Below, in pieces: positions 1 through 64,000 of a stretch of 64,000 nucleotides of DNA. How positions within the stretch are numbered: the first letter of the stretch is position 1; every line of letters starts with the position of its first letter. Origin of the DNA: a virus (taxonomy: Duplodnaviria > Heunggongvirae > Uroviricota > Caudoviricetes); IMG/VR virus record IMGVR_UViG_2744054962_000001. One strand, given 5' to 3'. The notes below the pieces were generated by a model. That model saw nothing but the letters and a program-made list of their open reading frames with translations. It searched no databases and had not been told where the DNA came from. The position numbers were made by a program, and so were the translations under genes.

Positions 1-14
1 AGTACATCGTAGAC

Positions 15-3000
15 ATGGCGCAAAATGCGCCGTTCGCGATGCAGGCGTTAACAGATTCCTTCGTGAAGTTTCGTTCTGCTGGCTTAGATCCAACCGATGG
101 TTCTCTGAAGGCGCTGGTGGACTCCGTTGCTCGTTTTGGTGGTGATAGTGAGCTGTTGAAACGTGCGGCTGTGGCCGTTCAGCAGATGTCCGGTAAGGGC
201 GTTGTGTCAATGGAAGAGCTACGTCAGCAATTAGGTGAAGCCGTTCCTAACGCGATGCAGGCAATGGCAGACGCCGCAGGCATCACTATGGGGGAACTGA
301 CTAAAGCCGTTGCCAGCGGTACGGTTGAGGCAAAACAGGCGTTGTCTCTGATGTTTGTTGGTCTGCGTGCGGAGAATGAGAACGCAGCGAAAGACATGAT
401 GCAAACCTACACAGGTGCGCTGGCGCAACTTCAGACGTCATTCACGTTATTTGCTGATCGGGTTGGTCAGGCCGGATATCTGGATTCTCTATCGAAGGGG
501 ATGAAAGAACTGGCTTCAATCATGAATAGCGCCGAAGGGATTTCGTTTGCCAATTCTTTAGGCTCGGGGTTAACGACGGCAATCGATGGGTTGCGTCAGC
601 TTGCTCAATGGTTAGCAAAGAACCAAGAGCTGGTGATTAATCTCGGTAAGGTCGTGGCCGCGATGGTTGCGTTCAAACTGATGCGAGCAGGGATCATGGG
701 GGTAGTTGGCGCAGGCAGCCAGATGGTTAGCACCTTTGCCACGATGGCGACCGCCATACAGACTCCATTTAACCTCGGCGCTACAGCAGTAACCCGATTC
801 AATCGTGCGGCACGTATGGGGCTGGCTCCGATCCCCTCTCTTATTTTCGCCATCCGTGGGGCGATTACGGGGCTTAAAGGCGCTTTTGCTGGATTAACGG
901 CGTTCATTGCAGCAAACCCTATAGGGGCAGCATTTACAGTTGCCACTGTAGCTGTTGCTGGCCTAATCACGTACATGACCATGCTCCGCAGCGAAACTTC
1001 AAAGGTCGTTGACGAGATTAGGAAAATACCAGAGGCGATGACGGCGGCCAAACGTGCACAGATGGCGGAGTATAAAGCGCGTCTTGAGCAACAAATCACG
1101 CAAAAGGAACAAGAGTTAAAATCTGGCGAAAAGGTGGTTTATGGGCCGGGTATGGCCGGAACTACAGTAAAGATTAATCAGGATGAACGTAAGCGTATAG
1201 AAAATGAGCTAAATGACCTTCGTAAGAAACGCGATAAAACTACTGGGGCAATTGAACGCGGAGACATTGCTGTAGCCAAACGTCTTGCAAAAGATGCGGC
1301 AGAATCACAGATAGAGAAAATACGGGAAGAGAATAGAGACTTTGCGGCAACATTCGTGAAAGCCCGGCAGGAGGCTCTGGATAAGATCCAGAAAATCAAT
1401 GATGACGGTTCACTTTCAGATGACGAAAAGAACAAGCTATTGGCACCGTTACGTGAAACGGTAAACAAAAGCTATCTGGAGCCTGCGCAAAAACTGGTTG
1501 ATTCACTTTCTTCTCGTAAGAATGCTGTCGAGGGGCAAATAGCCACTCTTAATGATCAGCTTGAAAAAGCGAAAAAGGAAGGAAACACCGAGCAGATCAA
1601 GAAACTGCAAGGCAGTATTCGTGGTTATCAGGAGAATTTGGAAGTCGTCGCTCAGGAACTGACTCAGGCAGAGTTCGAGAGAGATAACGCTGCCAAAACT
1701 GGTAAGGGCGTAATGTCAAACCAGGGGACTGTTCTGGGGTTAGGTACAACTGATAAAGCTGCTCAGAAGGCGCTGGCGCAATATATGCGAAACCAGATGG
1801 ATTCTGCGACTTATCAACGTACTTTGCCTGACGGCACTCCGATGATGGACTTCGAAGGTAAGCCGATTATTGGGCCTAAACAACTCAAGACGCAGCTTAA
1901 TTTGCAGAAAGCATCCAGTGCCAGCTCTCTGGAGAAAATGAGCGATGAAGAGCGTGCCGCAGCCATTGCCGCACTTACTAAAGCTCGTGAACAGGATGCC
2001 GCAGCCGCCGAGAAAGCAGCCCAACGATCAGCTAATGCCTCGCAGCGTGCGGCCAAGAAAGAACAGGCAGCGCAACAGAAACTGGCGGCCGGATATCAGA
2101 AGGCTCTGGATAAAGCCGATCAGCTTATGGGGCAAATGGGTGAAAGCTCTAAGGCTACGGTATCGTTTGATCAGTCTCTTCGCGATACAACAAAATCGCT
2201 AACTGATTTGGCTAATGCGATTCCTAACGAGTTCATCACTCAAGAGATGATCGACAAGGCGAAAAAACGTCTTGAAGACCTCAAAAATGCGACACCTGAA
2301 TATCGCGAGATGTTTAATCGCCGCAATGTTGAGCAGATGATCTCCACTTGGGCACCGAAGGCGGATTCCATTATTAGTGCTGGCTATACGCCGTCTCGCG
2401 AAGATAAAGTTGCTGATTTCGAAGACACCTACAACCGCAATCTCAAAGCGTTGATAGAACTTCGTGATAAGGCGTCTGATCCTAAAGTTGTGGCGCTTTA
2501 TACAAAGAAAATCAATCAACTGATTGCTGCTGGCAATACCGCGCTTATTAAAGAGACGGGGACTGCGACGCAGAAGTTGGCACTGGAATACGAAAACCTG
2601 GCAGAGCAGATCGAAAGCACCTGGACTGATTTGTTTAGTGGCTTAACTGATGTCCTGACTGATTTCGTTATTAACGGGAAGATGAGCTTCTCCAGCCTGT
2701 CTCAGTCCATTTTGAAAGATATCACCAATATGGTCGTGAAGTCGCAAATCACGCTGCCTCTAATGAACATGTTGGGGATGGGAGCCACCGCAGCTGGTAG
2801 TTCACAGAGTGGTAATTTGCTCACCGGGGTTGCTTCCGCAGTTGCCAATCAAGGTGTGCGCATAAGCAACACTGTTAATGGCGACAAGTCGGTAGGAGAA
2901 GCCACGAAGGAGACGTCCAGTTCGGTAACTGGATTGGGGCAAACAACACAGCAGACCACCAGCGCAATTGGCACTGCAACAAATGCGATTGGTAGCTGGG

Positions 3001-3689
3001 TATCAGGGCTATTTGATAGCACTGAAGCCAAAGATGCCGAGACAAAAGCCGTGAAGGACTCCATCTTCTCGATGCAGAACCTCAGCTCTGTTACCGGCGC
3101 TCTGTCTGCCGCGTTTGCAATGCTTGGAGCTAATGCTTCCGGCTCTGGTAATAAGTGGTTGAATTTCGGCGCGACAGTTGCATCTGGTTTGGTTTCAGTA
3201 TGGGCTGGTGGTGGATTCGATGGATTGATGTCCGGTTCTTCTGGCTCAACTTCCGGGTTCAACAATCTGACCAGTTCTGCTGCCGATGGCACGAATGGTA
3301 TTCCTGCAATTCCGAAGTTTGCAAATGGTGGCATATTCGGAAAAGACGGCGTGATCCCGCTCCGGGCATACCAGAAAGGCGGTATCGCCAACTCACCTCA
3401 ATTGGCGTTGTTTGGGGAAGGCGATATGAATGAGGCGTATGTTCCATTGCCTGATGGTCGAACAATCCCTGTAACGCTCAGTACCGATGGTATGAGTGGA
3501 GGAGGAAATGTTCTTTCTCCGGTATCAATTGAGATCAACGTCCATAGTGACGGTAGCACAACTGAATCCGGCGATACAGAAAGCATATGGAACAATGCCG
3601 CTCAACGGATGAAAGCAATCGCGCTTGAGACTATCGCTCAAGAGAAACGCCCTGGCGGATCACTCAACCCAAACACTCAACGTAACTAA
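15..3689 (+). CDS. tail tape measure protein
   Basis: 1224 aa, long alpha-helical/coiled-coil body, hydrophobic segments, lambda gpH-like C-terminal region (GGIFGKDGVIPLRAYQKGGIANSPQLALFGEGDMNEAYVPLPDGRTIPV); sits immediately upstream of gpM/L/K/I/J-like genes. Confidence 0.85.
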   Translation: MAQNAPFAMQALTDSFVKFRSAGLDPTDGSLKALVDSVARFGGDSELLKRAAVAVQQMSGKGVVSMEELRQQLGEAVPNAMQAMADAAGITMGELTKAVASGTVEAKQALSLMFVGLRAENENAAKDMMQTYTGALAQLQTSFTLFADRVGQAGYLDSLSKGMKELASIMNSAEGISFANSLGSGLTTAIDGLRQLAQWLAKNQELVINLGKVVAAMVAFKLMRAGIMGVVGAGSQMVSTFATMATAIQTPFNLGATAVTRFNRAARMGLAPIPSLIFAIRGAITGLKGAFAGLTAFIAANPIGAAFTVATVAVAGLITYMTMLRSETSKVVDEIRKIPEAMTAAKRAQMAEYKARLEQQITQKEQELKSGEKVVYGPGMAGTTVKINQDERKRIENELNDLRKKRDKTTGAIERGDIAVAKRLAKDAAESQIEKIREENRDFAATFVKARQEALDKIQKINDDGSLSDDEKNKLLAPLRETVNKSYLEPAQKLVDSLSSRKNAVEGQIATLNDQLEKAKKEGNTEQIKKLQGSIRGYQENLEVVAQELTQAEFERDNAAKTGKGVMSNQGTVLGLGTTDKAAQKALAQYMRNQMDSATYQRTLPDGTPMMDFEGKPIIGPKQLKTQLNLQKASSASSLEKMSDEERAAAIAALTKAREQDAAAAEKAAQRSANASQRAAKKEQAAQQKLAAGYQKALDKADQLMGQMGESSKATVSFDQSLRDTTKSLTDLANAIPNEFITQEMIDKAKKRLEDLKNATPEYREMFNRRNVEQMISTWAPKADSIISAGYTPSREDKVADFEDTYNRNLKALIELRDKASDPKVVALYTKKINQLIAAGNTALIKETGTATQKLALEYENLAEQIESTWTDLFSGLTDVLTDFVINGKMSFSSLSQSILKDITNMVVKSQITLPLMNMLGMGATAAGSSQSGNLLTGVASAVANQGVRISNTVNGDKSVGEATKETSSSVTGLGQTTQQTTSAIGTATNAIGSWVSGLFDSTEAKDAETKAVKDSIFSMQNLSSVTGALSAAFAMLGANASGSGNKWLNFGATVASGLVSVWAGGGFDGLMSGSSGSTSGFNNLTSSAADGTNGIPAIPKFANGGIFGKDGVIPLRAYQKGGIANSPQLALFGEGDMNEAYVPLPDGRTIPVTLSTDGMSGGGNVLSPVSIEINVHSDGSTTESGDTESIWNNAAQRMKAIALETIAQEKRPGGSLNPNTQRN

Positions 3690-3694
3690 CTATC

Positions 3695-3716
3695 GACTGC
3701 CCCGACCGGGGCAGTC
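3695..3716 (+). terminator. stem-loop after tape measure gene (GACTGCCCC-gacc-GGGGCAGTC), no clear T-run
   Basis: 9-bp perfect inverted repeat read from sequence; could be attenuator or RNA processing site rather than terminator. Confidence 0.3.
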
Positions 3717-3731
3717 TCACAAGGATGTGAG

Positions 3732-4067
3732 ATGGAAAGACAAACGTTTAATTGGTATCCAGATTACGAATCTGAAAAAAGCGTAAAACCGAATGTAACG
3801 GTACTTAATTTTGGTGATGACTACGAGCAGCGACAGGCTCAAGGTCTTAATCGTATTAAAGAAGAATGGTCGTTAACCTTTACCAGATCATACAACGAAA
3901 TTAATGCAATCGATGACTTCCTGACTGAGCGAGCAGGCGTTGAGTCGTTCTATTGGGTTAATCCAAGAGGAAAACGGATTGTAGTTGTATGTGACAGTCA
4001 TACGGTCAAGCGATATCAGGGGTACTGTGTCTTAACTGCTACATTCAGACAAGTATTTGAGGCTTAA
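3732..4067 (+). CDS. minor tail protein (lambda gpM-like)
   Basis: 111 aa, position directly after tape measure and before gpL-like gene; size and synteny as in lambda. Confidence 0.55.
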   Translation: MERQTFNWYPDYESEKSVKPNVTVLNFGDDYEQRQAQGLNRIKEEWSLTFTRSYNEINAIDDFLTERAGVESFYWVNPRGKRIVVVCDSHTVKRYQGYCVLTATFRQVFEA

Positions 4068-4116
4068 GTATCTGGATAAGTAAGTACTAATTTACTATCA
4101 TTGTGGCGCTGACAGG

Positions 4117-4848
4117 ATGCTAGCGCCTACTTATTTCAAGGATGAAACAATGGGAATTAAAGCTGATATTCAGAGCTTATCTCCCTCTGCACTCATTGAG
4201 TTGTTCGTACTGGATATGTCGAACACAACTTCAGGGGGGAAGTTATTCTTCCACGCCGGAACAAACGAACTGATGCAACCGGTCGTCTGGCAAGGAGTGA
4301 CATACGAGCCGTGGCCAATCAAAGCATCAGGCTTTGACAAAACTGGCCAGGGAACGTTGCCACGTCCAAAAATTCAGGTATCGAACTTTGCCGGAACCGT
4401 CTCTGCGGAAGTTCAGGCGAACGACGATCTTGTTGGCTGCCGCATTATTCGCAAGATGACGCTGGCTCGCTTCCTCGATGCCGTTAATTTTAAAGACGGC
4501 AACCCAACAGCAGATCCAAACCAACATTTCCCGGATGAAATGTGGTTTATCGAACAGAAAACTCTCGAAACTCATCAGGTTGTCGAGTTTGAATTGTCCA
4601 GTGTGTTCGATTTGATGGGGGTGCAACTGCCGTATCGTCAGATCATTAAAAACACCTGCCCGTGGAAATACCGAGGGCCAGAATGCGGCTATACCGGTCC
4701 ATATTTCGACAAAAATAACCAGCAGACGTCTATGTCTGGTGCTGATTACTGCACAAAACGTTATGACGCCTGTAATGCGCGTCGGAATTATTTTGCCAAC
4801 GGAGTGATCCATTTTGGCGGGTTTATTGGAGCTACGCGATATGGGTAA
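4117..4848 (+). CDS. minor tail protein L-like
   Basis: 243 aa; C-terminal Cys cluster CPWKYRGPECGY...YCTKRYDAC as in lambda gpL; synteny. Confidence 0.65.
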   Translation: MLAPTYFKDETMGIKADIQSLSPSALIELFVLDMSNTTSGGKLFFHAGTNELMQPVVWQGVTYEPWPIKASGFDKTGQGTLPRPKIQVSNFAGTVSAEVQANDDLVGCRIIRKMTLARFLDAVNFKDGNPTADPNQHFPDEMWFIEQKTLETHQVVEFELSSVFDLMGVQLPYRQIIKNTCPWKYRGPECGYTGPYFDKNNQQTSMSGADYCTKRYDACNARRNYFANGVIHFGGFIGATRYG

Positions 4849-5638
4849 TAAAGCAATCCCTGAGCTTGGCTCTGATGTTATGCAGCAAATCTATCTCTGC
4901 GCCATAAATCGCTACCCTAATGAAGCGTGTGGCTTTCTGGTGAGAACTAATGGCGACAAATATCGCTTTATGGAAGCGCGAAATGTTTCGGAGAACCCGC
5001 AGAACACTTTTGTAATGCACGTTGACGACATTATGGCGGCAGAGGATGCGGGTGATGTTATCGCAATCTGGCATTCACATACTGATGAATCAGCAGAAGC
5101 ATCTGATGCCGATCGTGCAGGCTGCGAAGCGACGGAAGTTCCGTGGATGATTCTGGCTATTCGCAAGAATGTTGAGGGAGATGCCCCTTTCCATTTTAGC
5201 GAGATGAATGTGATCACTCCTGATGGTTTCGAAATGCCATACCTGGGTAGACCGTATGTATTTGGCGTATTCGATTGCTGGATGTTGTGTCGGGACTATT
5301 TGAAGCGTGAGTTTAACGTCGAGCTTAACCCGAACGCACACCTGCATATTCCATCGTGGTACACCGGCGATAACGACATTCTCGACCAGAACTACCGAAA
5401 CGAGGGATTGGTACGGCTTGCGCCTGGAACAAAGCCTCAACGTGGGGACGTCTTCTTTATTCAATACGGGAAAATGCCAGATCACTGCGCGGTTTATATC
5501 GGCGATGGAATGATTCTTCATCACCAGATCGACCGTCTTAGTTGTCGTGCTTATTACGGCGGAATGTATCAGAAACATACGACGCATCACTTGCGTCACA
5601 GAGACTTGCTCAAGGGAGATGAGACGTGTCTGAGTTAG
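4841..5638 (+). CDS. tail assembly protein K-like (MPN/JAMM plus NlpC/P60-like)
   Basis: EACGFLV and WHSHTDE (JAMM-type HxH) motifs, later Cys/His peptidase-like region; ORF track starts at 4814 but the ATG at 4841 overlapping the gpL stop is the likelier start. Confidence 0.6.
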   Translation: MGNKAIPELGSDVMQQIYLCAINRYPNEACGFLVRTNGDKYRFMEARNVSENPQNTFVMHVDDIMAAEDAGDVIAIWHSHTDESAEASDADRAGCEATEVPWMILAIRKNVEGDAPFHFSEMNVITPDGFEMPYLGRPYVFGVFDCWMLCRDYLKREFNVELNPNAHLHIPSWYTGDNDILDQNYRNEGLVRLAPGTKPQRGDVFFIQYGKMPDHCAVYIGDGMILHHQIDRLSCRAYYGGMYQKHTTHHLRHRDLLKGDETCLS

Positions 5639-6219
5639 TTCATGTGCAGCTTGGCGGCCCTATGGCCAAACATTTTGGCCGCCACTGGCATCTAAAGGTG
5701 CGCAATACAAAACAGGCTCTGGATTTAATTGAGGCCAACAAGCCTGGGTTTAAAGCATGGATGAAGCGCAATATCAAAACCTATGACCGTTACCACATCC
5801 AGATCACCAATAAACAGGGCCACAAGTGGTCTGTTGACGAAAGTGAATATCAGATGATGGGGCAGTCTGACAACATTGCCAAAATCCGCATTACACCTGT
5901 TCCGCGAGGAAGCGGTGGATCTGCTTTTGGGTGGTTTCAGACGGTAGTAGGGGCCGCTTTGTTGGTTGTATCGGCGGTAGTGATGCCTGCTTTAGCACCT
6001 CTCGGTTTGTCACTGATGATGGGCGGCATATCACAAATCATATCGCCGCAAGCCACTAACGAAAGTGTGAGACAGGCAGATAACTCGAACTCTTATTATT
6101 TCGACGGCCCTCAAAATACAGAAAACCAGGGCAACCCAGTACAACTTATCTATGGCGAGGAAATTCTGGTTGGCTCACAGGTTGTGAGTTCTTCAATCAC
6201 GATTGACCAGCTAATGTAA
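5626..6219 (+). CDS. tail assembly protein I-like
   Basis: 197 aa with hydrophobic central segment; position between K-like and J-like genes. Confidence 0.45.
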   Translation: MSELVHVQLGGPMAKHFGRHWHLKVRNTKQALDLIEANKPGFKAWMKRNIKTYDRYHIQITNKQGHKWSVDESEYQMMGQSDNIAKIRITPVPRGSGGSAFGWFQTVVGAALLVVSAVVMPALAPLGLSLMMGGISQIISPQATNESVRQADNSNSYYFDGPQNTENQGNPVQLIYGEEILVGSQVVSSSITIDQLM

Positions 6220-6230
6220 ACAAGGATTTT

Positions 6231-9200
6231 TTGAACATGGAACAGTTCAAGAAGAAAAAGCTACCGCTGTTTATTGCCGGTGCGGGTGGTAAAAAAAGCA
6301 GCAAAAGCTCCAGCCGTACACCGGTTGAAGCCGACGATACCGTAAATTCTCGTGCAATGGCCGCTATCCTCGATCTTCTTGGGGAAGGGGTAATTGGCGG
6401 CTTAGTAAATGGCGCAAGATCTATTTTTATCGACGATCTGCCGATTGTAAATGAAGACGGTTCCTCCAACTTCAGCGGAATCACATGGGATTTTCGCGAC
6501 GGTTCACAAGACCAGACTCCAATGTCTGGCTTTGATTTCGTTGAAACGCCTAAATCCGTCAATATCCAGTTAAAAAAAACACATTATGTAACGGTTTCAA
6601 TCGATAACGATGAAGCTGATCGGGTTCGTGTCATCATGAAGTTTCCTTCTTTGCGAAGCATAGATAAAAAAACTGGTGACACGAACGGTACGACTGTTGA
6701 GTACAAGTTCCAGATAGCAAATGGCGACTCAACATTTGTAGATGTGGTCGCTGAAGGTGAAAAAAGCGTTGGCATTAAGCTAACAGCAAAGAAGACCGGC
6801 GTTTATTACCGTAGCTATGAGCTGAAGCTGCCTAAGCCTGGACGAGCATACAAGGTTCGTGTGGTCCGTATTACCGATGATAACAGCAGCCAGTATCTCT
6901 ATAACGATACATGGGTGGACTCAATAGGTGAGATTGTAGATACACCGATGAACTACCCAAACTCTGTGCTGGTGGGTCTGAAGGTTAATTCTGAGCAGTT
7001 TGGTAGCACCATGCCATCTCGTTCGTATTTGGTACGTGGATTAAAAATTCGCGTGCCGTCAAACTACAACGAGGCCAGCAACACTTATGATGGTGTATGG
7101 GATGGCACTTTTAAGCTGTTGTCTTCTTCAAACCCCGCGTGGATTCTCTTTGATTTGCTGACCAATGCTCGATATGGCCTTGGTCAGTATGTGTCGGAAT
7201 CTATGATTGACCTTGGCCAGTTGTACCAGATTGGTCGATATTGTGACGAAGAGGTCGATGATGGCTTTGGTGGCAAAGAGAAACGCTTTGCAATCAATAC
7301 GCAGATCACCAGTCGACAGGACGCATACCGGCTAATTCAGGATATTGCCGGAGCATTCCGCGGCATGGTGTTTTGGGCTGGTGGGATGGTTAACATCATG
7401 CAGGATAGCCCATCAGATCCGGTAATGATGTTTACCAACTCTAACGTCAAAGATGGATTGTTTACCTATAAAGGTTCTGCGCGTAAAGATCGCCCATCCG
7501 TTGCGCTCGTAACCTACAACAACAAGGAGGACGGTTATAAGCAAAACATCGAGTACGTTGAAGATCAGGACGCAATGCGCCGTTATGGTGAGCGTAAGAC
7601 AGAAGTCGTAGCATTTGGCTGTACAAGCCGAGGCCAGGCCCACCGAGTTGGTTTATGGCTTTTGTATACAGCCAGAATGGAGTCGGATGTAATTACATTT
7701 ACTGCCGGCTTAGATGCGTCATTCCTGATGCCTGGTGAAACCGTTCTGATTCAGAACAAATATCGCGCAGGCAAACGTAACTCAGGTCGAATTGTGGCGT
7801 TTACCAAAAACAGCGTCACACTCGATGCGCCTGTGTCGTTAGCCAAAGGCGGCTGCTTTATTCGAATACTGAATCAGGAAGGCAAAATCGTTGAACGCGA
7901 TGTTCTTGAAACTGGCGAAAATATAACAAAAGTTACGTTTTCAAAAGCCCTGTCTTCTGCTGAAACGCCTGTTTTGAACGGCGTCTGGACTATTACAGAA
8001 CCAGATCTCGAACCTATGCGCGTTCGCATTGTTAACATAGCACAGGGGGAAACGCCGGGTAGCTTTGACATCACCGCTGTTGAGAACAATCCGTCTAAAT
8101 ATGAGGCGATCGATAATGGTGCAACGCTTATCCCGCAGAATACGACGGTATTGGACCCGACTTATTCCAAGCCGTCTAATTTGCAAATCACTGAAGGGAC
8201 TTATCTCTCAAGCCCGGGCAACCTGTCAGTAAAACTGACTGCAACATGGGAAGGGAAATCTCCAGAGTATTGGATCAGTTGGCGACGTTCTGATGCAAAC
8301 AATGTATCGAACTGGCAATCGGCGCGTGTAACCGAAGAGCAATACGAAATCGTTAATGTCGCGGAGAATGGACGCTACGACTTCCAGCTGTATGCGGTTT
8401 CATTCAACGGTAAAAAAACAGAGATTATCAGTACCGTTTATCAGGTGCTGGGCACAATGACACCGCCAGATGCCCCAACGTCATTAACGGCCGTTGGAGA
8501 CTATCGTAATGTGATACTGAATTGGGTTAATCCAGATTCGGTAGACCTTGATCACATTAATGTTTACGCATCCCAGACCAACAATCTGGATACAGCGAAA
8601 CTGATCGCAGAGTCTGCAAGCACCACCTTTACACATGCTGGTCTTGGGGATAGCGAAACGTGGTATTACTGGGTTCGTGCGTCAAACAAGCGCGGTATGT
8701 TGAGTCCTCCGAACTCAAACTTGGGTACAGAGGCGACGACTCGCGATGTGCTGTCGTTCCTGACAGGCAAAATTACGTCTTCTGAACTTGGCCAGACTTT
8801 ACTTGAGGAAATCGACTCAAAAGTATCTCAGGAGGCGGTGGATTCCATCTATCAACAGATGGAAGAAAGTCTGAAAATCCTCGATGACAAATTTACAGAT
8901 GCCGATCAGCGGCTTGAAGAAGCTCAAAACAATCTTAAAACGGAAGTTTCCGGTACTGTCAGCAAGGTGGAAGACGCACTTAAGGAGGTTGCAAACTCTA
9001 ACGCTGCCTTAATTCAGTTGCAGGAAACTGTATCAGAGCAGGGTAAAGCTGTAGCTGGAGCTGTTGAGGCGGCAAATGCAGCACTTGACAATTCATCGGC
9101 TTTAATTGCGGAGGAGCGTGAAGCACGAGTTGAGGGTGACTTGGCAAACGCGAAAGAAATCGAGGCGATGAAGTCAACTGTAGATAGCAGTTTAGCCACC

Positions 9201-10397
9201 ATTGAAGAAATGAAAAAAACCGTGGCTGAAGTTGAACGTTCTAGTGCCGAAGTTACGACAAACATTGAGGCATTGGCTAAAACAAACATCGATCTTGCTT
9301 TGCGTCAGGATGAAGATCAGCACAAGCAGATGGTGAGTAATGCGAAGATCACCACAACTCAGAAGGCTTTTGCAGACGATATATCTGCAATGGCTACGAA
9401 AATGGAGGAAATTCGCGCTGAAATAAATGAGGATATCAGAGCTTCAATCACTGAAGAAACAACGGCTCGTGTAGATGCTGATAATGCTATTGCAAGCAGA
9501 ATCACCAAACTTGAATCAAAGATTAACGATGATATTTCTGCCGCAATTGTGAGTGAACAAGAGGCACGAGCTAGTGCCGATGAAGCACTTTCAAAAGAAA
9601 TACTATCGTTACAAGCCAAAATTGAAGGCGATATTAGTGCAGCTATATCTGAAGAAAAAATTGCCCGAGCAACTGCTGATGAATCTTTAGCACAACAGAT
9701 AACCACATTGAAGAGCCAGACGGGTAAAGATATTAAGGCGGCTGTAGCAGAAGAGACGAAAGCCAGAACTGACGCTGATTCGGCTTTGGCTTCTAGCATC
9801 ACTAATCTACAGGCGCAAACGAGCAAAGATATTAATGCCGCGATTACGTCTGAGGCGACTGTGCGCACAAACGCCGACAATGCTCTAAGTGGACGAATTG
9901 ACACCTTAAAAGCATCAGTTGATGGAAATACAGCGACAATTCAAGAGCAGGCAACTGCTATTGCTGATACTAACAAAAAGGTTTCAACCGCGTGGACGTT
10001 GAAGATGGAAACGTCAACAAGTGGTGGGCAAAAATATGTCGCAGGTATTGCGCTTGGAATTGACACCACGGGGCTTTCCCAGTTTTTGGTGCAAGCAGAT
10101 CGATTTGGTCTAGTTAACTCAGTTAACGGAAAGATCACCACACCATTTGTTATCGAAAACAGCGTTGCATACATGAATGGTGCGTATATTAAGGATGGTA
10201 CTATCACAAATGCAAAGGTAGGTGACTTGCAATCAACAAACTTCGTAAGCGGACGAGCCGGATGGCGATTTGGTAAAAATGGAACGCTTGAGATCAACGG
10301 CAATAGTGGCGGCAATGGGAGATTGGTTATAAATGGTCAGAGGATTGACGTTTATGATGACAATAATGTCCTTCGAGTGAGGATTGGTCGGCTTTGA
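6231..10397 (+). CDS. host specificity protein J-like central tail fibre
   Basis: 1388 aa; long stretches recognisably similar to lambda J (e.g. NSVLVGLKVNSEQFGS, VPSNYN...GVWDGTFK, FGCTSRGQAHRVGLWLLYT, KYVAGIALGIDT); contains an inserted coiled-coil repeat block not present in lambda J. Confidence 0.8.
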   Translation: MNMEQFKKKKLPLFIAGAGGKKSSKSSSRTPVEADDTVNSRAMAAILDLLGEGVIGGLVNGARSIFIDDLPIVNEDGSSNFSGITWDFRDGSQDQTPMSGFDFVETPKSVNIQLKKTHYVTVSIDNDEADRVRVIMKFPSLRSIDKKTGDTNGTTVEYKFQIANGDSTFVDVVAEGEKSVGIKLTAKKTGVYYRSYELKLPKPGRAYKVRVVRITDDNSSQYLYNDTWVDSIGEIVDTPMNYPNSVLVGLKVNSEQFGSTMPSRSYLVRGLKIRVPSNYNEASNTYDGVWDGTFKLLSSSNPAWILFDLLTNARYGLGQYVSESMIDLGQLYQIGRYCDEEVDDGFGGKEKRFAINTQITSRQDAYRLIQDIAGAFRGMVFWAGGMVNIMQDSPSDPVMMFTNSNVKDGLFTYKGSARKDRPSVALVTYNNKEDGYKQNIEYVEDQDAMRRYGERKTEVVAFGCTSRGQAHRVGLWLLYTARMESDVITFTAGLDASFLMPGETVLIQNKYRAGKRNSGRIVAFTKNSVTLDAPVSLAKGGCFIRILNQEGKIVERDVLETGENITKVTFSKALSSAETPVLNGVWTITEPDLEPMRVRIVNIAQGETPGSFDITAVENNPSKYEAIDNGATLIPQNTTVLDPTYSKPSNLQITEGTYLSSPGNLSVKLTATWEGKSPEYWISWRRSDANNVSNWQSARVTEEQYEIVNVAENGRYDFQLYAVSFNGKKTEIISTVYQVLGTMTPPDAPTSLTAVGDYRNVILNWVNPDSVDLDHINVYASQTNNLDTAKLIAESASTTFTHAGLGDSETWYYWVRASNKRGMLSPPNSNLGTEATTRDVLSFLTGKITSSELGQTLLEEIDSKVSQEAVDSIYQQMEESLKILDDKFTDADQRLEEAQNNLKTEVSGTVSKVEDALKEVANSNAALIQLQETVSEQGKAVAGAVEAANAALDNSSALIAEEREARVEGDLANAKEIEAMKSTVDSSLATIEEMKKTVAEVERSSAEVTTNIEALAKTNIDLALRQDEDQHKQMVSNAKITTTQKAFADDISAMATKMEEIRAEINEDIRASITEETTARVDADNAIASRITKLESKINDDISAAIVSEQEARASADEALSKEILSLQAKIEGDISAAISEEKIARATADESLAQQITTLKSQTGKDIKAAVAEETKARTDADSALASSITNLQAQTSKDINAAITSEATVRTNADNALSGRIDTLKASVDGNTATIQEQATAIADTNKKVSTAWTLKMETSTSGGQKYVAGIALGIDTTGLSQFLVQADRFGLVNSVNGKITTPFVIENSVAYMNGAYIKDGTITNAKVGDLQSTNFVSGRAGWRFGKNGTLEINGNSGGNGRLVINGQRIDVYDDNNVLRVRIGRL

Positions 10398-10490
10398 TTG
10401 TGGAAAAAAATAATCATTTCTGTAAAAATAGGTAGGTACTAACTTAATGGTGGGCATGGAACGCCCACCATATCTAGGAGCAAAGGATAA

Positions 10491-12878
10491 ATGTGGTACA
10501 GAGAAGGTACAATAAATCTCACTAAAGGAAATAAAACTGTAGTGGGAACAGGCACAGCCTGGGGAGTGACGGCGAACGGCGTCCTTCCAGGTATGATATT
10601 GATTGGCCCCGATAATAAGTTATATGAAATAAAATCAATCGAGAGTGACACTTCGTTAACTCTTGTTGAAGCCTACGGTGGCAGCACCCAAACAAATGTT
10701 CCGTGCAGAATAATTACGACCTATGAAGGTGATTTGACCCAATTTAGTGCTCGTTTTACTGCGCTTATGTCTCGCATGTCAGCCGATTCAAAAATGATGC
10801 GTAGTTGGCTGACTGCTGTGGATGAAATAACAATTGAGCGTGAAGATGGCACGGAATTAACCGTAAAATCCCTTACGCAGATCGTTAATGAGCACAATGA
10901 GAACCTAGAATGGTATAAAGAAAATACTCCCATAATTAACACCGCTGCACAAAAAGCTAAAGAGGCGGCAGCGAGCGCAACAGCGGCCAAAAAATCAGAA
11001 ACTAACTCAAAAGCGAGTGAGACAGCTTCAAAGACTAGCGAAACTAATGCGAAAAATAGCGAGGTAGCTGCAAAATCGAGTCAGAGTGCTGCCGCAAACT
11101 CCGCTACCGCAGCAAAAAACAGCCAGGATGCAGCAGCCGAAAGCGAGAGTGCTGCAGCTGGTTCTGCGACTTCAGCAGCTGGATCAGCAACTGCTGCGGC
11201 TAACAGCCAGAAAGCCGCGAAGACGAGCGAAACTAACGCAAAGTCCAGCCAGACGGCAGCGAAGACCAGCGAAACAAATGCCAAAGCCAGCGAAACTGCG
11301 GCGAAAAACAGTCAGGATGCAGCAGCCCAAAGCGAGAGTGCCGCAGCTGGTTCTGCAAGTGCGGCGGCTTCTTCTGCCTCTGCATCAGCCAACAGTCAAA
11401 AAGCTGCAAAAACCAGTGAAACCAACGCAAAGGCGAGCGAGACTGCGGCGGCTAACTCAGCGAAAGCATCGGCAGCAAGCCAGACGGCTGCAAAAGCAAG
11501 TGAAGACGCAGCCAGAGAGTATGCAAGCCAGGCTGCGGAGCCGTATAAACAAGTTTTGCAGCCGCTTCCCGATGTGTGGATACCGTTTAACGATTCACTG
11601 GATATGATTACGGGCTTTTCGCCGTCATATAAAAAGATTGTTATTGGTGATGATGAAATAACGATGCCTGGCGATAAGGTTGTAAAGTTTAAACGCGCAT
11701 CAACTGCCACATATATCAATAAATCAGGCGTATTTAGTGTTGCTAAAATTGATGAGCCACGATTTGAAAAAGAAGGTTTATTGATTGAAGGACAGCGCAC
11801 TAACTATTTTGTTAAATCCAATATCCCCGCTGAATGGACGAGTACCAGCAATATCGATAAAACTAATAATGGTGTTGATGAATTTGGTTTTTCATATGCC
11901 AAAATGCGAACAAAAGATAATATGACAGGACAATCATCTGCACTTAGTCTGCATACATGCAGTGCATCCCGGGGGATTGATGTTAGTGGCGATAATAAGT
12001 ATTGCACTGTTTCATGCAGGGTTAAAGCTCCTGATGGTCTTCGTTGTCGTTTGCGTTTTGAAAAATACGATGGGTCGGTTTATACATTTTTAGGAGATGC
12101 TTATTTAACTTTCGGAACTCTGATAATAGAAAAAACTGGCGGAGCAGCCAATAGAATAGCAGCTACTGCAACTAAAGATCCGGTTACAGGGTGGATTTTC
12201 TATGAGGCAACTATAGAAGCTGTTGAAGGTGAAACCTTAATTGGCGCAATGATTCAGTATGCGCCGAAAAAAGGTGGTGTAACTGAAGCGGGAGATTATA
12301 TTTACCTTGCAACACCACAATTTGAAAACGGCGGATGTGCTTCATCTTTTGTTATTACGACAACTGTACCCGCAACCCGCTCCAGTGATATGGTGACGAT
12401 CCCAACTGAAAATAATATCTATAATAGACCGCTTACGTGCCTGGTCGAGGTTAATAGAAATTGGGGCGATATTCCTCCTAATGTAGCACCGCGTATTTTT
12501 GATTTTTCTGGTGTGCCACCTATTGAGTCAATTACATACGCTTTTAACACAACTGAGAAATATTACGGTCAGCTTTATATGCAAACTTATAAAGCGTCGA
12601 CAAGTACTTACGTTTCTAGTGTGTTTGCTGGTCGAACTGATGTTCGAAAATTCATTGGTGGTTTTAATATTTATTCTGATGGTACTAAACGAGTAGTTTC
12701 TAACGGTGAGGCTACTAAAACCATGAAAACGGAGTGGACGGGCGTAAAAACACGGACCTTTATTCGAATTGGAGGTCAAGCCACATCGGGAACTCGTCAT
12801 CTATTCGGCCATTTGAGAAATCTTCGTCTCTGGCATAAAGAATTAACTGATGCGCAAATGGGGGAGAGTATTAAATGA
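10491..12878 (+). CDS. side tail fibre protein (Stf-like)
   Basis: 795 aa; long degenerate tandem repeats AAKxSETNAKxSExAA resembling the lambda Stf repeat region; distinct C-terminal domain. Confidence 0.65.
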   Translation: MWYREGTINLTKGNKTVVGTGTAWGVTANGVLPGMILIGPDNKLYEIKSIESDTSLTLVEAYGGSTQTNVPCRIITTYEGDLTQFSARFTALMSRMSADSKMMRSWLTAVDEITIEREDGTELTVKSLTQIVNEHNENLEWYKENTPIINTAAQKAKEAAASATAAKKSETNSKASETASKTSETNAKNSEVAAKSSQSAAANSATAAKNSQDAAAESESAAAGSATSAAGSATAAANSQKAAKTSETNAKSSQTAAKTSETNAKASETAAKNSQDAAAQSESAAAGSASAAASSASASANSQKAAKTSETNAKASETAAANSAKASAASQTAAKASEDAAREYASQAAEPYKQVLQPLPDVWIPFNDSLDMITGFSPSYKKIVIGDDEITMPGDKVVKFKRASTATYINKSGVFSVAKIDEPRFEKEGLLIEGQRTNYFVKSNIPAEWTSTSNIDKTNNGVDEFGFSYAKMRTKDNMTGQSSALSLHTCSASRGIDVSGDNKYCTVSCRVKAPDGLRCRLRFEKYDGSVYTFLGDAYLTFGTLIIEKTGGAANRIAATATKDPVTGWIFYEATIEAVEGETLIGAMIQYAPKKGGVTEAGDYIYLATPQFENGGCASSFVITTTVPATRSSDMVTIPTENNIYNRPLTCLVEVNRNWGDIPPNVAPRIFDFSGVPPIESITYAFNTTEKYYGQLYMQTYKASTSTYVSSVFAGRTDVRKFIGGFNIYSDGTKRVVSNGEATKTMKTEWTGVKTRTFIRIGGQATSGTRHLFGHLRNLRLWHKELTDAQMGESIK

Positions 12879-13156
12879 AAGATTTAACGCTCAAATTTGC
12901 AGACAGGGCCGACTTTTCGGCCTTTATGGAGAGTATTGGCTATTATGATGACGAGTCGATGCAGGGTGATATTCTTATTGACGTGATAGGTAACGTGTAC
13001 AAAGAAACCGGAGAACTGACTGAAGATGGCGAACCGGTATGTGTTAAGGAGGACGGATATTTTGTAAACGTGCGCATCATTAATGATGCAAAAAAATCGT
13101 CAATATTCGATAAATACGCGATTGTTGTTGAGCATCAACTTCGTGGCTGGATGTGA
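12875..13156 (+). CDS. hypothetical protein (possible tail fibre assembly/accessory)
   Basis: 93 aa acidic ORF translationally coupled to Stf-like gene; no recognisable motif. Confidence 0.3.
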   Translation: MKDLTLKFADRADFSAFMESIGYYDDESMQGDILIDVIGNVYKETGELTEDGEPVCVKEDGYFVNVRIINDAKKSSIFDKYAIVVEHQLRGWM

Positions 13157-13165
13157 GGGAGACAA

Positions 13166-13870
13166 ATGGCTACATCGACAGTAATTCCAGGAGACATCAC
13201 CACGTTAAAGGGAGATGTCAGTAAAGCCAAGGAAGATATTTCCTCAATTAACGGAAAAGTATCAACGCTTCAGACTGATATGACCAGTGCAAAGCAGGAT
13301 ATCAGCACCAGATACACAAAAACTGAAGTTGATAATAAGCTGAAAAACAAAGTGGAAGTGAACGATCTGGAAAGTGGTCGTTATGGTGGAGATTTTTACC
13401 CGCTGACTGGTCGTGAAGCGTTTTATTTGTGGGGATTGGGCACGACTACAGCGGCGGCAAACCTTTATCTTAATCCTGACCCCGCAATTTCGTCTGTACT
13501 GCGGTCCACATCGTCTATCCGCTATAAACATTCAGTAGAGACGATAGATTCGGAGCACGCCGATCTCATTTTCAAGATGCGCCCTGTGTGGTACAGGTCG
13601 CAATGCGAAAATGACAGGCGCGATTGGGGATTCTATGGATTGATTGCCGAGGAAGTAGGAGAAATTGCCCCTCAGTTTGTTCACTGGCGACCAGCTAACG
13701 AGAATGATGCTCCTGAAGCTATTTCCAGCAATGGCCTTGTTGCCGAAGGTGTAATGTACGAACGTCTGGTTGTTCCACTGATTCACCATATCCAGAAACT
13801 GACTGAAAGAGTTGATGAACTTGAGTCAGAATTAAAGTTGTTATCAACTTCCCGAAGCGATATTGGATAA
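13166..13870 (+). CDS. tail fibre protein with C-terminal intramolecular chaperone (peptidase S74-like) domain
   Basis: C-terminal region (IRYKHSVETIDSEHADLIFKMRPVWYRSQ...GFYGLIAEEV...YERLVVPLIHHIQKLTERVDELESEL) matches the auto-processing chaperone domain pattern of endosialidase-type fibres. Confidence 0.5.
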   Translation: MATSTVIPGDITTLKGDVSKAKEDISSINGKVSTLQTDMTSAKQDISTRYTKTEVDNKLKNKVEVNDLESGRYGGDFYPLTGREAFYLWGLGTTTAAANLYLNPDPAISSVLRSTSSIRYKHSVETIDSEHADLIFKMRPVWYRSQCENDRRDWGFYGLIAEEVGEIAPQFVHWRPANENDAPEAISSNGLVAEGVMYERLVVPLIHHIQKLTERVDELESELKLLSTSRSDIG

Positions 13871-14165
13871 AGGAGGAGTAATGGATATAACACCTTTCCT
13901 TCATGCACTTTGTGCTGTGGCTGCGCAGGTACTGGTTGGTCTTTTTACCGGAAACTGGGCTTACGGGGCGATAGCCGGTTGTACGTTCTTCATTGCTCGT
14001 GAACATACCCAGGCAGAATATCGCTGGATTGAAATATTCGGGCATGGCAAGCGAATGAATATGCCGTGGTGGGGCGGTTTTGATCCGCGCGCGTGGGATG
14101 TAGCAAGTCTGATGGATTTTGCGATTCCACTTTTAGCGTGCACATTATTATATATTTTTATTTAA
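13863..14165 (+). CDS. hypothetical membrane protein (three predicted TM segments)
   Basis: 100 aa, hydrophobic segments FLHALCAVAAQVLVGLF / AYGAIAGCTFFIA / LMDFAIPLLACTLLYIFI; function unknown. Confidence 0.3.
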   Translation: MDKGGVMDITPFLHALCAVAAQVLVGLFTGNWAYGAIAGCTFFIAREHTQAEYRWIEIFGHGKRMNMPWWGGFDPRAWDVASLMDFAIPLLACTLLYIFI

Positions 14166-14264
14166 TATAAGATTAACTGAGATATAGCTTACGCAAAGAA
14201 GGTAATAAATATAAAGAGAGATGTTCTGAGGTAATTTATTGTTGGTGTTTAAGGTTATTTACAG

Positions 14265-14284
14265 ATAGGTAAGTGCATACCTAT
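14265..14284. promoter_or_regulatory. palindromic element ATAGGTAAGTGCATACCTAT upstream of lysis cassette (member of a recurrent family)
   Basis: 7-bp perfect inverted arms ATAGGTA/TACCTAT; the same architecture recurs upstream of many genes in this window. Confidence 0.5.
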
Positions 14285-14334
14285 ATAAAAAAGATAAAAT
14301 GTGATATAAATCCGCCATCCCGATTTGACTTTTC

Positions 14335-14670
14335 ATGGAGGAAAATATGTCGAACGAGATGGCGGGCGTAACAACAGAGCAAGTTGAGCGCATTGCCGCG
14401 ATCGTTGCTCGGGAGGTTGTCGGCAAATTAGGTAAAGAGCTACGTGAAGAAATTGGCCAGGAGGTCAACGATCAGCTGAAAACCTACTTTGGTGATATGA
14501 CCCCGGCGCAACATAGTATTCAACACTCCAACCTGGACAAACTCCTTAACCGGTTAGATTCCATCTCCAGTGGGTTCTTTGGCGGCATTGTTTCTAAAAT
14601 AACGTCGTTCATTATTACCGCACTGCTTTTGGGGTTAGCCGCGTATGGCGTGAAAAATGGACTGCAATAA
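14335..14670 (+). CDS. putative holin / lysis membrane protein
   Basis: 111 aa, single C-terminal TM (ITSFIITALLLGLAAYGV), first gene of lysis cassette; assignment is positional. Confidence 0.35.
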   Translation: MEENMSNEMAGVTTEQVERIAAIVAREVVGKLGKELREEIGQEVNDQLKTYFGDMTPAQHSIQHSNLDKLLNRLDSISSGFFGGIVSKITSFIITALLLGLAAYGVKNGLQ

Positions 14671-15376
14671 CAGGAGATCAAGGATGAAGACTCCGAGAGG
14701 CATTCGTAACAATAACCCCGGTAATCTTGATAAAGGATCGCCGTGGCAAGGTCTGGTTGCTAATCCAGACGAACCCCGCTTTTGCACGTTTAAAGACCCT
14801 GTTTGGGGGATTCGTGCGCTGGCGGTGACTCTAATTACCTACCACGACAAACGTCGCGCAAAAGACGGCTCAAGTATCGATACCATTCGTGAAGTTATTG
14901 AACGCTGGGCACCGCCGAACGAAAATAACACTGACGCCTATATTAATGAGGTGTCCAAAGCAGTTGGTGTAACCGCAGACATGATTATCGATCTGCATGA
15001 TTACGACATCCTTCGACCTTTAGTTGAGGCAATCATTCGCCACGAGAATGGCCGAGGCCCGCTAAAAACGCTGAACACCTGGTATGCGGCAGAAGTTATT
15101 GAGGAAGGTCTGCGTCGAGCTGGCGTCGTTAAGCCGGTGAAAACGGTGAAGGCTGTTCCTGTAACGAAAGAAACCGCAGGCGCAACTGTTACAGCAGGTA
15201 TTGGTCTGGCGCAGCTTGCCGATGTTATGCCGCAGATTTCCGCTGCTATGGATAAAGCACAAGGTCATATCTCTAGCGGGGATACAGTACGCATCATCTT
15301 CGGTATTGCCACTATTGTTGTGGCAGGATTCATTGCCTGGTCGCAGGTAAGAAAACACCAGAAAGGGATGGTCTAA
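14657..15376 (+). CDS. putative endolysin / peptidoglycan hydrolase with C-terminal membrane anchor
   Basis: 239 aa, N-terminal GIRNNNPGNL motif region, C-terminal TM (IIFGIATIVVAGFIAWSQ); directly followed by spanin genes. Confidence 0.4.
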   Translation: MDCNNRRSRMKTPRGIRNNNPGNLDKGSPWQGLVANPDEPRFCTFKDPVWGIRALAVTLITYHDKRRAKDGSSIDTIREVIERWAPPNENNTDAYINEVSKAVGVTADMIIDLHDYDILRPLVEAIIRHENGRGPLKTLNTWYAAEVIEEGLRRAGVVKPVKTVKAVPVTKETAGATVTAGIGLAQLADVMPQISAAMDKAQGHISSGDTVRIIFGIATIVVAGFIAWSQVRKHQKGMV

Positions 15377-15377
15377 T

Positions 15378-15629
15378 ATGCTAGGCAGCCTGATGACAAA
15401 GCTAAAAGTTGCTTTGATTACGCTGGCTGCCGTTCTTTTCGTTCTTGTCGGCGCTTACACGATGGGCGGGAATGCGGCGCGACGAGCAATGGAAGAGAAG
15501 GCAAAACAGGAAGACAGAAAACGACTTCAAAACACAGTGAAAGTGGTGAATGAGACGAGCAGTAAAATACGTCAGAAAGATGCTTCTGCCGTTCATCGTG
15601 AGTTGTATGATAAGTGGGTGCGTCATTAA
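15378..15629 (+). CDS. i-spanin (Rz-like)
   Basis: 83 aa, N-terminal TM followed by charged coiled-coil; overlapped by an out-of-frame lipoprotein ORF. Confidence 0.55.
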   Translation: MLGSLMTKLKVALITLAAVLFVLVGAYTMGGNAARRAMEEKAKQEDRKRLQNTVKVVNETSSKIRQKDASAVHRELYDKWVRH

Positions 15630-15765
15630 ACCACAAACAGCCAGCGTGTTGTTCTGCGATGGGGCTGAGCCTATCTATATCAGCAATAATGATGTAATGA
15701 CTGAAGAAACCGAACGCCAAATCCTTTTTCACAATACGATGGGAGAGAGGGTTTGTGGTTGGTGA
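15550..15765 (+). CDS. o-spanin (Rz1-like lipoprotein), overlapping Rz-like gene
   Basis: lipobox MLLPFIVSCMISGC; embedded/overlapping arrangement typical of Rz/Rz1; true start probably at internal Met. Confidence 0.5.
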   Translation: MRRAVKYVRKMLLPFIVSCMISGCVIKPQTASVLFCDGAEPIYISNNDVMTEETERQILFHNTMGERVCGW

Positions 15766-15772
15766 TGTCGAA

Positions 15773-15794
15773 GTTCCCCTCAAATGAGGGGAAC
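15773..15794. terminator. bidirectional hairpin between convergent spanin and toxin genes
   Basis: GTTCCCCTCA-aa-TGAGGGGAAC perfect 10-bp stem. Confidence 0.5.
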
Positions 15795-15797
15795 ACA

Positions 15798-16319
15798 TTA
15801 TTCTTCGAACAATTTTTCGATAGATTTTGTAGGATAGAACAAAGAACGCTCGTTGTTACCAACCAGCTGGATAAAGCCTAAACTTTTATAAAACGCCTTG
15901 GCTTTGTCATTTAACGCCTCAACGAAAAGTCCATGAATGCCTACAGCAAGAGATGCATTGTACACAACGCGCATTGCATGTGTTACAAGCATTGAGCCAA
16001 ATCCTTGACCTTGAAGGGACTTGTCCAAAGCCAGCCTACCCAAAGTAACACTTGGAACATTCCGATAAGGAACCTTCTTTTGTTTGCTTCTTGAAGGTAA
16101 GGACTCCTTTTCAAAACAACTACCTGACAAAGTGTAATATCCTAACACTTTTGGCCTTTCTTCTTGAGTGCAAAGCACATAAGCACGAAGAATTTTTCCC
16201 TCATGCTGCCTTTTTAAGTGGTTGGCTAAAAAGGCGTTTAGTGACTCTTCGCCGCAATCAAAACCGTTTAGATCATAATCTTTCTCTCCAGAGAAAATCT
16301 CTATCGTTGTATTGCTCAC
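15798..16319 (-). CDS. GNAT-family acetyltransferase toxin (TacT/KacT-like)
   Basis: 173 aa, GNAT motif A (QGQGFGSMLV) and paired with upstream DUF1778-like RHH antitoxin. Confidence 0.7.
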   Translation of the reverse strand: MSNTTIEIFSGEKDYDLNGFDCGEESLNAFLANHLKRQHEGKILRAYVLCTQEERPKVLGYYTLSGSCFEKESLPSRSKQKKVPYRNVPSVTLGRLALDKSLQGQGFGSMLVTHAMRVVYNASLAVGIHGLFVEALNDKAKAFYKSLGFIQLVGNNERSLFYPTKSIEKLFEE

Positions 16320-16326
16320 GAGTAAA

Positions 16327-16596
16327 CTACTCCATGCTTTTCAGACGATCAGCAGCTCGTTTCAGCTTGTCGTTCGGTGCCGGAGGATTGCTTATAGCGT
16401 CCATAACCAGATTCCAGGATTCTTCATTCAGAACTAGTCTACGGTGTTGCTCTATAACTTTCACGGCACGTTCAGATGCACTGCTAACCATAAACTGAGT
16501 AATGCTCTGGTTAGACATTGCGGCAGCTTCCTCGATGATGCTTTTATCGTCATCGGTTAATCTCAAATCGATGCGCTGCTTTTTTAGTGCTGACAT
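16327..16596 (-). CDS. RHH antitoxin (DUF1778/TacA-like)
   Basis: MSALKKQRIDLRLTDDDKSIIEEAAA... pattern; AGGAGG 7 nt upstream of this Met; ORF track extends to 16635 but internal start preferred. Confidence 0.7.
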   Translation of the reverse strand: MSALKKQRIDLRLTDDDKSIIEEAAAMSNQSITQFMVSSASERAVKVIEQHRRLVLNEESWNLVMDAISNPPAPNDKLKRAADRLKSME

Positions 16597-16914
16597 GTAT
16601 TCCTCCTGATGGCCGTGATGTAGGAAGGCCATCAATCTCCTCTGTTCAAACTGAGTTTTCGACTCAAAAATTACTTTAAAAGGCTATAGCCCATTACGTG
16701 TGCATTATCAAATTGTGTACGGCATATCACCGTACTTGTAATATAGAGGTCATTGTTACTTTTTTCAACAGACAAATACAAGCTATGATTGCCAATTGTT
16801 AATCACAACCTACCATTTAACCTTTACACCGCAGCCGTAGGCATTTAGGCTATATCACATATAAGAAAACAAGTTGTTTCAGACGATAATTATATACGCA
16901 AAGGGAACTCTCCA

Positions 16915-17583
16915 ATGACCAAGATCTTTGTGGTTGGCGGCACAAAGGGCGGGCCTGGCAAATCCACCGTTGCCCAGCAAATTGCCGTTTGCCTGAAAGT
17001 CAAAAAGAAGAAGAAGGTTTATATTACCGATATAGATATTCAGCGCACGACAACGAGCTGGTGTGAAGACCGTCGACAGAACGAAGACCTTGAGCTGATT
17101 CCTTTTGCATACGTTCAGGATGACATCATTAAGCACCTAAAATCGCTTCAGGGTAGAGCTGAGTTTGTAGTGGTAGATGCTGGTGGCTTCGACTCCGAAA
17201 TTCAGCGACAAGCGATGCTGATGGCTGACGTTATCATTATCCCGCTGCGTCCTAAGCGTCGTGATTTGAAATCTTTACGTGACATCGATCCTATTATCGA
17301 CAATGTTCGCAATGTAAACGATAAAGTGAAGGTCCGCGCGGTCATGAACCAGTGCCCGGCTTTGCCATCACAAGTGTCTCGCATTCTGGCGGCTAAAGAG
17401 ATTGTTGAGACGTTTGGAATCGAGTCTGCGCCAGTCAATCTATATAACCGCAACGTCTATGATGATGCGGAAGAGTCTGGTCGTTCTATCTTTGAAATGA
17501 CCGGTAGCGAGCGCGACAAAAAGGCGGAAGCCGAGTTTGAAGAATTTGTAGATTATCTGTTGAGTCTGGAGGAAGAAGAATAA
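16915..17583 (+). CDS. parA: ParA-type partition ATPase
   Basis: deviant Walker A GGTKGGPGKST; 222 aa; followed by small RHH protein. Confidence 0.8.
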   Translation: MTKIFVVGGTKGGPGKSTVAQQIAVCLKVKKKKKVYITDIDIQRTTTSWCEDRRQNEDLELIPFAYVQDDIIKHLKSLQGRAEFVVVDAGGFDSEIQRQAMLMADVIIIPLRPKRRDLKSLRDIDPIIDNVRNVNDKVKVRAVMNQCPALPSQVSRILAAKEIVETFGIESAPVNLYNRNVYDDAEESGRSIFEMTGSERDKKAEAEFEEFVDYLLSLEEEE

Positions 17584-17942
17584 TGTCCATGAAAATGGGT
17601 GACCTAGCAAAGCGCAAAGAGCCTGATGCACCGGCTAAGAACACAACTCCTTTGCGCCAACCAGTCAGACCACAAGGACGCCCGACTCGTGGCAAAGAGA
17701 AAATTAAAAGCCGCACTATGTCACTGGAAGACGAATACTTCGAGCTTCTGGAAATGATGAAGTTTATCCCTCGTTTCGAGAAGTTCACCCGCTCTGATGT
17801 GATTCGTGCTGCTATTTTCCATCTGGCAGAGAAGTCACCGCAGGAAATCGAGGACATCGTAAAGCTGAACGAGGCGATCACAGCTGCCGATGTCACGATG
17901 CGTACCGATGAAATTAAACGCGAGTTGATGAAGAAAGGTTAA
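17583..17942 (+). CDS. small RHH partition protein (ParG/omega-like)
   Basis: 119 aa, basic disordered N-terminus then predicted strand-helix-helix; translationally coupled to parA. Confidence 0.45.
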   Translation: MSMKMGDLAKRKEPDAPAKNTTPLRQPVRPQGRPTRGKEKIKSRTMSLEDEYFELLEMMKFIPRFEKFTRSDVIRAAIFHLAEKSPQEIEDIVKLNEAITAADVTMRTDEIKRELMKKG

Positions 17943-17945
17943 TAA

Positions 17946-17973
17946 TGTGGGCTGTCTAGCCCACATTATTTTA
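17946..17973 (+). terminator. rho-independent terminator after partition operon
   Basis: ATGTGGGCT-gtct-AGCCCACAT followed by TATTTT. Confidence 0.6.
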
Positions 17974-17984
17974 ATTAAAGTGGA

Positions 17985-18746
17985 GTGATAATTATGCATT
18001 CGTTAGTATTTGCATTTAAAAACATACTCAAGAATGTTATAAACATACTAGGGATGTTAAATATTTTTTTGTCTGTGAGGGTGAGGAGAAAAGATATAAA
18101 AGATAAATTAAAGGAACTTAACAAAGAAAAAGAACAATTAAAAAGCGAAGAAATTATTATTGATTTATACAAGAAAAAACTCGCATCTAGCAAGGGGAAA
18201 GCTAATGATAAAATCAAAGGAAAAATAATTCACTATATTATTGCTAGAGAGTTGGGGAATGATCCTGATAATGAAGATTTGCGACATAATCTTTTTACAA
18301 AGATAAAAGAATCAGAAGAACAGGTTGAAGTTCTGGTTCATCAAAGAGAAGTAAGTGAGCAGGCGAACAAAAAAGAAACGGTTGTCAATTTGTTTTTATT
18401 GTATGAAAAAAATAAATTGTTTAAAGCTAAGGGGTTGGCTGTGTTTCTTATAGTTATAAACTTAATTATAGTTGCGACTCTCGATCTTCCAGCTTGGTCA
18501 TTGATTATAAGTTTTTTTATTCTCTCTTTGATTATGTTGAAAGATCAGATACTTACTATTCGTGTCTCTAAAGGATATTTTGGCACAAGTGCGTATGAAG
18601 CGGTTCAATTGCTTAAATTCATCAGAGAAAATTCAGACAAATTTGACTCAGATGATAATGACGGTAGCCCACGACGGATATTGAATCCGAAGGGAACAAC
18701 AAAAAAATCAGACAACCTATTCGATAAAGGGTGGCAAAATGTTTGA
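17985..18746 (+). CDS. hypothetical membrane protein, AT-rich accessory gene
   Basis: 253 aa; N-terminal and central hydrophobic segments separated by Lys/Glu-rich coiled-coil; markedly lower GC than flanking genes. Confidence 0.4.
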   Translation: MIIMHSLVFAFKNILKNVINILGMLNIFLSVRVRRKDIKDKLKELNKEKEQLKSEEIIIDLYKKKLASSKGKANDKIKGKIIHYIIARELGNDPDNEDLRHNLFTKIKESEEQVEVLVHQREVSEQANKKETVVNLFLLYEKNKLFKAKGLAVFLIVINLIIVATLDLPAWSLIISFFILSLIMLKDQILTIRVSKGYFGTSAYEAVQLLKFIRENSDKFDSDDNDGSPRRILNPKGTTKKSDNLFDKGWQNV

Positions 18747-19161
18747 CCTTGACGCCATCACTAAGTTCTTAAATCAGTGTTTTGATCTACTTTTGCTCAA
18801 GCAGCCTTTAAGAACTGTTTTCGGAATACTGATTGGTTTCATTATTTTTGTTTTTGTTTACACGTTTAGGTTTGCGATAGCTCAAGATTTTTATGAAATA
18901 GATGGTGTGCATTACGCTGCATGTTTCGTCATCGGTGTTTTAGTTGTTCACACAAGAACATTTTTTGACGTTATCAAGGGCACCGCAGTTGATGAAGAAA
19001 TAGATAGTATGATCAGAGTTATTACGAAGCAGCCACACCTATCTAACCATCAAAAAAACATAATGATTGCTGAAATACTTCAAAAAGAAATTGCAGCCAT
19101 AAGTCAAAAGAGATTGGATAAAGTTGCACAAGAAATAACGGAGAAAAAGACAACTGATTAA
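18739..19161 (+). CDS. hypothetical membrane protein, AT-rich accessory gene
   Basis: 140 aa; two hydrophobic segments; start overlaps stop of upstream ORF (coupled). Confidence 0.4.
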   Translation: MFDLDAITKFLNQCFDLLLLKQPLRTVFGILIGFIIFVFVYTFRFAIAQDFYEIDGVHYAACFVIGVLVVHTRTFFDVIKGTAVDEEIDSMIRVITKQPHLSNHQKNIMIAEILQKEIAAISQKRLDKVAQEITEKKTTD

Positions 19162-19332
19162 TTTAATTACCTGTTTCTGTATATAAATAATAAGTAACTT
19201 ATTAAATATATATACGGAAGCAGGTCTTTTAAAAGACACCCACCAGAACAACTCCCTTCCGTTTCCACTTCCAAAAACTGCCACCAGTCGCTATCATCCG
19301 CTCATTGTGATAAGTAAGTAACTACCTACCAG

Positions 19333-20082
19333 GTGAGCCACATGAGCCAAATCTTTTTCGATACCATCGACAACAACCAGTACGACTTCATGACAGAGTG
19401 GAATACCGCTGTTATGGACAAGTGGGTTGCTGAAAACATTGGTTTGTCGCGCTGTAAAGACGAGGCTGAACTCTTCGAGACGAAGTGGTTTGATTATCGC
19501 GACATGCATCCTCTCATGGCCACCTGTCTTTTTACGGAGGCATACAAACGTCAGTACTCAAATATCATGCTGACGCACGGTCGCGAACACTTTGAAACAG
19601 CTCCGTTCACCACCGGGTTAAAACGTCTGCCTTATCAGGAGTTGTCGACTGCCAACAAAACGTCGCTATGGAAAGCACGCCAGTTTGCGGATCGCTATTG
19701 CTGCTCATACGACTACTTTATCTCCACCGTTCTTTCCGCAGCTGCACGACGGCTGTGGGACAAGCTGCCGCGCCCACAGCATTTGTGGCAGCCAGAACTG
19801 ATTGAGATATTTGAAGAGAAATTAGCCAGACGCGCAACAACCCGTCTGGATGACTCTCTGGTTAGCTTTAAGCATATGGGAGACATGCAGTTCAACCCGA
19901 TTCAGGAAAGCTATTTTGAGTGGATTCTGGAGCGTTTGCGCACCATCCCTCGCAGTAAGCGCATACGCGCAATTTTCTCCGCTATCTGGCTAATGGAAAT
20001 CGTTCCAGAGCGCCTTATTTCCGCCCACTTTCCAGAAGAACTGGAAGAAGCACGGCGGTTTATTGATCCCCTATCTAATTAA
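19333..20082 (+). CDS. hypothetical protein upstream of helicase (possible helicase loader/replication accessory)
   Basis: 249 aa, no recognisable motif; function guessed from position only. Confidence 0.3.
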   Translation: MSHMSQIFFDTIDNNQYDFMTEWNTAVMDKWVAENIGLSRCKDEAELFETKWFDYRDMHPLMATCLFTEAYKRQYSNIMLTHGREHFETAPFTTGLKRLPYQELSTANKTSLWKARQFADRYCCSYDYFISTVLSAAARRLWDKLPRPQHLWQPELIEIFEEKLARRATTRLDDSLVSFKHMGDMQFNPIQESYFEWILERLRTIPRSKRIRAIFSAIWLMEIVPERLISAHFPEELEEARRFIDPLSN

Positions 20083-20125
20083 CTAATACTAGAAAACAAT
20101 TTGTTTAAAAAACAAAGGAAAGCAC

Positions 20126-21466
20126 ATGACCGAACTTTGCCATACAGGACGCGGGCTGTCCGAAGAGTTTGATGAAGATTTCCAGAACAGACTGACGGCA
20201 TATTTTTGTCGTGATCACGAGTTTCTTACTCGTGCGGGAGATCTGGTTGTGCCTAGCCAATTTGCCAATGCGGCCAATGCCATATTGGTTAATATGGTTT
20301 CGGGCTATTACCGTATGTACAAGAGCGCGCCCTCTTCATCTGCAATTCTGGATATGCTTAAGCGTGCGAAACGCGATAAGACTATCCGTGAGGAACTATT
20401 CGCCGATGTTGTTGCTGCGTTTAAGCGCATCCTTGCAGAAAAATTGTCCGATACCTCGTACATGGTTGACCAGGTATCAACCTTCGCAAAAAGCGTAGCG
20501 TTTGATGATGCTCTGATTAAGGCTGCTGAACTGAAAGAGAAAGGCGACTTTCAGGGGGCGATGGCAATCATGGCCAAGGTTCAGCAGATTGGATCGAACG
20601 AAGCGACCGGAATCTATGACTACTACACCTCCGCAAGTGAGCGATTGAAAGCGCGTGAATATGAGGCTTCAGAGGAGTATGTACCAAACAGTATTACAAC
20701 TGGACTCCCTCTTCTCGATAGGTTGCTGTACCAAAAAGGCTGGGCAAAGCGCGAAATGGTGCTCTTCATGGGGTTCGCTAAATCCGGTAAATCGACCGCA
20801 ATGGGTGAGTTTTCCATAAACGCAACGCTTGCTGGCTACAATGTTCTGTATCTCTCGCTGGAGGTTCACACCACCATTTTATCCGACCGTTTTGATGCAA
20901 GATTGTCGGAGACGGAAATGTCCAAGCTGGTGGAACGGCGCGATGAGGTTCATCGTAAGTTGGCAGAGTTGGGAGCCACGAAGGGGATTGGTAGTTTGTG
21001 GGTTGTTGAGCGTCCGTCAGGAAGTATGTCACCGGCAGACCTGGATCGTATGCTTAACAGCATGAAAGCCAATGGCATGGTGCCTGACATGGTTGTTGTC
21101 GACTACGCAGATTTGATGCGTGCCAGTTATGACCTTCGTGATGATCGCGCCAACATTCGTAGTATCTACACCGATTTACGTGCTCTTTATGACAAGCATA
21201 ACGTTGCTGGTATCACGGCGTCGCAAACAAACCGTGAAGGTGGCGCGTCAGAAGTTGCCACAATGATGCACGCTGCCGACAACATCGAAAAAGTACGTAT
21301 TGCTGACCTGGTAATAACGATCAACAAAACCGAAGAAGAAGAAGCGAAAGGAGAGGCTCGTCTCTACTTTGCTGGTTCGCGTAACCAGCAGGGAGGGATC
21401 AGCATTCGCGTTAAACAAAACCTCGAACAAATGCGCTTCATTGAGCGAATCTTAGACGTTACCTAA
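20126..21466 (+). CDS. DnaB-like replicative helicase
   Basis: RecA-fold C-terminal domain with Walker A GFAKSGKSTAM and DnaB-like following motifs (VLYLSLEV, VVVDYADLM, ASQTNREG). Confidence 0.75.
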   Translation: MTELCHTGRGLSEEFDEDFQNRLTAYFCRDHEFLTRAGDLVVPSQFANAANAILVNMVSGYYRMYKSAPSSSAILDMLKRAKRDKTIREELFADVVAAFKRILAEKLSDTSYMVDQVSTFAKSVAFDDALIKAAELKEKGDFQGAMAIMAKVQQIGSNEATGIYDYYTSASERLKAREYEASEEYVPNSITTGLPLLDRLLYQKGWAKREMVLFMGFAKSGKSTAMGEFSINATLAGYNVLYLSLEVHTTILSDRFDARLSETEMSKLVERRDEVHRKLAELGATKGIGSLWVVERPSGSMSPADLDRMLNSMKANGMVPDMVVVDYADLMRASYDLRDDRANIRSIYTDLRALYDKHNVAGITASQTNREGGASEVATMMHAADNIEKVRIADLVITINKTEEEEAKGEARLYFAGSRNQQGGISIRVKQNLEQMRFIERILDVT

Positions 21467-21547
21467 AAAATAAGCGTGGAGAACACCTCCACGCTTGATT
21501 CATTGGTGAAACAACTTTTCTTTTGCCAAACCACAAAAGAAAAACAC

Positions 21548-22729
21548 ATGAGCCTTTATGTTATATCAACATTTAGGTTGGTCACAATATTGCCTGTTAA
21601 AAGTGGAATTATCGTGAGCGAGCTGAAAGAGCTAATTACCGAATTAGATTTTGAACAATGGTTGGATACTGAAGGTATCGTTTATCGACGTGGAGGCGTG
21701 AGTACTCGCGGTCGTGAAGTGAATATCAAGGAGTGTCCGGTATGCGGCAGCTCCAACTGGAAGGTATATTTCAATCTGACCAGTGGCGTCGGTAAATGCT
21801 TCGCTGGTGATCATCCCGAAGAGATTCAGTTCAATAAGCTGGTCTTCCTCAAGCACTACAGCGGTAAATCACGACGACAGTTCGAGGAATATGTGCAGAA
21901 CGCTCTTCTTTCCCAGGGGTGGGCACCAAAGAAAGAAGAGATAGTGCTTGCAAGCACAGTCGAGTTAGAGGGACCAGTTGCACTCCCTCGTCATTACGAT
22001 CTTCCTATAGATGGCCATCTTCCAGACTATCTGGTTGAACGAAATATATCGCCTGAAATGGCAAAGTATTTTGACCTACGATACTGCGTCGAAGGCAAGC
22101 ACGCTTATGTAGATCCGTATACAGATCAGGTTAAAGGACAGATTTTCGATATGCGAATACTGATACCGGTTTACGATCTGGATGGGGTAATGAAGACATT
22201 TCAAGGACGAGACATTACCGGTACAGCAGAACGCCGCTACCTCTTCCCTATGCAGCTGCCGGCGTCGGGTAAGTTTCTCTACAACGGCCACAACGCAGTC
22301 GGGAAACAAACAGTCGTTGTGTGTGAAGGGGCATTTGACGTAATGGGCGTGAAGCGAGCCATCTTCGACGAAAAGACGCTGAGGGATTATGTAGAGCCAA
22401 TTGGCACGTTCGGGATGCACTTGTCCGGAAATATGAATGAGGACGCTGAAGATCAGTTGGGCGCGTTCCTGACGCTCAAGGCGCGTGGATTACGCAACGT
22501 CATCATGATGTGGGATAGCGAGAAGCAAGCGATCCGCAACACCATGTCGGCGGCCAAACGCCTCACCAGCATCGGACTAAATGTCAAAGTGGCCTGTCTG
22601 GGCGAAGAAGGTCTCGACCCCGGCGACGCGACGCCAGAGCAGATCCTCAAAGCCTATTATCGTGCCAAGCCTTACTCCAAACAGCTGGAGTTAAAATGCA
22701 AAGTGCTCGGTATCAAGTCACTCGTGTAG
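21548..22729 (+). CDS. DNA primase (zinc-finger plus TOPRIM)
   Basis: CPVCGSSNW...CFAGDH zinc-binding motif, TOPRIM-like VVVCEGAFDVMG; start chosen at Met preceded by the conserved AAAGAAAAACACATG motif (track ORF starts 21476). Confidence 0.6.
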   Translation: MSLYVISTFRLVTILPVKSGIIVSELKELITELDFEQWLDTEGIVYRRGGVSTRGREVNIKECPVCGSSNWKVYFNLTSGVGKCFAGDHPEEIQFNKLVFLKHYSGKSRRQFEEYVQNALLSQGWAPKKEEIVLASTVELEGPVALPRHYDLPIDGHLPDYLVERNISPEMAKYFDLRYCVEGKHAYVDPYTDQVKGQIFDMRILIPVYDLDGVMKTFQGRDITGTAERRYLFPMQLPASGKFLYNGHNAVGKQTVVVCEGAFDVMGVKRAIFDEKTLRDYVEPIGTFGMHLSGNMNEDAEDQLGAFLTLKARGLRNVIMMWDSEKQAIRNTMSAAKRLTSIGLNVKVACLGEEGLDPGDATPEQILKAYYRAKPYSKQLELKCKVLGIKSLV

Positions 22730-22730
22730 T

Positions 22731-23828
22731 TTAAGTTGTGGGAGACAGACGGTTCAGGACAAACGCTGCGATATTATTTAGTGCTATATTTAGCAAACTT
22801 GCATCATATGTTTGGTCGTTATCCTTAGGTTTAAAATTGCTGATACTGACTGTCTCACTGTGCTCATTTTCATAGAAACGTTTACTGCTTGAATCTAGGC
22901 GTTTGAGGACGTAAATTTGCCCAAATTCAATCCACTCACCTTCACCATTGAGTCCGCTCCCTGTTTTGACTGAGATGAAGTACTTTGCCAGCTTGGTTGT
23001 AATGCAGTCTTCATTTTTTTCTATGCAAACCTTAATGCCGGCGGCTTTCAAACTACGATAAATGCTGTTTGGATATGCCCCACTATAGATTTCGCTGCTT
23101 TCAATGATAATGACGTCGTATTCTTCCTTTGGCTCAATAGATAAAGCTTCAGGCTCCAAATCATCCTTGTGAAAAATAAATCCTAAAAGACGCTCAAGTT
23201 CATCTGTTAATTTGAACATGGGGTTCGCTTGGATCTCGCCAGCCCTGTCTTCGTAGACGAGCCCCGAGGTTATGAGCTTATTTAGCGATCTCAGAGCCAT
23301 TCCACTTTTTTGTGATGTGAGGCTAACTTGGGCTAATACAGTTGATTTATAGCCTTTTATTGGCGAGCTTGTTGTGATGTAAAGTTTGCGCGCATATTCA
23401 ATATCAAAGCAGGTTAACCCACTCAGTATGTGGATAAAAAATAGTTTTTCATCGTCGTTAAGGCTGCTGCGGGCTAGGCTTACCGTCAAGCGAATGTAGT
23501 ATTCTGTTTTCTTGTCTTCATCATCAAGCACGAGCTTTTTGACTAACGCCGAAAAGTGTTCTCTTGAGATATCGACCTCATCGTCGCAAATTTCACCAAT
23601 GCCCATAATGTAACGGTTGAATCGATCACGACAAGTCGTCGCATTTATCTCTGAGAACAACGTGAACATTTTTTCCGCTGCCTCAATATGAGGTCCAACA
23701 AGCGGTATAGATTTGGCAAACGCCAAACCAGTTTCTTTCAATACCTTCCTGTGTTGCATCACGTTTTTGGACAACGTTGTCATAGACCTAAGCCTTGTGT
23801 GTTTAACGTATGAGTTAAGTGAAATCAT
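22731..23828 (-). CDS. hypothetical protein, reverse-strand AT-rich orphan
   Basis: 365 aa ORF convergent with primase gene; no recognisable catalytic motif by eye. Confidence 0.45.
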   Translation of the reverse strand: MISLNSYVKHTRLRSMTTLSKNVMQHRKVLKETGLAFAKSIPLVGPHIEAAEKMFTLFSEINATTCRDRFNRYIMGIGEICDDEVDISREHFSALVKKLVLDDEDKKTEYYIRLTVSLARSSLNDDEKLFFIHILSGLTCFDIEYARKLYITTSSPIKGYKSTVLAQVSLTSQKSGMALRSLNKLITSGLVYEDRAGEIQANPMFKLTDELERLLGFIFHKDDLEPEALSIEPKEEYDVIIIESSEIYSGAYPNSIYRSLKAAGIKVCIEKNEDCITTKLAKYFISVKTGSGLNGEGEWIEFGQIYVLKRLDSSSKRFYENEHSETVSISNFKPKDNDQTYDASLLNIALNNIAAFVLNRLSPTT

Positions 23829-23966
23829 ATAGAAGTGACCTGACAGCTACAACTGGACAAGATTAAGAGCATTTTTTATAAACGAAAATAAACGCCTACA
23901 TTGATAAGTAGATACATACTTATATTTCTGTAAGAATATGCTCGACGAAGGAATTGAGGAACCTTT

Positions 23967-24761
23967 ATGAAAGCAGATATTCAGAAGTCCGTTACCGAAA
24001 TCATCGACAAATCAGGCGTAGAAATTGATACAGAAGAGCGCCAGAAGATTATCGATGAGGCGATCCAGACTGCGCTGGAGCACATCGCCACGTCTGTGAG
24101 CACCGCACCTCTTTCGGAAGGCTCGAAATACATGCGGGTCTGGGTTCGTTTTGGGGAGTCCCCGGAGCTGCCTGGTGTTAAACAGAAACGCGCGGCACTC
24201 GTGGCGTTCACTCGCAAAATGAAGGACGCAACGGTCGAAGTACGCGCCGGTGCATGGTACGACGGTCGCGTTGTCTACACCAATCAGGCAGTGTGCGATG
24301 AAGGTGAACGGTTTGAGGAAATTGTCGACGCGACTCTTCGCGCGATCAAAGGCAGGGCTGGCGTAGAGGATGATCCTTCTATCGCGGCGTTCCTGAGCAT
24401 TGTCGAACTGCCTGAAGTTACCGAACGCGTTACAGATCTGACAACCCCACCTGGTTTGCTGGAGTTGGTGGTCAGTGGCGATACCAAAAAAGCCGTTGAG
24501 CGCATTCGTGAGGTGGAATACGGCATCATCTGCGATATGTGCCGCAGCGACTTAGACCTGGTGCGCATCATTGTCGACGCGGGTCAGACATGTGACGGTG
24601 TGCTCGCCAGTTTTGCAGGGCAGGTGGCACGCCTGGCCAACGAGCTGCCGATGATTAAACAGGAGGCAAAATCCTACGCCGTCCACCATGCCAACGATTT
24701 ACTGGAACCATACCGGTTCGAAGCCGCTCAGGACAAAATGACTGGCTGGGCTACCTGGTAA
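23967..24761 (+). CDS. hypothetical protein
   Basis: 264 aa acidic protein, good codon usage, followed by terminator. Confidence 0.4.
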   Translation: MKADIQKSVTEIIDKSGVEIDTEERQKIIDEAIQTALEHIATSVSTAPLSEGSKYMRVWVRFGESPELPGVKQKRAALVAFTRKMKDATVEVRAGAWYDGRVVYTNQAVCDEGERFEEIVDATLRAIKGRAGVEDDPSIAAFLSIVELPEVTERVTDLTTPPGLLELVVSGDTKKAVERIREVEYGIICDMCRSDLDLVRIIVDAGQTCDGVLASFAGQVARLANELPMIKQEAKSYAVHHANDLLEPYRFEAAQDKMTGWATW

Positions 24762-24764
24762 GCC

Positions 24765-25307
24765 TTGATAAACCATTTAGCCCCCTGGTGGGGCTTTTTT
24801 AAACTGCGCTCAATAAGTAAGTACACGACTACGGTTAGAAGCATGTCCACAAAAACAGATTTGTCGAAAATCCCGTCTATCTCCGGAAACAACGGTTATT
24901 CGCTGCGCTGTCAGGAAGTGAAGATCAACGGCCATGAGGCCCATTGCAGCTATACAGTCTGCCAGCACACCATCCTCGCCTACAAAGAGAAGCGTCTCCC
25001 AGCGACATCGTTCCAGTCCTGCGCTGCGGCCATTGCTGCTGGAAAATGCCAGGCGCTGAAGATGATGGTCGAAGAGATCCGCAAAGGCGAACAGCTCTAC
25101 TTCATCGATATGGCTACGCTTATCAAAGAAGTGGAAGAGCAAAACGACCACGCCAGAACGCTTACCCGGAAGCGCAACACCATGACGATTCAACGCACGA
25201 AGAAAACAGAACCAGCCAAACCCGAAACCACGTCCACCGATTCACTGGCGCCTGTCACTGACGTGTACGCGGCACTCATTGAAGAAGCAACCAAAGAAAA
25301 CACATGA
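24765..25307 (+). CDS. hypothetical protein (Cys/His-rich)
   Basis: 180 aa; overlaps the upstream terminator so the true start is probably the internal Met (MSTKTDL). Confidence 0.3.
   Translation: MINHLAPWWGFFKLRSISKYTTTVRSMSTKTDLSKIPSISGNNGYSLRCQEVKINGHEAHCSYTVCQHTILAYKEKRLPATSFQSCAAAIAAGKCQALKMMVEEIRKGEQLYFIDMATLIKEVEEQNDHARTLTRKRNTMTIQRTKKTEPAKPETTSTDSLAPVTDVYAALIEEATKENT
24779..24800 (+). terminator. rho-independent terminator
   Basis: AGCCCC-ctggt-GGGGCT followed by TTTTTT. Confidence 0.65.
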
Positions 25308-25341
25308 AAACTCCCGAGCGACCGATGGAGGTTAAACACTA

Positions 25342-26664
25342 ATGGAAAAACTGATCGCCCTAAAGCACAAGCTGGATGCCATAAAAACGATGGGAACCAA
25401 CGCCAAAAAAGAGGCGCTGGCCAACCTTGATAAATTTGAGCAGAGCATGGTCTCGCTAATGCTCAACCCATTCATTCGATTCGGTGTGAAGAAGTACAAA
25501 GTGGTCGAGCCACTCGATACTTCCGTACCCATCGACCAGAAGGTAGTCGAGCTGCTGGAGAAGCTGGCGGCGCGCGAACTGACCGGGAACGCGGCCATTA
25601 CTGCTGTTGAGTCTATCGTGGCGTCAATGTGCGCCGATGGGCAGGACGTGTTCCGTCGTTTCCTCTTAAAAGACCCAAAAGCGGGTGTTGGGATTAGCCT
25701 ATGCAACAAGGTTTTTGAAAATCCCATTCCGAAATTCGAGGTGCAGCTGGCGTCACCGTATAAAGAAAAAGGCGACAAATACCCCTTCAAGCCAAACCCT
25801 AAAGCAAAATGGCCTATGATTGGCAGCCTTAAGCTCGATGGTTTGCGAGTAATTTGCGAGGTTATTGTTGACGAAGAAGAGGTTAACTTCCTTTCTCGTA
25901 CTGGTAATCCAATCACGTCTCTCGATCACCTAAAGCCAGCCATGCTCGAATTAGGCAAACTTTCAGGCCACAAACACATCTTCTTCGATGGTGAAGGAAC
26001 TGCCGGTTCATTTAACCAGTCCGTATCTGCATTGCGCAAAAAGAACGTGCAGGCAATTGGCGCTATTTATCATGTTTTCGACTTCTTCCTACCGGAATGG
26101 CGGGCACAGGCTAAATCCAAAGAGTATGCAAAGACAGGTATGAAGCTGAAAGAGCGCCTGGCTATTCTCGTGGCGTTGTTCAAAAACGATCGCAGTGAAG
26201 GCTACGCACAAGACATTCACCTGCATCCGTTCTATATCATCCATAGCCACGAAGACTTCATCGAACGCTTCATGAAACGCCTGGACGATAACGAAGAAGG
26301 GGAGATGGGCAAAGATCCGAACTCTGTTTACGAGTTTAAACGTACCCGCAGCTGGTGGAAGTTAAAAGACGAAGATTCAGAAGATGGTGAAATTATCGAT
26401 TTTGAGCCGGGCGATCCGGACTCTGGTTTTGCCAACACGCTTGGAAAAATTGTTATTCGTCTTGAAAACGGCGTCATCGTTCGTGCGAGCGGTATTAAGC
26501 ATAAATATCTGGACGAGATCTGGAACAACAAAGAGAAGTACCGTGGTCGTATTGTTGAGGTTCATTGTCACGAGAAAACACTGGATGGCAGCTTACGCCA
26601 CCCCCGACTGAAATGGCCGCGTTGCTTACGCGATACAGAAGATCGAATCGGAGATAAAGAATGA
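25342..26664 (+). CDS. ATP-dependent DNA ligase
   Basis: adenylation motif I KLDGLR (GSLKLDGLRV), size 440 aa. Confidence 0.7.
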   Translation: MEKLIALKHKLDAIKTMGTNAKKEALANLDKFEQSMVSLMLNPFIRFGVKKYKVVEPLDTSVPIDQKVVELLEKLAARELTGNAAITAVESIVASMCADGQDVFRRFLLKDPKAGVGISLCNKVFENPIPKFEVQLASPYKEKGDKYPFKPNPKAKWPMIGSLKLDGLRVICEVIVDEEEVNFLSRTGNPITSLDHLKPAMLELGKLSGHKHIFFDGEGTAGSFNQSVSALRKKNVQAIGAIYHVFDFFLPEWRAQAKSKEYAKTGMKLKERLAILVALFKNDRSEGYAQDIHLHPFYIIHSHEDFIERFMKRLDDNEEGEMGKDPNSVYEFKRTRSWWKLKDEDSEDGEIIDFEPGDPDSGFANTLGKIVIRLENGVIVRASGIKHKYLDEIWNNKEKYRGRIVEVHCHEKTLDGSLRHPRLKWPRCLRDTEDRIGDKE

Positions 26665-26823
26665 TGCTCGGCTGGATGATTGCATTTTTAGCAGTTGGTT
26701 TTTTCATAGGTATTGTGGTGATGTCCAGTTGCATTAATGACTACATTAAAAACGGTGTTATAGAAAGACGCGGTCGCATTTATCGCATTGTAGAAATAAC
26801 CAACACCGTGAAGGAGATTAAGG

Positions 26824-27039
26824 ATGATCGTATTAAGTAAACGGGAGAAGGAAACGCTTCATGAAATCAGTAAGTGGCCGGAGTTCCCTGAGTACTGGAA
26901 GCCTAAAACGCGAGCTAAGTTAGAGCGGTTAGGGTTGGTTGCAAACGTTTCTGAAACGAAGTGTTCGGCCAACTACCAGTTAACTGATAAAGGGAAAGTA
27001 TTGCTACAGCAATTAGTAGAATCAGGAGTGTTAAAATGA
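26824..27039 (+). CDS. hypothetical protein
   Basis: 71 aa, AAGGAG RBS upstream. Confidence 0.3.
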   Translation: MIVLSKREKETLHEISKWPEFPEYWKPKTRAKLERLGLVANVSETKCSANYQLTDKGKVLLQQLVESGVLK

Positions 27040-27184
27040 TTCCATACATCTCATTAGCTTTTATGGGTGGCTTCCTTATCGGCTTCGGCATCTGTCGTGA
27101 TTTAATTAAGCAGGAACTTAAAACCAAAACACTGTGCATCGGAAAGCGTGTGTATCGGGTAGTTCATGAAACAAAGGTTAGAAA

Positions 27185-27475
27185 ATGAGCAATTTAACTT
27201 CTTGGGACTGGTGGTTGGCCACCTATTTCTTAGCGGCCGGAGTCGCATTCGCCTTTTACGTAGGTCAGTTAGTCGTAAAACTGTTGCTGATTAAATTTGC
27301 CAGTCATAAACGTATCGATGATGGTCTGTGGCGTCTTGGCACCCTGGTGGAAACTCGCTACGGGCAACTTAAGGAGAACGAAACCATTACTATCCAAGCG
27401 AAACGATTCACTGCCACCATCACAAGAACACCTAGTCGTAGAGTGGCCTTGATCAAAAAAGTCACAACCGAATAA
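27185..27475 (+). CDS. hypothetical membrane protein
   Basis: 96 aa, N-terminal TM. Confidence 0.3.
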   Translation: MSNLTSWDWWLATYFLAAGVAFAFYVGQLVVKLLLIKFASHKRIDDGLWRLGTLVETRYGQLKENETITIQAKRFTATITRTPSRRVALIKKVTTE

Positions 27476-28253
27476 AAACATATCGATAAGTATTTACTTA
27501 CTTATCCTTTGTGTATAAGATGACTTTGTTTTCGTTGAGACGCGACTGTTTGAACTTAAATACAAGTGCAAACGAAGAAGTCTATCTGGCAGTAGCCTAA
27601 TAAGCCAAACACCAGCGAGGTCAGTTTCCAGCCTCGTTACCGAAATGGGACACACTGAGCGAGTGTGATTGCAGAACGCAGGAGGGAACATTCATGTTCC
27701 CTCCGATGAAGTAACAGAATGGGCGGTTGGTATATTTTCAACTCCATATGACTCCCGGATTCTTAGCCACTGACCGCCCATCCTGTTACGTCATTTTGTT
27801 CAATTATGTCGTTTATACTGGGTTAAAAAGCGGCGACGTAGCCCGGCTGGTATGGTTAGCCAGCACACAACGTTGAGGCCATTACATTTTTATCAATTCT
27901 AAGGTTCTATTCACAGAGATACCGGCGAGCGTTGATATGTAACATGTTGGGCAAACATTCAATCGGAGTAGTGGCCTCAACGTTGTGAAGACGGGATTGT
28001 TGTGTAGGTTTAACCACTGTTGCCATTGGTGCCTGTTTTCACAACAAATGATTCCATACATCACATTGTATAAATTACAAAGTAGGTGCTGTCCTCAGAA
28101 ACATCATCTACTTAAAGATTTTGCCTTCTACTATTGAGCGAAGTCGAAAGCGTCTGGCACTAACGAAAAGTGCAAGTAGCGGTGCGTTTCATGGCAGAAA
28201 CTAAACCGTCGCGATTGGCACTGTTGAGTAATAAATACTGGCAGTGCTGAATT

Positions 28254-28328
28254 GATGGTGTAGCTCAGCGGTAGAGCAGTTGGCTGTTAACCAACTGGTC
28301 GGTGGTTCGAATCCACCCACCATCGCCA
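28254..28328 (+). tRNA. tRNA-Asn (anticodon GTT)
   Basis: cloverleaf read by hand: acceptor GATGGTG/CACCATC, D-arm GCTC-AGCGGTA-GAGC, anticodon loop CTGTTAA, T-arm GGTGG-TTCGAAT-CCACC, encoded CCA. Confidence 0.8.
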
Positions 28329-28330
28329 AT

Positions 28331-28406
28331 GCCGGTTTAGCTCAGTTGGTAGAGCACCTGCCTTGTAAGCAGGATGTCAGCGGTTCGAATCCGTTAACCG
28401 GCACCA
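28331..28406 (+). tRNA. tRNA-Thr (anticodon TGT)
   Basis: acceptor GCCGGTT/AACCGGC, anticodon stem CCTGC/GCAGG with loop CTTGTAA, T-loop TTCGAAT, encoded CCA. Confidence 0.8.
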
Positions 28407-28414
28407 ACACAATT

Positions 28415-28501
28415 GGAGAGTAGAGAGCATGGTGCTCAAGCGGTCTTGAAAGCCGTCCCATTGCGCAAGCGATGATGGTTCGATTCCATTACTCTCCGCC
28501 A
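28415..28501 (+). tRNA. tRNA-Ser (anticodon TGA), type II with long variable arm
   Basis: acceptor GGAGAGT/ACTCTCC, anticodon loop CTTGAAA, variable-arm hairpin CATTGC-gcaa-GCGATG, T-loop TTCGATT, encoded CCA. Confidence 0.7.
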
Positions 28502-28656
28502 GACACAGCGTTGAGCGGTTTGGCCTATTAATCAACTCGATTAAGACTCCGCTAACATAAACCAGACCGCTCAACGCTGTGATAGACAATTACGGCAGAC
28601 GTTCTTAACCATAGCTTGCTAACATCATAGCAACACTTTTTTTCAGCGCAAAATTC

Positions 28657-28680
28657 AAAGGGGCTTCGGCCCCTTTTTTG
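28657..28680 (+). terminator. rho-independent terminator downstream of tRNA cluster
   Basis: AGGGGC-ttcg-GCCCCT followed by TTTTTT. Confidence 0.7.
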
Positions 28681-28722
28681 CAACTGAAAGAGTCAAGTCT
28701 ACGAACTTTGTAGGAAGAAATA

Positions 28723-29073
28723 ATGACCAGCAAAGAGAACACACCACTAAAAGTCACCTCTGAACACATTGAACAACTCATTCAAAGTGAACATTATTTC
28801 ACTGCATATGATGCCAGCCACGGGGATAACTTCATCTCTGTTTACAATTCAAAAACAGATATCGACAAAGGTCATGAGTCGTTAAAACTCTTAACGTTCT
28901 GCGTTATGGTTCTCAAAAATGGATATACCGTAACGGGAAAATCTGCGTGCGTAAGACCAGAAATCTTCAACTTTGATGTTGGTCGCGAGTACGCTCGAAA
29001 AGATGCTATCGATCAAATCTGGCCCCTGGAAGGCTATCTCCTGAAGCAAAAGTGGCATGAGGCAAAGCAATGA
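28723..29073 (+). CDS. hypothetical protein
   Basis: 116 aa; translationally coupled to downstream glutaredoxin-like gene. Confidence 0.3.
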   Translation: MTSKENTPLKVTSEHIEQLIQSEHYFTAYDASHGDNFISVYNSKTDIDKGHESLKLLTFCVMVLKNGYTVTGKSACVRPEIFNFDVGREYARKDAIDQIWPLEGYLLKQKWHEAKQ

Positions 29074-29315
29074 CGATCACTATCTACGGACGAGATAACT
29101 GCTCATACTGCAAACGTGCGGTCGAGCTGGCGAAGCAACTAAAGGGACATGGCTACGGTGATTATGAGTACATCGACATCACCACTGCCGGTATCGATAA
29201 GGAAAAACTTAGCGAAATTGTTGGAAAACCGGTAGAGACTATCCCCCAGGTGCTGATCGATGGCCAGCCGATTGGCGGATACACAGAGATGGCATCTTTC
29301 GTAAGTTTCTTATAA
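29070..29315 (+). CDS. glutaredoxin/NrdH-like redoxin
   Basis: 81 aa, active-site CSYC near N-terminus, thioredoxin-fold size. Confidence 0.7.
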   Translation: MTITIYGRDNCSYCKRAVELAKQLKGHGYGDYEYIDITTAGIDKEKLSEIVGKPVETIPQVLIDGQPIGGYTEMASFVSFL

Positions 29316-29352
29316 GTAAAGGCCACATCTTTGTATATATAGTACATATAAC

Positions 29353-29377
29353 AAAAAAGGCCCATATGGGCCTTTTT
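29353..29377. terminator. bidirectional rho-independent terminator
   Basis: AAAAAA-GGCCCA-ta-TGGGCC-TTTTT. Confidence 0.7.
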
Positions 29378-29499
29378 CATAACTTCTAGCTAATCACTAC
29401 AGAGGCTTAAAGACCACTTCACCCTTGCGTTCAGCTTCAGCTTTAGCAGTCATGAATCGTTTGATCATTTCGACTTTGCTAGCATGGATAGTTTTAAAA

Positions 29500-30054
29500 T
29501 CAATCTTCCCTTTGTTTTGGGTAGTGTTGTGTTCGTATCGCATAGGAAGCTCCGTCATTTAAATAAGTTAGGCCACGCTCTTGTGTAAATCTCTTCACAT
29601 ATCTCTTGTATGTGGCCATCAGTTCTTCGCGTTCTGCCGCAAAGAATAAAATCTGTATGCCTTCATTGTCGGCAACTTTGAGCATTAAGTCAACTAAAGT
29701 ACCGTAAAGGTATTGAAGTTCACCTAAAGTAAGATTAAAAGACCCTTCGGGTTTGGCAAATACGTTAATTGGCTCTTCCGCTCCAAGAGCAGCATTCTGG
29801 AGCTGTTCTTGCTGCCTGTCAAGTTGAATCATGTCCACAAAACTAACGACAGATACACACAACCCATAAACATCAGCACCTAACATATTATGCATAGTTT
29901 CTGCGGCAACAGGATCTAAAGAAGGAGGGCAAAAGACTAAACGGTATCTAGCCTTACGAGCTTCATTGCCAGAGAAAACAAAGTCTATATCTAAATATGA
30001 CAGATCACCCGGCAATGAAGCCAAACCAGGTGTAACCAACTTATGCAAGTGCAT
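29500..30054 (-). CDS. hypothetical protein (reverse-strand orphan upstream of recombinase)
   Basis: 184 aa, no recognisable motif. Confidence 0.3.
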   Translation of the reverse strand: MHLHKLVTPGLASLPGDLSYLDIDFVFSGNEARKARYRLVFCPPSLDPVAAETMHNMLGADVYGLCVSVVSFVDMIQLDRQQEQLQNAALGAEEPINVFAKPEGSFNLTLGELQYLYGTLVDLMLKVADNEGIQILFFAAEREELMATYKRYVKRFTQERGLTYLNDGASYAIRTQHYPKQRED

Positions 30055-30193
30055 CTGTCTCGAATCCCTCTTTATTAGTATAAGTTGTCTTATTGTACCC
30101 TACCAAACGTTTATATGCATTGTTATGTATTATTTTGATTTTCAATATTACCTCCTAGAACGAAGGGTAGATTTCAAAAAACGCATCCTTAAT

Positions 30194-30220
30194 GATTCCA
30201 TACCTACTATGTATGGAATC
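30194..30220. promoter_or_regulatory. candidate tyrosine-recombinase core site (lox/dif-like)
   Basis: GATTCCATAC-ctactat-GTATGGAATC: perfect 10-bp inverted arms around 7-bp spacer, about 100 bp upstream of recombinase gene. Confidence 0.4.
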
Positions 30221-30321
30221 ATTGCCGAAAATGAGTTACTTTTACTCTTGATCCTATAAGAATCTATGCCTAATATACTGTTTACTTATACAGTACATCG
30301 GCGTAACTCGGTGATTGTCAT

Positions 30322-31425
30322 ATGAAAAATAGCTTTGACAGAGCACGCGCTGCGGAGAACACCTCAAAAGAGGCGATTGAGTATCTCGAAAGAGCATCTC
30401 AAATGCAGGCCGTTATGATCTCCCAGGTCAGCAATGACATGAGATTCTCGGACGCATTCATGTTATTCACTCGCTTATCTCTGCTGATAACCAGACGTCG
30501 GCCAGAGATCGCTGTTCATTGTATTTTGATACATGTTTTGCCGCACATTGCCGATGTAAAAGTAAGTGACATTAATAGGTTCATGGTGAACCAACTGGTC
30601 AACCCACTAATACTGGATGGCAAAATTGTTATGGGCCGCCGCGTTTTCTCTCTGATGAAGCAGTTCCTTAGCTGGTGCGCCTTCCAGGGGATGATAGACG
30701 TGTCACCGTTAAACGATATGTCACTTAACAAAGTTGCCGGTGGCGCAAAGCCCACACCTCGCGAGCGGAAGCTGACCGACGCAGAGGTATGGGTGTTCTG
30801 GAATATATGGGACTACTTCAATGTGTGTGCTGGTACAAAATGGGCGGCCAGGCTATGTCTTGTATCCGCAAGACGACCTGACGAAGTACTGCGGGCTAAA
30901 AAAAGTGAGTTCAATCTTAAGCGTGGGGTTTGGAATCAAGGCAAGAGGAACAAATCTGCCCGTGAGCATTCTCTGCCTTTAAGCTCATTAATGCGCACTT
31001 GTATTGAAGAGTTGTTCGAATATGGTAAAGACAGCCAGTGGCTCGTGCCTTCGAATAAAAAAATCGGGAAAGACCTTCCTATGTCTAAAGTGGCAATAGC
31101 CCAGGCATTACGTCGTATTCTGGAACGACCAGAACTGATGGAGCTTGAGCCATTTACACCCCGAGATTTGCGCCGTACTGCGCGTAGTTACTTCCCAGCA
31201 TTAGGCATAAGCCAGGAGGTATCACGTAAAATCATGAACCACAGTCTTGAGGGGATAGATCGGGTCTACGACCGGCACGATTATATGGACGAGATGCGAG
31301 ACGCCTTAGAAAGTTTCTCGACGTACATCGCATCAATCGTAGAGCAACCGGATTTAGACGAAATTGACCACAAATTCAAGGGAGATCGTCTATCAACAGA
31401 GCTTATTCGTGTAAATTTTTCATAG
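30322..31425 (+). CDS. tyrosine site-specific recombinase (Cre-like, no arm-binding domain evident)
   Basis: catalytic-domain pattern: ...SARRPDEVLRAKKSEF...HSLPLS...RDLRRTARSY...MNHSLEGIDRVYDRHDY (R, H-x-x-R, terminal Tyr region). Confidence 0.75.
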   Translation: MKNSFDRARAAENTSKEAIEYLERASQMQAVMISQVSNDMRFSDAFMLFTRLSLLITRRRPEIAVHCILIHVLPHIADVKVSDINRFMVNQLVNPLILDGKIVMGRRVFSLMKQFLSWCAFQGMIDVSPLNDMSLNKVAGGAKPTPRERKLTDAEVWVFWNIWDYFNVCAGTKWAARLCLVSARRPDEVLRAKKSEFNLKRGVWNQGKRNKSAREHSLPLSSLMRTCIEELFEYGKDSQWLVPSNKKIGKDLPMSKVAIAQALRRILERPELMELEPFTPRDLRRTARSYFPALGISQEVSRKIMNHSLEGIDRVYDRHDYMDEMRDALESFSTYIASIVEQPDLDEIDHKFKGDRLSTELIRVNFS

Positions 31426-31806
31426 AGACTTTATGGCCTCAACAACCTTTTGTGATGCGCCTTTCTCTTTACCGAATCGCTCGTTATATGCAGCAAGAAC
31501 CTGTTTTTCGTCCTCGTTAAGAGGAGCAGTGCCTTCTTTGTATAAAAATGCTGCGAGTTCGGGTTGGCGTTCTTCCAGCACCATCATCATAAGACGACTT
31601 GGCTCAATACCCAGTGCCAGCGCCAGCGGACGAACCTTATCGATAGGCAAAGGAATTTTGCCGCTTTTAATTAAAGAAAGGTTGTTGGCGTTTTTATACC
31701 CAATTGTTTTGGCTATCTGGGCCTGGCTCATAGGTGAGGATTCAATCAACCCTGCGATAAAAGCAGCGTAGCGACTTTCTATAAATTCAATCTTGTTATC
31801 AGACAT
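31420..31806 (-). CDS. HTH (XRE-like) transcriptional regulator, candidate repressor
   Basis: 128 aa, helix-turn-helix at MSQAQIAKTIGYKNANNLSLIKSGK; convergent with recombinase. Confidence 0.55.
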   Translation of the reverse strand: MSDNKIEFIESRYAAFIAGLIESSPMSQAQIAKTIGYKNANNLSLIKSGKIPLPIDKVRPLALALGIEPSRLMMMVLEERQPELAAFLYKEGTAPLNEDEKQVLAAYNERFGKEKGASQKVVEAIKSL

Positions 31807-32057
31807 GGTTACAACCTTTGCGCGTTCAATTCTCTCTGGTAAGTGCTTACCGATATTACATCAAAGGTTATGGTTGTAAAGCTATTATCATTTTTTTCGA
31901 TAGGCACTTAAAAGACCGGTTAAAGGCCATTGCACGGAGAAAAATTAGCCAAAAATAGGTAAGAAAATCAACTTGCATATGATATGAATGTATTCAGTAT
32001 TGATACAAATTTTAGTAGTATTCCTTACCATAGTATAAGTTAGAATGGATTGATTGA

Positions 32058-32270
32058 ATGAACACCACTATTTCCAGCCTAATCGCTCTTGAGATCGGAC
32101 ACGTACAGAAATTAGTTGATGAGTGTGTAGCTGACATCCTCACCGATCTACCGAATGAGCAGATTCAGGTTGGTGTGAATGACACAACTGGATTTATATT
32201 CGAACTTAACAACAAACGCTTCACGCTTCTCAATACCGGCTCCGGGTCTTTAGCCGTCAGAATCTGTTAA
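32058..32270 (+). CDS. hypothetical protein
   Basis: 70 aa ORF followed by stem-loop CTGCGCGAA...TTCGCGCAG. Confidence 0.25.
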   Translation: MNTTISSLIALEIGHVQKLVDECVADILTDLPNEQIQVGVNDTTGFIFELNNKRFTLLNTGSGSLAVRIC

Positions 32271-32368
32271 CCCCTCTTCTCCCTGCGCGAATGGCTTAGT
32301 TCCCTGTTCGCGCAGTGCTACATTAAACACACTAGTAAATAATTTGTTTTCATAACAAAGGATTAGCC

Positions 32369-34477
32369 ATGTCTAAAAAACGTTCCATCAAAGAGGTTCA
32401 GGACTTCCGTGACAGTGTAAAACGAGTAGTCGCTCTCCTTTCAGGTAAAAACATCCCTGTTGCAGAACGAGGGGACGACGCTTATGTACGCTATAACGAT
32501 GATGGAGAGCCAATTCTCGTAAACATCCCATCAATCCCGGATAACGCAACACCGGCATTGATGAATGCTGTGCGCGGATTTCTCGATCATGAGGTTGCTC
32601 ACATTTTGTTTACCGATATTCGTGTGTCCAACAAAATGAGAGAAAAAGGACGCGTTCCTTCCTGGTCGCTATGGAATGCCTTAGAAGACGTGTTCATCGA
32701 GCGAAAAATGGGTCAGGTCTTTAACGGAACAAGACGTAATCTGATGGCAACTCAGCGCCTTATAATCGAAAAAGTCTTTAAACCAAAGGCTTCAGAGGCT
32801 ATTGCTTATTGTGGCAAAGATCAGCGCGCGCTTTTTCTAAACTTCTTTCTCTGTCCGGTTGTAAGAGCCTGGGATGGCCAAGCACCGTTCGTAGATTTCA
32901 TGGATGAATATTGGCCTGTCATTGAGAAACCAATTTCATTATTAAAAGAACATGGTATCGATGTGGCCGTGCGTAACATGTCTTGCACCGAGGATTGTGT
33001 AAAGGTGGCTGCGACCATAGCTAAGATCCTCAAAGACACTGAAAGTGAAAGCAAAGGTAAGGAGTCAGCTCCGGGAAAAACTTCCGATCCTTCAGACGCT
33101 GACCAGACGGATGCCTCTGGAGAAAACAATGAAGATAACGAAGATCATGAGACACCCTCAGCGTTAGATAATCACAAATCTATCAAATCAGAATCACACA
33201 GTAAGCACAAACATGATAATAATGACAGTGATGATTTAGATAATTCTGAATCATCAGAAACAATATTCGATGATACAGAAAATGATAAAGAGGTATCAGA
33301 TTCTGATGCTTCTGATAACGCGGCGTCAGAATCATTAACCGCTGACCACGAAAAAAGAAAAACGACAGAAGACGGCTCTTCAGATATTCCAACTCCGTCA
33401 AAAATGAGTCTGGAAGAGGCTTTAGAGGAGCTGGATAGCATAGAAGATGAAGTCGGAGGCATGACAGAAGATGCTCTATCCGAAACGATTAAAAGCGAGT
33501 TAACAGAAAGCTCGAAAAGCGAATACAGGCCATACAATCGCTCATACGACTTCATCGGCTCGATTGATCAGGCAGAAGCCCATATCAAACGGCTTATTAA
33601 AACATTCTCCGATATTGATTTAGGAGGATGTCCAATCAGCCGCTATCGCATCGTTCCTGAAGGCAACCAGCTCTTCGACAAATATATTGAAAAGCATCTT
33701 TCGTCAGGTGTTTCGTCGACGCTGGCAAAAGACCTGGAGCGAGCAATAGCAAGCAGAAACAGAGTTCAGTTTATACCGGGCCAGCGTCGGGGGCGCATTC
33801 ATGGTTCTAGTATCTACAGATTAGCAATGAATGATGATCGCGTGTTTCGTAAAAAAGAAGAATCTAAAGCCGTTAACGCCTGTGTTCAACAAGTGATTGA
33901 TTTATCAGGTTCAATGAGGGGTATAACGATACAATTGGCTCTTGCAAGTGCATATACCATCGCCGATGCCCTTGATCGAATAAATGTTCCCAACATTATC
34001 ACCGGCTTCACTACATTTGGTAGTCATATGGCGGCAGGAGAACTTAAGGCTGTCAAGTATGAGTTCTCTCGCTTTGAATCTTTAATGCTACCTATCATCA
34101 AAAATTGGAATGAAAAGGTAAATTCTCGCGAAGTTCGCTCACGTATGGGGTGCGTAGGCTACACATTCCCACTTCTTAATAACGTGGATGGTGAAAGCAT
34201 AGCCAGCCTTGCATCGTTATTTTCCGGTCGCATGGAGGACAGGAAGATCATGCTTGTTCTGAGCGATGGCGAGCCGTGGGCTGTTGGGAGAGGTTTTGAC
34301 GCTCATTTGCGTTCGGTTGCGAAGCAAATTGAAACGCAGACTGACATTGATTTGATGGCAATTGGCATCATGACTGACGCACCGGAGAGATTTTACTCAA
34401 ATCATGCCCTGGTAACGAGCGTTGATAGTCTTGGTTCATCTGTAGTTACTGAACTATCTCGTATCATTTTAAAGTGA
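32369..34477 (+). CDS. CobT-like vWA-domain protein with hyper-acidic linker
   Basis: 702 aa; central Asp/Glu/Ser-rich low-complexity region; C-terminal vWA-like region (DLSGSM); paired with downstream MoxR/CobS-like ATPase. Confidence 0.55.
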   Translation: MSKKRSIKEVQDFRDSVKRVVALLSGKNIPVAERGDDAYVRYNDDGEPILVNIPSIPDNATPALMNAVRGFLDHEVAHILFTDIRVSNKMREKGRVPSWSLWNALEDVFIERKMGQVFNGTRRNLMATQRLIIEKVFKPKASEAIAYCGKDQRALFLNFFLCPVVRAWDGQAPFVDFMDEYWPVIEKPISLLKEHGIDVAVRNMSCTEDCVKVAATIAKILKDTESESKGKESAPGKTSDPSDADQTDASGENNEDNEDHETPSALDNHKSIKSESHSKHKHDNNDSDDLDNSESSETIFDDTENDKEVSDSDASDNAASESLTADHEKRKTTEDGSSDIPTPSKMSLEEALEELDSIEDEVGGMTEDALSETIKSELTESSKSEYRPYNRSYDFIGSIDQAEAHIKRLIKTFSDIDLGGCPISRYRIVPEGNQLFDKYIEKHLSSGVSSTLAKDLERAIASRNRVQFIPGQRRGRIHGSSIYRLAMNDDRVFRKKEESKAVNACVQQVIDLSGSMRGITIQLALASAYTIADALDRINVPNIITGFTTFGSHMAAGELKAVKYEFSRFESLMLPIIKNWNEKVNSREVRSRMGCVGYTFPLLNNVDGESIASLASLFSGRMEDRKIMLVLSDGEPWAVGRGFDAHLRSVAKQIETQTDIDLMAIGIMTDAPERFYSNHALVTSVDSLGSSVVTELSRIILK

Positions 34478-34572
34478 ACAAAACAGCCTTAACGATAAGT
34501 AACCACTTACGATAGATAATGATATATTTATATAAGAAGTTGAACGCTCATTAGAAAACAAAGGAAAAACGC

Positions 34573-35808
34573 ATGACTACTACTGCACTGCAAAATGAAA
34601 AAAATCCTTCTGATTACCTTGTTTGCAAATGGTGCGGAAAATCATTTCACTATTTTAAGTCCCATGTAGCCAATGGTAATTGCGAGGGCATTCCTGAGTC
34701 AGTAAAAGATGCCGATCCTGACACCGTACTGAAAATGTACACAACACAGTTTCCAGATGAGCCAACGCTATCGAAAAAGGCACTTGATGCAATTCAAGCT
34801 AAACGTGCCGAGCAAAAAAGCGAAATGACCAAATCATCTGGCGTGACCAGTAGCCCAGGCTACACAGGCACAGTTGAGTACAAGACAGATCTGGTCGCAG
34901 CTCACGAACTGCTAAATGTAACGGTGAAAGAACTCGGAACAAAACGTGGGACGCCGCTCATGGTTAGCGTCAACGTCAATACGCCGTTTCCAGAGTTCGT
35001 TCCAGAAGTGAAGAAGGGCTACGTATATGGCGACTTCGAACTGATCAAAGACATTTTCATGATGCTTGAACTTGGCATACCTGGCTATTTGTGGGGTCAT
35101 GCAGGAACAGGCAAATCTTCATTGCCTACACAACTATGTGCTTTGCTCAATCGTCCGTTAATCCGTGCCCAACATACAGCATCAATGGAAGAGGCTCATG
35201 TTACGGGACAAATTCTGGCGCGTGATGGCTCTACGTATTTCGAGCCTGGCTTGCTTGCGCTCGCAATGAAGCATGGCTGGGTTTACCTCGCGGATGAATA
35301 CGACTTTGCGTTTCCACAAATTCTTGGCGTGTATCAGCCAGTGCTGGAAGGTGAAGCGTTAGTCATCAAAGAGGCAACTCCAGAATGGCGTCGCATTACT
35401 CCGCATGAACGGTTTGCTTTCATTGGCACTGGCAACACGAACGGATCTGGTGATGAAACCGGCTTGTACCAGGGTACAAACATCCAGAACGCCGCGAACT
35501 TTTCGCGTTTTGGCATCGTTTCGAATGTGAAATACATGAGCAAAGAGGCAGAGATCAACATGTTGATAAATGCCGGTATCGTGGATGAATACGCAGAAAA
35601 GATGGTTAAGTTTGCCGGTATCGTTCGCGATGGATACGAAGAACACCTTATCAGTCAGCCAATTGGCCCTCGTGAACTTTTGTTGTCGGCCAAGATTGGA
35701 ATGATGCGAGGCGACTTTGTGACAGGTATTGAGCGTTCTTTCATTAACAAACTCCCTTCAGCTTCTGCACAAGCGGCTCGTGAAGTTGTTCAAAAAATAT
35801 TTGGTTGA
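34573..35808 (+). CDS. CobS/MoxR-like AAA+ ATPase
   Basis: Walker A GHAGTGKSS, Walker B VYLADEYD; N-terminal Cys/His cluster. Confidence 0.65.
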   Translation: MTTTALQNEKNPSDYLVCKWCGKSFHYFKSHVANGNCEGIPESVKDADPDTVLKMYTTQFPDEPTLSKKALDAIQAKRAEQKSEMTKSSGVTSSPGYTGTVEYKTDLVAAHELLNVTVKELGTKRGTPLMVSVNVNTPFPEFVPEVKKGYVYGDFELIKDIFMMLELGIPGYLWGHAGTGKSSLPTQLCALLNRPLIRAQHTASMEEAHVTGQILARDGSTYFEPGLLALAMKHGWVYLADEYDFAFPQILGVYQPVLEGEALVIKEATPEWRRITPHERFAFIGTGNTNGSGDETGLYQGTNIQNAANFSRFGIVSNVKYMSKEAEINMLINAGIVDEYAEKMVKFAGIVRDGYEEHLISQPIGPRELLLSAKIGMMRGDFVTGIERSFINKLPSASAQAAREVVQKIFG

Positions 35809-35988
35809 TCGTGCGTAAAGGATGTTTCGGCTCTCTTATCGCTGCTTCTGAAACTGGTAAGGCTTGTCTGGTATGTCCAGACAAGCCCGATTGTCACCAA
35901 TCAGCAAAAGAAGTTGCGATTTCGATGTATGGGAAGTTCGTAGGCTTCCCCAATGACAAAATCAAAAAAACCATAAAGGTAAAAACAC

Positions 35989-38900
35989 ATGAAAGCACTG
36001 ATGGTTCGAACTGACTTCTCACTTGGGGAGTCGGCTCTAAAAGCAGAAAACGCGGTGAAGATTGCCAGAGAAGCTGGCTACACCGCTGTAATTTCAGCAG
36101 ATAGCATGAATATTGCGAGTGTTATTCCACTACAACGTGCCGCTGGTGACGACATGGCGGTTATTTGTGGTGTGAAACTAAATATCGTTGATGATCCTAC
36201 ATACGAGCACCGGGCTAAACTTGCTAAAGAATCTATGAGATGTATGGAATCATTAGAGCGGGGACGTAACTACTCGTTTACCGCTCTAATTAAAAATGAG
36301 CAAGGATATCGCGACATCTGCGAACTAATGACGGTGGCCAACACACGAGAACAGTTCTACTTTGTACCGCGTCTCTCGCTCGAACAGTTGGTTTCTACAT
36401 ATGCCAAAGGCAACATCATCCTGCTCACTTCCGACATCGGTAGCGTGTTCCAACGCAACGATTTTGCAAAAATCATAAGCTCACTGATTACAGCGGGCGG
36501 GAAAGACAACTTCTATAGCGTGGTTTATCCGCACCCTACCCCATTCTACGACCAGATTAACGTCCGAGCGATGAAAGTAGCCAGCGCACTGAAAATAGAG
36601 CCAGTAGCGTTCTATCCCGCTTATTACGAATCGATCGACGATGCAGACATTAAAGACATTGCGCACATGGTTACGAACAACATAAAAATCGACCAGCCGC
36701 ATCGTCTGCGTATCCCCCACCAGCGAGATAACGCCATCAATGGTCGTCGCCATCTCCTTGAGGCGCTTAAAGCCTTCTCCGTTCGCATGGATGTGCCGGT
36801 AACAGCTGCAATGGCCTCAACAACGCAGGACTCCATTATCGATGCCTGCACATGGCGCTGGCATGAATTGCCACCAGCACTGCCCAAGATGGCAGACGAC
36901 GAACCTGCAACGCTGATGAAACTGGCTGTTGCAGGGCTGCGTAAACGTCTTACCACAAAAGAGTTTGGATACACACCACCTGCTTCTGAGAACAGGGTTT
37001 ATGTTGAGCGGCTAAAGTACGAAATGAACACGCTGACTCGCCTGGGATTTTGTGGTTACTTCCTGATGGTACGCGATCTGATGAATCACAGCCGTGAAAC
37101 TGGCATTCCTGTCGGGCCTGGTCGTGGTTCCTCTGCCGGTTCTCTGGTGGCGTGGTGCATAGGCATAACCAACGTCGACCCAATCCGTCACGGTCTTCTG
37201 TTTGAGCGTTTCATCAACCCTGAGCGTCTCGACTTGCCGGATGCGGACTTGGACTTCAGCCAGGCACGTCGCCATGAGGTGATCGAGTATCTGAATGAAC
37301 GCTACGGCGAAGATTACGTTGCAGGCATTCCGAACTTCACCTACCTGGGCGCAGCCTCTGCACTACGTGACACCGCTCGTATTTATGGTGTGGAGTCCGC
37401 AGATATGGCGGTATCAAAAGAACTGAAGAACGTCGAGGATGATAGCCTTCCATTGGAAGAGCTGCGCGAACAACTGGCAAGTCTCGACAAATACGCAACA
37501 AAATATCCTGATGCATTCAATGCAGCCTGCAAGTTACAAAGCCTTATGCGTGGCTTTGGTAGACATGCGGCAGGGATGATTGTAGCAGGTGTTCCTCTGA
37601 CAGAACGTACACCGGTTGAGCGCCGTGGTGACGCGCGTTGTATCGCATTTGACAAGCGTTACTGCGAGGCTATGGGCCTAATTAAGCTGGACGTGCTTGG
37701 CCTGGCAACTCTCGATTTGCTCGATAGTGCAAAACGCTACATAAAAGAGAACACAGGTGAAGATATCAATCTTGATGCCATTTCTCTTGAAGATCGCAAG
37801 GTGCTGGATGGTTTTGCTGCAGGGTATACACAGGGCGTATTCCAGCTGGAGTCCGGCCCCATGCGCAAGCTGCTTAAAGATCTAGGCGGTGGCATTGAGC
37901 CAATGAGCTTTAAAACCGTTGTCGCCACGACCGCACTCTTCCGACCTGGCCCGATCCAATCCGGCATGTTGGACGACTATGTCTCCGTGGCCAAAGGCTT
38001 CATGGCTCCACATTCAATTCATCCGCGTCTTGAGGAAGTCACCCGGGAGACTAATGGTGTTTTGCTCTATCAGGAACAAATCATGCAAAGTTCCCGAGTA
38101 CTTGCCGGGTTCTCTATGGCCGAAGCAGACGCTCTGCGTTCCGCTATCGGTAAAAAGAACATGGATAAGATGAAAGCGATCGGCAGCGATTTTGTAGAAC
38201 GAGCACAAGCAGGCTGGGTGACACTGTCACTCAAAAATGGAGGCACTGTAGAGGTTCACAAACACGCAAAACTGGATTGCTCAGACGGTAAGCGTAGAAG
38301 CTACAGCGAGGCTATTAGTGACGGCATAGACTACGTGGAGATCGTCTCTGAACAAGAAGGTCTCAGTAAGGAAAAAGCCCAAGAAATATGGGACGCCTTT
38401 GAGAAGTTCGGTGGATATGCCTTCAATAAATCACACTCCGTTGCTTATTCTTTAATCAGTTATCAGTCTATGTGGTTAAAGACACATTACCCTGCTGAGT
38501 TCTTCGCTGCTGCGCTCACCATTCTGGGCGAGGATAAGCACCAGGGGCTGGTTAAGGATGCGCTGACCTATGGCATTCGCGTATTGCCACCAGACGTTAA
38601 CGTGTCATCTAACCGAATCGAGATCCGCACGCTTGAAGATGGCAGCCAGGTGCTGTATGCGCCATTCTCTGCTGTGAAAGGCTGTTCTGAAAATGGTTGT
38701 CAGGCAATTATGCGTGCGCGTGAGAAAGTTGGTGGCAAATTCGAGTCAGTGGCACAATTCGATGAAGCGGTCGAGAAGCGTGCATGTAACAGTCGTGTAC
38801 GCGAGTCGCTTCATAAAGTAGGGGCTTTTGCGTCAATTGAGCCAGGCAGTCTGCCAGCAACTGATCCTGAACGACTGCGCGACCAGGCTGAGCTGATGGG

Positions 38901-39495
38901 CAATCTCATCATTGACGCTGTTAAAGCATCACGTCCGTTCGAAATGAATCCTAAGCGTTCTGCCGAAATCAACGTACTCATGACACGTATGGCGGCTGAA
39001 ATGGGCTTGGGTGAGGAGTTGATACGCCCGACTATTGGTATTAAACCCAAAATCATGATCATTCTGGACAATGCGAACGGCAATGACGCTCGTACCGGCT
39101 ACTTCATGGAGAACGGATACGACGACTTTAAGGCAAAACTACTGACAGTTGGAGATCTGCGCATGGGCGATCTTTATGTCACGGGTGTTTGTAAGAAGGT
39201 TAAGGACAAAGAGAAAGACTATACCAAAGACGAGATAGGCCAGTTCACAGACTTTATGCGGGAAGAAATTAATCTTGTACGACCAACCTACATTTTGACG
39301 TGTGGTAGTCGTTCAACCGCACTATTTAACAATAAGAGTAAACCATCAGATCTGATTGGTCGTAAGGAGTACTTCCCAGAGCTTGATGCAACCGTCTTCT
39401 ACGGATTTAACCCGAATATCCTGTACTTCCGACCGGAAGAAGGAGAGCGACTGGAGGCCATTCTGGCTGATATCGCGGAGACAATAAATAAGTAA
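35989..39495 (+). CDS. DNA polymerase III alpha-type (DnaE-like) replicative polymerase with N-terminal PHP domain
   Basis: 1168 aa; N-terminal PHP-like region, polymerase core motifs (GPGRGSSAGSLVAWCIGITNVDP; LGLIKLDVLGL; LFRPGP). Confidence 0.85.
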   Translation: MKALMVRTDFSLGESALKAENAVKIAREAGYTAVISADSMNIASVIPLQRAAGDDMAVICGVKLNIVDDPTYEHRAKLAKESMRCMESLERGRNYSFTALIKNEQGYRDICELMTVANTREQFYFVPRLSLEQLVSTYAKGNIILLTSDIGSVFQRNDFAKIISSLITAGGKDNFYSVVYPHPTPFYDQINVRAMKVASALKIEPVAFYPAYYESIDDADIKDIAHMVTNNIKIDQPHRLRIPHQRDNAINGRRHLLEALKAFSVRMDVPVTAAMASTTQDSIIDACTWRWHELPPALPKMADDEPATLMKLAVAGLRKRLTTKEFGYTPPASENRVYVERLKYEMNTLTRLGFCGYFLMVRDLMNHSRETGIPVGPGRGSSAGSLVAWCIGITNVDPIRHGLLFERFINPERLDLPDADLDFSQARRHEVIEYLNERYGEDYVAGIPNFTYLGAASALRDTARIYGVESADMAVSKELKNVEDDSLPLEELREQLASLDKYATKYPDAFNAACKLQSLMRGFGRHAAGMIVAGVPLTERTPVERRGDARCIAFDKRYCEAMGLIKLDVLGLATLDLLDSAKRYIKENTGEDINLDAISLEDRKVLDGFAAGYTQGVFQLESGPMRKLLKDLGGGIEPMSFKTVVATTALFRPGPIQSGMLDDYVSVAKGFMAPHSIHPRLEEVTRETNGVLLYQEQIMQSSRVLAGFSMAEADALRSAIGKKNMDKMKAIGSDFVERAQAGWVTLSLKNGGTVEVHKHAKLDCSDGKRRSYSEAISDGIDYVEIVSEQEGLSKEKAQEIWDAFEKFGGYAFNKSHSVAYSLISYQSMWLKTHYPAEFFAAALTILGEDKHQGLVKDALTYGIRVLPPDVNVSSNRIEIRTLEDGSQVLYAPFSAVKGCSENGCQAIMRAREKVGGKFESVAQFDEAVEKRACNSRVRESLHKVGAFASIEPGSLPATDPERLRDQAELMGNLIIDAVKASRPFEMNPKRSAEINVLMTRMAAEMGLGEELIRPTIGIKPKIMIILDNANGNDARTGYFMENGYDDFKAKLLTVGDLRMGDLYVTGVCKKVKDKEKDYTKDEIGQFTDFMREEINLVRPTYILTCGSRSTALFNNKSKPSDLIGRKEYFPELDATVFYGFNPNILYFRPEEGERLEAILADIAETINK

Positions 39496-39500
39496 TAAAG

Positions 39501-39525
39501 AAAACCCGCCTGTTGGCGGGTTTAT
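39501..39525 (+). terminator. rho-independent terminator after polymerase gene
   Basis: CCCGCC-tgtt-GGCGGG then TTTAT. Confidence 0.6.
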
Positions 39526-39798
39526 AAAGAATTATGGCGCTTGTTGAGGAAGTCACTCCTCTTACGCACTTTGTTTTGCCATGCCGGCAGTTAGCTTCTG
39601 CCTTTGACTATTCATGCGGCAACCCCGCATTTCGCCACAATGGGCAATTCACTTTTATGGAATAAACTGGCCGTTGTGTCGATTTAATTAGCATGGCCTT
39701 ACCATGCTAATTTATTCAACTTGTACAATCCTACAAATCTATCCACTCAGGCTTACACCGTCTTCGTTATTGTAGAAATGAGGATCATCAGCGTTGAA

Positions 39799-40014
39799 TC
39801 AGCTTAGAGCAACGACATTTGCTGCTGCTGGGCCTTTAGCACCATTCTCGATAGAGAATTCGACCTGCTGGCCTTCTTCCAAAGTGCGGAAATTATTACT
39901 CTGAATTGCCGAAAAATGTACAAAAACATCTTTACTGCCATCAGCAGGAGAAATAAAGCCAAAGCCTTTATCAGAGTTAAACCATTTTACTAAACCAGTC
40001 ATTTTATTAGACAT
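39799..40014 (-). CDS. cold-shock protein (CspA family)
   Basis: [23 protein letters not shown]...[12 protein letters not shown]1/RNP2-type cold-shock domain; start at internal Met of the track ORF. Confidence 0.8.
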
Positions 40015-40343
40015 AGATATTACCTTCTTAATTTTGTGAGCCACATAGTGCGGCGAGAATTTGATCTGTATAGATTGGGACTTACTTAGGCACTTAAGGA
40101 GGAGGCTCACGAAGAAGGGAAATCAGAAGATAACACTGAACTGAGACTGCTTTACTAAAACTGCTTACATAAGGTCTGTCTTGCAAACCAACGATGCTAT
40201 TAACGCATACCCCTTCTTTTCATGCAACCTTTATTTTTCAAAGATAACTAATTTTTGTCACCATTGGTTTAGTAAACGTTAACGAACCAGACGATGCCAG
40301 ACACCTTTACAGAGAACAGATGCCCGCCAATTGGCGGGCATCA

Positions 40344-40943
40344 TTATGCGCATTTCGCAATATCTTTGCGGCGTTTAATCAGTTTCTCCGCAATTTGCTC
40401 TATTTCGTTGAAATCTTTCGAGACGCTGTTTCGAAGCGCCAGATTCCATTTACTCAAAGTTCGGGCATTTTGGACAATTTGATCGCCCTCTTTAAGTCGT
40501 CCGTTATTCATGAGCCATTCAGCCACATCAGCCCAATCCCAGAGAGGAGACTGGCCTTTTATGCGTTGTACAGGGCTAGGGAAGTCGCCGCTTCCGCGCT
40601 TACCGTCTTTGAGCAACGCCACTGCCTGGCGAGACAGGTCTGTCAGTTCCGCGATATCGCTTAAGCCCACAAGAGCCGAGTCGACGGATTCAACAATTGC
40701 ACCGATACCGGCTGATTCAATATTGTCGACCGCAGATGCGATAGCTGCATCAAGTGATTGTGCTTCGCGGTCAAATTCTACATAGACGGAGTTTCCATAT
40801 GCGCAAATTAGCGCATCGTCACAGCCGTTTTGGTACAGCGCGTCTTCCAGTCCTTCCGTCTCATACGATACGCCTGAGAGCGTCAGAGTGAAGTTATAAA
40901 GCGCCATAGTTTTCCTTTGAAGATAGTTGGACAGTTTCTGCAA
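40344..40943 (-). CDS. HTH-containing protein, second gene of reverse-strand two-gene operon (candidate antitoxin/regulator)
   Basis: probable start at MALYNF (about 40907) preceded by AAAGGAAAAC; predicted HTH around GLSDIAELTDLSRQAVALL. Confidence 0.4.
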   Translation of the reverse strand: MQKLSNYLQRKTMALYNFTLTLSGVSYETEGLEDALYQNGCDDALICAYGNSVYVEFDREAQSLDAAIASAVDNIESAGIGAIVESVDSALVGLSDIAELTDLSRQAVALLKDGKRGSGDFPSPVQRIKGQSPLWDWADVAEWLMNNGRLKEGDQIVQNARTLSKWNLALRNSVSKDFNEIEQIAEKLIKRRKDIAKCA

Positions 40944-40967
40944 AAGGCGGCTAATGCCGCCTTGAAA

Positions 40968-41192
40968 TCATTTACAACGATCAACCATTCGTTTGATCTG
41001 TTTGGCATGGTTTTCGGGATTACCCGGAGTCGACCATACGCTCATTTGGTGAGTTTTGTGTTCACCTTCTGGATTACCGCATCGCAGTCTGCAAAAACAA
41101 TGTGCAGCACCACCAGCAGCTACCCAGATCCAGCCTTTACTTAATGCATAGTCAATGGCTGCTTGAATATGCTTATTCGGATGTTGCTTCAT
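40968..41192 (-). CDS. small Cys/His-rich protein, first gene of reverse-strand operon (weakly HicA-like)
   Basis: 74 aa; GW...GAAHCF...STPGNPEN...IKRMV spacing loosely resembles HicA/YcfA pattern; not verified. Confidence 0.3.
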   Translation of the reverse strand: MKQHPNKHIQAAIDYALSKGWIWVAAGGAAHCFCRLRCGNPEGEHKTHQMSVWSTPGNPENHAKQIKRMVDRCK

Positions 41193-41223
41193 TCGCCTCC
41201 GATAATAGTATTCTATTCACAGT

Positions 41224-41239
41224 GTTGACATCTGTCAAC
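41224..41239. promoter_or_regulatory. perfect palindromic operator GTTGACAtcTGTCAAC upstream of reverse-strand operon
   Basis: 7-bp perfect inverted arms, each arm contains a TTGACA -35-like hexamer; located about 30 bp upstream of ORF 40968-41192. Confidence 0.5.
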
Positions 41240-41446
41240 GGCGACTGAATTTCATCCGTTCATGCCACACCCCCATCCATCTCATGTATGTGACCTAAAG
41301 ATGGTCAGCACAGCTTACCAAAATAAGACAACTAATTATCTTCGGTGATCTCAATATCTTCCCCTGAACAAAGTTGACATGACGCCATAAACCCGTTCTC
41401 TGTTTGATATAATTGATACAGATTTTATAAGTAGGAACCTATTAGA

Positions 41447-41878
41447 GTGAACACTGATATTTTTTCTAAAATCATGGCCGATCTGGAGTTCGACCGCGAC
41501 AACCTTGAGGAAGTATGGCGTAAACAGCCACGGCTTTTAATGGAGTATGGGTCAAAACTAGCGCAGGCAGATCGAGATGTCGCAGAGGCAAAACTTAACC
41601 TTGAAGCTGTTGAAGCAAAGCTATACGACACAGAGCGTAAGAACTTGAGTATGAACGGCATTAAGTTCAACGAGTCTGTACTGGACGCTAAGGTTAAAAC
41701 AAACCCACAGTATCTGTCTAAACGGCAGAAGTTGGATGAAGCACGGCACATCGCAGACATATACAAACATGCTGTCGCCGCCTTTTCGCATCGCCGAGAC
41801 ATGATCGTTCAGGCGTCGAAGATGGCTATCGTTGAATTAGAGCGATTAGGCTCTGAACGCTTTATTACTCCCCGTTGA
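41447..41878 (+). CDS. hypothetical coiled-coil protein
   Basis: 143 aa, no recognisable motif. Confidence 0.3.
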   Translation: MNTDIFSKIMADLEFDRDNLEEVWRKQPRLLMEYGSKLAQADRDVAEAKLNLEAVEAKLYDTERKNLSMNGIKFNESVLDAKVKTNPQYLSKRQKLDEARHIADIYKHAVAAFSHRRDMIVQASKMAIVELERLGSERFITPR

Positions 41879-41995
41879 TTTTTGATAGATAATAAGTAAG
41901 TACTGATCTATCATTTAACAGCTCGAAAGAGCCACGAATGAACGAAAGCCCAACGCGCATAGCGCCATCGGCCAAATCACAACAAGGAGAAACAC

Positions 41996-43024
41996 ATGTC
42001 TAAGACATTACTTGATTTGCTTAACAAAACTCGTGAAGACATTGCCGCCAAACGTGGTAACAACGTTGATCTGACTCGCTTAAAAGACGGCGTCAACTAT
42101 ATCCGCATCTTCCCGAATAAAGACGACCCAAACGGTAAGTTCTTCCAGACTTTCGGTATGCACTACGTTAAGTATCAGAACGAGGAAGGTAAAGAAGCAA
42201 CCAACGCTTATATTTGTGAGCAACATACTCACGGTCGCGCTTGTCAGCTATGCGAAATGGTGATGGAAGGTCGCGCTCGTCACAAGGGTAACAAAGCAAT
42301 GGAAGAACGCATCGGTCAAATGCGTGCCACTCCTCGCTACCTGGTCAACGGCATTCTTTCTGCTCGTGAGGATTTCGCAGATGCTGAGAAATGCCAGTTA
42401 ATCGAGCTGCCGTCTACTGTATTCGATGATATCTGCAAAGCAATCACCGAAGACATCGCTGATGATATCGGCAATCCACTGAGCAAAGAGGAAGGCTACG
42501 CATTCCTGATTAAACGTACTGGCTCTGGTCGCGATACCAAATATGACGTCTCGCCTAAGCGTAAAGTCTACAAAGGCGATATCGAAGATAAATTCTGGAA
42601 CACCCAGCATGATCTGATCGCATACGCAAATCAGGCTGATGAAACTCGTCTTCTGTCGACAGTTCGCACTATGGGTCGTCTGATTGGCATCGCTGCACCA
42701 ACTGCCGCAGCATCTGCACCAGCAATTTCCTCAACCGCGAAAACATCGGCTGCGGCACTACCTGGATTTGGCTCTGTCACTGGTCATACAGAAGGAGCGA
42801 CGGCTGTAGCAACCGCGCACACACCGGCTTCTGAACCAACCAGTCTGGTTGATGAAGAAATCCTCCGTGCCGTTGAAACTGAATTTAAACCAGAGGCAAG
42901 TTCCGCTGCCGTTGCCGTATCAGTCAAAGAGTCTGAAGCAGTCGCAGCGACATCTGTAGCAACCGCATCTGCGACGGAAGATGAAGGTCTGGATGACCTA
43001 CTGAGAGAGCTGGACTCTCTGTAA
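41996..43024 (+). CDS. ssDNA-binding protein (T4 gp32-like)
   Basis: NYIRIFPNKDDPNGKFFQTFGMHYV and CEQHTHGRACQLC resemble gp32 core and zinc-site pattern; acidic Ala/Ser-rich C-terminal tail. Confidence 0.5.
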   Translation: MSKTLLDLLNKTREDIAAKRGNNVDLTRLKDGVNYIRIFPNKDDPNGKFFQTFGMHYVKYQNEEGKEATNAYICEQHTHGRACQLCEMVMEGRARHKGNKAMEERIGQMRATPRYLVNGILSAREDFADAEKCQLIELPSTVFDDICKAITEDIADDIGNPLSKEEGYAFLIKRTGSGRDTKYDVSPKRKVYKGDIEDKFWNTQHDLIAYANQADETRLLSTVRTMGRLIGIAAPTAAASAPAISSTAKTSAAALPGFGSVTGHTEGATAVATAHTPASEPTSLVDEEILRAVETEFKPEASSAAVAVSVKESEAVAATSVATASATEDEGLDDLLRELDSL

Positions 43025-43033
43025 TCCCATTAC

Positions 43034-44029
43034 GTGACCAGTAAGGCGTCTACGGACGCCTTACTTTTTGGAAGGAATGTACCGGTGAATTATCTCTTCG
43101 TAGATGGCAATAGCCTGGGTTATTACCACCAACAATCTGACAAATTGCACAACGGCGAAATGGAAGTACAGGCTGCTTTCGGCTTTGTTAAGAACGTCCG
43201 TCGTTATGCCTCCATCCTCCATGCCCGACCTATGATTCTTTGGGATGGATTTAGTGACAAGCGTCGCGACTTTTACCCGGACTACAAAGCAAATCGCGAC
43301 GACGATCCTGATATGAAAAAGATGAAGGAAGGCTTTGCTATCCAGAAGCCATACATCCTCAAAATGATGACCGCGCTTGGAGTTACCCAACTCATTGCAA
43401 AAGATGCAGAAGCGGATGATCTGGCCGGGCTGCTGGTATCCCGCATGGCACCGCAGCCAACCGTTGAACACATCTATCTGTTAACAGGCGATAGCGACTG
43501 GCTTCAGTTAGTTCGTGAAAACGTAAGCTGGGTAAGCCTGCGTGAAGACGCCAAAAACAAGCAGGTTAATTTTGAGCAATTTGCGGAGCTGACAGGATTC
43601 GCCACGCCTCGCGCATTTTTGGAAGCAAAAGCATTACAAGGCGATAACTCGGACAACATTAGCGGTGTTGGTGGCATTGGTGCTGGCGGTGCGAAAGAGC
43701 TGCTGCATGAATGGGGAAGTGTCGCAACGATGGTACGCGGCATCAACGACGGCTCAATCGTGGTTAATAAAGGGCGTCATAAGACCGCCTTCAACAAACT
43801 AGCGAAGAATGCCTTCAACGAGAAAACAGGCTGTCGAATGCTCGAAGCGTTCAAGAGAAACATCACGCTAATGAACCTGATTGAGACGAAGTTTCCGCCT
43901 ACCGAAATCGAAACAATCAAAGGCAATCGTGACGTGAAAGCATTCGAGCAACTGTGCTACGAGCTGAATTTCCGTTCGTTCCTTGAAGACCTTGAAGTGT
44001 TTGTTCTTCCATTCGAAAGGTATTGCTAA
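43034..44029 (+). CDS. 5'-3' exonuclease / flap endonuclease (PIN-like)
   Basis: YLFVDGNSLGYY, AKDAEADDLAG, helix-hairpin-helix region; track ATG at 43034 lies inside the upstream terminator, true start likely GTG near 43085. Confidence 0.7.
   Translation: MTSKASTDALLFGRNVPVNYLFVDGNSLGYYHQQSDKLHNGEMEVQAAFGFVKNVRRYASILHARPMILWDGFSDKRRDFYPDYKANRDDDPDMKKMKEGFAIQKPYILKMMTALGVTQLIAKDAEADDLAGLLVSRMAPQPTVEHIYLLTGDSDWLQLVRENVSWVSLREDAKNKQVNFEQFAELTGFATPRAFLEAKALQGDNSDNISGVGGIGAGGAKELLHEWGSVATMVRGINDGSIVVNKGRHKTAFNKLAKNAFNEKTGCRMLEAFKRNITLMNLIETKFPPTEIETIKGNRDVKAFEQLCYELNFRSFLEDLEVFVLPFERYC
43041..43069 (+). terminator. rho-independent terminator (AGGCGTC hairpin family)
   Basis: GTAAGGCGTC-tacg-GACGCCTTAC then TTTTT. 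Confidence 0.7.
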
Positions 44030-44295
44030 TGCTTAAATCGATTATTAATGGCGCTACAACCACCCCTACCCAACTGGCAAAAGAGATTGTCTTTTATCAC
44101 GGTGAGTACGCTGTCATCGCACTGCCGTCAATTCTGGGCGCTGCCGGAATGAAAGCGACAGATCGCGAGTTTGGATTAGTCAGCGAGCAGGTCGTAAAAA
44201 TCCTCGCTCGTGTATCCAGACTCCTTAACCACGATGCGATTGTATTCGACGAATCCGCCGCTTTAAAACGAATCAACGAAACAAAAGGAGCCTGA
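44023..44295 (+). CDS. hypothetical protein
   Basis: 90 aa, coupled between exonuclease and recombinase genes. Confidence 0.3.
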   Translation: MLMLKSIINGATTTPTQLAKEIVFYHGEYAVIALPSILGAAGMKATDREFGLVSEQVVKILARVSRLLNHDAIVFDESAALKRINETKGA

Positions 44296-44297
44296 TC

Positions 44298-46637
44298 ATG
44301 GCAAAAGGAAAATCCGCACTGGCACTTGCTCTGAAAAAGAAAATCGGTAGCAACGACGAAATTCAGAAAGTAACTCATTGGATTGATACAGGCTTTCCAC
44401 CGTTAAACAAAGCTATTTCTGGTCGTTACGATGGCGGCTTCCCATGTGGTCGTATCGTCGAAGTATTCGGTCCTCCAAGCGCGGGGAAATGTGTTACCGC
44501 AGACACCATGCTGCTGACGGAGCGTGGAATGGTAACAGTGAAAGAGTTGTTTGAGATTGAAGGGTACAAAGCGACATGCACTACTCGCGATGTAGAGCAT
44601 AACGTTGGACTCATCAATGAAAATGGCGTGATAGAGAAGACCTCACACCTGACATGGAACAACCGTCGCAAATTCAAGCGTATTAAGCTGGCATCAGGCG
44701 GTTATATCGAGGCTACGTTCCGTCACCCAATCCGTGTGGTTGACGACTTAGGTAATGTCGTCTGGCGACATGCTGAAAAAATCAGTGTAGGCGACACGAT
44801 TCCTTCAATGGTTGGCACACATCAATTCGGCGATCAGCACCTGGATGCCAATATCGCAAAACTGATGGGCTATTTAATTGCTGACGGATACGTGGCCTCT
44901 GAAAATTCAGTGAATTTTTCTAACACAGATCCTTTCATCAAGGATGAGTACTACCGCCTCATTTCGCTGGTATCAGACAAGATGCCAGTTACGAGAAAAC
45001 ATAACGGCTCGGAAGACCATGTGCTGTTTAGCAAAGAGGTGCGTTCGCTGCTTTTTAAAGAATATGGTCTGGAGTATGAGAAAGCTGCTGGCAAGCAGGT
45101 TCCGTTGAGTGTGCGTCGCGCCAATAGCGAGGCTCAAATTGCATTCCTTCGCGGCTACTTTGAGCTGGAATGCCACGTCAATGATGGTCGCTGCATTGAG
45201 GTTGTGAGCGCGAGTGGGCTGCTGCTACAGCAAATTCGCCTCATGCTCCTGAATCTGGGGATTACGTCAACTATCTCTGAAAAACACGTCGCGGGTTATG
45301 AAAATACATATTACCGGCTGTCATTCAGTGGCTCTAATTACGACCTTTTTCTGTCAACGATTGGTTTCGAATCTCCGGCACGTTTATCAGTGGCAACCAA
45401 ACGGGACATTGGTTTTGACCGCACTTACTCAGGCTATGTTCCGCACATCAGCGGCTTAGTGAAATCACTCTACGAGTCGCTCACCAAGACCACCCGTGAA
45501 GACTACGCTCTGGTAGACCACGTTATTGGCCGCGGCGATCGTGTCGGAATAGACAAACTGCGAGAAATCTATGTCTCCTTCATTGGCAGAAAGAATCGTT
45601 TTAACGAGCATCTGTTTGCACAACTGGCAGCGGTAATTGGCTCTAACTTGTTCTACGACGAAGTCGTGGCTATTGAGGAAGGTGAAGCACCAACGTTCGA
45701 CGTAGCGATGCCGGAAACACACTCTTTCTGGTCTAACGGGATTATCAGCCACAACACATTCCTTGCAACAGCAGCGATGATCTCCGCTCAAAAACAAGAT
45801 GGTCTGGCGGTATTCCTCGATCATGAAAACAGTTTTGACGTTGGCCTGGCTGTAGCCAATGGCCTGAACGCAGATGAGGATGACGGTCAGTGGGTATACA
45901 AGCAGCCTGATACCTTCGAAGACTCTGTAGAGTTGATCGGCACAATACTTAAATTGGTACGTGATGAAGAGCTTATCCCCGAATCAGCACCTATCTGTAT
46001 CGTGGCTGACTCTCTTGCGTCTATGGTTCCGAACTCCAAAGCCGAGAAGTTCGAAAAGATGGCTGAAGGCACTGCCAAAGACAAAGATCAGCTAAACATG
46101 AACGACAATACGGCACTGGCTCGTGCGACGAGTGCGAACTTCCCTACTCTGGCTTTGTGGGCACGCAAATACAACGCCTGCATCATCTTCTTGAATCAGG
46201 TTCGCACAAAAATCGGTGTAATGTTTGGCGACCCTACTACGTCGCCAGGTGGAGATTCACCGAAGTTCTACGCATCTGTACGTATCCGTCTTGGTGCATC
46301 GGTGATGAAGGATGGTAAAGAGAAGATCGGTCAGGACGTAGGCGCAGAATGCATCAAAAACAAAGTTGCACCACCGTATGGCAAATGCACCTGGAAATTC
46401 TACTTCGATCCTACTCGTGGCCTCGACGTTATCGAGTCGCTCGTCGAGTACATGCTGGAAGAAGGATACCTGCCAAAGAACGCCAGCGGTCGAGTAGAAA
46501 TTGGTGACAAGAAATACACCAAATCACAGATCGTCGAGATGTATCGGGAGAAGCCACTGGCTGAAATCATTGCGGCTTTGCAGGCAATCGACGACCGAAG
46601 AGCAAAAGACAACCCCACCGAGTCAGTAGAAGAGTAA
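44298..46637 (+). CDS. RecA-family recombinase interrupted by an intein
   Basis: exteins join as GPPSAGK|TFLATAAM (P-loop) with RecA-like L2 region GGDSPKFYASVRIRLG; combined exteins about 357 aa. Confidence 0.8.
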   Translation: MAKGKSALALALKKKIGSNDEIQKVTHWIDTGFPPLNKAISGRYDGGFPCGRIVEVFGPPSAGKCVTADTMLLTERGMVTVKELFEIEGYKATCTTRDVEHNVGLINENGVIEKTSHLTWNNRRKFKRIKLASGGYIEATFRHPIRVVDDLGNVVWRHAEKISVGDTIPSMVGTHQFGDQHLDANIAKLMGYLIADGYVASENSVNFSNTDPFIKDEYYRLISLVSDKMPVTRKHNGSEDHVLFSKEVRSLLFKEYGLEYEKAAGKQVPLSVRRANSEAQIAFLRGYFELECHVNDGRCIEVVSASGLLLQQIRLMLLNLGITSTISEKHVAGYENTYYRLSFSGSNYDLFLSTIGFESPARLSVATKRDIGFDRTYSGYVPHISGLVKSLYESLTKTTREDYALVDHVIGRGDRVGIDKLREIYVSFIGRKNRFNEHLFAQLAAVIGSNLFYDEVVAIEEGEAPTFDVAMPETHSFWSNGIISHNTFLATAAMISAQKQDGLAVFLDHENSFDVGLAVANGLNADEDDGQWVYKQPDTFEDSVELIGTILKLVRDEELIPESAPICIVADSLASMVPNSKAEKFEKMAEGTAKDKDQLNMNDNTALARATSANFPTLALWARKYNACIIFLNQVRTKIGVMFGDPTTSPGGDSPKFYASVRIRLGASVMKDGKEKIGQDVGAECIKNKVAPPYGKCTWKFYFDPTRGLDVIESLVEYMLEEGYLPKNASGRVEIGDKKYTKSQIVEMYREKPLAEIIAALQAIDDRRAKDNPTESVEE
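44490..45755 (+). mobile_element. intein with LAGLIDADG-type homing endonuclease domain inside recA-like gene
   Basis: begins with Cys directly after SAGK, ends ...IISHN followed by Thr; internal LAGLIDADG-like motifs (LMGYLIADGYV, FLRGYFELECHV); 422 aa. Confidence 0.75.
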
Positions 46638-46642
46638 ACACA

Positions 46643-46666
46643 AGGCGTCCACAGGACGCCTTTTTT
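46643..46666 (+). terminator. rho-independent terminator (AGGCGTCC hairpin family)
   Basis: AGGCGTCC-aca-GGACGCCT then TTTTTT. Confidence 0.7.
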
Positions 46667-46729
46667 ATCTCTTGAAAATATATAAGTGCTTACTTATTAT
46701 TTTCACATAACAACCACATAGGAAAACAC

Positions 46730-46930
46730 ATGATCAAAATCTATCTATTGGCAGTAGCCACAGGCCTTTCAGTGGCTCTCATCTACGGTTTACTGGTTCC
46801 GTCGCTGATTTCTACCAAGAGTGATTTAGCCGTCATGTTTGGAGTTATCGTTGGTTTTGGTGCTCCTGTAATCGGTCTTATTGCTGGTCGTAAGTTTATC
46901 AACTCATTAATCAAAGCAAAGGGGAAATAA
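46730..46930 (+). CDS. small membrane protein (two TM), possible partner of SPFH protein
   Basis: 66 aa, two hydrophobic helices; immediately precedes band-7 lipoprotein gene. Confidence 0.3.
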   Translation: MIKIYLLAVATGLSVALIYGLLVPSLISTKSDLAVMFGVIVGFGAPVIGLIAGRKFINSLIKAKGK

Positions 46931-46933
46931 GTA

Positions 46934-47764
46934 ATGAAGAAAGGTTTACTTGCAGTTGCTCTGGCGGCTATTTGCACAATGGGTCTTACTGGCTGCGATC
47001 GCGTGGAGCCTGGATACGTTGGCATCAAAGTAAACAAATTAGGTGAAGACAAAGGGATTGGTGAAGTGGTTGGCGTTGGTCGCCAATGGACAGGTCTTAA
47101 CACCGAACTTTACGTATTCCCGACCTTCAAACAAATGAAGACCTACGACGAGCCGTTCACATTCCAGATGAGTGACGGTACTGCTATTGGTCACAAAATT
47201 GGCGTTGCGTATCTGGTTAATCGTGACAAGGTAACGACGGTGTTCCAGACCTATCGCAAAGGCGTAGACGATATCACCGAATCAGATCTGCGTCAGAAAA
47301 TTGCCGACTCTCTAAACCGTTTGGCCAGCCGTATGACCACTGACTCATTTATCGACGGTGGTAAGGCACAATTGCTGGACAACGCACTGAAAGATATTCA
47401 GAAAGAGATGTCTCCGGTTGGTATTGAGGTACTGAGCCTGTCATGGGTTGGAAAGCCTGATTACCCAAAAACTGTCATTGAATCTATTAACGCCAAAGTA
47501 ACGGCTAACCAGCGTACTCTGCAACGTCAGCAGGAAGTTGAACAACGTAAAGCTGAGGCGAATATGCTACGTGAACAGGCTAATGGTGAAGCTGATGCTA
47601 TCCGTGCTCGTGCGCAAGCAGAAGCAGACGCCATTCGTCTGCGCGGTGAAGCTCTGCGTCAAAACCCGAACGTTATGGAACTGGAAGCCATCAATAAATG
47701 GAATGGCCAGTTACCGCAGTACATGACTCAAGGGGCTAACACTCCTTTCATTACAGTGAAATAA
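46934..47764 (+). CDS. SPFH/band-7 (prohibitin-like) lipoprotein
   Basis: lipobox LTGC after signal peptide; SPFH-like core and C-terminal Ala/Glu/Arg coiled-coil. Confidence 0.55.
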   Translation: MKKGLLAVALAAICTMGLTGCDRVEPGYVGIKVNKLGEDKGIGEVVGVGRQWTGLNTELYVFPTFKQMKTYDEPFTFQMSDGTAIGHKIGVAYLVNRDKVTTVFQTYRKGVDDITESDLRQKIADSLNRLASRMTTDSFIDGGKAQLLDNALKDIQKEMSPVGIEVLSLSWVGKPDYPKTVIESINAKVTANQRTLQRQQEVEQRKAEANMLREQANGEADAIRARAQAEADAIRLRGEALRQNPNVMELEAINKWNGQLPQYMTQGANTPFITVK

Positions 47765-47780
47765 CTCCCCTAAAAAGTTC

Positions 47781-47805
47781 AGGCGTCCAGTTGGACGCCT
47801 TTTTT
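47781..47805 (+). terminator. rho-independent terminator (AGGCGTCC hairpin family)
   Basis: AGGCGTCCA-gt-TGGACGCCT then TTTTT. Confidence 0.7.
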
Positions 47806-47855
47806 ATCGCAATTATCTTATTAAGAAAACAATTTGTTTAAAAGGATAAGAAAAC

Positions 47856-48281
47856 ATGACAGCTATTAAGAAACTCTACGATGCCGCAAACGTGGCTCTG
47901 GATGTTATTGATGATGAAGTAGCAAAAGGCTTTCCTGAACCTGATTGGGCGCATCAGCTACGAAACGCTATCGCAGAAATGACCCCACCAGATCCAACCC
48001 CCGACGAGACAGACTGGCAGCGATTCATCCGTATGTACGCTCAGGAAATAGGTCCAACGCCAACGGCAGAGCAGGCAATGCTGCTGAAATACTTCAAAGA
48101 GGCGGGAGAGGATTTACCAATTGATGACTCAGCATATTGGTTCCACTGCGCATGGCGTAAGTATGACGTGATATTCACACAAGGCATGGGAAGCAAAGAT
48201 ATGGTTGTGTGGCATCTACTCCATATAGACACAGCCGTTGACAGAGTTATTGAACAGTTTTTCCCTAAACAAGAAGATTGA
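47856..48281 (+). CDS. hypothetical protein
   Basis: 141 aa, conserved AAAAGGATAAGAAAACATG-type start context. Confidence 0.3.
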   Translation: MTAIKKLYDAANVALDVIDDEVAKGFPEPDWAHQLRNAIAEMTPPDPTPDETDWQRFIRMYAQEIGPTPTAEQAMLLKYFKEAGEDLPIDDSAYWFHCAWRKYDVIFTQGMGSKDMVVWHLLHIDTAVDRVIEQFFPKQED

Positions 48282-48336
48282 TCGCCTATTCATAACTAAC
48301 AAAATAAGTAAACACTAACCACAAAAGGAAAAACAC

Positions 48337-48612
48337 ATGAGAGTTTTAGTTCGAATCGTTACCAGCACTGTCTATGACGTGTTTCCACTTTTTATGATCA
48401 AAGTCGATGGCCTTAACGACGAAGAAACTGACGCGCTGATCCAGCGTACTCTTGTTGAATATACAGGTCATGACGCTGATTCAGTGATGGTTGATGATGA
48501 TGGTGTTTGTTGGCATAACGGCAACTGTTGGTACGTAGAAGAGACTCAACAAATCAGTGATGAAGATGCCGAACATCTTGAGCGTATTTTAAGCATCAGC
48601 ACTTTTGAGTGA
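48337..48612 (+). CDS. hypothetical protein
   Basis: 91 aa, conserved AAAGGAAAAACACATG start context. Confidence 0.3.
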   Translation: MRVLVRIVTSTVYDVFPLFMIKVDGLNDEETDALIQRTLVEYTGHDADSVMVDDDGVCWHNGNCWYVEETQQISDEDAEHLERILSISTFE

Positions 48613-48827
48613 GTTTACAGTAAAATTTATATAAGTTGGTATCTACCTATCATGAAGATTTTTATTGAATACTTGTTACTCATCGTTTCAATAGCTTTTG
48701 TCATCGACTGCATTTTCACTGGTGTCATTCGTAAAGTCTTTTCCCCGGTGCACGACGTAGTCATAAACGCTTTGGCTATCGTGCTCGTATTTAATTCAGC
48801 ATTTGATGTAATCAAAGAGGTGGCAGC

Positions 48828-49163
48828 ATGAAGGCCATCCCATTCGCGCTGTTGTTCCTTTCTTCGATCGTTGTGGCCGACACCACTGTTTATCAGTGTG
48901 AAATGTCTGTAGCCGACGTTAAGAATGGCGCTCTTACCGACGTCATAAAAGCACCATATGGAGCGATGGTCGTAGACAGCGGCGACCAGTTCTATGTTGT
49001 GCGTGACGATCGAGTGTTGTCATCCCCATATCTCACAAATCGTAATGGCAAATTAACCGGCGTCGGAGAAGACCACTTCGTATACAACAAATACAAGGGC
49101 TTCTATGGCGTTCACGCTTCTCAGCAAAGCTACCTTTTCGATGACTGCAAGGAGGTTGGATAA
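48828..49163 (+). CDS. hypothetical secreted protein
   Basis: 111 aa with N-terminal signal peptide MKAIPFALLFLSSIVVA. Confidence 0.3.
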   Translation: MKAIPFALLFLSSIVVADTTVYQCEMSVADVKNGALTDVIKAPYGAMVVDSGDQFYVVRDDRVLSSPYLTNRNGKLTGVGEDHFVYNKYKGFYGVHASQQSYLFDDCKEVG

Positions 49164-49375
49164 TGGCATTAACACTGGCAGGTCTGGAAATCGAGAAAAC
49201 AAGCGGCTACTGGCGTGCTAAGGGTTTCAAGCAGCCTGGCATTCTTGAGCGTCTGGAACGTGAAGATGGGTATATCGTCCACCAGCGGCGTGAATGGCGT
49301 ATGTACAATCCAGAAACAGGAAAACTGACTACAAAAGCCGGAACACTTTGGGGCCTGTTGAAGAAAATACACTAA
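49163..49375 (+). CDS. hypothetical protein
   Basis: 70 aa coupled ORF. Confidence 0.25.
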   Translation: MALTLAGLEIEKTSGYWRAKGFKQPGILERLEREDGYIVHQRREWRMYNPETGKLTTKAGTLWGLLKKIH

Positions 49376-49379
49376 TAGC

Positions 49380-49860
49380 ACCAACCACTGCGGTGAGTAG
49401 CCAGCTCACCGCATTCGTATCAGCTCATTATCCACCGTGGTCTGCAGTCCTCTCTTCCTACATATCTGCTAACCACTGTAGCGAGTAGACAGCCTTTCAT
49501 TCGCATCAAACAACCACTATGGTGAGTATTGGAGTGAGATGTCCAGCTGGTATCCACTATGGTGAGTAAGCCTTTGCTGTTTTCAGTGGATATCCACTCG
49601 CCACAGTGGATACGCTCAAAGATGAGGGCGACAACAACCACTATAGACAGTGAATTTTCCAAGATACCCAGTGACCACTAACCTCGCAGCCCTTGTTTCA
49701 TCAGTGTTAGTGATCACTAACATTTAATTCAGTATTTGCATTCTACTGCCTACAGTGGTTATCAACAGATAACGATACTCACTATAGTGGATAGCGAATT
49801 ACAGATATAAGTAAGGCTCACTACAGTGGATAGTGAGCCTTACTACTAACTACAGTGGTT
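49380..49860. repeat. iteron array downstream of repA (candidate copy-control/incompatibility locus)
   Basis: at least 10 copies in both orientations of a CCACTATAG / CTATAGTGG(AT) core, e.g. CCACTGCGGTGAG, CCACTATGGTGAG, CACTATAGTGGATAG, CTACAGTGGATAG. Confidence 0.6.
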
Positions 49861-49863
49861 GGG

Positions 49864-50919
49864 CTATTTGCGAGTCTTTGCCTTGCGCAACTCTTCGAGA
49901 AGCGCCAGTTCTTCTTTACTCAACATGACCATTTTGCCTTCTTTTTCGTCAGGCACAACGTCGATAATGTCATCTTGATTCTCATCTGGGAGGCTATATT
50001 CCGTCTCATCATTATCGATTTTTGTTGATATTTGTGCCTGGCGTAACTTTGGCCGCCTATAGTGGATGATGAAGTAGACCGAGTTTCCGCGCTTAACTTC
50101 CGTGTAATCGAGATATCCTATCTCTCGCAGCTGTTCCATAGCCTTTCTTACCGTCGCATTCTGAGTAATAGTGCGACTTGTCAGATTAAGTCTGGCGCGT
50201 AAACGAGCTAGTGATATTGGTGCCGGATCAGGCGGCAAACTTTCAATAAAAGTATAAAGCGCCTGAGCGGATTCTTTTCTTGAGAGTTCGTTTATAGCCC
50301 GGAGTTGCAGAAGAACCTTTTTGTCGAACTGGTAGAGTTCGAAAATCTTGGGATCTGCTTTCAGTTCGACCGTATCGTGCTTGACACTATATTTTGCCGT
50401 TTGCACAAGATGCGTTACGTAAAACTCATCAGAGCCTTTGCTACGGAACGAGATGGTATTTGTGGCAATACGGCTTAGCGAACTGTCCAGGCGTTTGCGT
50501 AACTTCGCTGATGACCTGGCGGTCGGAATGCCACACAGCCTTACAAACTCAACGAACGGCAACGTGACAGTATCGCCAACGACCTTGTGTTTGGCAAACG
50601 CGTGGATTATTCCCACCCACGTTTTAAAGTCGTTATCCATATCAAGCCGAAGGCCAGAGATCCTTATGTCTTCGTACCCTTCGGCTTTTGCCAGAGACAG
50701 CTGTTTGAGTTCAGCAGAGGCATCCATAGAGACCATTTGCCCCTTTCTTCCTCTGGATGTCGATTTCAGCGTCGGAACGAAGAGGCCCAGACGCATCAAA
50801 GCAACAGGCTGAACAGTGTTATTAGTGTTAGGAACCAACGTAACAACTTCGCCTGTCTTTTTATCTGTTTCTGAAAATGCTTCAACGATCGCTATGTTTT
50901 TATTGCCGTTTTCGCTCAT
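49864..50919 (-). CDS. repA: plasmid-type replication initiator RepA
   Basis: 351 aa; gene flanked on both sides by iteron arrays and upstream DnaA box, the classic iteron-replicon layout; protein identity not searched. Confidence 0.55.
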
Positions 50920-50939
50920 TCCAAATGTCTCTTGTTATT

Positions 50940-51600
50940 CGACGGCTTTGGTGGCCTTTGCTGATTACAGTGGATAGTAGCACTCATCACAGCGGTTATC
51001 CTACCGTCTATAGTGGTTTTTCTCCTCTCTATAGTGGTTGCTTTGCTCCCTATAGTGGATTATTCGCTCTCTATAGTGGATATCGATCATGTCTGAAGGC
51101 AGATGGCGCAACGGTTTGAGGTGGGCGGGGATCTTATTGGGTCTTTATGGGTCTCTTTGGTTCTCTTTGTGATCTGAATTACTGGATCGGGCCTGTGGAT
51201 AAAATCAGAGGATTTCAAGAACAGGTAACTCTACTCTTCTGTGGATATTTAAGGACATAAGAATCATGACTAAGAGTAGAGTTTAAAATATATCTATGTA
51301 TATCAGTATGTTAATGAAGAATTAAGTCATTAAGTTATCCATAAAAGACAATGTGCTCTACTCTCTACAGTGGATATATACAGCTCTCCAGAGTGGTTGT
51401 TTTACTCTTCATAGCGGTTATTCAGCTCTCTACAGAGGTTTCTTTGCTCTCCATAGTGGATGGCAACACCCTTTCAGACCAGTAACCGCAACGGCTAGAG
51501 GCGATCGGGGATCTCTTTGGATCTTCTATTTGATCTTACTTGGGATCTCTTATTTGGATCTATCCAGTGGATAACTGGGATAAGTAAAACAGGCAAATGC
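50940..51600. other. candidate plasmid origin: iterons at about 21-22 bp spacing, DnaA box, AT-rich segment, GATC cluster
   Basis: repeats CTCTATAGTGGWT at roughly 51006, 51027, 51049, 51069 and 51362-51455; TGTGGATAA (DnaA box) near 51193; GATC-rich stretch 51500-51560; AT-rich 51240-51350. Confidence 0.55.
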
Positions 51601-51661
51601 AGATTAAGGTATGCCTAATGAGTTATCGTAGCATCGGCCAATAACTACTGAAAAAACGATT

Positions 51662-52306
51662 ATGGATCTAAAACGCACGCGCTGGGTTCGTCGTCTTGAG
51701 GACGGCTCCTACACTATCGAATCAAATTCCAACCTGAATAAGCAGAAGTTGCTTTGTGACATCTGCGGTATAGCGGCGAAGTGCCCGATCTACGAAACCA
51801 GAATTAAACTTGATAAGGCTGGTGTGAATTTTCATTTAAACAGTTGCATCAGGTACGTTCCATTGCTCGCATTTCGTAAACCGATCATCGGATTGGATGC
51901 ACCCTACTTCAACACACTCCGTTCAGGTGTGACGTGGCAAGATCGTTTATCACCAGACAAGCTGATTTGCCTTGTATCCGCAGACACAGGGAAAATCATC
52001 CGTTTTGGGAAAGTAGACAAGGTTTACTCAGGCCCAGTAGACGAAATGTTGCGGAAACACAGCCGGTTTAATCATCTCTGTATGGGTGGTGAGAAAATCG
52101 AGAAGGTAGAAGAAGTGATCCGCAAATCCTACGGACACTTCCTGACCAAAGATAGCCTGCTCACCGCAATCTACATCAGACATGTAAAACGTGAGTTCGA
52201 CCTCGAATACCACAGTGAAGAAGAGCTTAACCTTGTTGACCCACGTCCAAAAGCTGGCGTCATAAGCATAAACGCAGCGCGTAAAAAGCCCACTGAGACG
52301 TTTTAA
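51662..52306 (+). CDS. hypothetical protein
   Basis: 214 aa, several Cys, no recognised motif. Confidence 0.3.
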   Translation: MDLKRTRWVRRLEDGSYTIESNSNLNKQKLLCDICGIAAKCPIYETRIKLDKAGVNFHLNSCIRYVPLLAFRKPIIGLDAPYFNTLRSGVTWQDRLSPDKLICLVSADTGKIIRFGKVDKVYSGPVDEMLRKHSRFNHLCMGGEKIEKVEEVIRKSYGHFLTKDSLLTAIYIRHVKREFDLEYHSEEELNLVDPRPKAGVISINAARKKPTETF

Positions 52307-52381
52307 ACGTAATCTCAGGGTTTAACCGAGGCATAAAATATGGTGCATTAGAAAGACACTGAGGGCTTTTAGGATTAATAC

Positions 52382-52822
52382 ATGAGTGAATTTTATTCAA
52401 GGGCAGCAACTGTGACAGACATGCCTTTTATCATGGCTGAGTTCGAGGACGGCGCACGCAAAGGTCACTTCTACGAAGAGATCCTCACATCAAAGGGGGG
52501 GTAAAACCTTTGAGCAGCAGACCAGACTGGCAATCAAGACGAACGAGCGGGGCCAATACTCCGGGCATTTTATCTACATCCTGCTGCATCGTTCTGATGA
52601 CAAAAAGTAGGACTAATCTGGTTCTGTGCCGCACTCGATCCGACTGGCGCACCTTGACTTGAACTCCGTGCCGTCAGTATTGTCAAAGAGCTTCGCGGAA
52701 AAGGCTATGGGTCAATGCTGGTGTCCGACATGATCGCATCAAACCCTAGTCAGCCGATGATGGCAAAGTGCTACGTCAAATCCTCGCAAATGGCCGACAT
52801 GCTGTTTCGCGACCCAAAATAA
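52382..52822 (+). pseudogene. disrupted GNAT acetyltransferase gene (frameshifts, includes poly-G tract)
   Basis: reading across three frames gives MSEFYSRAATVTDMPFIMAEFEDGARKGHFYEEILTSKGG*, ...FIYILLHRSDDKK*, ...VKELRGKGYGSMLVSDMIASNPSQ... (GNAT motif A); no ORF of 60 aa or more on the track; G-run near 52493. Confidence 0.4.
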
Positions 52823-52853
52823 AAAGCACCCCATACGAGGTGCTCCTGAAGAA

Positions 52854-53357
52854 TTAATCACAAGTCGTTTTGCCCGTGCCGTCTGGGTACACGATTGATT
52901 CGCACGACTTGCCATTCAAGAAGCTGTAGCTGCGAATAGTACCGTCCGGATCGCGTTCTGTGTAAGACTCCAGCTTCTTCGGATCAGCGTTCTTACGGCG
53001 CACTTCTTTCAGCTCATATTGGGCCTTGTACATCTCCTTGTAGGCTTCCTCTATGCGTTTCATTTTGATCTCCTTTGCCTCTTTGCTGCCCAGATAAGCG
53101 GCCATTTCAAGATCACAGTTGAACCTGATTTTTGGGAATGAAGGCGCGTATCTACCCATGACTTTGGTTAAATCATTGTCGTTAGAGACATAATAGGCAT
53201 GGCTTCCACACAATTTGTCGGCTCTGTCTTGGGCAATTGCTACGCTTGAAGTGGAGTAAATATCAACGTACCCGCCAGCTGACTTTTCATCTTGAGGTGG
53301 TTTTGGTACGCATCCGATCAGAGCAATGGCCATCGTCCCTATAATTACGCGTTTCAC
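52854..53357 (-). CDS. hypothetical lipoprotein
   Basis: signal peptide with lipobox LIGC; 167 aa. Confidence 0.4.
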   Translation of the reverse strand: MKRVIIGTMAIALIGCVPKPPQDEKSAGGYVDIYSTSSVAIAQDRADKLCGSHAYYVSNDNDLTKVMGRYAPSFPKIRFNCDLEMAAYLGSKEAKEIKMKRIEEAYKEMYKAQYELKEVRRKNADPKKLESYTERDPDGTIRSYSFLNGKSCESIVYPDGTGKTTCD

Positions 53358-53583
53358 CGTCAGTTCTCCTTTTTCGTTTGGTTGTCATCATTAAGTGACT
53401 GCGATTATAGAGTGGCTTGTAACATCTAGAAGTCTTTGCTGTCCATAAAAATAGGTATTCACTTACCTATTAATTTGCCATAATCATGTGTCTGTGAACA
53501 TTCTTAATGGCCGTGTTATCTGGATTGTTCGCCTCTCAAACACACTTAATATCTGTATCAAAATAACCACAAAGGAAAAACAC

Positions 53584-54669
53584 ATGACTTTGCCATACGG
53601 CGTCATTTCTGACTGCCACTACCACAAATGGGATGCGTTCTCCACGACGAACGCTGAGGGGCTTAACTCCAGACTTGAAATACAGTTGGAAGCAACGAAA
53701 GAAGCAGCCATCGCCATGAAGAAGGCCGGTTGTAAGTACATGTTGGTTGCCGGTGATACATTTCACGTCCGAGGAACTGTGTCCCCTTCTGTTTTGCATT
53801 ACGTAACTGAAACGTACAAGTGGATTATCAACGAGCTTGATCTGACAGTAGTAATGCTGGCCGGTAATCACGATCTTGAAACCAACGATTCAGTATATAG
53901 CGCCAACGCAGCAGCATCGCTGAGTTCTATCGGCGTGGTAATCGTATGTGGCAAGCGCCCACACTCAATAAAAATTGGTGATGTGACTGTCCACCTGATT
54001 AGCTGGCGTAACAATCATGCGGAGCTTATCAGCGATCTGAAAGCATTACGTAAGAGCGTAGAAGGTGATAATCATGACGTTGTTATCCATACATCCATTA
54101 ACAAAGCCATTCCAACAATGCCTGACGTCGGTATCGATGCGCAGGAGTTAAAGGATATCGGCTTTCGTCTCGTGCTTAGTGGGCATTACCACAACCACAA
54201 AGAGGTCATTCCTGGAGTTATCAGTGTCGGTGCGCTGACCCATCAAAATTGGGGAGATGTTGGATCTCTGGCTGGTTACATGATCGTAAACCCGGACGGC
54301 TGTTTCAGTCACTACGAAACCAGTGCGCCTAAATTCATTAACCTGGAAGATTATGTTGCCGATGACCAAATTCGCGGCAACTACGTGCGTTTCCGCGCCG
54401 TAATTGAGAACGATGAAGAAGGCATTAAGTACCAGAACATCCTCAAAACAATGGGTGCAAAAGGTGTCGTATGCAACTTCATCCGTAAGTCATCAATGAT
54501 GGAAGGGACAGCAAGCACAACGGAAACCAGCAAAATCGATAGCCTGGGAGAGTCGGTATCTGCTTATTGCAAGATTGTCCACGATACTGACGGCGGATTT
54601 GATCTGAGCAAGTTGGATATTTTGTGTCAGGAAATCCTCACCGAAGCGGAGAGTTCGGAGGCTGTGTGA
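53584..54669 (+). CDS. sbcD: SbcD/Mre11-like metallophosphoesterase nuclease
   Basis: calcineurin-like motifs DCHYH, GDTFH, AGNHD, GHYH; start at internal Met preceded by AAAGGAAAAACACATG (track ORF starts 53488). Confidence 0.7.
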   Translation: MTLPYGVISDCHYHKWDAFSTTNAEGLNSRLEIQLEATKEAAIAMKKAGCKYMLVAGDTFHVRGTVSPSVLHYVTETYKWIINELDLTVVMLAGNHDLETNDSVYSANAAASLSSIGVVIVCGKRPHSIKIGDVTVHLISWRNNHAELISDLKALRKSVEGDNHDVVIHTSINKAIPTMPDVGIDAQELKDIGFRLVLSGHYHNHKEVIPGVISVGALTHQNWGDVGSLAGYMIVNPDGCFSHYETSAPKFINLEDYVADDQIRGNYVRFRAVIENDEEGIKYQNILKTMGAKGVVCNFIRKSSMMEGTASTTETSKIDSLGESVSAYCKIVHDTDGGFDLSKLDILCQEILTEAESSEAV

Positions 54670-54898
54670 GGCAAAGTCGTTATGGGAGCTTTCGAGACTT
54701 TGCCATCACGATGAAAAGACTTGAACGAGGCCAGACGGTGATGTTTCACAAGCCCTACCCGCCACAAGGAAATCCCGTAGCGTTTTATCTTGGAAGGTTA
54801 ACCAGAAAAGGCGTATTGAGACGCAGATCCTTCCCGGCGCATACGGAGTTCAGATTGAAAGAAGGTCAAAAGCTAACACACGGTATCAAAGGTGTTAT

Positions 54899-56815
54899 AT
54901 GAAGTTTTTAAAGCTCCAGGTTGAGAATTTTATGGCTATCGCCAGCGCGGAGGTCGAGTTAGATCAGCGTGGTTTAGTGCTCATTCAGGGTGTTAATAGT
55001 GATGATAGTTCCGCATCAAGTAATGGCTCTGGAAAGTCAACGCTAATGAATAGCCTGATGTGGTGTCTTTATGGCGAAACAGCTCATGGTGTGAAGGGTG
55101 ACGATGTGTTGTCTACCGACCATGAAAAGAACTGTCGTGTTGCAGTAACCATCGAGGATGAAGGCAAGAGATATGCGATCATTCGTCACCGTAAACACAA
55201 AGAGTTCAAAAATCGGCTTATCGTTCGTGGTGAAGACGGCGATATGACGAAAGGCAAAGATGCGCTGACGCAAGAGTTCGTCGAGCGTCTGATCGGTGCA
55301 TCTAAAGAGGTTTTCATGGCTTCCATCTATGCGAGCCAAGAAGCTATGCCAGATTTACCTGGAATGTCCGACAAAAACCTCAAAACCATCGTAGAAGAAG
55401 CCGCTGGCGTTGACAGACTGACACGCGCCTACGCTATTGCTCGTGAGCGAGCTAATGCAGCTGCCGCACGTATGGATGTGGTTAAAACCAAATTGGAGTC
55501 GACAATCTCGACCATTGAGGCAACACAGTCAGAAATTGAGTCAGCGAAAGCCTCCTCTGAATCATGGGAGCAAGAGCGTTCTAAACGTTATGACGATGCC
55601 CTGGCTGGGCTGGCCAGTGCCGAAGTTGAGTTAACGGAAGTTGAACTTGAGATCCGCACTCTTCCCGAACAGATCCGTGATACCGAGAAGGCAATCGAAA
55701 GTGAGCGCAAAAAGTTAGCCTCAAAAGAAGAACATGACGCCAAGTTGCTCAAAGTTCGTGGTGCGATAACTGATATTCGGGCAAGCATCAAAGCTACAGA
55801 AAATAGTCAGGCTGATGCAATGAACCGCGCGCGTAATTTTAAGACCAAAGCAGAAGAGGTTGGTACTAAAGTGGGATCACCATGCCCTACTTGTGGCAAA
55901 GCCTACTGCGAAGAAGATCTATCAACGGTGAAGGAGAATTTCATTGAACAAGCACGTCAGGAAATTGGTCAGGCGAAGACACTTGCAGAGGCAATGGCTA
56001 AACACAAAACGAATCTTGAGAAAGCGTTAAGCATTGAGTCTGCCCTTGTTAAAACGACACCTGATGTAACGGCTATCATTGCCCGGATTGAAGAGCTTAC
56101 GAAACAACTCTCATCTTTGCGTCATCGTGAGAAGGAGGTTGTTGCTATTGAGTCTCTTGTGACTCGTGCTCGTACTGAGGTCGATCGTATATCAAAAGAG
56201 ATTAATCCGTTTATTGCTCTTATCGCCAGACACGAAGATAACCTGGTATCCAGTAAGTCTACCTTCAAGTCCTTAAAAGATGAGTTGAAGGCTATTCAGG
56301 AACAAACGTTGCTATTGGAAAAAGCTCGTCAGGTCTACTCTCCTGCCGGGGTGCGTTCTCATATTTTGACGTCTGTTACGCCTTTCCTGAATACACGCAC
56401 TGCCGAGTATCTCAATACGTTGTCTGACGGGAATATTACTGCTGAGTGGTCGACGATGGATGTCACTAAAAAAGGTGAGTATCGCGACAAATTCAACATT
56501 AGTGTGCAGAAGAAAGGTTCAAGTAAGTCGTTCCAGACCCTCTCTGGTGGTGAGAAGCGGAAGGTTCGCATTGCGTGTTCTTTGGCATTGCAGGATCTGG
56601 TTAGTAACCGGGCGAGTAAAAACATCGATTTGTTTATCGGCGACGAAATTGACGATGCACTCGATACAGCCGGTCTTGAACGCCTCATGGGTATTCTGGA
56701 GTCCAAAGCTCGCGAGCGAGGTACTGTGCTGATTATCTCCCATAAAGAGATGAAGTCATGGTTCCGGGAAACTATTACGCTGGAAGTTAAAGAGGGGCGC
56801 AGCTATGTCGTTTAA
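54899..56815 (+). CDS. sbcC: SbcC/Rad50-like ATPase
   Basis: N-terminal Walker A NGSGKST, long coiled-coil with CPTCGK zinc-hook-like motif, C-terminal signature LSGGEKR and Walker B DEIDD. Confidence 0.75.
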   Translation: MKFLKLQVENFMAIASAEVELDQRGLVLIQGVNSDDSSASSNGSGKSTLMNSLMWCLYGETAHGVKGDDVLSTDHEKNCRVAVTIEDEGKRYAIIRHRKHKEFKNRLIVRGEDGDMTKGKDALTQEFVERLIGASKEVFMASIYASQEAMPDLPGMSDKNLKTIVEEAAGVDRLTRAYAIARERANAAAARMDVVKTKLESTISTIEATQSEIESAKASSESWEQERSKRYDDALAGLASAEVELTEVELEIRTLPEQIRDTEKAIESERKKLASKEEHDAKLLKVRGAITDIRASIKATENSQADAMNRARNFKTKAEEVGTKVGSPCPTCGKAYCEEDLSTVKENFIEQARQEIGQAKTLAEAMAKHKTNLEKALSIESALVKTTPDVTAIIARIEELTKQLSSLRHREKEVVAIESLVTRARTEVDRISKEINPFIALIARHEDNLVSSKSTFKSLKDELKAIQEQTLLLEKARQVYSPAGVRSHILTSVTPFLNTRTAEYLNTLSDGNITAEWSTMDVTKKGEYRDKFNISVQKKGSSKSFQTLSGGEKRKVRIACSLALQDLVSNRASKNIDLFIGDEIDDALDTAGLERLMGILESKARERGTVLIISHKEMKSWFRETITLEVKEGRSYVV

Positions 56816-57548
56816 ATTAAGCCGCTCGCAGTTTTTGCAGGTATTTGCAGTGATGCAGTCGATAAAACTGATCAATGGGCATACTTCCAATGGTGCGGCT
56901 CCACGTATTCTGTGGGGCAGCAACAATATTGACGGAGTACAATTCGCCGCGTTGCTTGGTCTAATATCCGAGACGCCATTGATGCAAAGTTTGAAATCAC
57001 TACCACCTGGATGTATTGCGCCGATCCTGATTAATCCTTTTGTTGAGGGGGGATATCTTCCCAACGTCGGGCCTGGGTTTATTGCATCCCATGAAACTGA
57101 AGATCTTAACATTAATAGCGAAGGGTTCTTTGGGGGAATGGGTGCGCATCACTGTATGGCTTTCACGAACCTTATTCGACTTGCCAATAAGCGGGTGGAT
57201 AGTTTGGCATCGCAAGGTGATGCTTTTACTGGTTTCCTTATCCAAAGGAGGGATAAAAAGTACAGTGCGGACAAACTACAGTTTGTTGGTAAGTATGGAG
57301 AAATGGTAGAAATCGAACTTCAGCTCCCTCATGTTTTAGCAAACGATAGTGCAGACAGTCGGAGGCTATTGGGCATCATGCGTCATTTCATAGCAAGTGG
57401 TGTTAAACATGCCGCAGATAAACGTGTCACGCAGGAAAATGAGTATTCAGACTTTGCAAACTATCCCCAACCAACGTTGCAAACGGCAATAGTAGCCAAT
57501 TCGTTGGAGGCGAGATTATTGGAAAACCCTATATGGGGAACATGGTAA
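56805..57548 (+). CDS. hypothetical protein
   Basis: 247 aa, coupled to sbcC-like gene. Confidence 0.3.
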   Translation: MSFKLSRSQFLQVFAVMQSIKLINGHTSNGAAPRILWGSNNIDGVQFAALLGLISETPLMQSLKSLPPGCIAPILINPFVEGGYLPNVGPGFIASHETEDLNINSEGFFGGMGAHHCMAFTNLIRLANKRVDSLASQGDAFTGFLIQRRDKKYSADKLQFVGKYGEMVEIELQLPHVLANDSADSRRLLGIMRHFIASGVKHAADKRVTQENEYSDFANYPQPTLQTAIVANSLEARLLENPIWGTW

Positions 57549-57557
57549 GGAGACTAT

Positions 57558-58127
57558 ATGAGTAAAAAAATCAGCGTAGTTGGTGTTGATCCCTCAATGA
57601 GCAACTTTGGGCTTGCTGTGGGCACTTTAGACCTTGAGACGGACGAACTTGAGATTCACGGCCTTACTCTTGTTGAGACTAAAGCGGGGAGTAACAAAAA
57701 GACCGTTCGTGTGAACAGTGACGATCTGCGCCGCGCCAGTGAAATATGGCGTGTTGCGAAGCCAATCATTGATAAGGCAAATATGGTTTTTTGTGAGCTA
57801 CCGGTTGGGAGCCAAAACTCTCGTTCGCAGACGTCTTACGGTATTTGTATCGGTGTACTTGCGTGTGTGGATAAGCCATTGATCCAGGTTACTCCAAACG
57901 AAATCAAGCATTTTGTCGGCAATAAACTTACTACATCGAAAGAAGAGATTATCCAGTGGGCTACGAAAAAACACCCTAAAGCACCGTGGCTGCGTCGTAA
58001 GCAATCTGGACAGGATGTTCTCGTGAACAAAAACGAACATTTGGCTGATGCGGTGGCTGCCATCCATACCGGTATGCAAACAGATCAGTTCCGCCAGGTG
58101 CGCGATGTTCTTAAGTCTCTCATTTGA
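57558..58127 (+). CDS. RuvC-like Holliday junction resolvase
   Basis: N-terminal VVGVDPSMSNFGLAVG and later acidic residues consistent with RNase H-fold resolvase. Confidence 0.5.
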   Translation: MSKKISVVGVDPSMSNFGLAVGTLDLETDELEIHGLTLVETKAGSNKKTVRVNSDDLRRASEIWRVAKPIIDKANMVFCELPVGSQNSRSQTSYGICIGVLACVDKPLIQVTPNEIKHFVGNKLTTSKEEIIQWATKKHPKAPWLRRKQSGQDVLVNKNEHLADAVAAIHTGMQTDQFRQVRDVLKSLI

Positions 58128-58200
58128 TTTCATTGATAGGTAAGTGCTTATCTATTAACATGGGCCACTATATTTAGTGGCCCTCTTTATTTGGTGATAC

Positions 58201-60516
58201 ATGATAAGCATCGTAAAACGTAACGGCCAAACAGAGCCGTTATCCGAAGAAAAATACAACCGCGTCGTAATGTATGGCGTAGAAGGCATTCGTGGTGTAA
58301 GCGCATCCGCTGTAGCAATGGGAGCTGCGGCCAGCATTTTTGATGGGATTACCACCAGCCAGTTGCATGAGGCTTTGGTTAAATCTGCCGCTGATTTGAT
58401 CTCACCAGAAGCACCAAATTACTCACAGGTGGCTGCCCGCCTGAACATTTTTAAAATCCGCAAAGATGCCTTCGGTCGTTACGACTATCCGAACTTCTAC
58501 CAACACATTGTCAAGAACGTTAACAAGGGCGTTTATGACAAGGATTTGCTGACACATTATTCGTTTGAAGAGATCGAAGAACTCGGCAATTACATTAAGC
58601 CGAAACGTGACGATCTTTTTGGCTATGCAGCTACGGTGCAGTTGCAAAGCAAATACCTCGTTCAAAACCGTGTTACTGGTGAGATTCATGAGGGGCCGCA
58701 ACATATCTATATGCTGGTAGGCATGTGTCTGTTCCAGAATTGGGAAGACGACTGCGCTGGCAAAACACGTATGGAGATGGTCAAAGGTTTCTATGACGTT
58801 ACAAGTACGTTCAAACTGTCTCTGCCCACACCAATCATGGCCGGCGTCCGTACTCCAACCCGTCAGTTCTCCAGTTGTGTGCTGATTGAGTCTGGCGATA
58901 GTCTGAAAGGGATTAGTGCAGCTTCAGCCGCAATTATCGACTACGTTTCACGTCGTGCTGGAATTGGTATTGGTTTTGGCCGTATCCGTGCGCTGGGCAG
59001 CGAGATCCGCAATGGTGAAGCCACCCATACCGGAGTTATTCCATTCCTGAAGCATTTCCAGACGGCTGTTAAATCTTGTTCGCAAGGTGGTGTTCGTGGT
59101 GGCGCAGCAACAGCGTTTTACCCGATCTGGCATCTTGAAGTTGAAAGTCTGCTGGTGGTGAAAAATAACCGTGGTATTGATGAAAACCGCGTTCGCCATC
59201 TTGATTACGGCGTCATGAGTAACCGTCTAATGTACCGTCGACTCGTCAGAAGCGAGAACATCACTCTGTTCAGCCCGCATGATGTGCCTGATATGTACGA
59301 AGCCTTCTTCACAGACCAGGAGCTGTTTGAAAAGCTGTACCATAAATACGAAGCCGATGATTCAATTCGCAAGAAGTCAGTACCTGCCATTGAGCTGTTC
59401 TCATCTCTGATGCAGGAACGAGCGTCCACGGGCCGAATTTATATTGCGAACGTCGATCATATTAACGAGCATGGCGCTTTCATTCCTGCTCTTGCACCTG
59501 TTCGCCAGTCAAACCTGTGCATGGAGATCACTCTACCCACTCGTCCACTGGCATTTACCGACGACCCGAACGGTGAGATCGCGCTATGCACTTTATCCGC
59601 TTTTAACCTCGGAGCCATCCGTTCACTGGAGTCTCTTAAAGAGGTGGCGTTCTATGCCGTTGCTGCACTGGATTCGTTACTGGATTATCAAGACTATCCG
59701 ATGGAGGCAGCCGAAGTGCCTGCCAAAGCTCGTCGTAGCTTGGGAATTGGTGTAACCAACTTTGCTTATTACCTGGCAAAGAATGGCGTTCGTTATTCTG
59801 ATACCGCTGGCAATAAACTGGTGCATGAAACGTTCGAAGCTATCCAGTATTACCTTCTTGATGCCAGCTGCCGACTTGCTGAAGCAAAAGGTGAGTGTGA
59901 CTGGTTTGAGCAGACCAAGTACGCAATTGGTCAGTTGCCGATCGACCATTACCGTTCTTCATTAGACGAAAGTGGCGAAACCAACTTTGAGTTAAAGATG
60001 CCGTGGGAAGAACTGCGTGAACGTATTGCAAAATACGGCCTTCGCAACTCCACACTGACGGCACAAATGCCATGCGAGACTTCCAGCCAGATCACTAATT
60101 CCACCAACGGCATCGAACCGCCTCGTGGACCGGTGTCGGTGAAATCTTCTAAGGACGGCATCGTTAAGATGGTCGTGCCTGAGTTTGAAAAACTGAAGGA
60201 ACAGTATGAATACCTGTGGGATATGCCGGACAACCGCGGCTATCTGACAAAGGTGGCGATCATCCAGAAGTTCTTTGACCAGGCTATTTCAGCCAATACC
60301 AACTATGACCCTTCTCGCTTTGAAGGCGATAAAGTCCCAATGATGACGCTACTGTCAGATTTGCTTCTCGCCTACAAGATGGGAGTTAAAACGCTTTACT
60401 ACCACAACACCAGAGATGGGGCAGGAAAGCGTGATGACGACGAACCGCAGAATCCACTGACGCAAGCTGTAGCCGTCGAGCCAGAAGATGAGTGCGACGG
60501 AGCCTGCAAAATCTGA
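58201..60516 (+). CDS. nrdA: ribonucleoside-diphosphate reductase alpha subunit (class Ia)
   Basis: 771 aa; N-terminal ATP-cone, conserved active-site region (SNLCMEI) and radical-transfer Tyr pair near C-terminus. Confidence 0.9.
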   Translation: MISIVKRNGQTEPLSEEKYNRVVMYGVEGIRGVSASAVAMGAAASIFDGITTSQLHEALVKSAADLISPEAPNYSQVAARLNIFKIRKDAFGRYDYPNFYQHIVKNVNKGVYDKDLLTHYSFEEIEELGNYIKPKRDDLFGYAATVQLQSKYLVQNRVTGEIHEGPQHIYMLVGMCLFQNWEDDCAGKTRMEMVKGFYDVTSTFKLSLPTPIMAGVRTPTRQFSSCVLIESGDSLKGISAASAAIIDYVSRRAGIGIGFGRIRALGSEIRNGEATHTGVIPFLKHFQTAVKSCSQGGVRGGAATAFYPIWHLEVESLLVVKNNRGIDENRVRHLDYGVMSNRLMYRRLVRSENITLFSPHDVPDMYEAFFTDQELFEKLYHKYEADDSIRKKSVPAIELFSSLMQERASTGRIYIANVDHINEHGAFIPALAPVRQSNLCMEITLPTRPLAFTDDPNGEIALCTLSAFNLGAIRSLESLKEVAFYAVAALDSLLDYQDYPMEAAEVPAKARRSLGIGVTNFAYYLAKNGVRYSDTAGNKLVHETFEAIQYYLLDASCRLAEAKGECDWFEQTKYAIGQLPIDHYRSSLDESGETNFELKMPWEELRERIAKYGLRNSTLTAQMPCETSSQITNSTNGIEPPRGPVSVKSSKDGIVKMVVPEFEKLKEQYEYLWDMPDNRGYLTKVAIIQKFFDQAISANTNYDPSRFEGDKVPMMTLLSDLLLAYKMGVKTLYYHNTRDGAGKRDDDEPQNPLTQAVAVEPEDECDGACKI

Positions 60517-60622
60517 CATATGGTGGGGGATATCCCCACCTTCTCTTTGATTTGTAAGCCTTGTTTAAACACATAAGATAACAACTTGTTTAAACGCACC
60601 AAAAAAGAAAAAGGAAAAACAC

Positions 60623-61765
60623 ATGTCATATTCAACGTTCCGTTTGGGTGCTAATGATGCAACCAAAGAGCCTATGTTCCTCGGACAATCTGTCAACGTG
60701 GCTCGTTACGATCAACAAAAATACCGTGATTTTGAAAAGTTGATTGAACGTCAATTGTCTTTCTTCTGGCGGCCGGAAGAAGTTGATATTTCGAGCGATC
60801 GCATCGACTTCAATACGAAGCTGCGGGACCACGAACGCCACATTTTCCTGAGTAATCTCCGTTATCAAACGTTGCTCGATTCAGTTCAGGGACGTAGCCC
60901 AAACGCAACTCTGCTGCCGCTTATCTCTATTCCTGAACTGGAAACGTGGGTTGAAACGTGGTCTTTCTCTGAGACTATCCATAGCCGCAGCTACACCCAC
61001 ATTATTCGTGGCATGGTGGACGATCCGAGTATTGTTTTTGACGGTATTGTTACGGATGAAGAAATCATCAACCGAGCCATCAGTATCTCTGCTGAATATG
61101 ACAGGCTTTATGGGATGACCTGCGATCGCCAGTCGTTAGGCGAGAAGGAATTTGAGCGTCTGTACGTAAATGAATATGGCTGGGAGCCATATCCTTTGCA
61201 CCGTCAGCTTTTCCGCACGTTAGTGTCCATTAATGCGCTTGAGGCGATCCGTTTCTATGTAAGTTTTGCATGTACGTTTGCCTTTGGCGAACGGAAGTTG
61301 CTTGAGGGTAACACCAAAATTATGCGCTTTATTGCCCGTGATGAAGCTCTGCATTGCGAAGGAACTGAACGCATGATCCGCTTCATGCGTACCGGTCGCG
61401 AAGGTTTATTGTGGAAAGAGATTGCTGCTGATGAAGAAAACGTCATTTACGACACCATGAAATCAGTCGCCGAACAAGAAATGAACTGGGCAGACTATCT
61501 CTTCAAAGACGGTTCGATGATTGGTTTAAACGCGGATATTCTGAAGACCTATGTAAAATACCGAACCAATCTGGCTATGAATCGTCTTGGCCTGAAGGCT
61601 TTATTTCCAGAAGTTACCACTGATCCGCTGGTCTGGATGAACAAGTGGTTGTTAACCGACACACTGCAAATTGCACCACAAGAGGCAGAGCAAAGCACAT
61701 ATCTGGTAGGTCAGATCGATTCTACCGTGGACAAGGCTTCTCTAAGCCAGTTTGCAGACCTGTAA
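60623..61765 (+). CDS. nrdB: ribonucleoside-diphosphate reductase beta subunit
   Basis: 380 aa, di-iron/tyrosyl radical ferritin-like fold motifs ([20 protein letters not shown]). Confidence 0.9.
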
Positions 61766-61842
61766 ACCGATACAAAGCATTATGTGGCCTGGCAACGCTG
61801 GGCCACAATGGATCACAAGAATTAAGAAGGAACAAAACTAGC

Positions 61843-62712
61843 ATGAACTTTACCAAACTGACTGACCACCTGAAACTTGCCACCGATCGACTCATTGGAT
61901 TTAAGCCAGAACCATATGAGTTGCATGAAGGCCATGGTGTAGCCACTGAAAGTATTTACAAGATGGTCGATCAGTTTCATGAACTCTTCCAGCATCCGAG
62001 ACGCGTTATGCCGACACCAGAGCTGCTTCGTCTCCGTGCAAGCCTGATTCATGAAGAAGCTGTAGTGGAAGGTATTCCAGCCGCAATGAATGGGGATATT
62101 GAGCAACTGCTGGATGCAATGGCCGACTTTTTATACGTTGGTGTTGGTACGATGGTCGCCATCAAAGGTGGTATTTCTACCGGCATGACCTATTACACGC
62201 AGGAACAGAGCATTGATCGCTTTATGCAGACAATTTTTGTGCCCGGTAACACTGTTTTCGATGATATGGCAATGCCATTTCAGGAAGCTCGTGAGGCGTC
62301 ATGTATGCTCGAAGAGCTGGCAGATAAACTTGAGAAGAAGACTGTTAAGGATTCTGAGCTGATTCAGGAACTGCGCCGTGTAATGAACAAAATCTATGTG
62401 GCGTGCATGATGACTTATCGACTGGCTGATTTCCTCGGTATCAATGTCGTCGAGCTGGTTGGCGAAATTCATCGGTCTAACATGACAAAATTATGGCCTG
62501 CTGATGTTGAGGAACGTCGCCAGGCTGTGGCCAACTGCAAATACGACTCTTCAGATCTGGGATTCCGCCATGCTGATGGCACCGATAAGATGATCGGTTT
62601 TCGAATTTCCGATGGAAAGATTCTGAAGTCTCCAACCTATAGTGATGTCGATTTATCCTCCTTTGTTGAGCAAGCTAAAGCCTCAGCAATGTACGGAATG
62701 ATCAAAAAATAA
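61843..62712 (+). CDS. MazG-like NTP pyrophosphohydrolase domain protein
   Basis: EEAVVEG...DIEQLLDAMADFLYV pattern (EExxE / D-rich helices); start at internal Met MNFTK with AGGAACAAAACTAGCATG context (track ORF starts 61645 overlapping nrdB). Confidence 0.4.
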   Translation: MNFTKLTDHLKLATDRLIGFKPEPYELHEGHGVATESIYKMVDQFHELFQHPRRVMPTPELLRLRASLIHEEAVVEGIPAAMNGDIEQLLDAMADFLYVGVGTMVAIKGGISTGMTYYTQEQSIDRFMQTIFVPGNTVFDDMAMPFQEAREASCMLEELADKLEKKTVKDSELIQELRRVMNKIYVACMMTYRLADFLGINVVELVGEIHRSNMTKLWPADVEERRQAVANCKYDSSDLGFRHADGTDKMIGFRISDGKILKSPTYSDVDLSSFVEQAKASAMYGMIKK

Positions 62713-62779
62713 TTGTAGGTAGTTATCTATCTGTGTATATTTAACATGCGTAATAAAACTCTGGAATGACTATTCGTTT

Positions 62780-62806
62780 TGGTGGCCTATGGCCACCATT
62801 TTTTTA
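62780..62806 (+). terminator. rho-independent terminator
   Basis: TGGTGGCC-tat-GGCCACCA then TTTTTTT. Confidence 0.7.
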
Positions 62807-62851
62807 TCTGTCTGGTCTTGTTCTCTCAATGAATGTAAACTCACACGATGA

Positions 62852-62867
62852 ATAAGTAATTACTTAT
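62852..62867. promoter_or_regulatory. perfect 16-bp palindrome ATAAGTAATTACTTAT upstream of thyA-like gene (recurrent element family)
   Basis: self-complementary; same arm sequence family as other intergenic palindromes in the window. Confidence 0.5.
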
Positions 62868-62882
62868 CTTTGTGAGGTTTTT

Positions 62883-63986
62883 GTGTCACTCCTTTTGAAT
62901 CGAGAGCATACGAACGGTCAGGTAACAAACGCATCGTATGCAAAAGTTATTGAGACGGTGCTTAAAAGCGGCGTGCAGGCTGATGATCGCACAGGCACTG
63001 GTACTTTAAGCACCTGCTACGTTCCCTCTTACTACATGCTTACTGGTGGGACTGTGCCGCTTATTTCTGGAAAGGCGGTAAATCTTAAGCCACTACTTGT
63101 CGAACTTGAGTGGTATCTGAAAGGCACGGGCAACATCCAATTTCTCAAGGATAACGGCGTTAAGATTTGGGATGCATGGGCCGATGAGAATGGCGATTTG
63201 GGGCCGGTTTACGGTAAGCAGTGGCGTCGATGGGAAGATACCCGCATCGTGAGCCATAGTGAATATCTGAGCAAGATCGCTACTTTCCGTGAACGCGGGT
63301 ACAAAGTCGAGGGATACCTGGGTATCAGTGAAGATCGCGTAGTGCTGTCCCGTGAAATCGATCAGCTACAGCGTATTGTCGATACACTGCGCACGAACCC
63401 TACCGATCGTCGCATCATGCTTAACGCATGGAACGTAGGCGAGCTTGAGGATATGAAACTGCCACCTTGCCACTTTGTCTTCTCTTTGTGGAGTCGTGAG
63501 CTGGATTTTGAAACCCGTTTAACGATGGCAACTGACATTGGTCTTCAACACAGTCGCCTCGGTTACGAGTCTATCTACACCAAGATGCTATACGATCTGG
63601 ATATGGACGGCAGTGTTACTGAAGCTGAACTGGATGAACTTGGAATCCCCAAACGCATCCTCAACTCCTGCCTCGTACAGCGTAGCGTAGACACTTTTGT
63701 TGGTATGCCATTCAATATTGCTGGCTATGGCATTCTCACTCATTTTCTCGCGAAGATTACGGGTCACATGGCCGGTGCATTTGTGCATTTTGGCTTTGAC
63801 GTGCATTTGTACAACAACCACATGGAAGGTGTGTGTGAGCTAATGAAACGACAGGCTCCAGAGCATTCAGATCCGGTCGTTATTTTCCCTCATGAATGGT
63901 CAGAGTTGGATGATTTCAAATGGGACGAGGTTTTAATTCTTGGCTATGACCCTCTACCGTGGATCAAGGTTCCAGTGGCGGTGTGA
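62883..63986 (+). CDS. thyA: thymidylate synthase (ThyA family) with two insertions
   Basis: DRTGTGT, GDLGPVYGKQWR, RRIMLNAWNVGELEDMKLPPCH (catalytic Cys), PFNIAGY, HLYNNH conserved; extra segments after WRRWED and after the catalytic Cys relative to E. coli ThyA; GTG start. Confidence 0.8.
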   Translation: MSLLLNREHTNGQVTNASYAKVIETVLKSGVQADDRTGTGTLSTCYVPSYYMLTGGTVPLISGKAVNLKPLLVELEWYLKGTGNIQFLKDNGVKIWDAWADENGDLGPVYGKQWRRWEDTRIVSHSEYLSKIATFRERGYKVEGYLGISEDRVVLSREIDQLQRIVDTLRTNPTDRRIMLNAWNVGELEDMKLPPCHFVFSLWSRELDFETRLTMATDIGLQHSRLGYESIYTKMLYDLDMDGSVTEAELDELGIPKRILNSCLVQRSVDTFVGMPFNIAGYGILTHFLAKITGHMAGAFVHFGFDVHLYNNHMEGVCELMKRQAPEHSDPVVIFPHEWSELDDFKWDEVLILGYDPLPWIKVPVAV

Positions 63987-64000
63987 TATGGCAAGAGGTA

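Follow-up and report, generated by a model that had tools for sequence, protein, structure and literature searches.

A candidate toxin–antitoxin-like cassette with a predicted HicA-like small protein and a conserved promoter palindrome on SSU5-type phage-plasmids

Closest described systems and setting of the locus

Among the described toxin–antitoxin systems, HicAB comes closest to the locus analysed here, and the pairs from E. coli (6hpb), B. pseudomallei (6g26), S. pneumoniae (5yrz), and Y. pestis (HicA3B3, 4p78) served as references. In E. coli HicA, a conserved histidine (His23) stands at the start of strand 2 and is the catalytic residue. For the larger partner, the nearest relatives are the AlpA/excisionase proteins with their MerR-superfamily winged helix. 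The pair as such falls into a third, computationally defined group. The PDC systems comprise 145 candidates that were predicted by guilt-by-embedding, with BREX, DISARM, type I R-M, and Hma as embedding systems, and that were described as untested (Payne et al., bioRxiv 10.1101/2024.01.29.577857). The supplement of the same study lists CAS_00046 with a count of 497 beside it and the remark 'Assign as candidate PDC-M06'. We take the figure of 497 to be the number of RefSeq homologues.

The PADLOC models of PDC-M06 matched the two proteins of the locus, here termed A (E 1.2e-19) and B (E 8.7e-33), which are also adjacent and ordered as in the candidate. PDC-M06 is a predicted candidate only, and neither the text nor the supplements of its paper give a fold, an operator, or a mechanism. 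Our literature search found no other work naming PDC-M06 and no functional study of PDC-M06, phage Cyrano, or HicA-like zinc proteins. The GenBank record of Cyrano labels A as 'HicA toxin protein' and B as 'putative antitoxin HicB', the SSU5 record describes B (SSU5_054) as 'AlpA-like', and some B homologues carry the NCBI name AlpA family; by the results given below, the HicA/HicB labels are only half right. The first-pass annotation had suggested that the pair may be undescribed. This holds for experimental work, of which none was found, but not for cataloguing, as the pair is already a PADLOC candidate and bears HicA/HicB names in GenBank.

The window, i.e. the whole stretch of 64,000 nucleotides analysed (IMGVR_UViG_2744054962_000001), was compared with known elements around the cassette. 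Nucleotides 39700-41900 were 99.7% identical to Escherichia phage Cyrano (OV696614, 108 kb), an SSU5-type phage-plasmid with E. coli as host. The neighbouring genes encode a phage DNA polymerase III alpha subunit, a UvsY-like protein, a gp32-like SSB, a 5'-3' exonuclease, and RecA. Salmonella phage SSU5 is among the relatives, as are hundreds of plasmids of approximately 95-145 kb that are non-mobilisable and come from E. coli, Enterobacter, Citrobacter, Klebsiella, Cronobacter, and Yersinia pestis; together they form the SSU5 group of phage-plasmids (PMC7969092).

The features of the locus are compiled in Table 1. Genes A and B had at first been taken for a two-gene operon on the minus strand, and they do form a co-oriented unit behind one promoter. 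The minus-strand block, however, contains three genes, the third being a cspA-like gene downstream of B that has its own thermoregulator leader, promoter, and terminator. An Rfam scan of 39400-41600 found this cspA thermoregulator leader complete (RF01766, 187 bits) and, apart from it, neither an RNA antitoxin nor any other known RNA. The base composition of the island comprising the three genes bore no foreign mark.

Table 1. Features of the A-B cassette and its surroundings, in window coordinates.
Feature	Position	Strand	Remark
Accessory cargo island, cspA-like gene and B-A cassette, between dnaE and the uvsY-like gene	39462..41447		absent in PhiR41_1
Intrinsic-terminator-like hairpin at the end of the A-B unit	40319..40342	-	10 pairs, 8 of them G-C; T-rich tail
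Gene B, 187 aa, putative antitoxin and autorepressor	40344..40907	-	phrog_2620; PDC-M06B E 8.7e-33; model pLDDT 92.1
B, C-terminal helical hairpin, aa 143-186	within 40344..40907	-	predicted model
B, winged helix-turn-helix, AlpA/excisionase-like, aa ~79-135	40503..40673	-	predicted model and PHROG matches
B, N-terminal ferredoxin-like domain, aa 1-76	40680..40907	-	predicted model
GC-rich hairpin AAGGCGGC-ATTA-GCCGCCTT, directly after the A stop codon	40944..40963	-	MFE -16.1 kcal/mol, z -2.07; weak U-tract
Gene A, 74 aa, putative toxin, predicted HicA-like alpha-beta-beta-beta-alpha fold	40968..41192	-	4 Cys and 6 His
Shine-Dalgarno sequence GGAGG of gene A, 5 nt upstream	41196..41200	-	read from the sequence
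Sigma-70 promoter; -35 TTGACA 41238-41233, 17-nt spacer, -10 TAGAAT 41215-41210	41210..41238	-	11/12 consensus matches
Putative operator palindrome GTTGACATCTGTCAAC; core GTTGAC-N4-GTCAAC	41224..41239		conserved across loci

Both open reading frames that had been proposed from the sequence were present. The Cys/His-rich minus-strand protein of 74 aa is gene A, and the second protein, given as approximately 188 aa with a predicted helix-turn-helix, is gene B with 187 aa and a winged helix-turn-helix in its structural model. The start of B was set to the ATG at 40907 because homologues begin at the same M-A-L-Y-N-F; a mechanically called reading frame from the TTG at 40943 (199 aa) found no support. 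The CGGAGG ahead of A was conserved across the Enterobacterales loci.

Distribution of the pair and conservation of the promoter palindrome

Using a profile of A homologues, 80 loci were collected from contigs representing one genome per species. They derived from Enterobacterales, Pasteurellaceae, Acinetobacter, Neisseria, Planctomycetota, Latescibacterota, Anaerolineae, Balneolales, and Nitrospinota. A homologue of B followed 0-170 nt downstream of A in 78 of the 80 loci by tblastn, and in 79 if one locus with a diverged B N-domain (L081) is counted; the sole unpaired locus (L072) is degraded, with disruptions in both genes. In 24 loci the two genes overlap by 4 nt (ATGA). In agreement, the plasmid counts of A and B per genus were close to 1:1 (Enterobacter 81/82, Yersinia 63/63, Citrobacter 20/20), a coupling about as close as is found for any two genes. 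The conserved adjacent and co-oriented pairing across distant genomes and mobile elements that is generic for type II systems is thus present for A-B.

The constant part of B is its N-terminal domain. In Planctomycetota, Latescibacterota, and similar phyla, B consists of this domain alone (83-98 aa, typically ~84), matching residues 1-76 of the B studied here. In Acinetobacter, Pasteurellaceae, and Neisseria it is extended by the helix-turn-helix (~148-149 aa), and in Enterobacterales additionally by the C-terminal helical hairpin (~186 aa). Since the distant phyla carry the N-domain alone, this domain is the constant partner of A and the helix-turn-helix an add-on, as might be the case, by analogy, for a neutralising domain. 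An intact A without the B N-domain was found in none of the 80 loci. The reverse, a frameshifted or truncated A next to an intact B, occurred in three loci (L016, L053, L057), a small number that comes from one genus only, Providencia.

On Cyrano, SSU5, and Enterobacter phage-plasmids, the cassette lay at one common site, flanked by dnaE and the uvsY-like gene. Three states of this site were encountered: intact with both genes and the operator, absent, and decayed. The absent state was represented by the related phage-plasmid PhiR41_1, in which the whole segment 39462-41447 is missing. In the decayed state, carried by some plasmids of E. coli and E. fergusonii, A and the operator are gone and B lacks its first ~21 codons; one such plasmid (L100) was inspected, and the record counts for B versus A in E. 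coli (114 vs 80) suggest ~34 such plasmids. Among Y. pestis plasmids, 63 of ~94-138 kb carried the cassette, and by size and species we take these to be pMT1-like. Outside this group, the pair was found in a P2-like prophage beside YefM/YoeB, in a P4-like island beside a RelE-family pair, within the type IV secretion gene cluster of an ICE, in an integrase/IS island, and at a plain chromosomal site in Providencia. The A-B pair is an autonomous, horizontally mobile cassette and dispensable cargo on the SSU5-type phage-plasmid.

A perfect palindrome had been noticed about 30 bp upstream of A and proposed to serve in regulation. The sequence GTTGACATCTGTCAAC was found as described, with its end 31 nt from the A start codon. 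It consists of 7-bp arms around a 2-bp centre; the conserved core is of the 6-N4-6 type, with half-site centres 10 bp apart. The -35 hexamer sits inside the palindrome in such a way that the left arm forms the -35 element and the right arm lies inside the promoter spacer. When judged by the window alone, the palindrome was not significant, as 32 of 100 shuffled sequences gave at least one match with up to two mismatches allowed; its significance rests on the comparison across loci.

For this comparison, the strict pattern GTTKAC-N4-GTMAAC was searched within at most 150 nt upstream of A, with all 896 kb of the loci as background. It was present in 45 of 52 loci with a helix-turn-helix-bearing B, versus none of the 28 loci with a B that lacks this part. 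The 45 occurrences were the only ones in the 896 kb, one per positive locus, and all were located 43-69 nt before A; in loci fetched later, the pattern was likewise confined to the region upstream of A and occurred once per locus. The remaining seven loci with a helix-turn-helix in B deviated from the strict pattern by one or two mismatches. The arms were invariant save for positions 4 (G/T) and 13 (C/A), and the central positions 8-10 were free. Both arms were altered together (GTTTAC...GTAAAC) in loci from Pasteurellaceae, Neisseria, and Moraxellaceae. A -10-like hexamer followed at a spacing of 15-18 nt in 40 of the 45 palindrome loci, at exactly 17 nt in 27 of them. By its conservation, the palindrome is a real cis-element, and its strict co-occurrence with the helix-turn-helix part of B strongly suggests autoregulation by B. 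The 64-kb window contains a single copy of the operator, which gives no sign of a wider regulon. The further half-site GTTGACA that had been pointed out near position 41372 (41373-41379) is attributable to chance; this heptamer occurs seven times in the window at an expectation of 9.8, and the site has no counterpart in other loci.

The promoter scan found no promoter for B inside A or in the 60-nt spacer between the two genes. The GC-rich hairpin in this spacer was not called by the terminator scan. In Enterobacterales, 17 of the 21 loci whose A-B spacer measures 45 nt or more contained such a hairpin, of unrelated sequence in each, and a clear T-run, counted strictly, followed in one of the 17. 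A terminator role of the spacer hairpin is unproven in view of this single T-run, and the hairpin may act as an attenuator or as an mRNA stabiliser. If it terminated transcription, more message would be made for the putative toxin A than for the putative antitoxin B; such an excess of A over B fits a simple toxin–antitoxin model poorly and is the chief difficulty for that reading.

Predicted structures and family signatures of A and B

Protein A gave nothing above threshold in Pfam and NCBIfam, and in PHROGs it belongs to phrog_5923, which is annotated without function. The Pfam model HicA_toxin (PF07927) did not match at E values up to 10 when the window protein, 44 close homologues, and 60 diverse members were scanned. 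A profile search of 1.84 billion representative proteins yielded 716 clusters at 50% identity, all of them small proteins.

The AlphaFold2 model of A (pLDDT 89.8) comprises a helix, three strands, and a helix, with a short extra helix in the loop between strands 2 and 3, i.e. a predicted dsRBD-like alpha1-beta1-beta2-beta3-alpha2 fold. The best structural matches of A were HicA chains; a Foldseek search against the PDB gave nothing significant, and the A profile searched against PDB sequences returned chance-level matches only (lectins, thioredoxin glutathione reductase, and others), among which HicA chains were absent. The resemblance to HicA suspected in the first-pass annotation is therefore borne out by the predicted fold, with HicA chains as best structural matches, but not by any HicA sequence model.

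In 275 distinct members of the A family, H4, K7, G20, W21, H31, C38, T55, P56, A63, and C73 were near-invariant. H31, present in 268 of the 275 sequences, directly precedes strand 2 and follows G27; it takes the same position as His23 of E. coli HicA, and by this analogy H31 is the putative catalytic residue of A. Four residues of the window's protein, C38, H45, H48, and C73, may form a Cys2His2 zinc site. Sequences with at least two Cys/His in the loop (HxxH in the window's subfamily) usually have no His after C73 (141/168), and sequences with a single Cys or His in the loop, nearly always Cys, have a C-x-H tail in 79 of 84 cases. A structural zinc site is proposed because the count of four ligands is conserved while two of them swap position between subfamilies. 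The alignment of the E. coli-type HicA family, which spans only 58 residues, contains no conserved Cys column.

By hhalign, the sole significant match between the A family and an E. coli-type HicA profile (20-22 columns, probability 83%) was non-collinear and paired the N-terminal HPNKxI..AI of A with the PRHPxxEI..AI that precedes helix 2 in HicA. The collinear alignment, which pairs H31 of A with H23 of E. coli HicA, was insignificant (probability 0.2%), and the short non-collinear motif was not counted in favour of homology between A and HicA. Within the wider reading given below, the HPNK/PRHP match hints that the active site of A may be built differently from that of classical HicA. The HicA profile was built here from E. 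coli-type sequences and also misses other HicAs in the PDB; the negative sequence comparisons with HicA are thus weak evidence.

Protein B likewise gave nothing above threshold in Pfam and NCBIfam, and its N-domain matches no recognised family. In PHROGs it belongs to phrog_2620, 'excisionase and transcriptional regulator', with weaker matches of residues 71-150 to phrog_66 and phrog_2790 (E 2e-4 to 5e-4). The AF2 model (pLDDT 92.1) consists of a beta-alpha-beta-beta-alpha-beta domain, a winged helix-turn-helix, and a two-helix tail. Foldseek of the N-domain against the PDB retrieved generic ferredoxin-like folds (S6, PII, ACT, Atx1) with E values of 0.02 or weaker, and the B profile found chance-level matches only among PDB sequences. 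A PDB profile search, Foldseek, and family models gave no match of the N-domain to known antitoxins. Invariant acidic and Cys motifs of this domain are GCDD and FDRE.

B had also been considered a possible HicB-type partner, and this assignment was not upheld. No HicB was among the matches listed by Foldseek, the hhalign probability of the B family against E. coli HicB was 0.17%, and no HicB model of Pfam or NCBIfam matched B. The partial RNase H-like fold that forms the N-terminus of HicB is absent from the predicted B model, whose N-domain is of the ferredoxin-like topology. B is not a HicB.

Proposed mechanism, alternatives, and comparison with known systems

The reading that we favour, and to which we assign a slightly better than even chance, is that A-B is an autorepressed type II toxin–antitoxin-like or abortive-infection cassette on mobile elements. 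A would be a small zinc-stabilised protein of HicA fold, probably an RNA-cleaving toxin with His31 as catalytic residue, and the ferredoxin-like N-domain of B would neutralise it. The winged helix-turn-helix of a B dimer would bind GTTGAC-N4-GTCAAC, and a dimer seated on this operator would exclude RNA polymerase; repression of the operon by B is proposed because the site covers the -35 hexamer and the spacer of the only promoter. The cassette may serve to stabilise the plasmid state, to exclude competing phages, or both. For the pair, toxicity, neutralisation, the binding of DNA and of zinc, and the biological role are what we infer from sequence conservation and predicted models. A wider reading falls short of an even chance and is put forward tentatively: the pair may represent a new toxin–antitoxin/abortive-infection family with a zinc-clamped HicA-fold nuclease and a previously unseen ferredoxin-like antitoxin domain, which stands alone in Planctomycetota and would have gained a winged-helix autorepressor in Gammaproteobacteria, and which would serve as an anti-phage or addiction weapon of SSU5-type phage-plasmids, apparently including those of the Y. 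pestis pMT1 type.

The annotation in the Cyrano record amounts to a canonical HicAB, with A as HicA mRNA interferase and B as HicB antitoxin. We consider this decidedly improbable, given that ~100 A members failed to match the Pfam HicA model, that B shows no similarity to HicB by hhalign or Pfam, that its N-domain is predicted and matched as ferredoxin-like, and that A bears an extra Cys/His site and loop without counterpart in E. coli-type HicA. A purely regulatory, non-toxic pair is unlikely as well. Here B would be a transcription factor and A a zinc-binding co-factor or anti-repressor acting on phage-plasmid or host genes, which would account for the predicted winged helix-turn-helix and the conserved operator, for the constant place of the cassette amid genes for replication and recombination in many SSU5-type elements, and for a spacer hairpin that would favour an excess of A. 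However, the operator was found once in the window and once per locus, always at the cassette's own promoter, which leaves no visible regulon; the cassette is dispensable in related phage-plasmids and also resides in unrelated mobile elements and at plain chromosomal sites; and the partner of A in distant phyla has no DNA-binding domain, indicating that transcription control is not the core function.

Two further explanations concern the assignment of roles and the palindrome. The roles may be reversed, or the system may be of another type, with B or its N-domain as effector and A as an abundant upstream neutraliser or sensor. In most type II systems the antitoxin is the upstream and more highly expressed gene, the hairpin behind A would shift the balance from B towards A, and the invariant GCDD and FDRE motifs could belong to an effector. 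Nevertheless, we regard such a reversal as rather improbable, as A was disrupted with B intact in the three Providencia loci and the B N-domain was never lost beside an intact A, the predicted fold of A is that of a known toxin family, and a partner with a fused DNA-binding domain is usually the antitoxin. That the palindrome arose by chance, from a strong promoter with TTGACA on both strands, and has no operator function, is barely credible. One arm simply equals the -35 consensus and shuffled window sequences often match, but the second arm is not needed by the promoter and is nevertheless conserved in 45 loci with a variable centre, the two arms co-vary, and the pattern is absent wherever B lacks the helix-turn-helix.

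If A is a toxin, as in the favoured autorepressed toxin–antitoxin-like or abortive-infection reading, the 716 clusters would represent a HicA-fold family missed by sequence models, accompanied by a novel antitoxin domain and by a clear-cut operator amenable to testing. The cassette is carried by hundreds of clinical Enterobacteriaceae phage-plasmids and by the Y. pestis plasmids of pMT1 size, and its presence on so many phage-plasmids suggests that it may aid stable carriage or phage exclusion. In the light of these results, neither the 'HicB' of phage Cyrano nor the 'RuBisCO small subunit' given to a Shewanella homologue looks correct. For PDC-M06, a concrete mechanistic hypothesis with named residues is now available.

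With AlpA/excisionase proteins, the cassette shares the winged helix of B, whose residues ~79-135 match phrog_66 and phrog_2790. It differs from them in the additional N-terminal domain of B, with which A is constantly paired, and in the palindromic operator at the promoter of the cassette itself; furthermore, B is not as a rule located beside an integrase, and nothing suggests an excision function. The likeness to HicAB extends to a small upstream protein with a predicted alpha-beta-beta-beta-alpha (dsRBD-like) fold, an invariant His at the start of strand 2 (H31 in A), a downstream partner composed of an N-domain, putatively protein-binding in B, and a predicted C-terminal DNA-binding domain, and a palindromic operator, putative here, at the promoter. 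In contrast, no HicA sequence model detects A, and E. coli-type HicA lacks the N-terminal HPNK motif of A, its longer loop between strands 2 and 3, and its Cys/His four-ligand site. HicB combines a partial RNase H-like N-domain with an RHH or Xre DNA-binding domain, whereas B is predicted to combine a ferredoxin-like N-domain with an AlpA/excisionase-type winged helix. The already catalogued PDC-M06 candidate thus appears to combine the toxin–antitoxin logic of HicA-like systems with a novel partner domain and a putatively zinc-binding effector.

Variable cargo between dnaE and the uvsY-like gene

Comparison of the cargo site of the window (39462-41447) with the corresponding stretches of L091 (6820-6981) and L100 (2346-3016) revealed that the cargo in the interval between dnaE and the uvsY-like gene varies among SSU5-type phage-plasmids. 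PhiR41_1 has no cargo in this interval. In L100, an E. fergusonii plasmid and the one plasmid inspected, the cassette encoding the putative toxin A and the putative antitoxin B is decayed: it has lost both A and the operator, and the 5' end of B is missing. As 114 records of B versus 80 of A were found among E. coli-group plasmids, approximately 34 of these plasmids may carry a similarly decayed cassette.

The leader of the cspA-like gene represents a complete cspA RNA thermoregulator (Rfam RF01766, 187 bits). Genes of the csp type at 82-85% nucleotide identity were also found in unrelated E. coli phages, e.g. 2H10 and Tritos.

The gene annotated as UvsY strongly matched phrog_2058 (unknown function) and only weakly phrog_231, the UvsY-like mediator family (E = 2e-4); the label is therefore tentative. 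In related Enterobacter phage-plasmids (L082, stretches 10053-14305 and 2548-4890), an HNH/NUMOD4 homing-endonuclease gene sits within dnaE and splits it, and a LAGLIDADG-domain intein is present in RecA. As the recA gene of the window is likewise about 2.3 kb long, it probably contains an intein too.

Features in and around the cargo island of the window
Feature	Position	Strand	Remark
Terminator	39502-39523		own terminator of the cspA-like gene
cspA-like cold-shock gene with leader	39774-40192	minus	same cargo island as the A-B cassette
cspA-like coding sequence	39799-40014	minus	
GC-rich hairpin	40944-40963	minus	3' of the A stop codon
Gene annotated UvsY	41447-41878	plus	
RecA gene	about 44297-46636		~2.3 kb

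Spacer and operator of the cassette

Across L002-L050, 17 of the 21 loci in which A and B are separated by at least 45 nt have a GC-rich hairpin after the stop codon of A, with sequences unrelated between loci. In lineages with a B protein of ~148 amino acids, A and B overlap (ATGA) in place of the hairpin spacer. In the copy from Y. pestis NCTC5923 (L011, 108-kb contig), presumably located on a pMT1-type plasmid, A comprises 83 amino acids and the right operator arm is degenerate (GTTGACACGCGCTCAC). Regulation of the cassette may be altered in Y. pestis.

Sequence resemblances of protein A

Within the protein A family (A1, A3; P0039), Pfam RuBisCO_small was matched below threshold by 33 of the 44 close homologues, at best with E = 1.2e-4. 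A Shewanella homologue is listed in one NCBI record as 'ribulose bisphosphate carboxylase small subunit', probably in error. Profile comparison of A residues 1-22 with residues 35-56 of E. coli HicA gave a non-collinear match (hhalign probability 83%), in which HPNKxI..AI at the N terminus of A is paired with PRHPxxEI..AI preceding helix 2 of HicA; the two motifs could have converged, or the active site could have been rearranged.

Follow-up and report, generated by a model that had tools for sequence, protein, structure and literature searches.

A putative class-1 intein with a nested LAGLIDADG endonuclease domain in the Walker A motif of the RecA-like recombinase of SSU5-like phage-plasmids

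Inteins of the "classic" P-loop type interrupt P-loop ATPases of DNA metabolism at a GK/T site with Thr as the +1 nucleophile (here and below the slash marks the insertion point), as set out in PMC5050341 and PMC4760082. The intein described here occupies the same site as mycobacteriophage TerL1-a, archaeal RFC-S site a, DnaB-b and MCM-a, but it interrupts a RecA-like recombinase that is encoded by an enterobacterial phage-plasmid. In Pyrococcus horikoshii, too, a recombinase of the RecA/RadA family (RadA) has an intein in its P-loop, and this intein splices conditionally (PMC5790916). The present intein resembles the RadA inteins of P. horikoshii and Thermococcus sibericus in its P-loop location, and its Hint domain can be superposed on theirs (4e2t, Foldseek E about 8e-5); those, however, are archaeal mini-inteins which lack an endonuclease and splice in a temperature-conditional manner, whereas ours is bacterial/viral, full-length and equipped with an apparently intact endonuclease.

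The RecA inteins of Mycobacterium tuberculosis (PI-MtuI) and M. leprae resemble it in being LAGLIDADG-bearing class-1 inteins in a bacterial RecA-family host. Kinship with them was considered and rejected because the insertion site is different. The NCBIfam model "intein-containing recombinase RecA" (NF007072) aligns without a break (model positions 71–253 on ORF residues 484–691) and in the extein only; the mycobacterial site must therefore lie far downstream of the P-loop site. In the fold search the M. tuberculosis RecA intein (2imz) comes no higher than 50th, and the sequences are not specifically related. True allelic relatives, though much more divergent, are the metagenomic and MAG-derived RecA P-loop inteins P0004–P0013, which sit at the same GK/T site and are 28–45% identical as inteins. 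One of these (P0004, locus L088) lies in a syntenic DnaE-gp32-exonuclease-RecA module, and the hosts of the group include canonical chromosomal RecA (GPESSGK/.../TTLTLQ). The first LAGLIDADG motif has been lost in P0007 and P0012, and the whole endonuclease in P0013; decayed endonucleases and mini-inteins among relatives are what the homing cycle predicts. In the literature on SSU5, phage-plasmids, homing endonucleases and UvsX inteins we found no description of this intein.

The window, that is, the whole stretch of 64,000 nucleotides analyzed (IMG/VR record IMGVR_UViG_2744054962_000001), is an SSU5-like phage-plasmid of E. coli, in agreement with the earlier note, made from the letters alone, which had placed the gene on a mobile element. 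From position 41996 onwards it carries the recombination module of SSU5-like phage-plasmids, composed of an SSB, an exonuclease, a small ORF and the RecA-like gene:

41996-43024, + strand: gp32-like SSB (genomic context)
43034-44029, + strand: 5'-3' exonuclease (genomic context)
44023-44295, + strand: small conserved ORF (genomic context)
44298..46637, + strand: ORF of 779 aa, the RecA-like gene
44298..44489, + strand: N-extein, residues 1–64 of the RecA-like recombinase, ending in GPPSAGK, the first seven Walker A residues
44490..45755, + strand: predicted intein, 422 aa, in frame (ORF residues 65–486), with a LAGLIDADG homing-endonuclease domain set into a Hint splicing domain
45756..46637, + strand: C-extein, residues 487–779 plus stop, beginning with Thr+1 and containing the rest of the RecA core

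The coordinates and length of the insert coincide exactly with those given in the earlier note. The insertion point falls between Walker A Lys64 and Thr (GPPSAGK/T), and joining the exteins gives a predicted spliced product of 357 aa. Against the full ORF the Pfam RecA match [3.3e-36] is broken into two stretches; once the insert is removed it is unbroken and its E-value improves to 2.2e-42. In the alignment the GRIVEVFGPPSAGKTFLA of the joined exteins pairs with GRIVEIYGPESSGKTTLT of E. coli RecA, and the predicted splice-junction peptide is ...VFGPPSAGK-TFLATAAMISAQK.

The host gene belongs to the RecA family. Its extein matches E. coli RecA structures with E-values of about 1e-31 to 1e-35 and T4-type UvsX structures with 1e-5 to 2e-9. 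It scores below the cut-off of the bacterial RecA equivalog TIGR02012 (132.6 versus 325.3 bits), is no orthologue of chromosomal RecA, and is best named a RecA-like phage-plasmid recombinase. The complete 110-kb plasmid CP059946.1 carries a copy broken by IS1, and the gene is therefore dispensable, at least for plasmid maintenance; the word "essential", which had been applied to it beforehand, finds no support.

The residues expected of a class-1 splicing domain were located at both ends of the insert and in its internal blocks:

44490..44519, + strand: block A, CVTADTMLLT, whose Cys1 (ORF residue 65, nucleotide 44490) is the putative first nucleophile; conserved in relatives
44697..44738, + strand: block B, GGYIEATFRHPIRV, with TxxH (intein Thr76 and His79) within EATFRHP; the alignment columns of both residues are conserved among relatives
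45690..45755, + strand: blocks F and G, PTFDVAMPETHSFWSNGIISHN, with Asp404, His411, the penultimate His421 and the terminal Asn422 (ORF residue 486, nucleotide 45755)

Block G closes the intein as ...GIISHN/T, that is, His-Asn followed by the Thr nucleophile; Thr+1 of the C-extein, the last Walker A residue, would be the second nucleophile. The Cys start and the His-Asn end before Thr had been pointed out earlier, and each is found in its place (Cys1, His421, Asn422, Thr+1). Pfam Intein_splicing [2.1e-11] covers ORF residues 73–486, equivalent to intein residues 9–422, and both NCBIfam models pass their curated cut-offs, intein_Nterm with 35.5 bits versus 24.5 and intein_Cterm with 17.8 bits versus 15.6. 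Among NCBIfam models the intein part is most like the archaeal RFC small-subunit and IF2 intein-containing models, the match taking in the GPPxxGK flank.

An AlphaFold model of the intein (pLDDT 83, pTM 0.85) found its best Foldseek matches in the TliVMA intein [7qss, E 2e-20, TM 0.70], PI-PkoII and PI-PfuI. Over the full length it matches solved endonuclease-bearing inteins (7qss, 2cw7, 1dq3 and PI-SceI), and it fits solved inteins, mini-inteins included, with an rmsd of 2.2–2.4 Å over about 110 residues (Foldseek). Like TliVMA/PhoVMA, PI-PkoII, PI-PfuI and PI-SceI it has a Hint domain with a LAGLIDADG domain nested at the conserved insertion point [2e-20 to 1e-9]; those inteins, however, are archaeal or from yeast, reside in other host genes and target sites and share 10–21% identity with it, and identity to any solved intein is only about 20%. 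The domain matches are far beyond chance. By its nucleophile, TxxH, His-Asn, in-frame site and Hint fold the insert is a predicted class-1 intein, and the precursor would be expected to splice. Pfam, NCBIfam and AlphaFold/Foldseek agree with the original suggestion that it splits the Walker A motif of a RecA-like recombinase.

Within the endonuclease part the following blocks were recognized:

44856..44894, + strand: block C, AKLMGYLIADGYV, first LAGLIDADG motif, with the putative catalytic Asp132; it aligns with the motif of the TliVMA intein and PI-PkoII
45090..45113, + strand: block D, GKQVPLSV, with the conserved Lys/Pro
45138..45179, + strand: block E, IAFLRGYFELECHV, second LAGLIDADG motif, with the putative catalytic Glu227
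45222..45263, + strand: block H, LLQQIRLMLLNLGI, which among relatives is the best-conserved part of the endonuclease domain

The Lys/Pro of block D is conserved in intein endonucleases. The motif cores are LMGYLIADG (Asp132) and LRGYFELEC (Glu227), and both align with the motifs of TliVMA and PI-PkoII, Glu227 standing opposite an Asp of the TliVMA intein. The second motif terminates in Glu-Cys instead of Asp-Gly, an ending which is tolerated in known enzymes. Pfam LAGLIDADG_3 covers intein residues 215–292 [2.4e-17 and, in another search, 4.3e-18], and the endonuclease part also matches I-DmoI (Foldseek). What had been described as LAGLIDADG-like blocks is thus a pair of motifs, and by sequence and model they form a pseudo-dimeric domain of alpha-beta-beta-alpha-beta-beta-alpha fold, nested in the Hint domain and apparently intact. 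The intein is predicted to cleave DNA site-specifically.

We consider it highly probable, at roughly 0.88, that this is a canonical class-1 intein in which a two-motif LAGLIDADG homing endonuclease is nested, that it lies in frame in the Walker A motif of the RecA-like recombinase which an SSU5-family phage-plasmid of E. coli encodes, and that it both splices and homes. The 779-aa precursor would be translated, and the Hint domain (blocks A, B, F and G) would then carry out an N-S acyl shift at Cys1, trans-esterification to Thr+1, cyclization of Asn422 and an O-N shift, freeing the 422-aa intein and yielding a 357-aa recombinase with an intact P-loop. Should two phage-plasmids meet in one cell, the free intein would cut the intein-free allele site-specifically, and repair of the break off the intein-carrying allele would copy in the intein together with a handful of neighboring bases (homing). 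Selfish elements of this kind are well known, and the present one is unexceptional both as an intein and in its insertion site.

The earlier note had made this reading depend on an intein-free homologue that aligns across the position, and such an allele occurs naturally. CP053388.1 (phage CMS-2020a) encodes a protein of 357 aa, collinear across the site, which is 100% identical to the joined exteins; the 14 nucleotide differences are every one synonymous. Its empty site reads GGTCCTCCAAGTGCAGGGAAAACGTTCCTTGCAACAGCAGCG, the predicted intein-free target site being GGTCCTCCAAGTGCAGGGAAA/ACGTTCCTTGCA; synonymous variants of the site are of a Klebsiella type and a Salmonella/Yersinia type. SSU5 itself is also without the intein. 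One might suppose instead that the insert does not splice and that the RecA gene has been inactivated, or that the ORF is in effect a homing endonuclease to which leftovers of RecA are attached, since PGAP names most copies by the endonuclease domain alone and plasmid maintenance does not require the gene, as the IS1-disrupted copy shows. The set of splicing residues is complete, however (Cys1, Thr76/His79, Asp404, His421, Asn422 and Thr+1), the extein protein differs from the intein-free allele by synonymous changes only, and the frame runs through both exteins in 20/20 sampled copies; we regard a non-splicing insert as very improbable.

The history of the predicted homing intein was followed in a sample of 20 intein-carrying and 64 intein-free alleles. 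Between the intein-carrying lineages the exteins diverge by up to 19.6% with dS of 1.15–2.05, while the inteins of the same 20 alleles diverge by 0–3.4% with dS of 0–0.09. In one pair (L003 versus L080) the exteins are 15.0% apart and the inteins 0.0%. Sliding-window identity is 0.92–1.00 inside 44490-45755 and 0.71–0.87 in the flanks, the jump coinciding exactly with the intein borders. Base composition is uninformative and gives no sign of a foreign island, GC being 0.46–0.50 throughout. For eleven of 18 intein-carrying representatives, among them at least one per main backbone, an intein-free sibling lies within about 1–2% in extein sequence; for the remaining seven the nearest intein-free allele is 2.9–5.5% away. 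The intein has thus spread recently and horizontally, reaching divergent backbones of Escherichia, Klebsiella and Enterobacter.

An intein ancestral to the phage-plasmid family and inherited vertically, with repeated precise losses, would also leave a patchy presence and absence, and intein-free alleles which bear the upstream GCGGGGAAA of the intein-carrying ones (L009, L019, L020 and L064) could be such loss alleles. But vertical descent predicts equal synonymous divergence in extein and intein, which is not what is seen, and the jump of identity coincides with the intein borders. Because of the dS contrast we reject vertical inheritance with loss, which is scarcely credible.

The nucleotides next to the insertion point bear on how the spread took place:

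44481..44489, + strand: upstream junction flank, GCG GGG AAA, identical in 20/20 intein-carrying alleles whatever their backbone
45756..45763, + strand: downstream junction flank, ACA TTC CT, identical in all intein-carrying alleles

The 17-nt junction from -9 to +8 is therefore common to all intein-carrying alleles. Compared with each nearest intein-free sibling the upstream flank differs at -7 (also at -4 or -10) and the downstream flank at +3 (often at +6 and +7 too), differences which were counted over alleles that share ancestry and come from only about three clearly independent backbones; the binomial P value for their clustering at the junction is for this reason inflated and is not taken as a probability. 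Both flanks may be read as co-conversion tracts. The ACA of the +1 codon was considered as a mark exclusive to intein-carrying alleles and discarded, as it is also present in intein-free L036, L037 and L052. Near-identical inteins, diverged exteins and a shared junction together make a signature of recent homing; it is an indirect one, from which it does not follow that the break was the work of the endonuclease.

Conceivably the intein splices while its endonuclease is inactive, and has been spread by ordinary homologous recombination between related plasmids residing in the same cell. General recombination does occur at the locus, as seen in the mosaic alleles L075 and L066, where crossovers within the intein have combined two intein types; these plasmids encode a recombination module of their own, and the Glu-Cys of the second motif might be taken for a sign of inactivity. 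Random recombination would, however, be expected to leave variable and longer tracts, whereas in three divergent backbones the exchange stops no more than about 10 nt beyond either intein border, which fits break repair at the site. Neither of the acidic residues has been lost, blocks C, D, E and H are all preserved, and the endonuclease part, with dN/dS of 0.18 (about 0.15 for the intein), is under purifying selection. All 20 sampled inteins are intact at 1266 nt. We therefore think spread by general recombination unlikely, and favor a homing intein.

By analogy only with the conditional splicing of the P. horikoshii P-loop RadA intein (PMC5790916), and with the same role proposed in general for ATPase inteins (PMC4760082), this selfish intein might double as a conditional switch, for example a redox switch acting through Cys1 and nearby cysteines, which would tie recombination to the stage of the life cycle. 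Such a function would be compatible with a homing intein. The sequence data offer no support for regulation, about half of the closely related plasmids lack the intein, and its recent spread fits a purely selfish element; we hold the switch to be decidedly doubtful.

The intein is present in 248 of the 731 plasmids which carry this recA and in 114 of the 251 E. coli genomes which do so, and it is never chromosomal; it is found on a plasmid in 114 of 5,426 complete E. coli genomes (about 2%). Elsewhere in the window no inteins were detected in DnaE and the ribonucleotide reductase large subunit, which commonly host inteins, or in the eight further large ORFs scanned (including the SbcC-like, CobT-like and ligase ORFs). 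Some copies are named "intein-containing recombinase RecA" by PGAP, while most are called "LAGLIDADG family homing endonuclease" or "hint domain-containing protein" in RefSeq. Under the latter names the RecA-like recombinase of hundreds of enterobacterial phage-plasmids goes unrecognized, and gene clustering by length or by name would split one family in two.

The locus offers a clean natural case of recent homing between phage-plasmids of different genera, and the intein could be used to trace where SSU5-family phage-plasmids have resided together and exchanged DNA. Being native to E. coli, it may also provide an easy experimental model of homing. A more ambitious proposal, which we put forward as a long shot, is that of an active endonuclease-driven gene drive running across Escherichia, Klebsiella and Enterobacter by way of SSU5-family phage-plasmids with very short co-conversion tracts, in which the intein may in addition control the plasmid recombinase by splicing only under certain conditions (redox control at Cys1, for instance), so that recombination would be coupled to lysogeny or to the lytic state. 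If this were true, these phage-plasmids would constitute a natural and tractable E. coli system for intein homing and regulation on a clinically relevant mobile element.

The longest ORF over the interval in which an earlier note, made from the sequence alone, had proposed an intein encodes a RecA-like recombinase precursor of 779 aa.

44298–46637 (+): RecA-like recombinase precursor
44490–45755 (+): intein, precursor residues 65–486

In the translation GPPSAGK (residues 58–64) is directly followed by Cys65 (nt 44490), while the insert ends in ...GIISHN (residue 486, nt 45755) before a Thr. The insert measures 422 aa and the two exteins together 357 aa; these lengths, as well as the Cys and His-Asn termini, are exactly as the earlier note had described them. 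Pfam models for RecA (3.3e-36, the match being split into two stretches), LAGLIDADG_3 (2.4e-17, in agreement with the LAGLIDADG-like blocks that the note had mentioned) and Intein_splicing (2.1e-11, residues 73–486) match the ORF, and both the N-terminal and C-terminal NCBIfam intein models score above their curated cut-offs, so that the comparison with intein profiles proposed as a check came out positive. Deletion of the insert in silico gives a single unbroken Pfam RecA match with an improved E-value of 2.2e-42. The Walker A motif claimed for the joined exteins is indeed continuous, GRIVEVFGPPSAGKTFLA aligning to GRIVEIYGPESSGKTTLT of E. coli RecA, which places the intein between the invariant Lys and Thr of the P-loop. 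The proposed intein is real and its interpretation correct.

An empty site is found in Escherichia phage CMS-2020a (CP053388.1), the same gene of which lacks the insert (1074 nt) and specifies a 357-aa product showing 100% identity to the joined exteins. All 14 nt differences fall on third codon positions, three of them no more than 10 nt from the junction. Phage SSU5 is likewise intein-free. Intein-free homologs supporting an insertion at this P-loop position, the test which the note had set for itself, therefore exist.

The insert contains the full set of canonical intein blocks.

Canonical blocks of the intein (sequence; marked residues; window coordinates)
Block A: CVTADTMLLT; Cys1; 44490–44519
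Block B: GGYIEATFRHPIRV; Thr76, His79; 44697–44738
Block C: AKLMGYLIADGYV; Asp132; 44856–44894
Block D: GKQVPLSV; 45090–45113
Block E: IAFLRGYFELECHV; Glu227; 45138–45179
Block H: LLQQIRLMLLNLGI; 45222–45263
Blocks F and G: PTFDVAMPETHSFWSNGIISHN; Asp404, His411, His421, Asn422; 45690–45755

An AlphaFold2 model of the intein, computed from an alignment of 11 sequences, was confident (mean pLDDT 83.3, pTM 0.85) and has beta-rich residues 1–107 and 387–421 arranged around a helix-rich middle. The best full-length Foldseek match in the PDB is the TliVMA intein (7qss, E 2e-20, TM 0.70), followed by PI-PkoII (2cw7), PI-PfuI (1dq3) and PI-SceI, all of them endonuclease-bearing inteins. Further matches are mini-inteins, over the Hint part, and I-DmoI, over the endonuclease part; a PDB sequence search was consistent with these results. 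The helical segment 296–385, leading from the LAGLIDADG core to the C-terminal splicing strands, is of lower confidence (pLDDT 64–83) and may help in DNA binding, as the extra DNA-binding domains in PI-PfuI and PI-PkoII suggest by analogy. From the full set of catalytic residues, the unaltered extein proteins and the intact frames we infer that the intein splices and cleaves; the extein protein sequences do not distinguish intein-carrying from intein-free alleles.

Alleles were compared in a sample of 80 loci from an IMG/VR scan with the extein protein, together with phage records and the window (20 intein-carrying and 64 intein-free). In all 20 of the former the intein is intact at 1266 nt, and the reading frame is intact in every sampled copy. 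Extein divergence among them reaches 19.6% in nucleotide sequence, and that of the inteins does not exceed 3.4%; L003 (a Klebsiella phage) and L080, for instance, have inteins with 0.0% difference and exteins 15.0% apart. In pairs of such alleles Nei-Gojobori dS is 1.15–2.05 for the exteins versus 0–0.09 for the inteins of the same pairs. When the window was compared with L003 and L080 in 150-nt sliding segments, identity was 0.92–1.00 within 44490–45755 and 0.71–0.87 on either flank, with a step at the intein borders. An intein-free sibling at about 1–2% extein divergence exists for 11 of 18 representative intein-carrying alleles, at least one per main backbone, and for the other seven the nearest intein-free allele is 2.9–5.5% away. 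The junction GCG GGG AAA / ACA TTC CT (the bar marking the intein) is identical in all intein-carrying alleles whatever their backbone; intein-free siblings use different synonymous codons there. Compared with the nearest intein-free sibling, each intein-carrying allele is different at −7 and +3 (minus being upstream of the insertion point); further differences usually occur at −4 or −10 and at +6, +7 and +9. The converted tract in three backbones that are clearly distinct is short, only some 10 nt per side. To judge from the sequences, such a shared junction is the product expected of co-conversion in double-strand-break repair. The dN/dS ratio is about 0.15 for the intein and 0.18 for its endonuclease part, which indicates purifying selection on the endonuclease domain.

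Vertical inheritance with repeated loss is incompatible with the dS contrast and the sharp borders. Spread by recombination without endonuclease action is possible, although it fits the tight borders less well. We consider that the intein is very probably mobile now or was so very recently, having homed across lineages, and assign a probability of roughly 0.88 to this jointly with its being a splicing intein that spreads by homing.

Three further groups of alleles deserve mention. L075 and L066 (IMG/VR) carry mosaics of the E. coli and Klebsiella intein types, the first 115 codons being of one type and the endonuclease part of the other, or the reverse, from which crossovers within the intein between intein-carrying alleles follow. 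L009, L019, L020 and L064 are intein-free, yet possess the upstream sequence GCGGGGAAA common to all intein-carrying alleles, with ACG or ACC as the +1 codon; precise intein loss and an ancestral allele type first invaded by the intein are candidate explanations. In the intein-free L084 (IMGVR_UViG_2724678972_000008, locus approximately 3750–4040) the N-terminus of another P-loop protein (...ALTFATGEAGC) stands in place of N-extein residues 1–59 and is joined 1 nt out of frame to AAGKTFLATAAM exactly inside the Walker A coding sequence, that is, the homing site. Possible origins are a break at the site that was repaired ectopically, an exchange between P-loop sequences by recombination, and an assembly artefact.

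When the intein alone was searched against 5.8 billion proteins, 11 distinct relatives emerged in addition to close copies; P0004–P0009 and P0011 show 37–47% identity, P0012–P0014 about 27–33%. The GK/C...HN/T insertion position is the same in every relative recovered with its N-terminal junction (P0004–P0007, P0012–P0014); P0008, P0009 and P0011 are fragments starting within the intein, in which only the ...HN/T end is visible. Several host proteins are RecA, for example P0007 (GPESSGK/CLSADT...ISHN/TTLTLQ), on a 550-kb contig of GCA_027484465.1. P0004, identical with locus L088 (ENA ERZ27257820 k141_7541, locus positions 5001–7388), lies on a metagenomic contig in a distant syntenic DnaE-gp32-5'-3' exonuclease-RecA module, its intein being 44% identical and at the same GK/T site. 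Its block F reads HSF*SNGFISHN/T, with an in-frame TGA where all relatives have Trp; the gene may be a pseudogene, TGA may be read as Trp, or the sequence may contain an error. The first LAGLIDADG motif has been lost in P0007 and P0012, and P0013 (in RecA) and P0014 (in a RuvB-like AAA+ protein) are mini-inteins. A series of this kind, running from intact inteins through decayed ones to mini-inteins, is what the established concept of the homing cycle predicts.

A gene of E. coli plasmid pAVS0747-B (NZ_CP124469.1) shares 99.9% identity with the ORF, those in the Escherichia phages PhiR41_1 and Cyrano share 98.4%, and the C-extein matches Salmonella phage SSU5. Next to the ORF lie genes for a gp32-like SSB, a 5'-3' exonuclease and an SPFH protein as well as a small conserved ORF (in Cyrano a UvsY-like mediator is annotated upstream of the SSB); elsewhere in the window are tape-measure, tail tip, DnaE, ribonucleotide reductase, ligase and integrase-family proteins. 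These matches and gene content identify the window as an SSU5-family phage-plasmid, as befits the mobile host element that had been claimed. It also carries a tRNA cluster.

28254–28501 (+): three tRNA genes, Asn-GTT, Thr-TGT and Ser-TGA

The extein belongs to the RecA family and is nearer bacterial RecA than T4 UvsX, but scores far under the RecA equivalog cut-off (132.6 versus 325.3 bits); the accurate name is thus RecA-like phage-plasmid recombinase. The description of this gene as essential is unsupported: in p2 (CP059946.1), an otherwise complete 110-kb plasmid record, IS1 (768 bp plus the 8-bp target duplication AATTTTTC) in the endonuclease-coding part disrupts the whole gene (L085, 59490–63609, reverse complement, locus approximately 1116–1902; equivalent to window nt 44913–44920), which is therefore dispensable for plasmid maintenance.

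In PLSDB the intein is common among Escherichia, Klebsiella and Enterobacter phage-plasmids, nearly all copies being at least 95% identical to that of the window.

PLSDB plasmids matching the gene and the intein, by genus
All: gene 731, intein 248
Escherichia: gene 231, intein 123
Klebsiella: gene 269, intein 71
Enterobacter: gene 85, intein 41
Citrobacter: gene 22, intein 6
Cronobacter: gene 9, intein 2
Shigella: gene 8, intein 2
Salmonella: gene 40, intein 1
Yersinia: gene 63, intein 0

None of the 63 Yersinia records with the gene has the intein. Homing-site codons in Yersinia and Salmonella show several synonymous differences, which might confer resistance to cleavage. The gene occurs in 251 of 5,426 complete E. 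coli genomes, 114 with the full-length intein-containing form, always on plasmids and never on the chromosome.

Automated annotation already recognizes the intein in part. PGAP variously names the ORF "LAGLIDADG family homing endonuclease", "hint domain-containing protein" or "recombinase RecA"; most E. coli and Klebsiella plasmid copies bear an endonuclease or hint name (e.g. NZ_CP124469.1 4284–6623), and "intein-containing recombinase RecA" appears only in some Enterobacter plasmid records. PHROG 9666, a 779-position family of the whole precursor, is labeled "unknown function".

The gap between the invariant Lys of Walker A and its nucleophilic Thr has been described as the "classic" P-loop insertion site, used in phage terminases and many bacterial and archaeal ATPases (PMC5050341; PMC4760082), and in Pyrococcus and Thermococcus the P-loop of RadA, the archaeal recombinase, harbors a mini-intein (PMC5790916). 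Mycobacterial RecA inteins, which are well known, are inserted at other positions; the NCBIfam intein-containing RecA model aligns to the present ORF only via extein positions 71–253. No description of an intein in SSU5-like phage-plasmids was found in the literature searched, which makes this intein new, or at any rate unpublished, although its kind is thoroughly known. Since both the kind of intein and its insertion site are standard the significance is modest, and what is added is the case for recent cross-lineage homing and the frequency of the element.

Follow-up and report, generated by a model that had tools for sequence, protein, structure and literature searches.

The window, by which we mean the whole stretch of 64,000 nucleotides analysed here, belongs to an SSU5-like, ~108-kb E. 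coli phage-plasmid. Between two terminator-like hairpins it carries a gene for a 66-aa membrane hairpin protein and a gene for a 276-aa SPFH/prohibitin-like predicted lipoprotein, and the two genes are one self-contained transcription unit. Their adjacency is kept across distant phages and bacteria and the two proteins occur as natural fusions, which supports the functional link that had been proposed for them. We regard it as an evenly balanced proposition that the pair forms a scaffold on the inner membrane, facing the periplasm, in which the hairpin is a dedicated partner.

Structures of SPFH cages (HflK/C, prohibitin, erlin, stomatin and flotillin among them) are accumulating fast, and the contents and purpose of the cages are debated. 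The pair described here is small and portable, which makes it a handy model for the recognition of a membrane client by an SPFH ring, and it may represent a function that phages generally perform at the inner membrane.

Results

Gene pair and transcription unit

Both reading frames were found on the plus strand exactly where the original prediction had placed them, each in a single copy within the window, and family scans, predicted hydrophobic stretches and a predicted lipobox agree with its description of an SPFH lipoprotein with the gene for a small two-TM protein directly upstream. Its further claim that the pair is phage-encoded is confirmed by the surrounding DNA: the region shares 98.9% identity with Escherichia phage CMS-2020a and ~95% with both Cyrano and PhiR41_1, and the records of all three (107-109 kb) have the size of SSU5-like phage-plasmids. 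Cyrano has itself been called SSU5-like (PMC9928086), and the partner gene is also present in SSU5. The features of the unit are as follows.

46642..46670, plus strand: upstream terminator-like hairpin (9-bp stem, 6 GC pairs), then the T-run TTTTTTAT
46672..46700, plus strand: putative sigma-70-like promoter TTGAAA-17-TATTAT, with 10/12 consensus matches
46682..46693, plus strand: palindromic element ATAAGTGCTTAC in the promoter spacer, read from the sequence
46720..46725, plus strand: Shine-Dalgarno-like AGGAAA, 4 nt 5' of the partner ATG, read from the sequence
46730..46930, plus strand: partner gene, 66-aa two-TM hairpin protein (hydrophobic stretches, PHROG 1130, partner HMM)
46934..47764, plus strand: SPFH/prohibitin-like lipoprotein gene, 276 aa (Pfam, PHROG and NCBIfam scans; AlphaFold2 model)
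47781..47806, plus strand: downstream terminator-like hairpin (8-bp stem, 6 GC pairs), then the T-run TTTTTTAT

The unit comprises a putative promoter, two translationally close reading frames, of which the SPFH frame begins 3 nt past the partner stop codon, and a terminator. The upstream hairpin closes the RecA/UvsX-intein gene and is the 5' boundary of the cassette; the downstream hairpin, nearly identical to it, is the 3' boundary. The pattern GGCGTCC-N3-5-GGACGCCTTTT has two occurrences in the window against 0 expected, one on each side of the cassette. Ten related elements keep the upstream hairpin with a variable 3' arm (GGACGCC or GGGCGCC). Both arms are changed in Y. pestis L112, with a compensatory G-C pair, and one arm is changed in L027, where a G-T pair remains.

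Approximately 30 nt of the promoter region are almost invariant in 10 SSU5-like elements, whereas the flanking coding DNA differs by ~10-30%. The palindrome followed by TATNNT occurs seven times on the plus strand of the window, against 0.29 expected for both strands together. The promoter-spacer palindrome is also cited as GTAAGTRCTTAC. A MotA-box-like reading of the palindrome was set aside because its spacing to the -10 element is wrong, as judged against the spacing in T4 middle promoters. The purine-rich core of the Shine-Dalgarno element (AGGAAA or AAGGAAA) is mostly kept across alignment A7.

Both genes are under purifying selection (omega 0.11-0.22 for the partner, 0.025-0.07 for the SPFH gene). 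The partner gene lies within a recombination patch, with a dS of 0.63 versus 0.005-0.11 for the SPFH gene, and its high divergence reflects this patch, since dS is also high. Diversifying selection on the partner was rejected on the omega values.

The predicted SPFH lipoprotein

The following features were assigned within the 276-aa protein, all on the plus strand.

residues 1-20: predicted signal sequence
46994..46996: Cys21 of the predicted lipobox
residues ~21-176: SPFH domain (AlphaFold2 model)
47000..47560, residues 23-209: Band_7 match (Pfam)
47468..47662, residues 179-243: long helix (model)
47696..47716: C-terminal motif K255-W-N-G-Q-L-P261 (conserved columns)

Against Pfam Band_7 (PF01145), for which the gathering threshold is 23.6, the protein scores 106.2 bits, and it matches PHROG 200, annotated 'lipoprotein', with an E-value of 3e-108. 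The latter match spans positions 80-359 of the 379 in the profile, and the 79 positions before it, which are unmatched, would fit the fused members of the family described below. Its N-terminus, MKKGLLAVALAAICTMGLTG followed by C21-D-R, has the form of a signal sequence with a lipobox: MKK, a hydrophobic stretch and then L-T-G-C21, in agreement with the N-terminal pattern applied ([LVI][ASTVI][GAS]C). At least 90% of the family has the lipobox Cys, and the conserved columns are C21, W256, G258 and P261. Asp-Arg occupies positions +2/+3 in 98 of the 103 close homologues with a detectable lipobox. Asp22 at +2, the retention signal in Enterobacteriaceae, would predict inner-membrane retention, the strength of which depends on the +3 residue, here Arg.

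The AlphaFold2 monomer model (pLDDT 83) has an SPFH alpha/beta domain and then one long helix. Its best Foldseek matches are HflK/HflC (7vhq, E 4e-15), prohibitin and erlin, and the sequence profile matches prohibitins over almost full length (E 3e-12 to 1e-11). The closest solved relatives, prohibitin, erlin and HflK/C, form cages on the non-cytoplasmic face of the membrane. The signal sequence, the lipobox and the topology of the fused relatives predict that the SPFH domain of the window protein likewise lies in the periplasm.

The pair had also been likened to HflK/C. The likeness holds for topology and fold class, a non-cytoplasmic-facing protein with a long coiled coil, but does not make the locus an HflK/HflC pair: the window has a single SPFH gene, the scores of which lie below the cut-offs of NCBIfam TIGR01933 HflK (18.7 bits versus 159.4) and TIGR01932 HflC (30.2 versus 134.4), so that orthology to either was rejected.

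The hairpin partner

The 66-aa partner has hydrophobic stretches at residues 4-24 and 34-53, a short, neutral loop and a C-terminal tail with a charge of +5. This charge distribution predicts an N-in/C-in topology in which S25-L33 would form the periplasmic loop. The loop carries a conserved motif, P24-x-L-I-S28-x-K-S-D, in which Pro24 is invariant and Ser28 is present in at least 90% of alignment A3; across lineages, the form common to the partners is G-x3-P-x-L-I-S-A-x-S/D. The protein matches PHROG 1130, 'membrane protein' (E 2e-25), the category of which is 'moron, auxiliary metabolic gene and host takeover', and no family was matched in a Pfam scan. The suggested resemblance to an NfeD/stomatin-type pair failed, as none of 24 diverse partners matched Pfam NfeD (PF01957) even at E<=10; being essentially two TM helices, a protein of 66 aa has no room for a soluble domain.

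Pairing, fusions and distribution

In each of the 80 IMG/VR loci inspected, the partner stands directly 5' of the SPFH gene, and a partner with the same loop motif lies upstream in most of the phage lineages sampled, virulent and temperate. Pairwise tblastn with the 66-aa partner returned SSU5-like phages only (6 records) and did not pick up the divergent partners. An HMM derived from alignment A3 matched lineages outside its training set (PHA46, Hena1, CKB-S1, D14B, Pokken and IG49) and, weakly, a crAss-like phage. It also matched 57 of 77 GTDB bacterial genome loci, counts that come from a biased sample, the bacterial genome loci (80 loci) having been gathered with alignment A2 through one narrow peptide pattern. 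The same HMM search of the 77 loci did not find the partner in 17 loci from Bacteroidota, Ignavibacteria and other genomes. The two genes are 1-2 genes apart in some phages (KpS8, Hena1, U47), and CcrSwift has a 4-TM protein in place of the partner.

The partner and the SPFH protein are fused in 18 cluster representatives and in at least 19 database proteins, and one fused protein is present on six phage-like contigs of ~72 kb. The order within the fusions is hairpin, basic linker, signal-like third helix, Cys and SPFH domain, a layout that agrees with the N-in/C-in prediction for the partner; the model of one fused member has a pLDDT of 88.

Phage genomes with the pair number at least 377, with widely differing lifestyles, and on phage-plasmids the pair occurs in ~3.6% of complete E. 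coli genomes. Its strictly lytic carriers include N4-like phages, Vequintavirinae, and FelixO1-like, jumbo and crAss-like phages. Across ~20 sampled lineages the neighbors of the pair are early genes of DNA metabolism (dUTPase, thymidylate synthase, DNA polymerase, exonuclease, RecA). A non-prophage, syntenic chromosomal copy is present in 27 Rhodanobacteraceae loci, mostly Dyella, which suggests a general cellular role. Several family members carry the NCBI label 'prohibitin family protein'.

Expression in the phage-plasmid Cyrano

Published RNA-seq data were available for Cyrano of E. coli LF82, the SPFH protein of which is 100% identical to that of the window. The Cyrano pair is at background in LB stationary phase and reaches a log2(fpkm+5) of 7.3-7.7 after 6 h in THP1 macrophages, where the genes on either side (RecA, exonuclease and CYRAN_58) remain at 2.4-4.2 (PMC9928086 S1 Table). 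These data show that transcription of the pair in this near-identical element is autonomous and condition-dependent. The pair is outside the 13 genes listed as morons in LB (PMC9928086 Table 1): like a moron it is an independent transcription unit, but the lysogen does not express it during ordinary growth. In macrophages, Cyrano virions were not detected (PMC9928086). The rise of the pair there is modest and is accompanied by increases in a patchy set of further Cyrano genes, the major capsid gene among them (PMC9928086), so that partial derepression in a subpopulation may contribute. LF82 is a Crohn's-disease-associated E. coli, and the induction could link the pair to bacterial fitness in a host.

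Discussion

Proposed scaffold and alternatives

In the model that we favor, the 276-aa protein would, after export, receive a lipid at Cys21 and be held in the inner membrane by Asp at +2, which would place its SPFH domain on the periplasmic leaflet. The ~65-residue helix and the C-terminal KW(N/D)GxLP segment would drive assembly of a ring or cage, as in prohibitin, erlin and HflK/C. The 66-aa hairpin would be the dedicated membrane partner, either an anchor or an enclosed client, with its conserved periplasmic loop, P-x-L-I-S, as the site of contact with the SPFH domain. Together the two proteins would then fence off and stabilize a patch of inner membrane under envelope stress, arising from phage development in lytic phages or imposed by the host in lysogens, possibly by controlling the access of FtsH-type quality control, as its two best-understood relatives do. 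Lipidation, inner-membrane retention, the cage oligomer, direct contact of the two proteins and the physiological effect are the steps that we infer, and membrane stabilization is a weakly specific function.

A more specific role at FtsH is tenable, although we think it rather unlikely. Here the lipoprotein cage, by itself or in a mixed assembly with HflKC, would mimic HflK/C by binding FtsH at its periplasmic domain, and would alter the degradation of FtsH substrates (for example a CII-like regulator, LpxC, sigma-32 or membrane proteins); for temperate carriers this may shift the balance between lysis and lysogeny. By sequence and fold the nearest solved relatives are prohibitin and HflK/C, both of which scaffold FtsH-family AAA proteases on the same, non-cytoplasmic side, and lambda CIII illustrates that inhibition of FtsH benefits phages. 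The pair also lies between the repressor gene and int in the lambdoid prophage phiP27, and near a cI-like repressor gene in an Alcaligenes prophage and in D14B. On the other hand, the SPFH protein is an orthologue of neither HflK nor HflC by its NCBIfam scores, is encoded by a single gene with a predicted lipid anchor instead of an N-terminal TM helix, and has a hairpin partner that HflK/C do not need. The tuning of lysis-lysogeny decisions, as envisaged in the original prediction, is weakened as a general role because strictly lytic groups and Dyella chromosomes, the latter at non-prophage loci, carry the pair; the same objection to a lysogeny role has been published for Bruynoghevirus (PMC8540360).

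The scaffold model has a broader form to which we give similarly low credence. In it, a prohibitin-like lipoprotein and a 'PxLIS' hairpin would be the two components of a previously unrecognized inner-membrane cage system that many unrelated phage families (N4-like, rV5-like, FelixO1-like, jumbo, crAss-like, lambdoid, P2-like and SSU5-like) deploy early to control one specific host inner-membrane machine, for example FtsH, a DNA-entry complex or an energy-coupling complex. The lipobox of the fused form would then be an internal LspA cleavage site that releases two proteins. If true, this would amount to a general mechanism of host takeover or exclusion.

Superinfection exclusion or membrane defence is unlikely. 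The cage and hairpin would keep the genomes of other phages from passing the inner membrane, or counter membrane-depolarizing abortive-infection effectors, in the manner of the early Imm and Sp proteins of T4 or of prophage Sie proteins. A predicted pair of a small inner-membrane protein and a periplasmic protein in the early regions of lytic phages is consistent with such a device, as are the position of U47_14, the first gene after an annotated sigma-70 promoter, the host-takeover category of PHROG 1130, and the prophage copies near immunity regions, which lie beside defence-like genes (AAA_15/AAA_21, SocA_Panacea and toxin-antitoxin genes). The recombination patch in the partner gene (dS 0.63) would fit swapped specificity alleles, but selection is strongly purifying and diversifying selection was not seen. 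PADLOC-DB 2.0 matched neither the partner, the SPFH protein nor the downstream DUF7238 protein at E<=0.01, which counts against a defence role, as does a literature search on SPFH proteins with superinfection exclusion, phage defence, lysis and early genes, which returned annotation-level mentions only and no report of exclusion. Furthermore, a syntenic, vertically inherited chromosomal copy in Dyella is unexpected for an exclusion device, and the pair is silent in LB-grown Cyrano lysogens (PMC9928086), whereas exclusion genes are usually on in lysogens.

It is highly improbable that the pair is a lysogenic-conversion factor directed toward the animal host, with the lipoprotein reaching outer-membrane vesicles and acting as a TLR1/2 agonist or as a fitness factor in phagocytes. 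The precedent is PM0222 of Pasteurella multocida, a prophage-encoded 'HflK/C-like' SPFH protein that is found in OMVs and signals through TLR1/2, and the deletion of which attenuates virulence (PMC9872710); its kinship to the window family is unverified, so that its virulence phenotype is a second possible link to host fitness on that condition. Induction of the Cyrano pair in macrophages points the same way. Nevertheless, Asp at +2 and the inner-membrane partner or fusion favor inner-membrane retention over export to the outer membrane, and strictly lytic phages, as well as phages that infect environmental and plant bacteria, commonly carry the family, so that such an effect would be a local side effect at most.

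A lysis-timing device, that is, an antiholin, a holin modulator or a protectant against premature lysis acting with the phage lysis cassette, is just as implausible: some antiholins share the predicted inner-membrane location with a periplasmic domain, one record (H28) labels a homologue 'RIIB lysis inhibitor' and a crAss-like phage has a peptidoglycan hydrolase gene two genes downstream, but in the ~20 lineages the pair does not adjoin holin, endolysin or spanin genes, and cellular copies exist without any phage.

Comparison with known SPFH systems

Considered as a scaffold with a dedicated partner, the pair has several counterparts. Prohibitin (PHB1/PHB2) and the bacterial prohibitin-family proteins are closest by sequence profile and among the best fold matches, and share with the window protein an SPFH domain, a single long coiled-coil helix, an orientation away from the cytoplasm and the expectation of a ring or cage. 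Unlike prohibitin, the window protein has a predicted lipobox Cys anchor in place of an N-terminal TM helix and a dedicated two-TM partner; it is encoded by a single gene and is probably a homo-oligomer, in contrast to the PHB1/PHB2 heteromer, and a link to an AAA protease is known for the prohibitin side only. E. coli HflK/HflC-FtsH, the historical link of SPFH cages to phage lysogeny, has the SPFH domain facing the periplasm, as predicted here, and provides the best Foldseek matches (7vhq). It differs in having two paralogues rather than one gene, a TM helix rather than a predicted lipid anchor, and FtsH rather than a 66-aa hairpin as its partner.

The SPFH-NfeD operons (stomatin PH1511/PH1510, QmcA-YbbJ, YqiK-YqiJ, FloT-YuaF) have the same combination of an SPFH gene and a gene for a small membrane protein, although the window partner is without an NfeD domain. 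By analogy with QmcA-YbbJ (8z5g), the partner helices probably sit with the SPFH ring. Dependence on small dedicated membrane proteins also has a parallel in B. subtilis YdjI (SamI), encoded in the pspA operon with YdjG and YdjH. YdjI is reported to be recruited by YdjG/YdjH and tied to membrane-stress responses (PMC8581546; bioRxiv 10.64898/2026.02.06.704340). It is set apart from the window pair in that it is cytoplasmic, has other partners and acts with PspA. Finally, FliL forms a periplasmic SPFH-like ring around flagellar stator units, and unlike the window protein it has only the SPFH-like core, lacks the long coiled coil and the C-terminal motif, and belongs to a flagellar context.

The two genes and their products

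The original prediction of an SPFH lipoprotein accompanied by a small protein with two transmembrane (TM) segments was correct, and both open reading frames (ORFs) lie on the plus strand of the window.

ORFs of the pair
46730..46930, plus strand: partner ORF, 66 aa
46934..47764, plus strand: SPFH ORF, 276 aa

The SPFH protein begins with MKKGLLAVALAAICTMGLTG followed by C21DR, a signal sequence with a lipobox, scores 106 bits against Pfam Band_7 (cut-off 23.6), and falls into PHROGs family 200, 'lipoprotein' (E 3e-108). A C-terminal motif, KW(N/D)GxLP, is conserved in its family, with W256, G258 and P261 invariant. The partner, which matches PHROGs family 1130, 'membrane protein' (E 2e-25), has hydrophobic stretches at residues 4-24 and 34-53, a short, neutral loop between them (SLISTKSDL), and five basic residues in the tail after the second stretch. 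Because of this charge distribution, the positive-inside rule predicts an N-in/C-in topology with a periplasmic loop. A Pfam scan found no family for the partner and no NfeD domain in it, so that the suggested likeness to NfeD was rejected. Existing annotation of the pair reads 'SPFH domain-containing protein' and 'membrane protein', and the partner ORF is present yet unannotated in the GenBank records of phages phiP27 (L092, 2816..3004) and Pokken (L102, 2287..2499).

In the model of the SPFH protein (pLDDT 83), an SPFH domain (21-176) is followed by a helix (179-243) and a further short helix, and the C-terminus is disordered. Its top Foldseek matches are HflK/HflC (E 4e-15), prohibitin and erlin, while its sequence profile favors prohibitins (E 3e-12) over HflK/C (about 1e-6). 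Escherichia coli HflK/C thus rank first by fold but, unlike the window locus, are encoded by two genes. The single SPFH gene, together with NCBIfam HflK and HflC scores far under their cut-offs, rules out HflK/C orthology and an HflK/C-type gene pair, of which the arrangement had seemed reminiscent; these features point to a prohibitin-like protein, predicted to belong to the SPFH clade that faces the non-cytoplasmic side.

A small operon with its own boundaries

Boundaries and control elements in the window
46644..46664: terminator-like hairpin, GGCGTCC-N3/4-GGACGCC-TTTTTTAT, before the pair
46672..46700: promoter-like site, TTGAAA-17-TATTAT, upstream of the partner, from sequence
47782..47803: terminator-like hairpin, as the first, after the pair
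4080, 14269, 27486, 41896, 46682, 58140 and 62852, plus strand: composite motif, from a motif scan

The two hairpins are nearly identical direct repeats that bracket the pair and are the only hairpin-TTTTTTAT sites in the window (0 expected by chance); they could be the trace of module insertion or exchange. Ten related elements, with coding flanks that diverge by roughly 10-30%, share about 30 nt of the promoter region almost without change. The promoter spacer contains the palindrome (A/G)TAAGT(A/G)CTTA(C/T). Together with a TATNNT-like hexamer that lies 0-5 nt after it, this palindrome makes up a composite motif, of which the plus strand has seven copies (0.29 expected). All of these sites but one, that at 27486, were seen to lie upstream of a plus-strand ORF (4117, 14657, 41996, which encodes a gp32-like SSB, 46730, 58201 and 62883). 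The composite looks like a promoter or operator type common to this phage-plasmid. Expression of the pair from one small operon is supported.

Conservation of the pairing

A small two-TM ORF precedes the SPFH gene in 80 of 80 IMG/VR loci. Searches by tblastn with the partner miss its divergent versions; an HMM was built from 24 aligned partners (alignment A3), in which Pro24 is invariant and Ser28 nearly so (consensus G-x3-P-x-L-I-S-A-x-S-T), and was tested on lineages outside that alignment.

Partner HMM matches upstream of SPFH genes
PHA46: E 6e-9
Hena1: E 3e-14
Vibrio CKB-S1: E 5e-12
Pseudomonas D14B: E 8e-7
Pokken (unannotated ORF): E 5e-9
Rhizobium IG49: E 7e-14
crAss-like phage (weak): E 1e-3

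One or two small genes separate partner and SPFH gene in KpS8, Hena1 and U47, and in CcrSwift a 4-TM protein takes the partner's place. The SPFH protein itself was found by tblastn in 377 phage records. Strictly lytic carriers include N4-like Schitoviridae, Vequintavirinae, FelixO1-like Erwinia phages, Salmonella jumbo phages, phiCbK-like Caulobacter phages and crAss-like phages; temperate carriers include Stx2a phages, phiP27, phi1026b and SSU5; others are Bruynoghevirus, whose lifestyle is debated (PMC8540360), and one Lak megaphage. In the P2-like phage P88, the cassette is part of the early operon and is flanked by cox and gene A.

Of 77 loci sampled from GTDB genomes, 57 have a partner recognized by the HMM directly upstream of the SPFH gene, and three Sutterella loci have hairpins that carry the motif and score under the HMM threshold. 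The other 17, roughly ten from Bacteroidota and the remainder from Kapaibacteria, Ignavibacteria and other groups, have no partner by HMM. Six Bacteroidota/Cytophagales loci (L173, L176, L178, L182-L184) hold an SPFH subfamily without a hairpin partner; upstream lies instead a conserved gene of ~100 aa, whose product starts with a hydrophobic segment and ends in ..PFYLxIxxLRI. In Dyella and related Rhodanobacteraceae (L126-L157; L086, L130) the pair stands in conserved chromosomal synteny, with genes for a BlaI-like repressor and for a 675-aa protein (no Pfam match) upstream in 22/27 loci and ribonucleotide reductase genes downstream in 21/27; a cellular, non-prophage version therefore exists.

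The two proteins also occur as natural fusions. About 18 of the best 150 cluster representatives are hairpin-SPFH fusions of 322-392 aa (P0125, P0135, P0136, P0146, P0400 and others; L106/L107, 5001..6107; L155), and a profile search returned 19 fused proteins, almost all metagenomic, one of which is carried by six phage-like contigs, each about 72 kb long. Their order is hairpin domain, basic linker, signal-like third helix ending in the lipobox Cys, and SPFH domain; the model of one member (pLDDT 88.3) has three N-terminal helices, then the SPFH domain and a long helix. Such fusions are Rosetta-stone evidence for a functional link between hairpin and SPFH protein. They also fix the predicted topology, placing the hairpin C-terminus and the signal-sequence N-terminus together on the cytoplasmic side. 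It is possible that signal peptidase II cuts the internal site, freeing two proteins from one precursor.

Proposed function

The data support reading the pair as a putative exported, lipid-anchored, prohibitin/HflKC-like protein with a dedicated inner-membrane hairpin partner. By analogy with relatives, and from the fusions and conservation, the SPFH protein would assemble into a cage that the partner may touch via its conserved periplasmic loop. The pair could scaffold or stabilize the membrane when the envelope is stressed, possibly by governing FtsH-type quality control. We rank membrane scaffolding or stabilization first, a specific HflK/C-like action on FtsH second, and superinfection exclusion third; lysis timing and a role directed at the animal host are less likely. 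The tuning of lysis-lysogeny decisions envisaged by the original prediction cannot be the general function, because lytic phages and cellular loci carry the pair; both that speculation and the objection to it have already been published for Bruynoghevirus (PMC8540360). A Pasteurella prophage SPFH protein has a virulence phenotype (PMC9872710) and may or may not belong to this family. We found no functional study of the protein family in the literature. The pair is a variant of the SPFH-plus-partner operon, already known as a type; what appears to be new is the conserved, motif-bearing hairpin partner, the fusions, and how widely the pair is spread across phages.

Expression in Cyrano

Cyrano, a phage-plasmid of E. 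coli LF82, encodes an SPFH protein identical to that of the window and a partner 73% identical (the pair is CYRAN_56 and CYRAN_57). In published LF82 RNA-seq, both genes fall outside the set expressed in LB stationary phase, with log2(fpkm+5) values at background (CYRAN_56, 2.32/2.32; CYRAN_57, 4.30/3.02), and reach 7.61/7.70 and 7.25/7.42, respectively, after 6 h in THP1 macrophages (PMC9928086). The flanks are unchanged there (RecA about 4.05, exonuclease 2.4-2.9, CYRAN_58 about 4), and the macrophages yielded no detectable Cyrano virions (PMC9928086). The pair, silent in LB and raised in macrophages between flat flanks, is therefore an autonomous, condition-induced unit and no constitutive lysogen gene; simple co-induction with its lytic neighbors does not account for it in these data. 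Partial derepression of Cyrano in a bacterial subpopulation may explain the rise, as further Cyrano genes also rise, patchily (PMC9928086). Among them, CYRAN_60-62, one annotated 'P1 Cra protein', go from about 2.3-3.8 to 8.3-9.0 log2(fpkm+5), and between these and the pair CYRAN_58 is low and CYRAN_59 little changed (PMC9928086). CYRAN_60-62 correspond to about 48650..49375 of the window, small genes just downstream of the pair.

Host elements and probable exchange

Escherichia phage CMS-2020a matches the region at 98.9% identity, and phages Cyrano and PhiR41_1 match it at about 95%. All three records are 107-109 kb long, as SSU5-like phage-plasmids are; Cyrano has been described as SSU5-like (PMC9928086), and the partner is also present in SSU5. 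In PLSDB, 179 plasmids carry the cassette; 176 of them are non-mobilizable, and those among the matches listed are about 100-120 kb long. At a coverage of at least 80% it is present in 195 of 5426 complete E. coli genomes. Counted overall, matching places number 198 on plasmids and 101 on chromosomes; the chromosomal matches listed are a prophage version, 75-76% identical. Neighbors of the pair are genes for a 5'-3' exonuclease, a RecA/UvsX-like protein with a LAGLIDADG intein, DUF7238 and a Rep3-type RepA.

Both genes are under purifying selection (omega 0.11-0.22 for the partner, 0.025-0.07 for the SPFH gene). Among SSU5-like elements, nucleotide identity dips locally over ~46570..46990, a stretch that takes in the partner, the signal sequence of the SPFH gene and the region between the two genes. 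In two related loci (L026 and L047), dS is 0.63 for the partner and 0.005-0.11 for the SPFH gene; as dS itself is high, positive selection on the partner is disfavored, and the region looks like a recombination patch exchanging partner alleles.

The RecA/UvsX-like gene (44298..46637, plus strand) holds an intein with a LAGLIDADG homing endonuclease inside (Pfam RecA, Intein_splicing, LAGLIDADG_3), and RefSeq names the whole ORF merely 'LAGLIDADG family homing endonuclease'. The DUF7238 gene (47856..48281, plus strand) is a separate unit past the 3' terminator, and in P88 and the remaining annotated phage loci that were examined the pair has no such gene after it; P0018, a 303-aa protein from the databases, combines Band_7 and DUF7238 and is probably a read-through or assembly artefact. 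A 108-kb contig of Yersinia pestis NCTC5923 (L112) carries a 94% identical pair with the same promoter region, in keeping with the known relationship of pMT1, pHCM2 and SSU5-like elements. In Shigella flexneri and E. coli chromosomes (L113 and L114, ~4218..4915), an IS1 (InsA/InsB) lies between the partner and SPFH genes and splits the prophage-borne operon.

Follow-up and report, generated by a model that had tools for sequence, protein, structure and literature searches.

The locus at 49383-51583 in a 64,000-nucleotide stretch of viral DNA (Caudoviricetes; IMG/VR record IMGVR_UViG_2744054962_000001; the whole stretch is referred to below as the window) raises two questions: what kind of replicon is it, and which part of it serves as the origin? 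A sequence-only reading had described repA flanked by two iteron arrays in a P1/F-type layout, with the origin on one side of the gene and a copy-control array on the other. RepA homology, colinearity with oriR and array spacing all support such a layout, as far as sequence can tell. The locus is very probably a P1/RepFIB-type, iteron-controlled theta replicon for the plasmid-prophage maintenance of an SSU5-like phage-plasmid.

RepA is a Rep3-family initiator

The repA gene (49864-50919, minus strand) encodes a 351-aa replication initiator of the Rep3 family (WH1+WH2). The protein matched both Pfam models of the Rep3_N/Rep3_C pair, PF01051 (42.2 bits; cutoff 22.4) and PF21205 (22.8 bits; cutoff 21.1); NCBIfam and PDB sequence searches with RepA gave no match. 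In a tblastn comparison, residues 40-293 aligned with P1 RepA at 47.8% identity (E = 8e-72), and the protein here extends beyond its P1 counterpart by about 39 residues at the N-terminus and about 58 at the C-terminus. It is also about 44% identical to proteins annotated as 'RepFIB replication protein A' in P1-like phage records, and the gene is annotated as repA in the 99.8%-identical plasmids. Its start codon is ATG, whereas the rep gene of FIB starts with CTG (PMC11983097).

Directly after the repA stop codon lies a stem-loop (49810-49844, minus strand) with a 15-bp stem, formed by one iteron and an incomplete copy in inverted orientation. Its folding energy is -26.9 kcal/mol (z = -5.0), and the stem and its T-rich tail are kept in the other five lineages. 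We regard this element as a candidate repA terminator.

Iterons flank repA in three arrays

The 17-bp iteron AWCCACTRTAGAGAGYA occurs in 22 copies scoring at least 15 bits, all inside 49383-51461, whereas 0.27 such matches would be expected from simulated 64-kb windows. The weight matrix was built from the 11 upstream copies only, and it recovered 11 independent copies of at least 15 bits downstream of repA (49383-49860). Elsewhere in the window, the strongest match reached 13-14 bits, at 63948. The 11-mer CTMTAGTGGWT gave 7 exact matches and 17 with at most one mismatch, all within 49471-51461; its two-mismatch matches outside the locus were at background level. The repeats do flank repA on both sides as first described, but they form three arrays, one downstream and two upstream, and not two.

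The downstream array (49383-49860) comprises 11-12 copies with matrix scores of 15-22 bits. Both orientations are present, as the sequence-only reading had stated: five to six copies lie on the plus strand, inverted relative to the origin (49383, 49471, 49512, 49552 and 49636, with a weak copy at 49430), and six on the minus strand, in the origin orientation (49575, 49595, 49744, 49776, 49815 and 49844). The array is kept in SSU5, pMT1, pHCM2, Enterobacter and a second E. coli lineage, and indels of whole iterons give 12 to 15 downstream copies across lineages. The copies are spaced 29-44 bp apart; the incA array of P1 has nine copies (three direct and six inverted) at 30-41 bp. In both systems, the control array contains both orientations at a spacing of three to four helical turns.

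The RepFIB replicons of P307, F and pO157 belong to a separate clade with different iterons, and they share the placement of rep between two iteron blocks, the origin iterons BCDD' upstream, where a DnaA site is also present, and the control iterons E-K downstream (PMC11983097). The downstream FIB block exerts incompatibility by handcuffing and alone causes displacement (PMC11983097). By analogy, 49383-49860 is presumably the copy-control and incompatibility locus. A perfect 16-bp palindrome, GTTAGTGATCACTAAC (49706-49721), was considered as a regulator site and was ruled out for lack of conservation.

The downstream spacing of about 30-44 bp superficially resembles that of some centromere arrays. 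That the repeats are a partition centromere, or operators of another regulator, and not replication iterons, we consider highly improbable. The same motif is found on both sides of a Rep3-family initiator, which is the P1 arrangement, and the genes beside the replicon are DNA-metabolism genes with no adjacent par gene; P1, in contrast, has a par operon after its control array. In addition, relatives with a different Rep have different repeats in the same positions, indicating that the repeats change together with Rep.

The P1-oriR-like module is present twice

Upstream of repA, we identified a tandem duplication of about 380 bp of a P1-oriR-like module. The duplicated unit consists of a DnaA box, heptamers, a GC-rich spacer and 5-6 iterons, and the proximal and distal modules aligned at 71% identity over 233 nt. 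The elements previously assigned to a single origin side were all found; the DnaA-box/heptamer modules, however, number two, one of which had gone unnoticed.

The proximal iteron array (50959-51081, minus strand) has six copies starting at 51081, 51060, 51039, 51018, 50997 and 50975. Their spacings of 21, 21, 21, 21 and 22 bp bear out the earlier estimate of 21-22 bp and resemble the 21-bp spacing of P1 incC. The array ends 39 bp ahead of the repA ATG, and it is 89% identical to five other lineages, compared with 66% at repA third codon positions. The corresponding place in P1 is taken by incC, within which PrepA lies, and on this ground we presume that 50959-51081 is the repA operator/promoter region, as well as a handcuffing partner. 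A -10-like TAGGAT at 50998-51003 is conserved; a consensus scan revealed no convincing conserved sigma-70 promoter in the proximal array. Two further candidates for PrepA were discarded: a promoter match over iterons 1-2 is unconserved in relatives, and the top match of the promoter scan (51287-51314) sits in neutral, non-conserved spacer.

The proximal module also contains a DnaA box and six phased heptamers (51125-51202, minus strand). The perfect DnaA box TGTGGATAA (TTATCCACA) reported from the sequence alone was confirmed at 51194-51202, and it is one of four perfect boxes in the 64 kb. Three of the six heptamers contain GATC (51130, 51171 and 51185); the rest have AGAACC, AGACCC and AGACCC, and these GATC-less heptamers are invariant in six of six lineages. 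No other non-coding stretch is as conserved as the DnaA/heptamer segment, which is 93% identical to other lineages. A 43-aa ORF spanning the proximal heptamers (51087-51218, minus strand) was rejected as a coding sequence on account of a 1-nt indel just past its start in relatives.

The distal iteron array (51359-51461, minus strand) has five copies, which start at 51461, 51440, 51419, 51398 and 51375 (spacings of 21, 21, 21 and 23 bp), and it is 86% identical to other lineages. Next to it is a P1-oriR-like core (51503-51583, minus strand), in which two tandem DnaA boxes, TTATCCCAG (51575-51583) and TTATCCACT (51566-51574), are followed by GATC heptamers. The GATC-rich segment of the earlier description corresponds to six sites (51557, 51544, 51532, 51520, 51510 and 51503) within 55 bp (51503-51560). 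It is the densest in the window, the next best having 3 per 75 bp, and all six sites are invariant in six lineages. The perfect DnaA box and the GATC cluster had been listed together; both are present, but the box is proximal and the dense cluster distal. The distal module follows the order of elements in P1: the tandem DnaA boxes come first, then GATC heptamers spaced about 10-12 bp apart, then a GC-rich spacer and finally five iterons at 21-bp spacing. Its core is close to colinear with the left part of P1 oriR, in which a DnaA site and Dam sites are annotated. The segment 51503-51583 is presumably the Dam/SeqA-controlled unwinding region of the origin.

The inter-module spacer (51205-51356) contains DnaA-box-like sites at 51240-51248 (minus strand) and 51335-51343 (plus strand). 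An AT-rich stretch had been listed among the origin elements, and 51250-51349 indeed has a GC content of 25%; it lies between the modules, however, and is AT-rich in this lineage only, the spacer having 30% GC here versus 40-44% in five related lineages. The spacer is 63% identical to relatives, which suggests roughly neutral evolution. The AT-rich stretch was rejected as a conserved unwinding element, its AT-richness being lineage-specific and its evolution neutral. In comparison with the 63% of the spacer and the 66% of repA third codon positions, both modules are 78-93% conserved; judged from these alignments, both copies are evidently under purifying selection.

Relation to known replicons

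The window showed 99.8% identity to circular E. coli plasmids typed as IncFIB, including CP088541 (99.8%), for which MOB-suite gives the type IncFIB and lists no other replicon. Identity was 99.1% to phage Cyrano/pLF82; SSU5 is 83% identical in DNA and 91% in RepA, and pMT1 and pHCM2 are about 80% identical in the upstream region. Among 5,426 complete E. coli genomes, 91 contain the locus, each time on a plasmid. Near-identical repA and flanking non-coding DNA, together with IncFIB typing, place it in the IncFIB type. SSU5-supergroup elements have been typed as IncFIB before (PMC7969092; bioRxiv 10.1101/2025.09.12.675607), and the name is in routine use for these phage-plasmids. Thus, the plain replicon is the already catalogued IncFIB-type of the SSU5/pHCM2/pMT1/pLF82 phage-plasmids, and this basic finding adds nothing new to plasmid biology.

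The plasmids pMT1 (Y. pestis) and pHCM2 (S. Typhi), SSU5 and pLF82/Cyrano have the same replicon, with RepA 91-99.7% and the 742-bp upstream region 80-99% identical; the type names in this group are IncFIB(pHCM2) and IncFIB(pLF82-PhagePlasmid). In each of them, 6+5 iterons lie upstream, the origin module is doubled and the downstream array is present. They differ in having 13-15 downstream iterons versus 12 here, and the AT-rich inter-module spacer is found here only. The records examined for this group contain no iteron or origin annotation. Lindler et al. reportedly delimited a 2,450-bp replication region of pMT1 in 1998, with a RepA similar to those of RepFIB, RepHI1B, P1 and P7.

The features of the P1 type (oriR/incC-repA-incA) are also present: a Rep3 initiator, upstream iterons at about 21-bp spacing, outer DnaA boxes and GATC heptamers and a downstream array of mixed orientation. 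P1 is likewise a phage-plasmid whose plasmid-prophage replicon encodes a homologous initiator. Its origin module, however, is single, and the IncY iteron GATGTGTGCTGGAGGGAAA of P1 was not found here; the consensus AWCCACTRTAGAGAGYA bears no resemblance to it, from which we would expect the incompatibility specificity to differ. On this sequence evidence, the replicon appears P1-like in its working and lies outside the P1 incompatibility group IncY.

The pKpn-/pSLy3-type replicons of the SSU5 supergroup (Klebsiella, E. coli) occupy the same slot between a cra-like gene and a 214-aa ORF. Their Rep is 49-52% identical, and their P1-like DnaA/GATC core shares 76-79% identity with the distal core of this replicon, but they have one origin module and another iteron (GTATGCTGTCAGCGGT). 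With the single-module pKpn-type replicons, the distal core is the only part in common at 78% identity. Plasmid replicons of Pantoea, Erwinia, Rahnella and Xenorhabdus (RepA 62-77% identical) share the double-module layout: their intact GATC cluster is the distal one, and most of them also share the iteron type. Their carriers, however, are large non-phage plasmids. P. agglomerans differs in that its proximal copy has four of five GATC sites and its downstream array exceeds 1 kb, with nearly all copies in one orientation.

We compared the position of the GATC cluster in 77 related replicons. In 48 of them, the sole cluster of at least four GATC lies 440-850 bp upstream of rep, which is the distal position; in P1 and 25 other relatives, the cluster lies 223-254 bp upstream. 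None of the 77 has two clusters of at least four GATC. The doubled layout occurs in about 48 related replicons (Kluyvera, Rahnella, Pantoea, Erwinia, Xenorhabdus), and the intact cluster is always distal. No single-module deletion variant was seen among complete E. coli genomes: coverage of the region is 80% or more in 90 of the 91 records, and in the remaining one the region is split across the start of the circular record. When the distal and proximal copies of this window and of Pantoea were compared, all pairwise identities were about 0.7, which fits one ancient duplication, repeated events or gene conversion alike.

Which module is the origin

Homology with P1 and RepFIB suggests how the replicon may work. 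RepA monomers would bind to the upstream iterons of 17-19 bp and, with host DnaA at the flanking boxes, would open the adjacent phased GATC heptamers and recruit the host replisome. RepA on the iterons adjoining its own gene would repress repA transcription. On the 11-12 downstream iterons, RepA would pair with the origin iterons (handcuffing), thereby limiting copy number and specifying incompatibility. At the GATC cluster, Dam methylation and SeqA sequestration would block immediate re-initiation.

For the two modules, we lean towards a division of labour in which the distal copy (51359-51583), with its GATC sites all intact, would be the unwinding origin. The proximal copy (50959-51202), GATC-poor and abutting repA, would serve chiefly as repA operator/promoter and as an additional partner for pairing. 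Several observations run against this assignment. The proximal DnaA/heptamer segment holds the replicon's only perfect DnaA box, and this box, the 93% conservation and the invariant GATC-less heptamers make the segment look functional and not decayed. Furthermore, the proximal copy of P. agglomerans retains most of its GATC sites, and the proximal array lacks a convincing conserved sigma-70 promoter.

The perfect box and the highest non-coding conservation would also fit firing from the proximal module (50959-51202), with the distal one as an accessory that could, for example, supply further control/incompatibility iterons, enhance replication or be a place of SeqA sequestration. The proximal module occupies the oriR/incC position of P1 and of single-module relatives. 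In plasmid pM-64-197, moreover, an ISEcp1-blaCTX-M-64 unit, accompanied by a 5-bp target duplication, has entered the spacer at the equivalent of 51213-51217. This maintained plasmid has about 3 kb between its two modules, which shows that the distal module need not adjoin repA. We still consider a proximal origin unlikely. GATC heptamers are essential in the P1 origin, and half of the proximal heptamers lack GATC in all SSU5-group lineages; the intact cluster is distal throughout the 48 relatives, and an accessory iteron block needs neither DnaA boxes nor six invariant GATC sites.

Both modules might instead be origins or form one composite, for example with Dam/SeqA-sensitive and Dam-insensitive starts that differ by condition or host. 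Purifying selection appears to have preserved the DnaA box, the phased heptamers and the 5-6 iterons of each copy, both Pantoea copies retain most GATC sites, and no single-module plasmid was seen among the 91 E. coli records. Two adjacent active origins with one initiator, however, would compete for RepA, and the copy number of the close relative Cyrano/pLF82 is a modest 5.5 or so (PMC9928086), making this arrangement improbable in our judgement.

Significance

Distal unwinding and proximal repA control, the division that we favour for this replicon, leads to a wider suggestion, which is tentative. Tandem duplication of the whole P1-type origin module may be an old, selectively maintained hallmark of a RepA subclade, in which two functions of the single P1 array would be split between the copies: a distal Dam/SeqA-gated unwinding origin, and a GATC-depleted proximal copy acting as repA operator or as a second, methylation-independent origin. 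The subclade so defined would comprise the SSU5/pHCM2/pMT1 phage-plasmids and large plasmids of Pantoea, Erwinia, Rahnella, Kluyvera and Xenorhabdus. The presence of the origin module twice in tandem is the twist of this locus and is little described; a literature search that missed the early pMT1 and RepFIB primary papers found no description or dissection of a doubled origin.

SSU5-like phage-plasmids, which are common in E. coli, Shigella, Salmonella Typhi and Y. pestis, can be vehicles of resistance genes, those for ESBL among them; in one relative, ISEcp1-blaCTX-M-64 lies within the replicon region itself. The parts list given here is useful for incompatibility typing and for interpreting copy-number-driven resistance phenotypes, and it helps the design of curing cassettes, as downstream FIB iterons by themselves displace the plasmid (PMC11983097). 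If dissected, the doubled origin would provide a natural system in which the roles of iterons in origin function, operator function and handcuffing could be told apart.

An iteron replicon around repA

The sequence-only reading had placed a repA gene between two iteron arrays at 49380-51600. The repeat it described proved real, since exact and one-mismatch matches to the core CTMTAGTGGWT were confined to 49471-51461 and two-mismatch matches elsewhere were at background level. We built a 17-bp weight matrix from the 11 upstream copies (consensus AWCCACTRTAGAGAGYA, repA orientation), and it detected 11 more copies of at least 15 bits downstream of repA; 22 matches reached this score, against 0.27 in simulated windows. 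Beyond the locus, no match in the 64-kb window exceeded 14 bits. A lone iteron-like 17-mer, ATCCACGGTAGAGGGTC (63948-63964, minus strand, 13-14 bits), lies 12 kb off the replicon; no other such match occurred outside the locus, and this one is probably due to chance.

The repA gene (49864-50919, minus strand) is a 351-aa ORF with Pfam Rep3_N and Rep3_C domains, and its product is 47.8% identical to P1 RepA. Homology and context very well support the assignment of the locus as a P1/RepFIB-type iteron replicon, which would serve plasmid-prophage maintenance. Its 2.4-kb stretch (49300-51700) showed 99.8% identity to circular E. coli plasmids of ~110 kb, typed by MOB-suite as IncFIB and non-mobilizable, with lower values for phage-plasmid Cyrano (pLF82), at 99.1%, and for Salmonella phage SSU5, at 83%. 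Over the 742 bp upstream of repA, identity was ~80% to Y. pestis pMT1, to S. Typhi pHCM2 and to plasmids of Enterobacter and Citrobacter. Among 5,426 complete genomes of E. coli, 91 had this region, plasmid-borne every time. For the pMT1 homologue, Lindler et al. (1998) reportedly defined a replication region of 2,450 bp. Such elements have been assigned to the SSU5 supergroup of phage-plasmids, with their IncFIB typing remarked (PMC7969092; bioRxiv 10.1101/2025.09.12.675607). 'IncFIB(pLF82-PhagePlasmid)' is routinely used as a replicon type. The replicon is already known, as a repA annotation in hundreds of records, a typing target and a member of studied elements.

The neighbours of repA are phage DNA-metabolism genes on the opposite strand (RecA-like protein, exonuclease, SbcCD, RNR, DnaE, primase, ligase), and no par gene was found among the adjacent genes. 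A 167-aa ORF (52854-53357, minus strand) between a 214-aa ORF and an SbcD-like gene was present in the window, CP088541 and SSU5. It is unannotated in Cyrano, where these two flanking genes are ~290 bp closer together; by this comparison, its absence is a small indel polymorphism beside the replicon. Elsewhere, three tRNA genes (Asn-GTT, Thr-TGT, Ser-TGA) cluster at 28254-28501. At 39774-40192 (minus strand), the Rfam model of the cspA thermoregulator was matched over its full length (187 bits), which indicates that the phage-plasmid carries a cold-shock-protein gene with its own predicted 5'-UTR thermosensor.

Two origin-like modules upstream of repA

Read in the repA direction, from high to low coordinates, the distal module (51583-51359) opens at its outer end with tandem DnaA boxes (51583-51566), followed by six GATC-containing heptamers in 7-13 bp steps (51560-51503), a GC-rich spacer containing CGCAACGG (plus-strand reading) and five iterons at 21-23 bp spacing (51461-51359). 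After a 152-bp inter-module spacer (51356-51205), the proximal module (51202-50959) starts with a perfect DnaA box (51202-51194) and continues with six phased heptamers, only three of which keep GATC; the GC-rich motif recurs between these and six iterons at 21-22 bp spacing (51081-50959). A 39-bp leader, 92% identical among six lineages, separates the iterons from repA. The remaining upstream features of the sequence-only reading were also located: its perfect DnaA box is the proximal one at 51194-51202, its GATC-rich segment comprises the six sites in 51503-51560, the densest cluster of the 64 kb, and its AT-rich stretch corresponds to 51250-51349 (25% GC). The two modules aligned colinearly with 71% identity over 233 nt, indicating that they are tandem duplicates with a ~380-bp period.

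We compared six lineages (the window, SSU5, pMT1, pHCM2, Enterobacter and a second E. coli lineage), and all six carried both modules with 6+5 iterons. Identity was 78% in the core and 86% in the iterons of the distal module, and 93% and 89% in the proximal module. The GATC-less proximal heptamers AGAACC, AGACCC and AGACCC were invariant. Third codon positions of repA (66%) and the spacer between the modules (63%) served as a roughly neutral reference. As the module values lie above it, both copies, GATC-less heptamers included, are judged to be under constraint.

A 206-kb plasmid of Pantoea agglomerans also has two modules, and its iterons are of the same type. P1 and the pKpn- and pSLy3-type replicons, which are SSU5-supergroup relatives, have a single module adjoining rep. 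In the Klebsiella pKpn-type replicon (locus L009), an annotated 405-aa 'RepB family' CDS (1252-2469) passes through five iterons; it appears over-extended at its 5' end, and its real start is likely the ATG at 2349, beside two DnaA-box-like sites. We analysed 77 of the 80 loci retrieved by a RepA-alignment scan with one genome per species. The sole cluster of at least four GATC sites started 438-850 bp upstream of rep in 48 of them (Kluyvera, Buttiauxella, Yersinia, Rahnella, Erwinia, Pantoea, Franconibacter, Xenorhabdus and others; -641 here) and 223-254 bp upstream in 25, as in P1; none of the 77 had two such clusters.

The distal module is our favoured site of unwinding, by a modest preference, because it is the sole copy whose Dam-site cluster is complete in all the relatives examined and the one resembling P1 oriR and the single-module relatives; its DnaA/heptamer core reads TTTTACTTATCCCAGTTATCCACTGGATAGATCCAA, compared with TTTTTCACTTATCCACATTATCCACTGGATAGATCCAA in P1 oriR (AF234172, a richly annotated record). 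The proximal core is very highly conserved and includes a perfect DnaA box, and this would suit two alternatives: an origin in the proximal module, which we consider rather unlikely, and a dual or composite origin, which seems more doubtful still. With unwinding at the distal module, the proximal copy would act mainly as repA operator/promoter and extra pairing partner.

In plasmid pM-64-197 (NZ_MT773672.1), a 3.0-kb ISEcp1-blaCTX-M-64 transposition unit lies between the two modules, at the equivalent of 51213-51217, 11 bp from the proximal DnaA box, with a 5-bp target duplication (TTTCA). Since the plasmid with this insertion is still complete and circular, with IncFIB as its only replicon type, it represents, on sequence grounds, a natural insertion mutant.

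Iterons and tandem modules were annotated in none of the records examined, and the literature searched, with incomplete coverage, yielded no account of a tandem origin duplication, which alone retains some novelty.

RepA extensions and the downstream array

RepA has two extensions without counterpart in P1 RepA, residues 1-39 (50803-50919) and 294-351 (49864-50040). Its acidic, coiled C-terminal tail is common to Pantoea, pKpn and pSLy3 Rep proteins and matched Pfam T4_y05I_C weakly, below threshold. An iteron-like 17-mer, ATCCACTATAGGCGGCC (50051-50067, minus strand, codons ~285-290, 13-15 bits), sits within the ORF where P1 RepA homology stops; it is kept in five enterobacterial lineages, not in Pantoea. 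The first iteron of P1 incA overlaps the end of repA. The 17-mer hints that the ~58-aa C-terminal extension originated by read-through into a former control region.

Directly past the stop codon is a strong hairpin (49844-49810; -26.9 kcal/mol, z = -5). The second array, already noted from sequence as carrying the same core in both orientations, comprises 11-12 iterons in 49860-49383, four direct copies and then a mixed, mostly inverted block. Copy number in the six lineages ranged from 12 to 15, varying by whole-unit indels. The gap between its direct and inverted halves holds a perfect 16-bp palindrome with a central GATC (GTTAGTGATCACTAAC, 49706-49721), restricted to the lineage of the window; relatives have GTTAGTGGTTACAAAC. 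The flanking GTTAGTGGT repeats resemble degenerate iterons.

The FIB replicon follows the same logic: its origin iterons lie upstream and its control iterons downstream, and the downstream block is sufficient for displacement (PMC11983097). In P1, incC consists of five iterons spaced at 21 bp and contains PrepA; incA has nine (three direct, six inverted) at 30-41 bp. The replicon of the window shares this P1 layout but has an unrelated iteron sequence, and is therefore predicted to work in a P1-like mode, outside the P1 incompatibility group.
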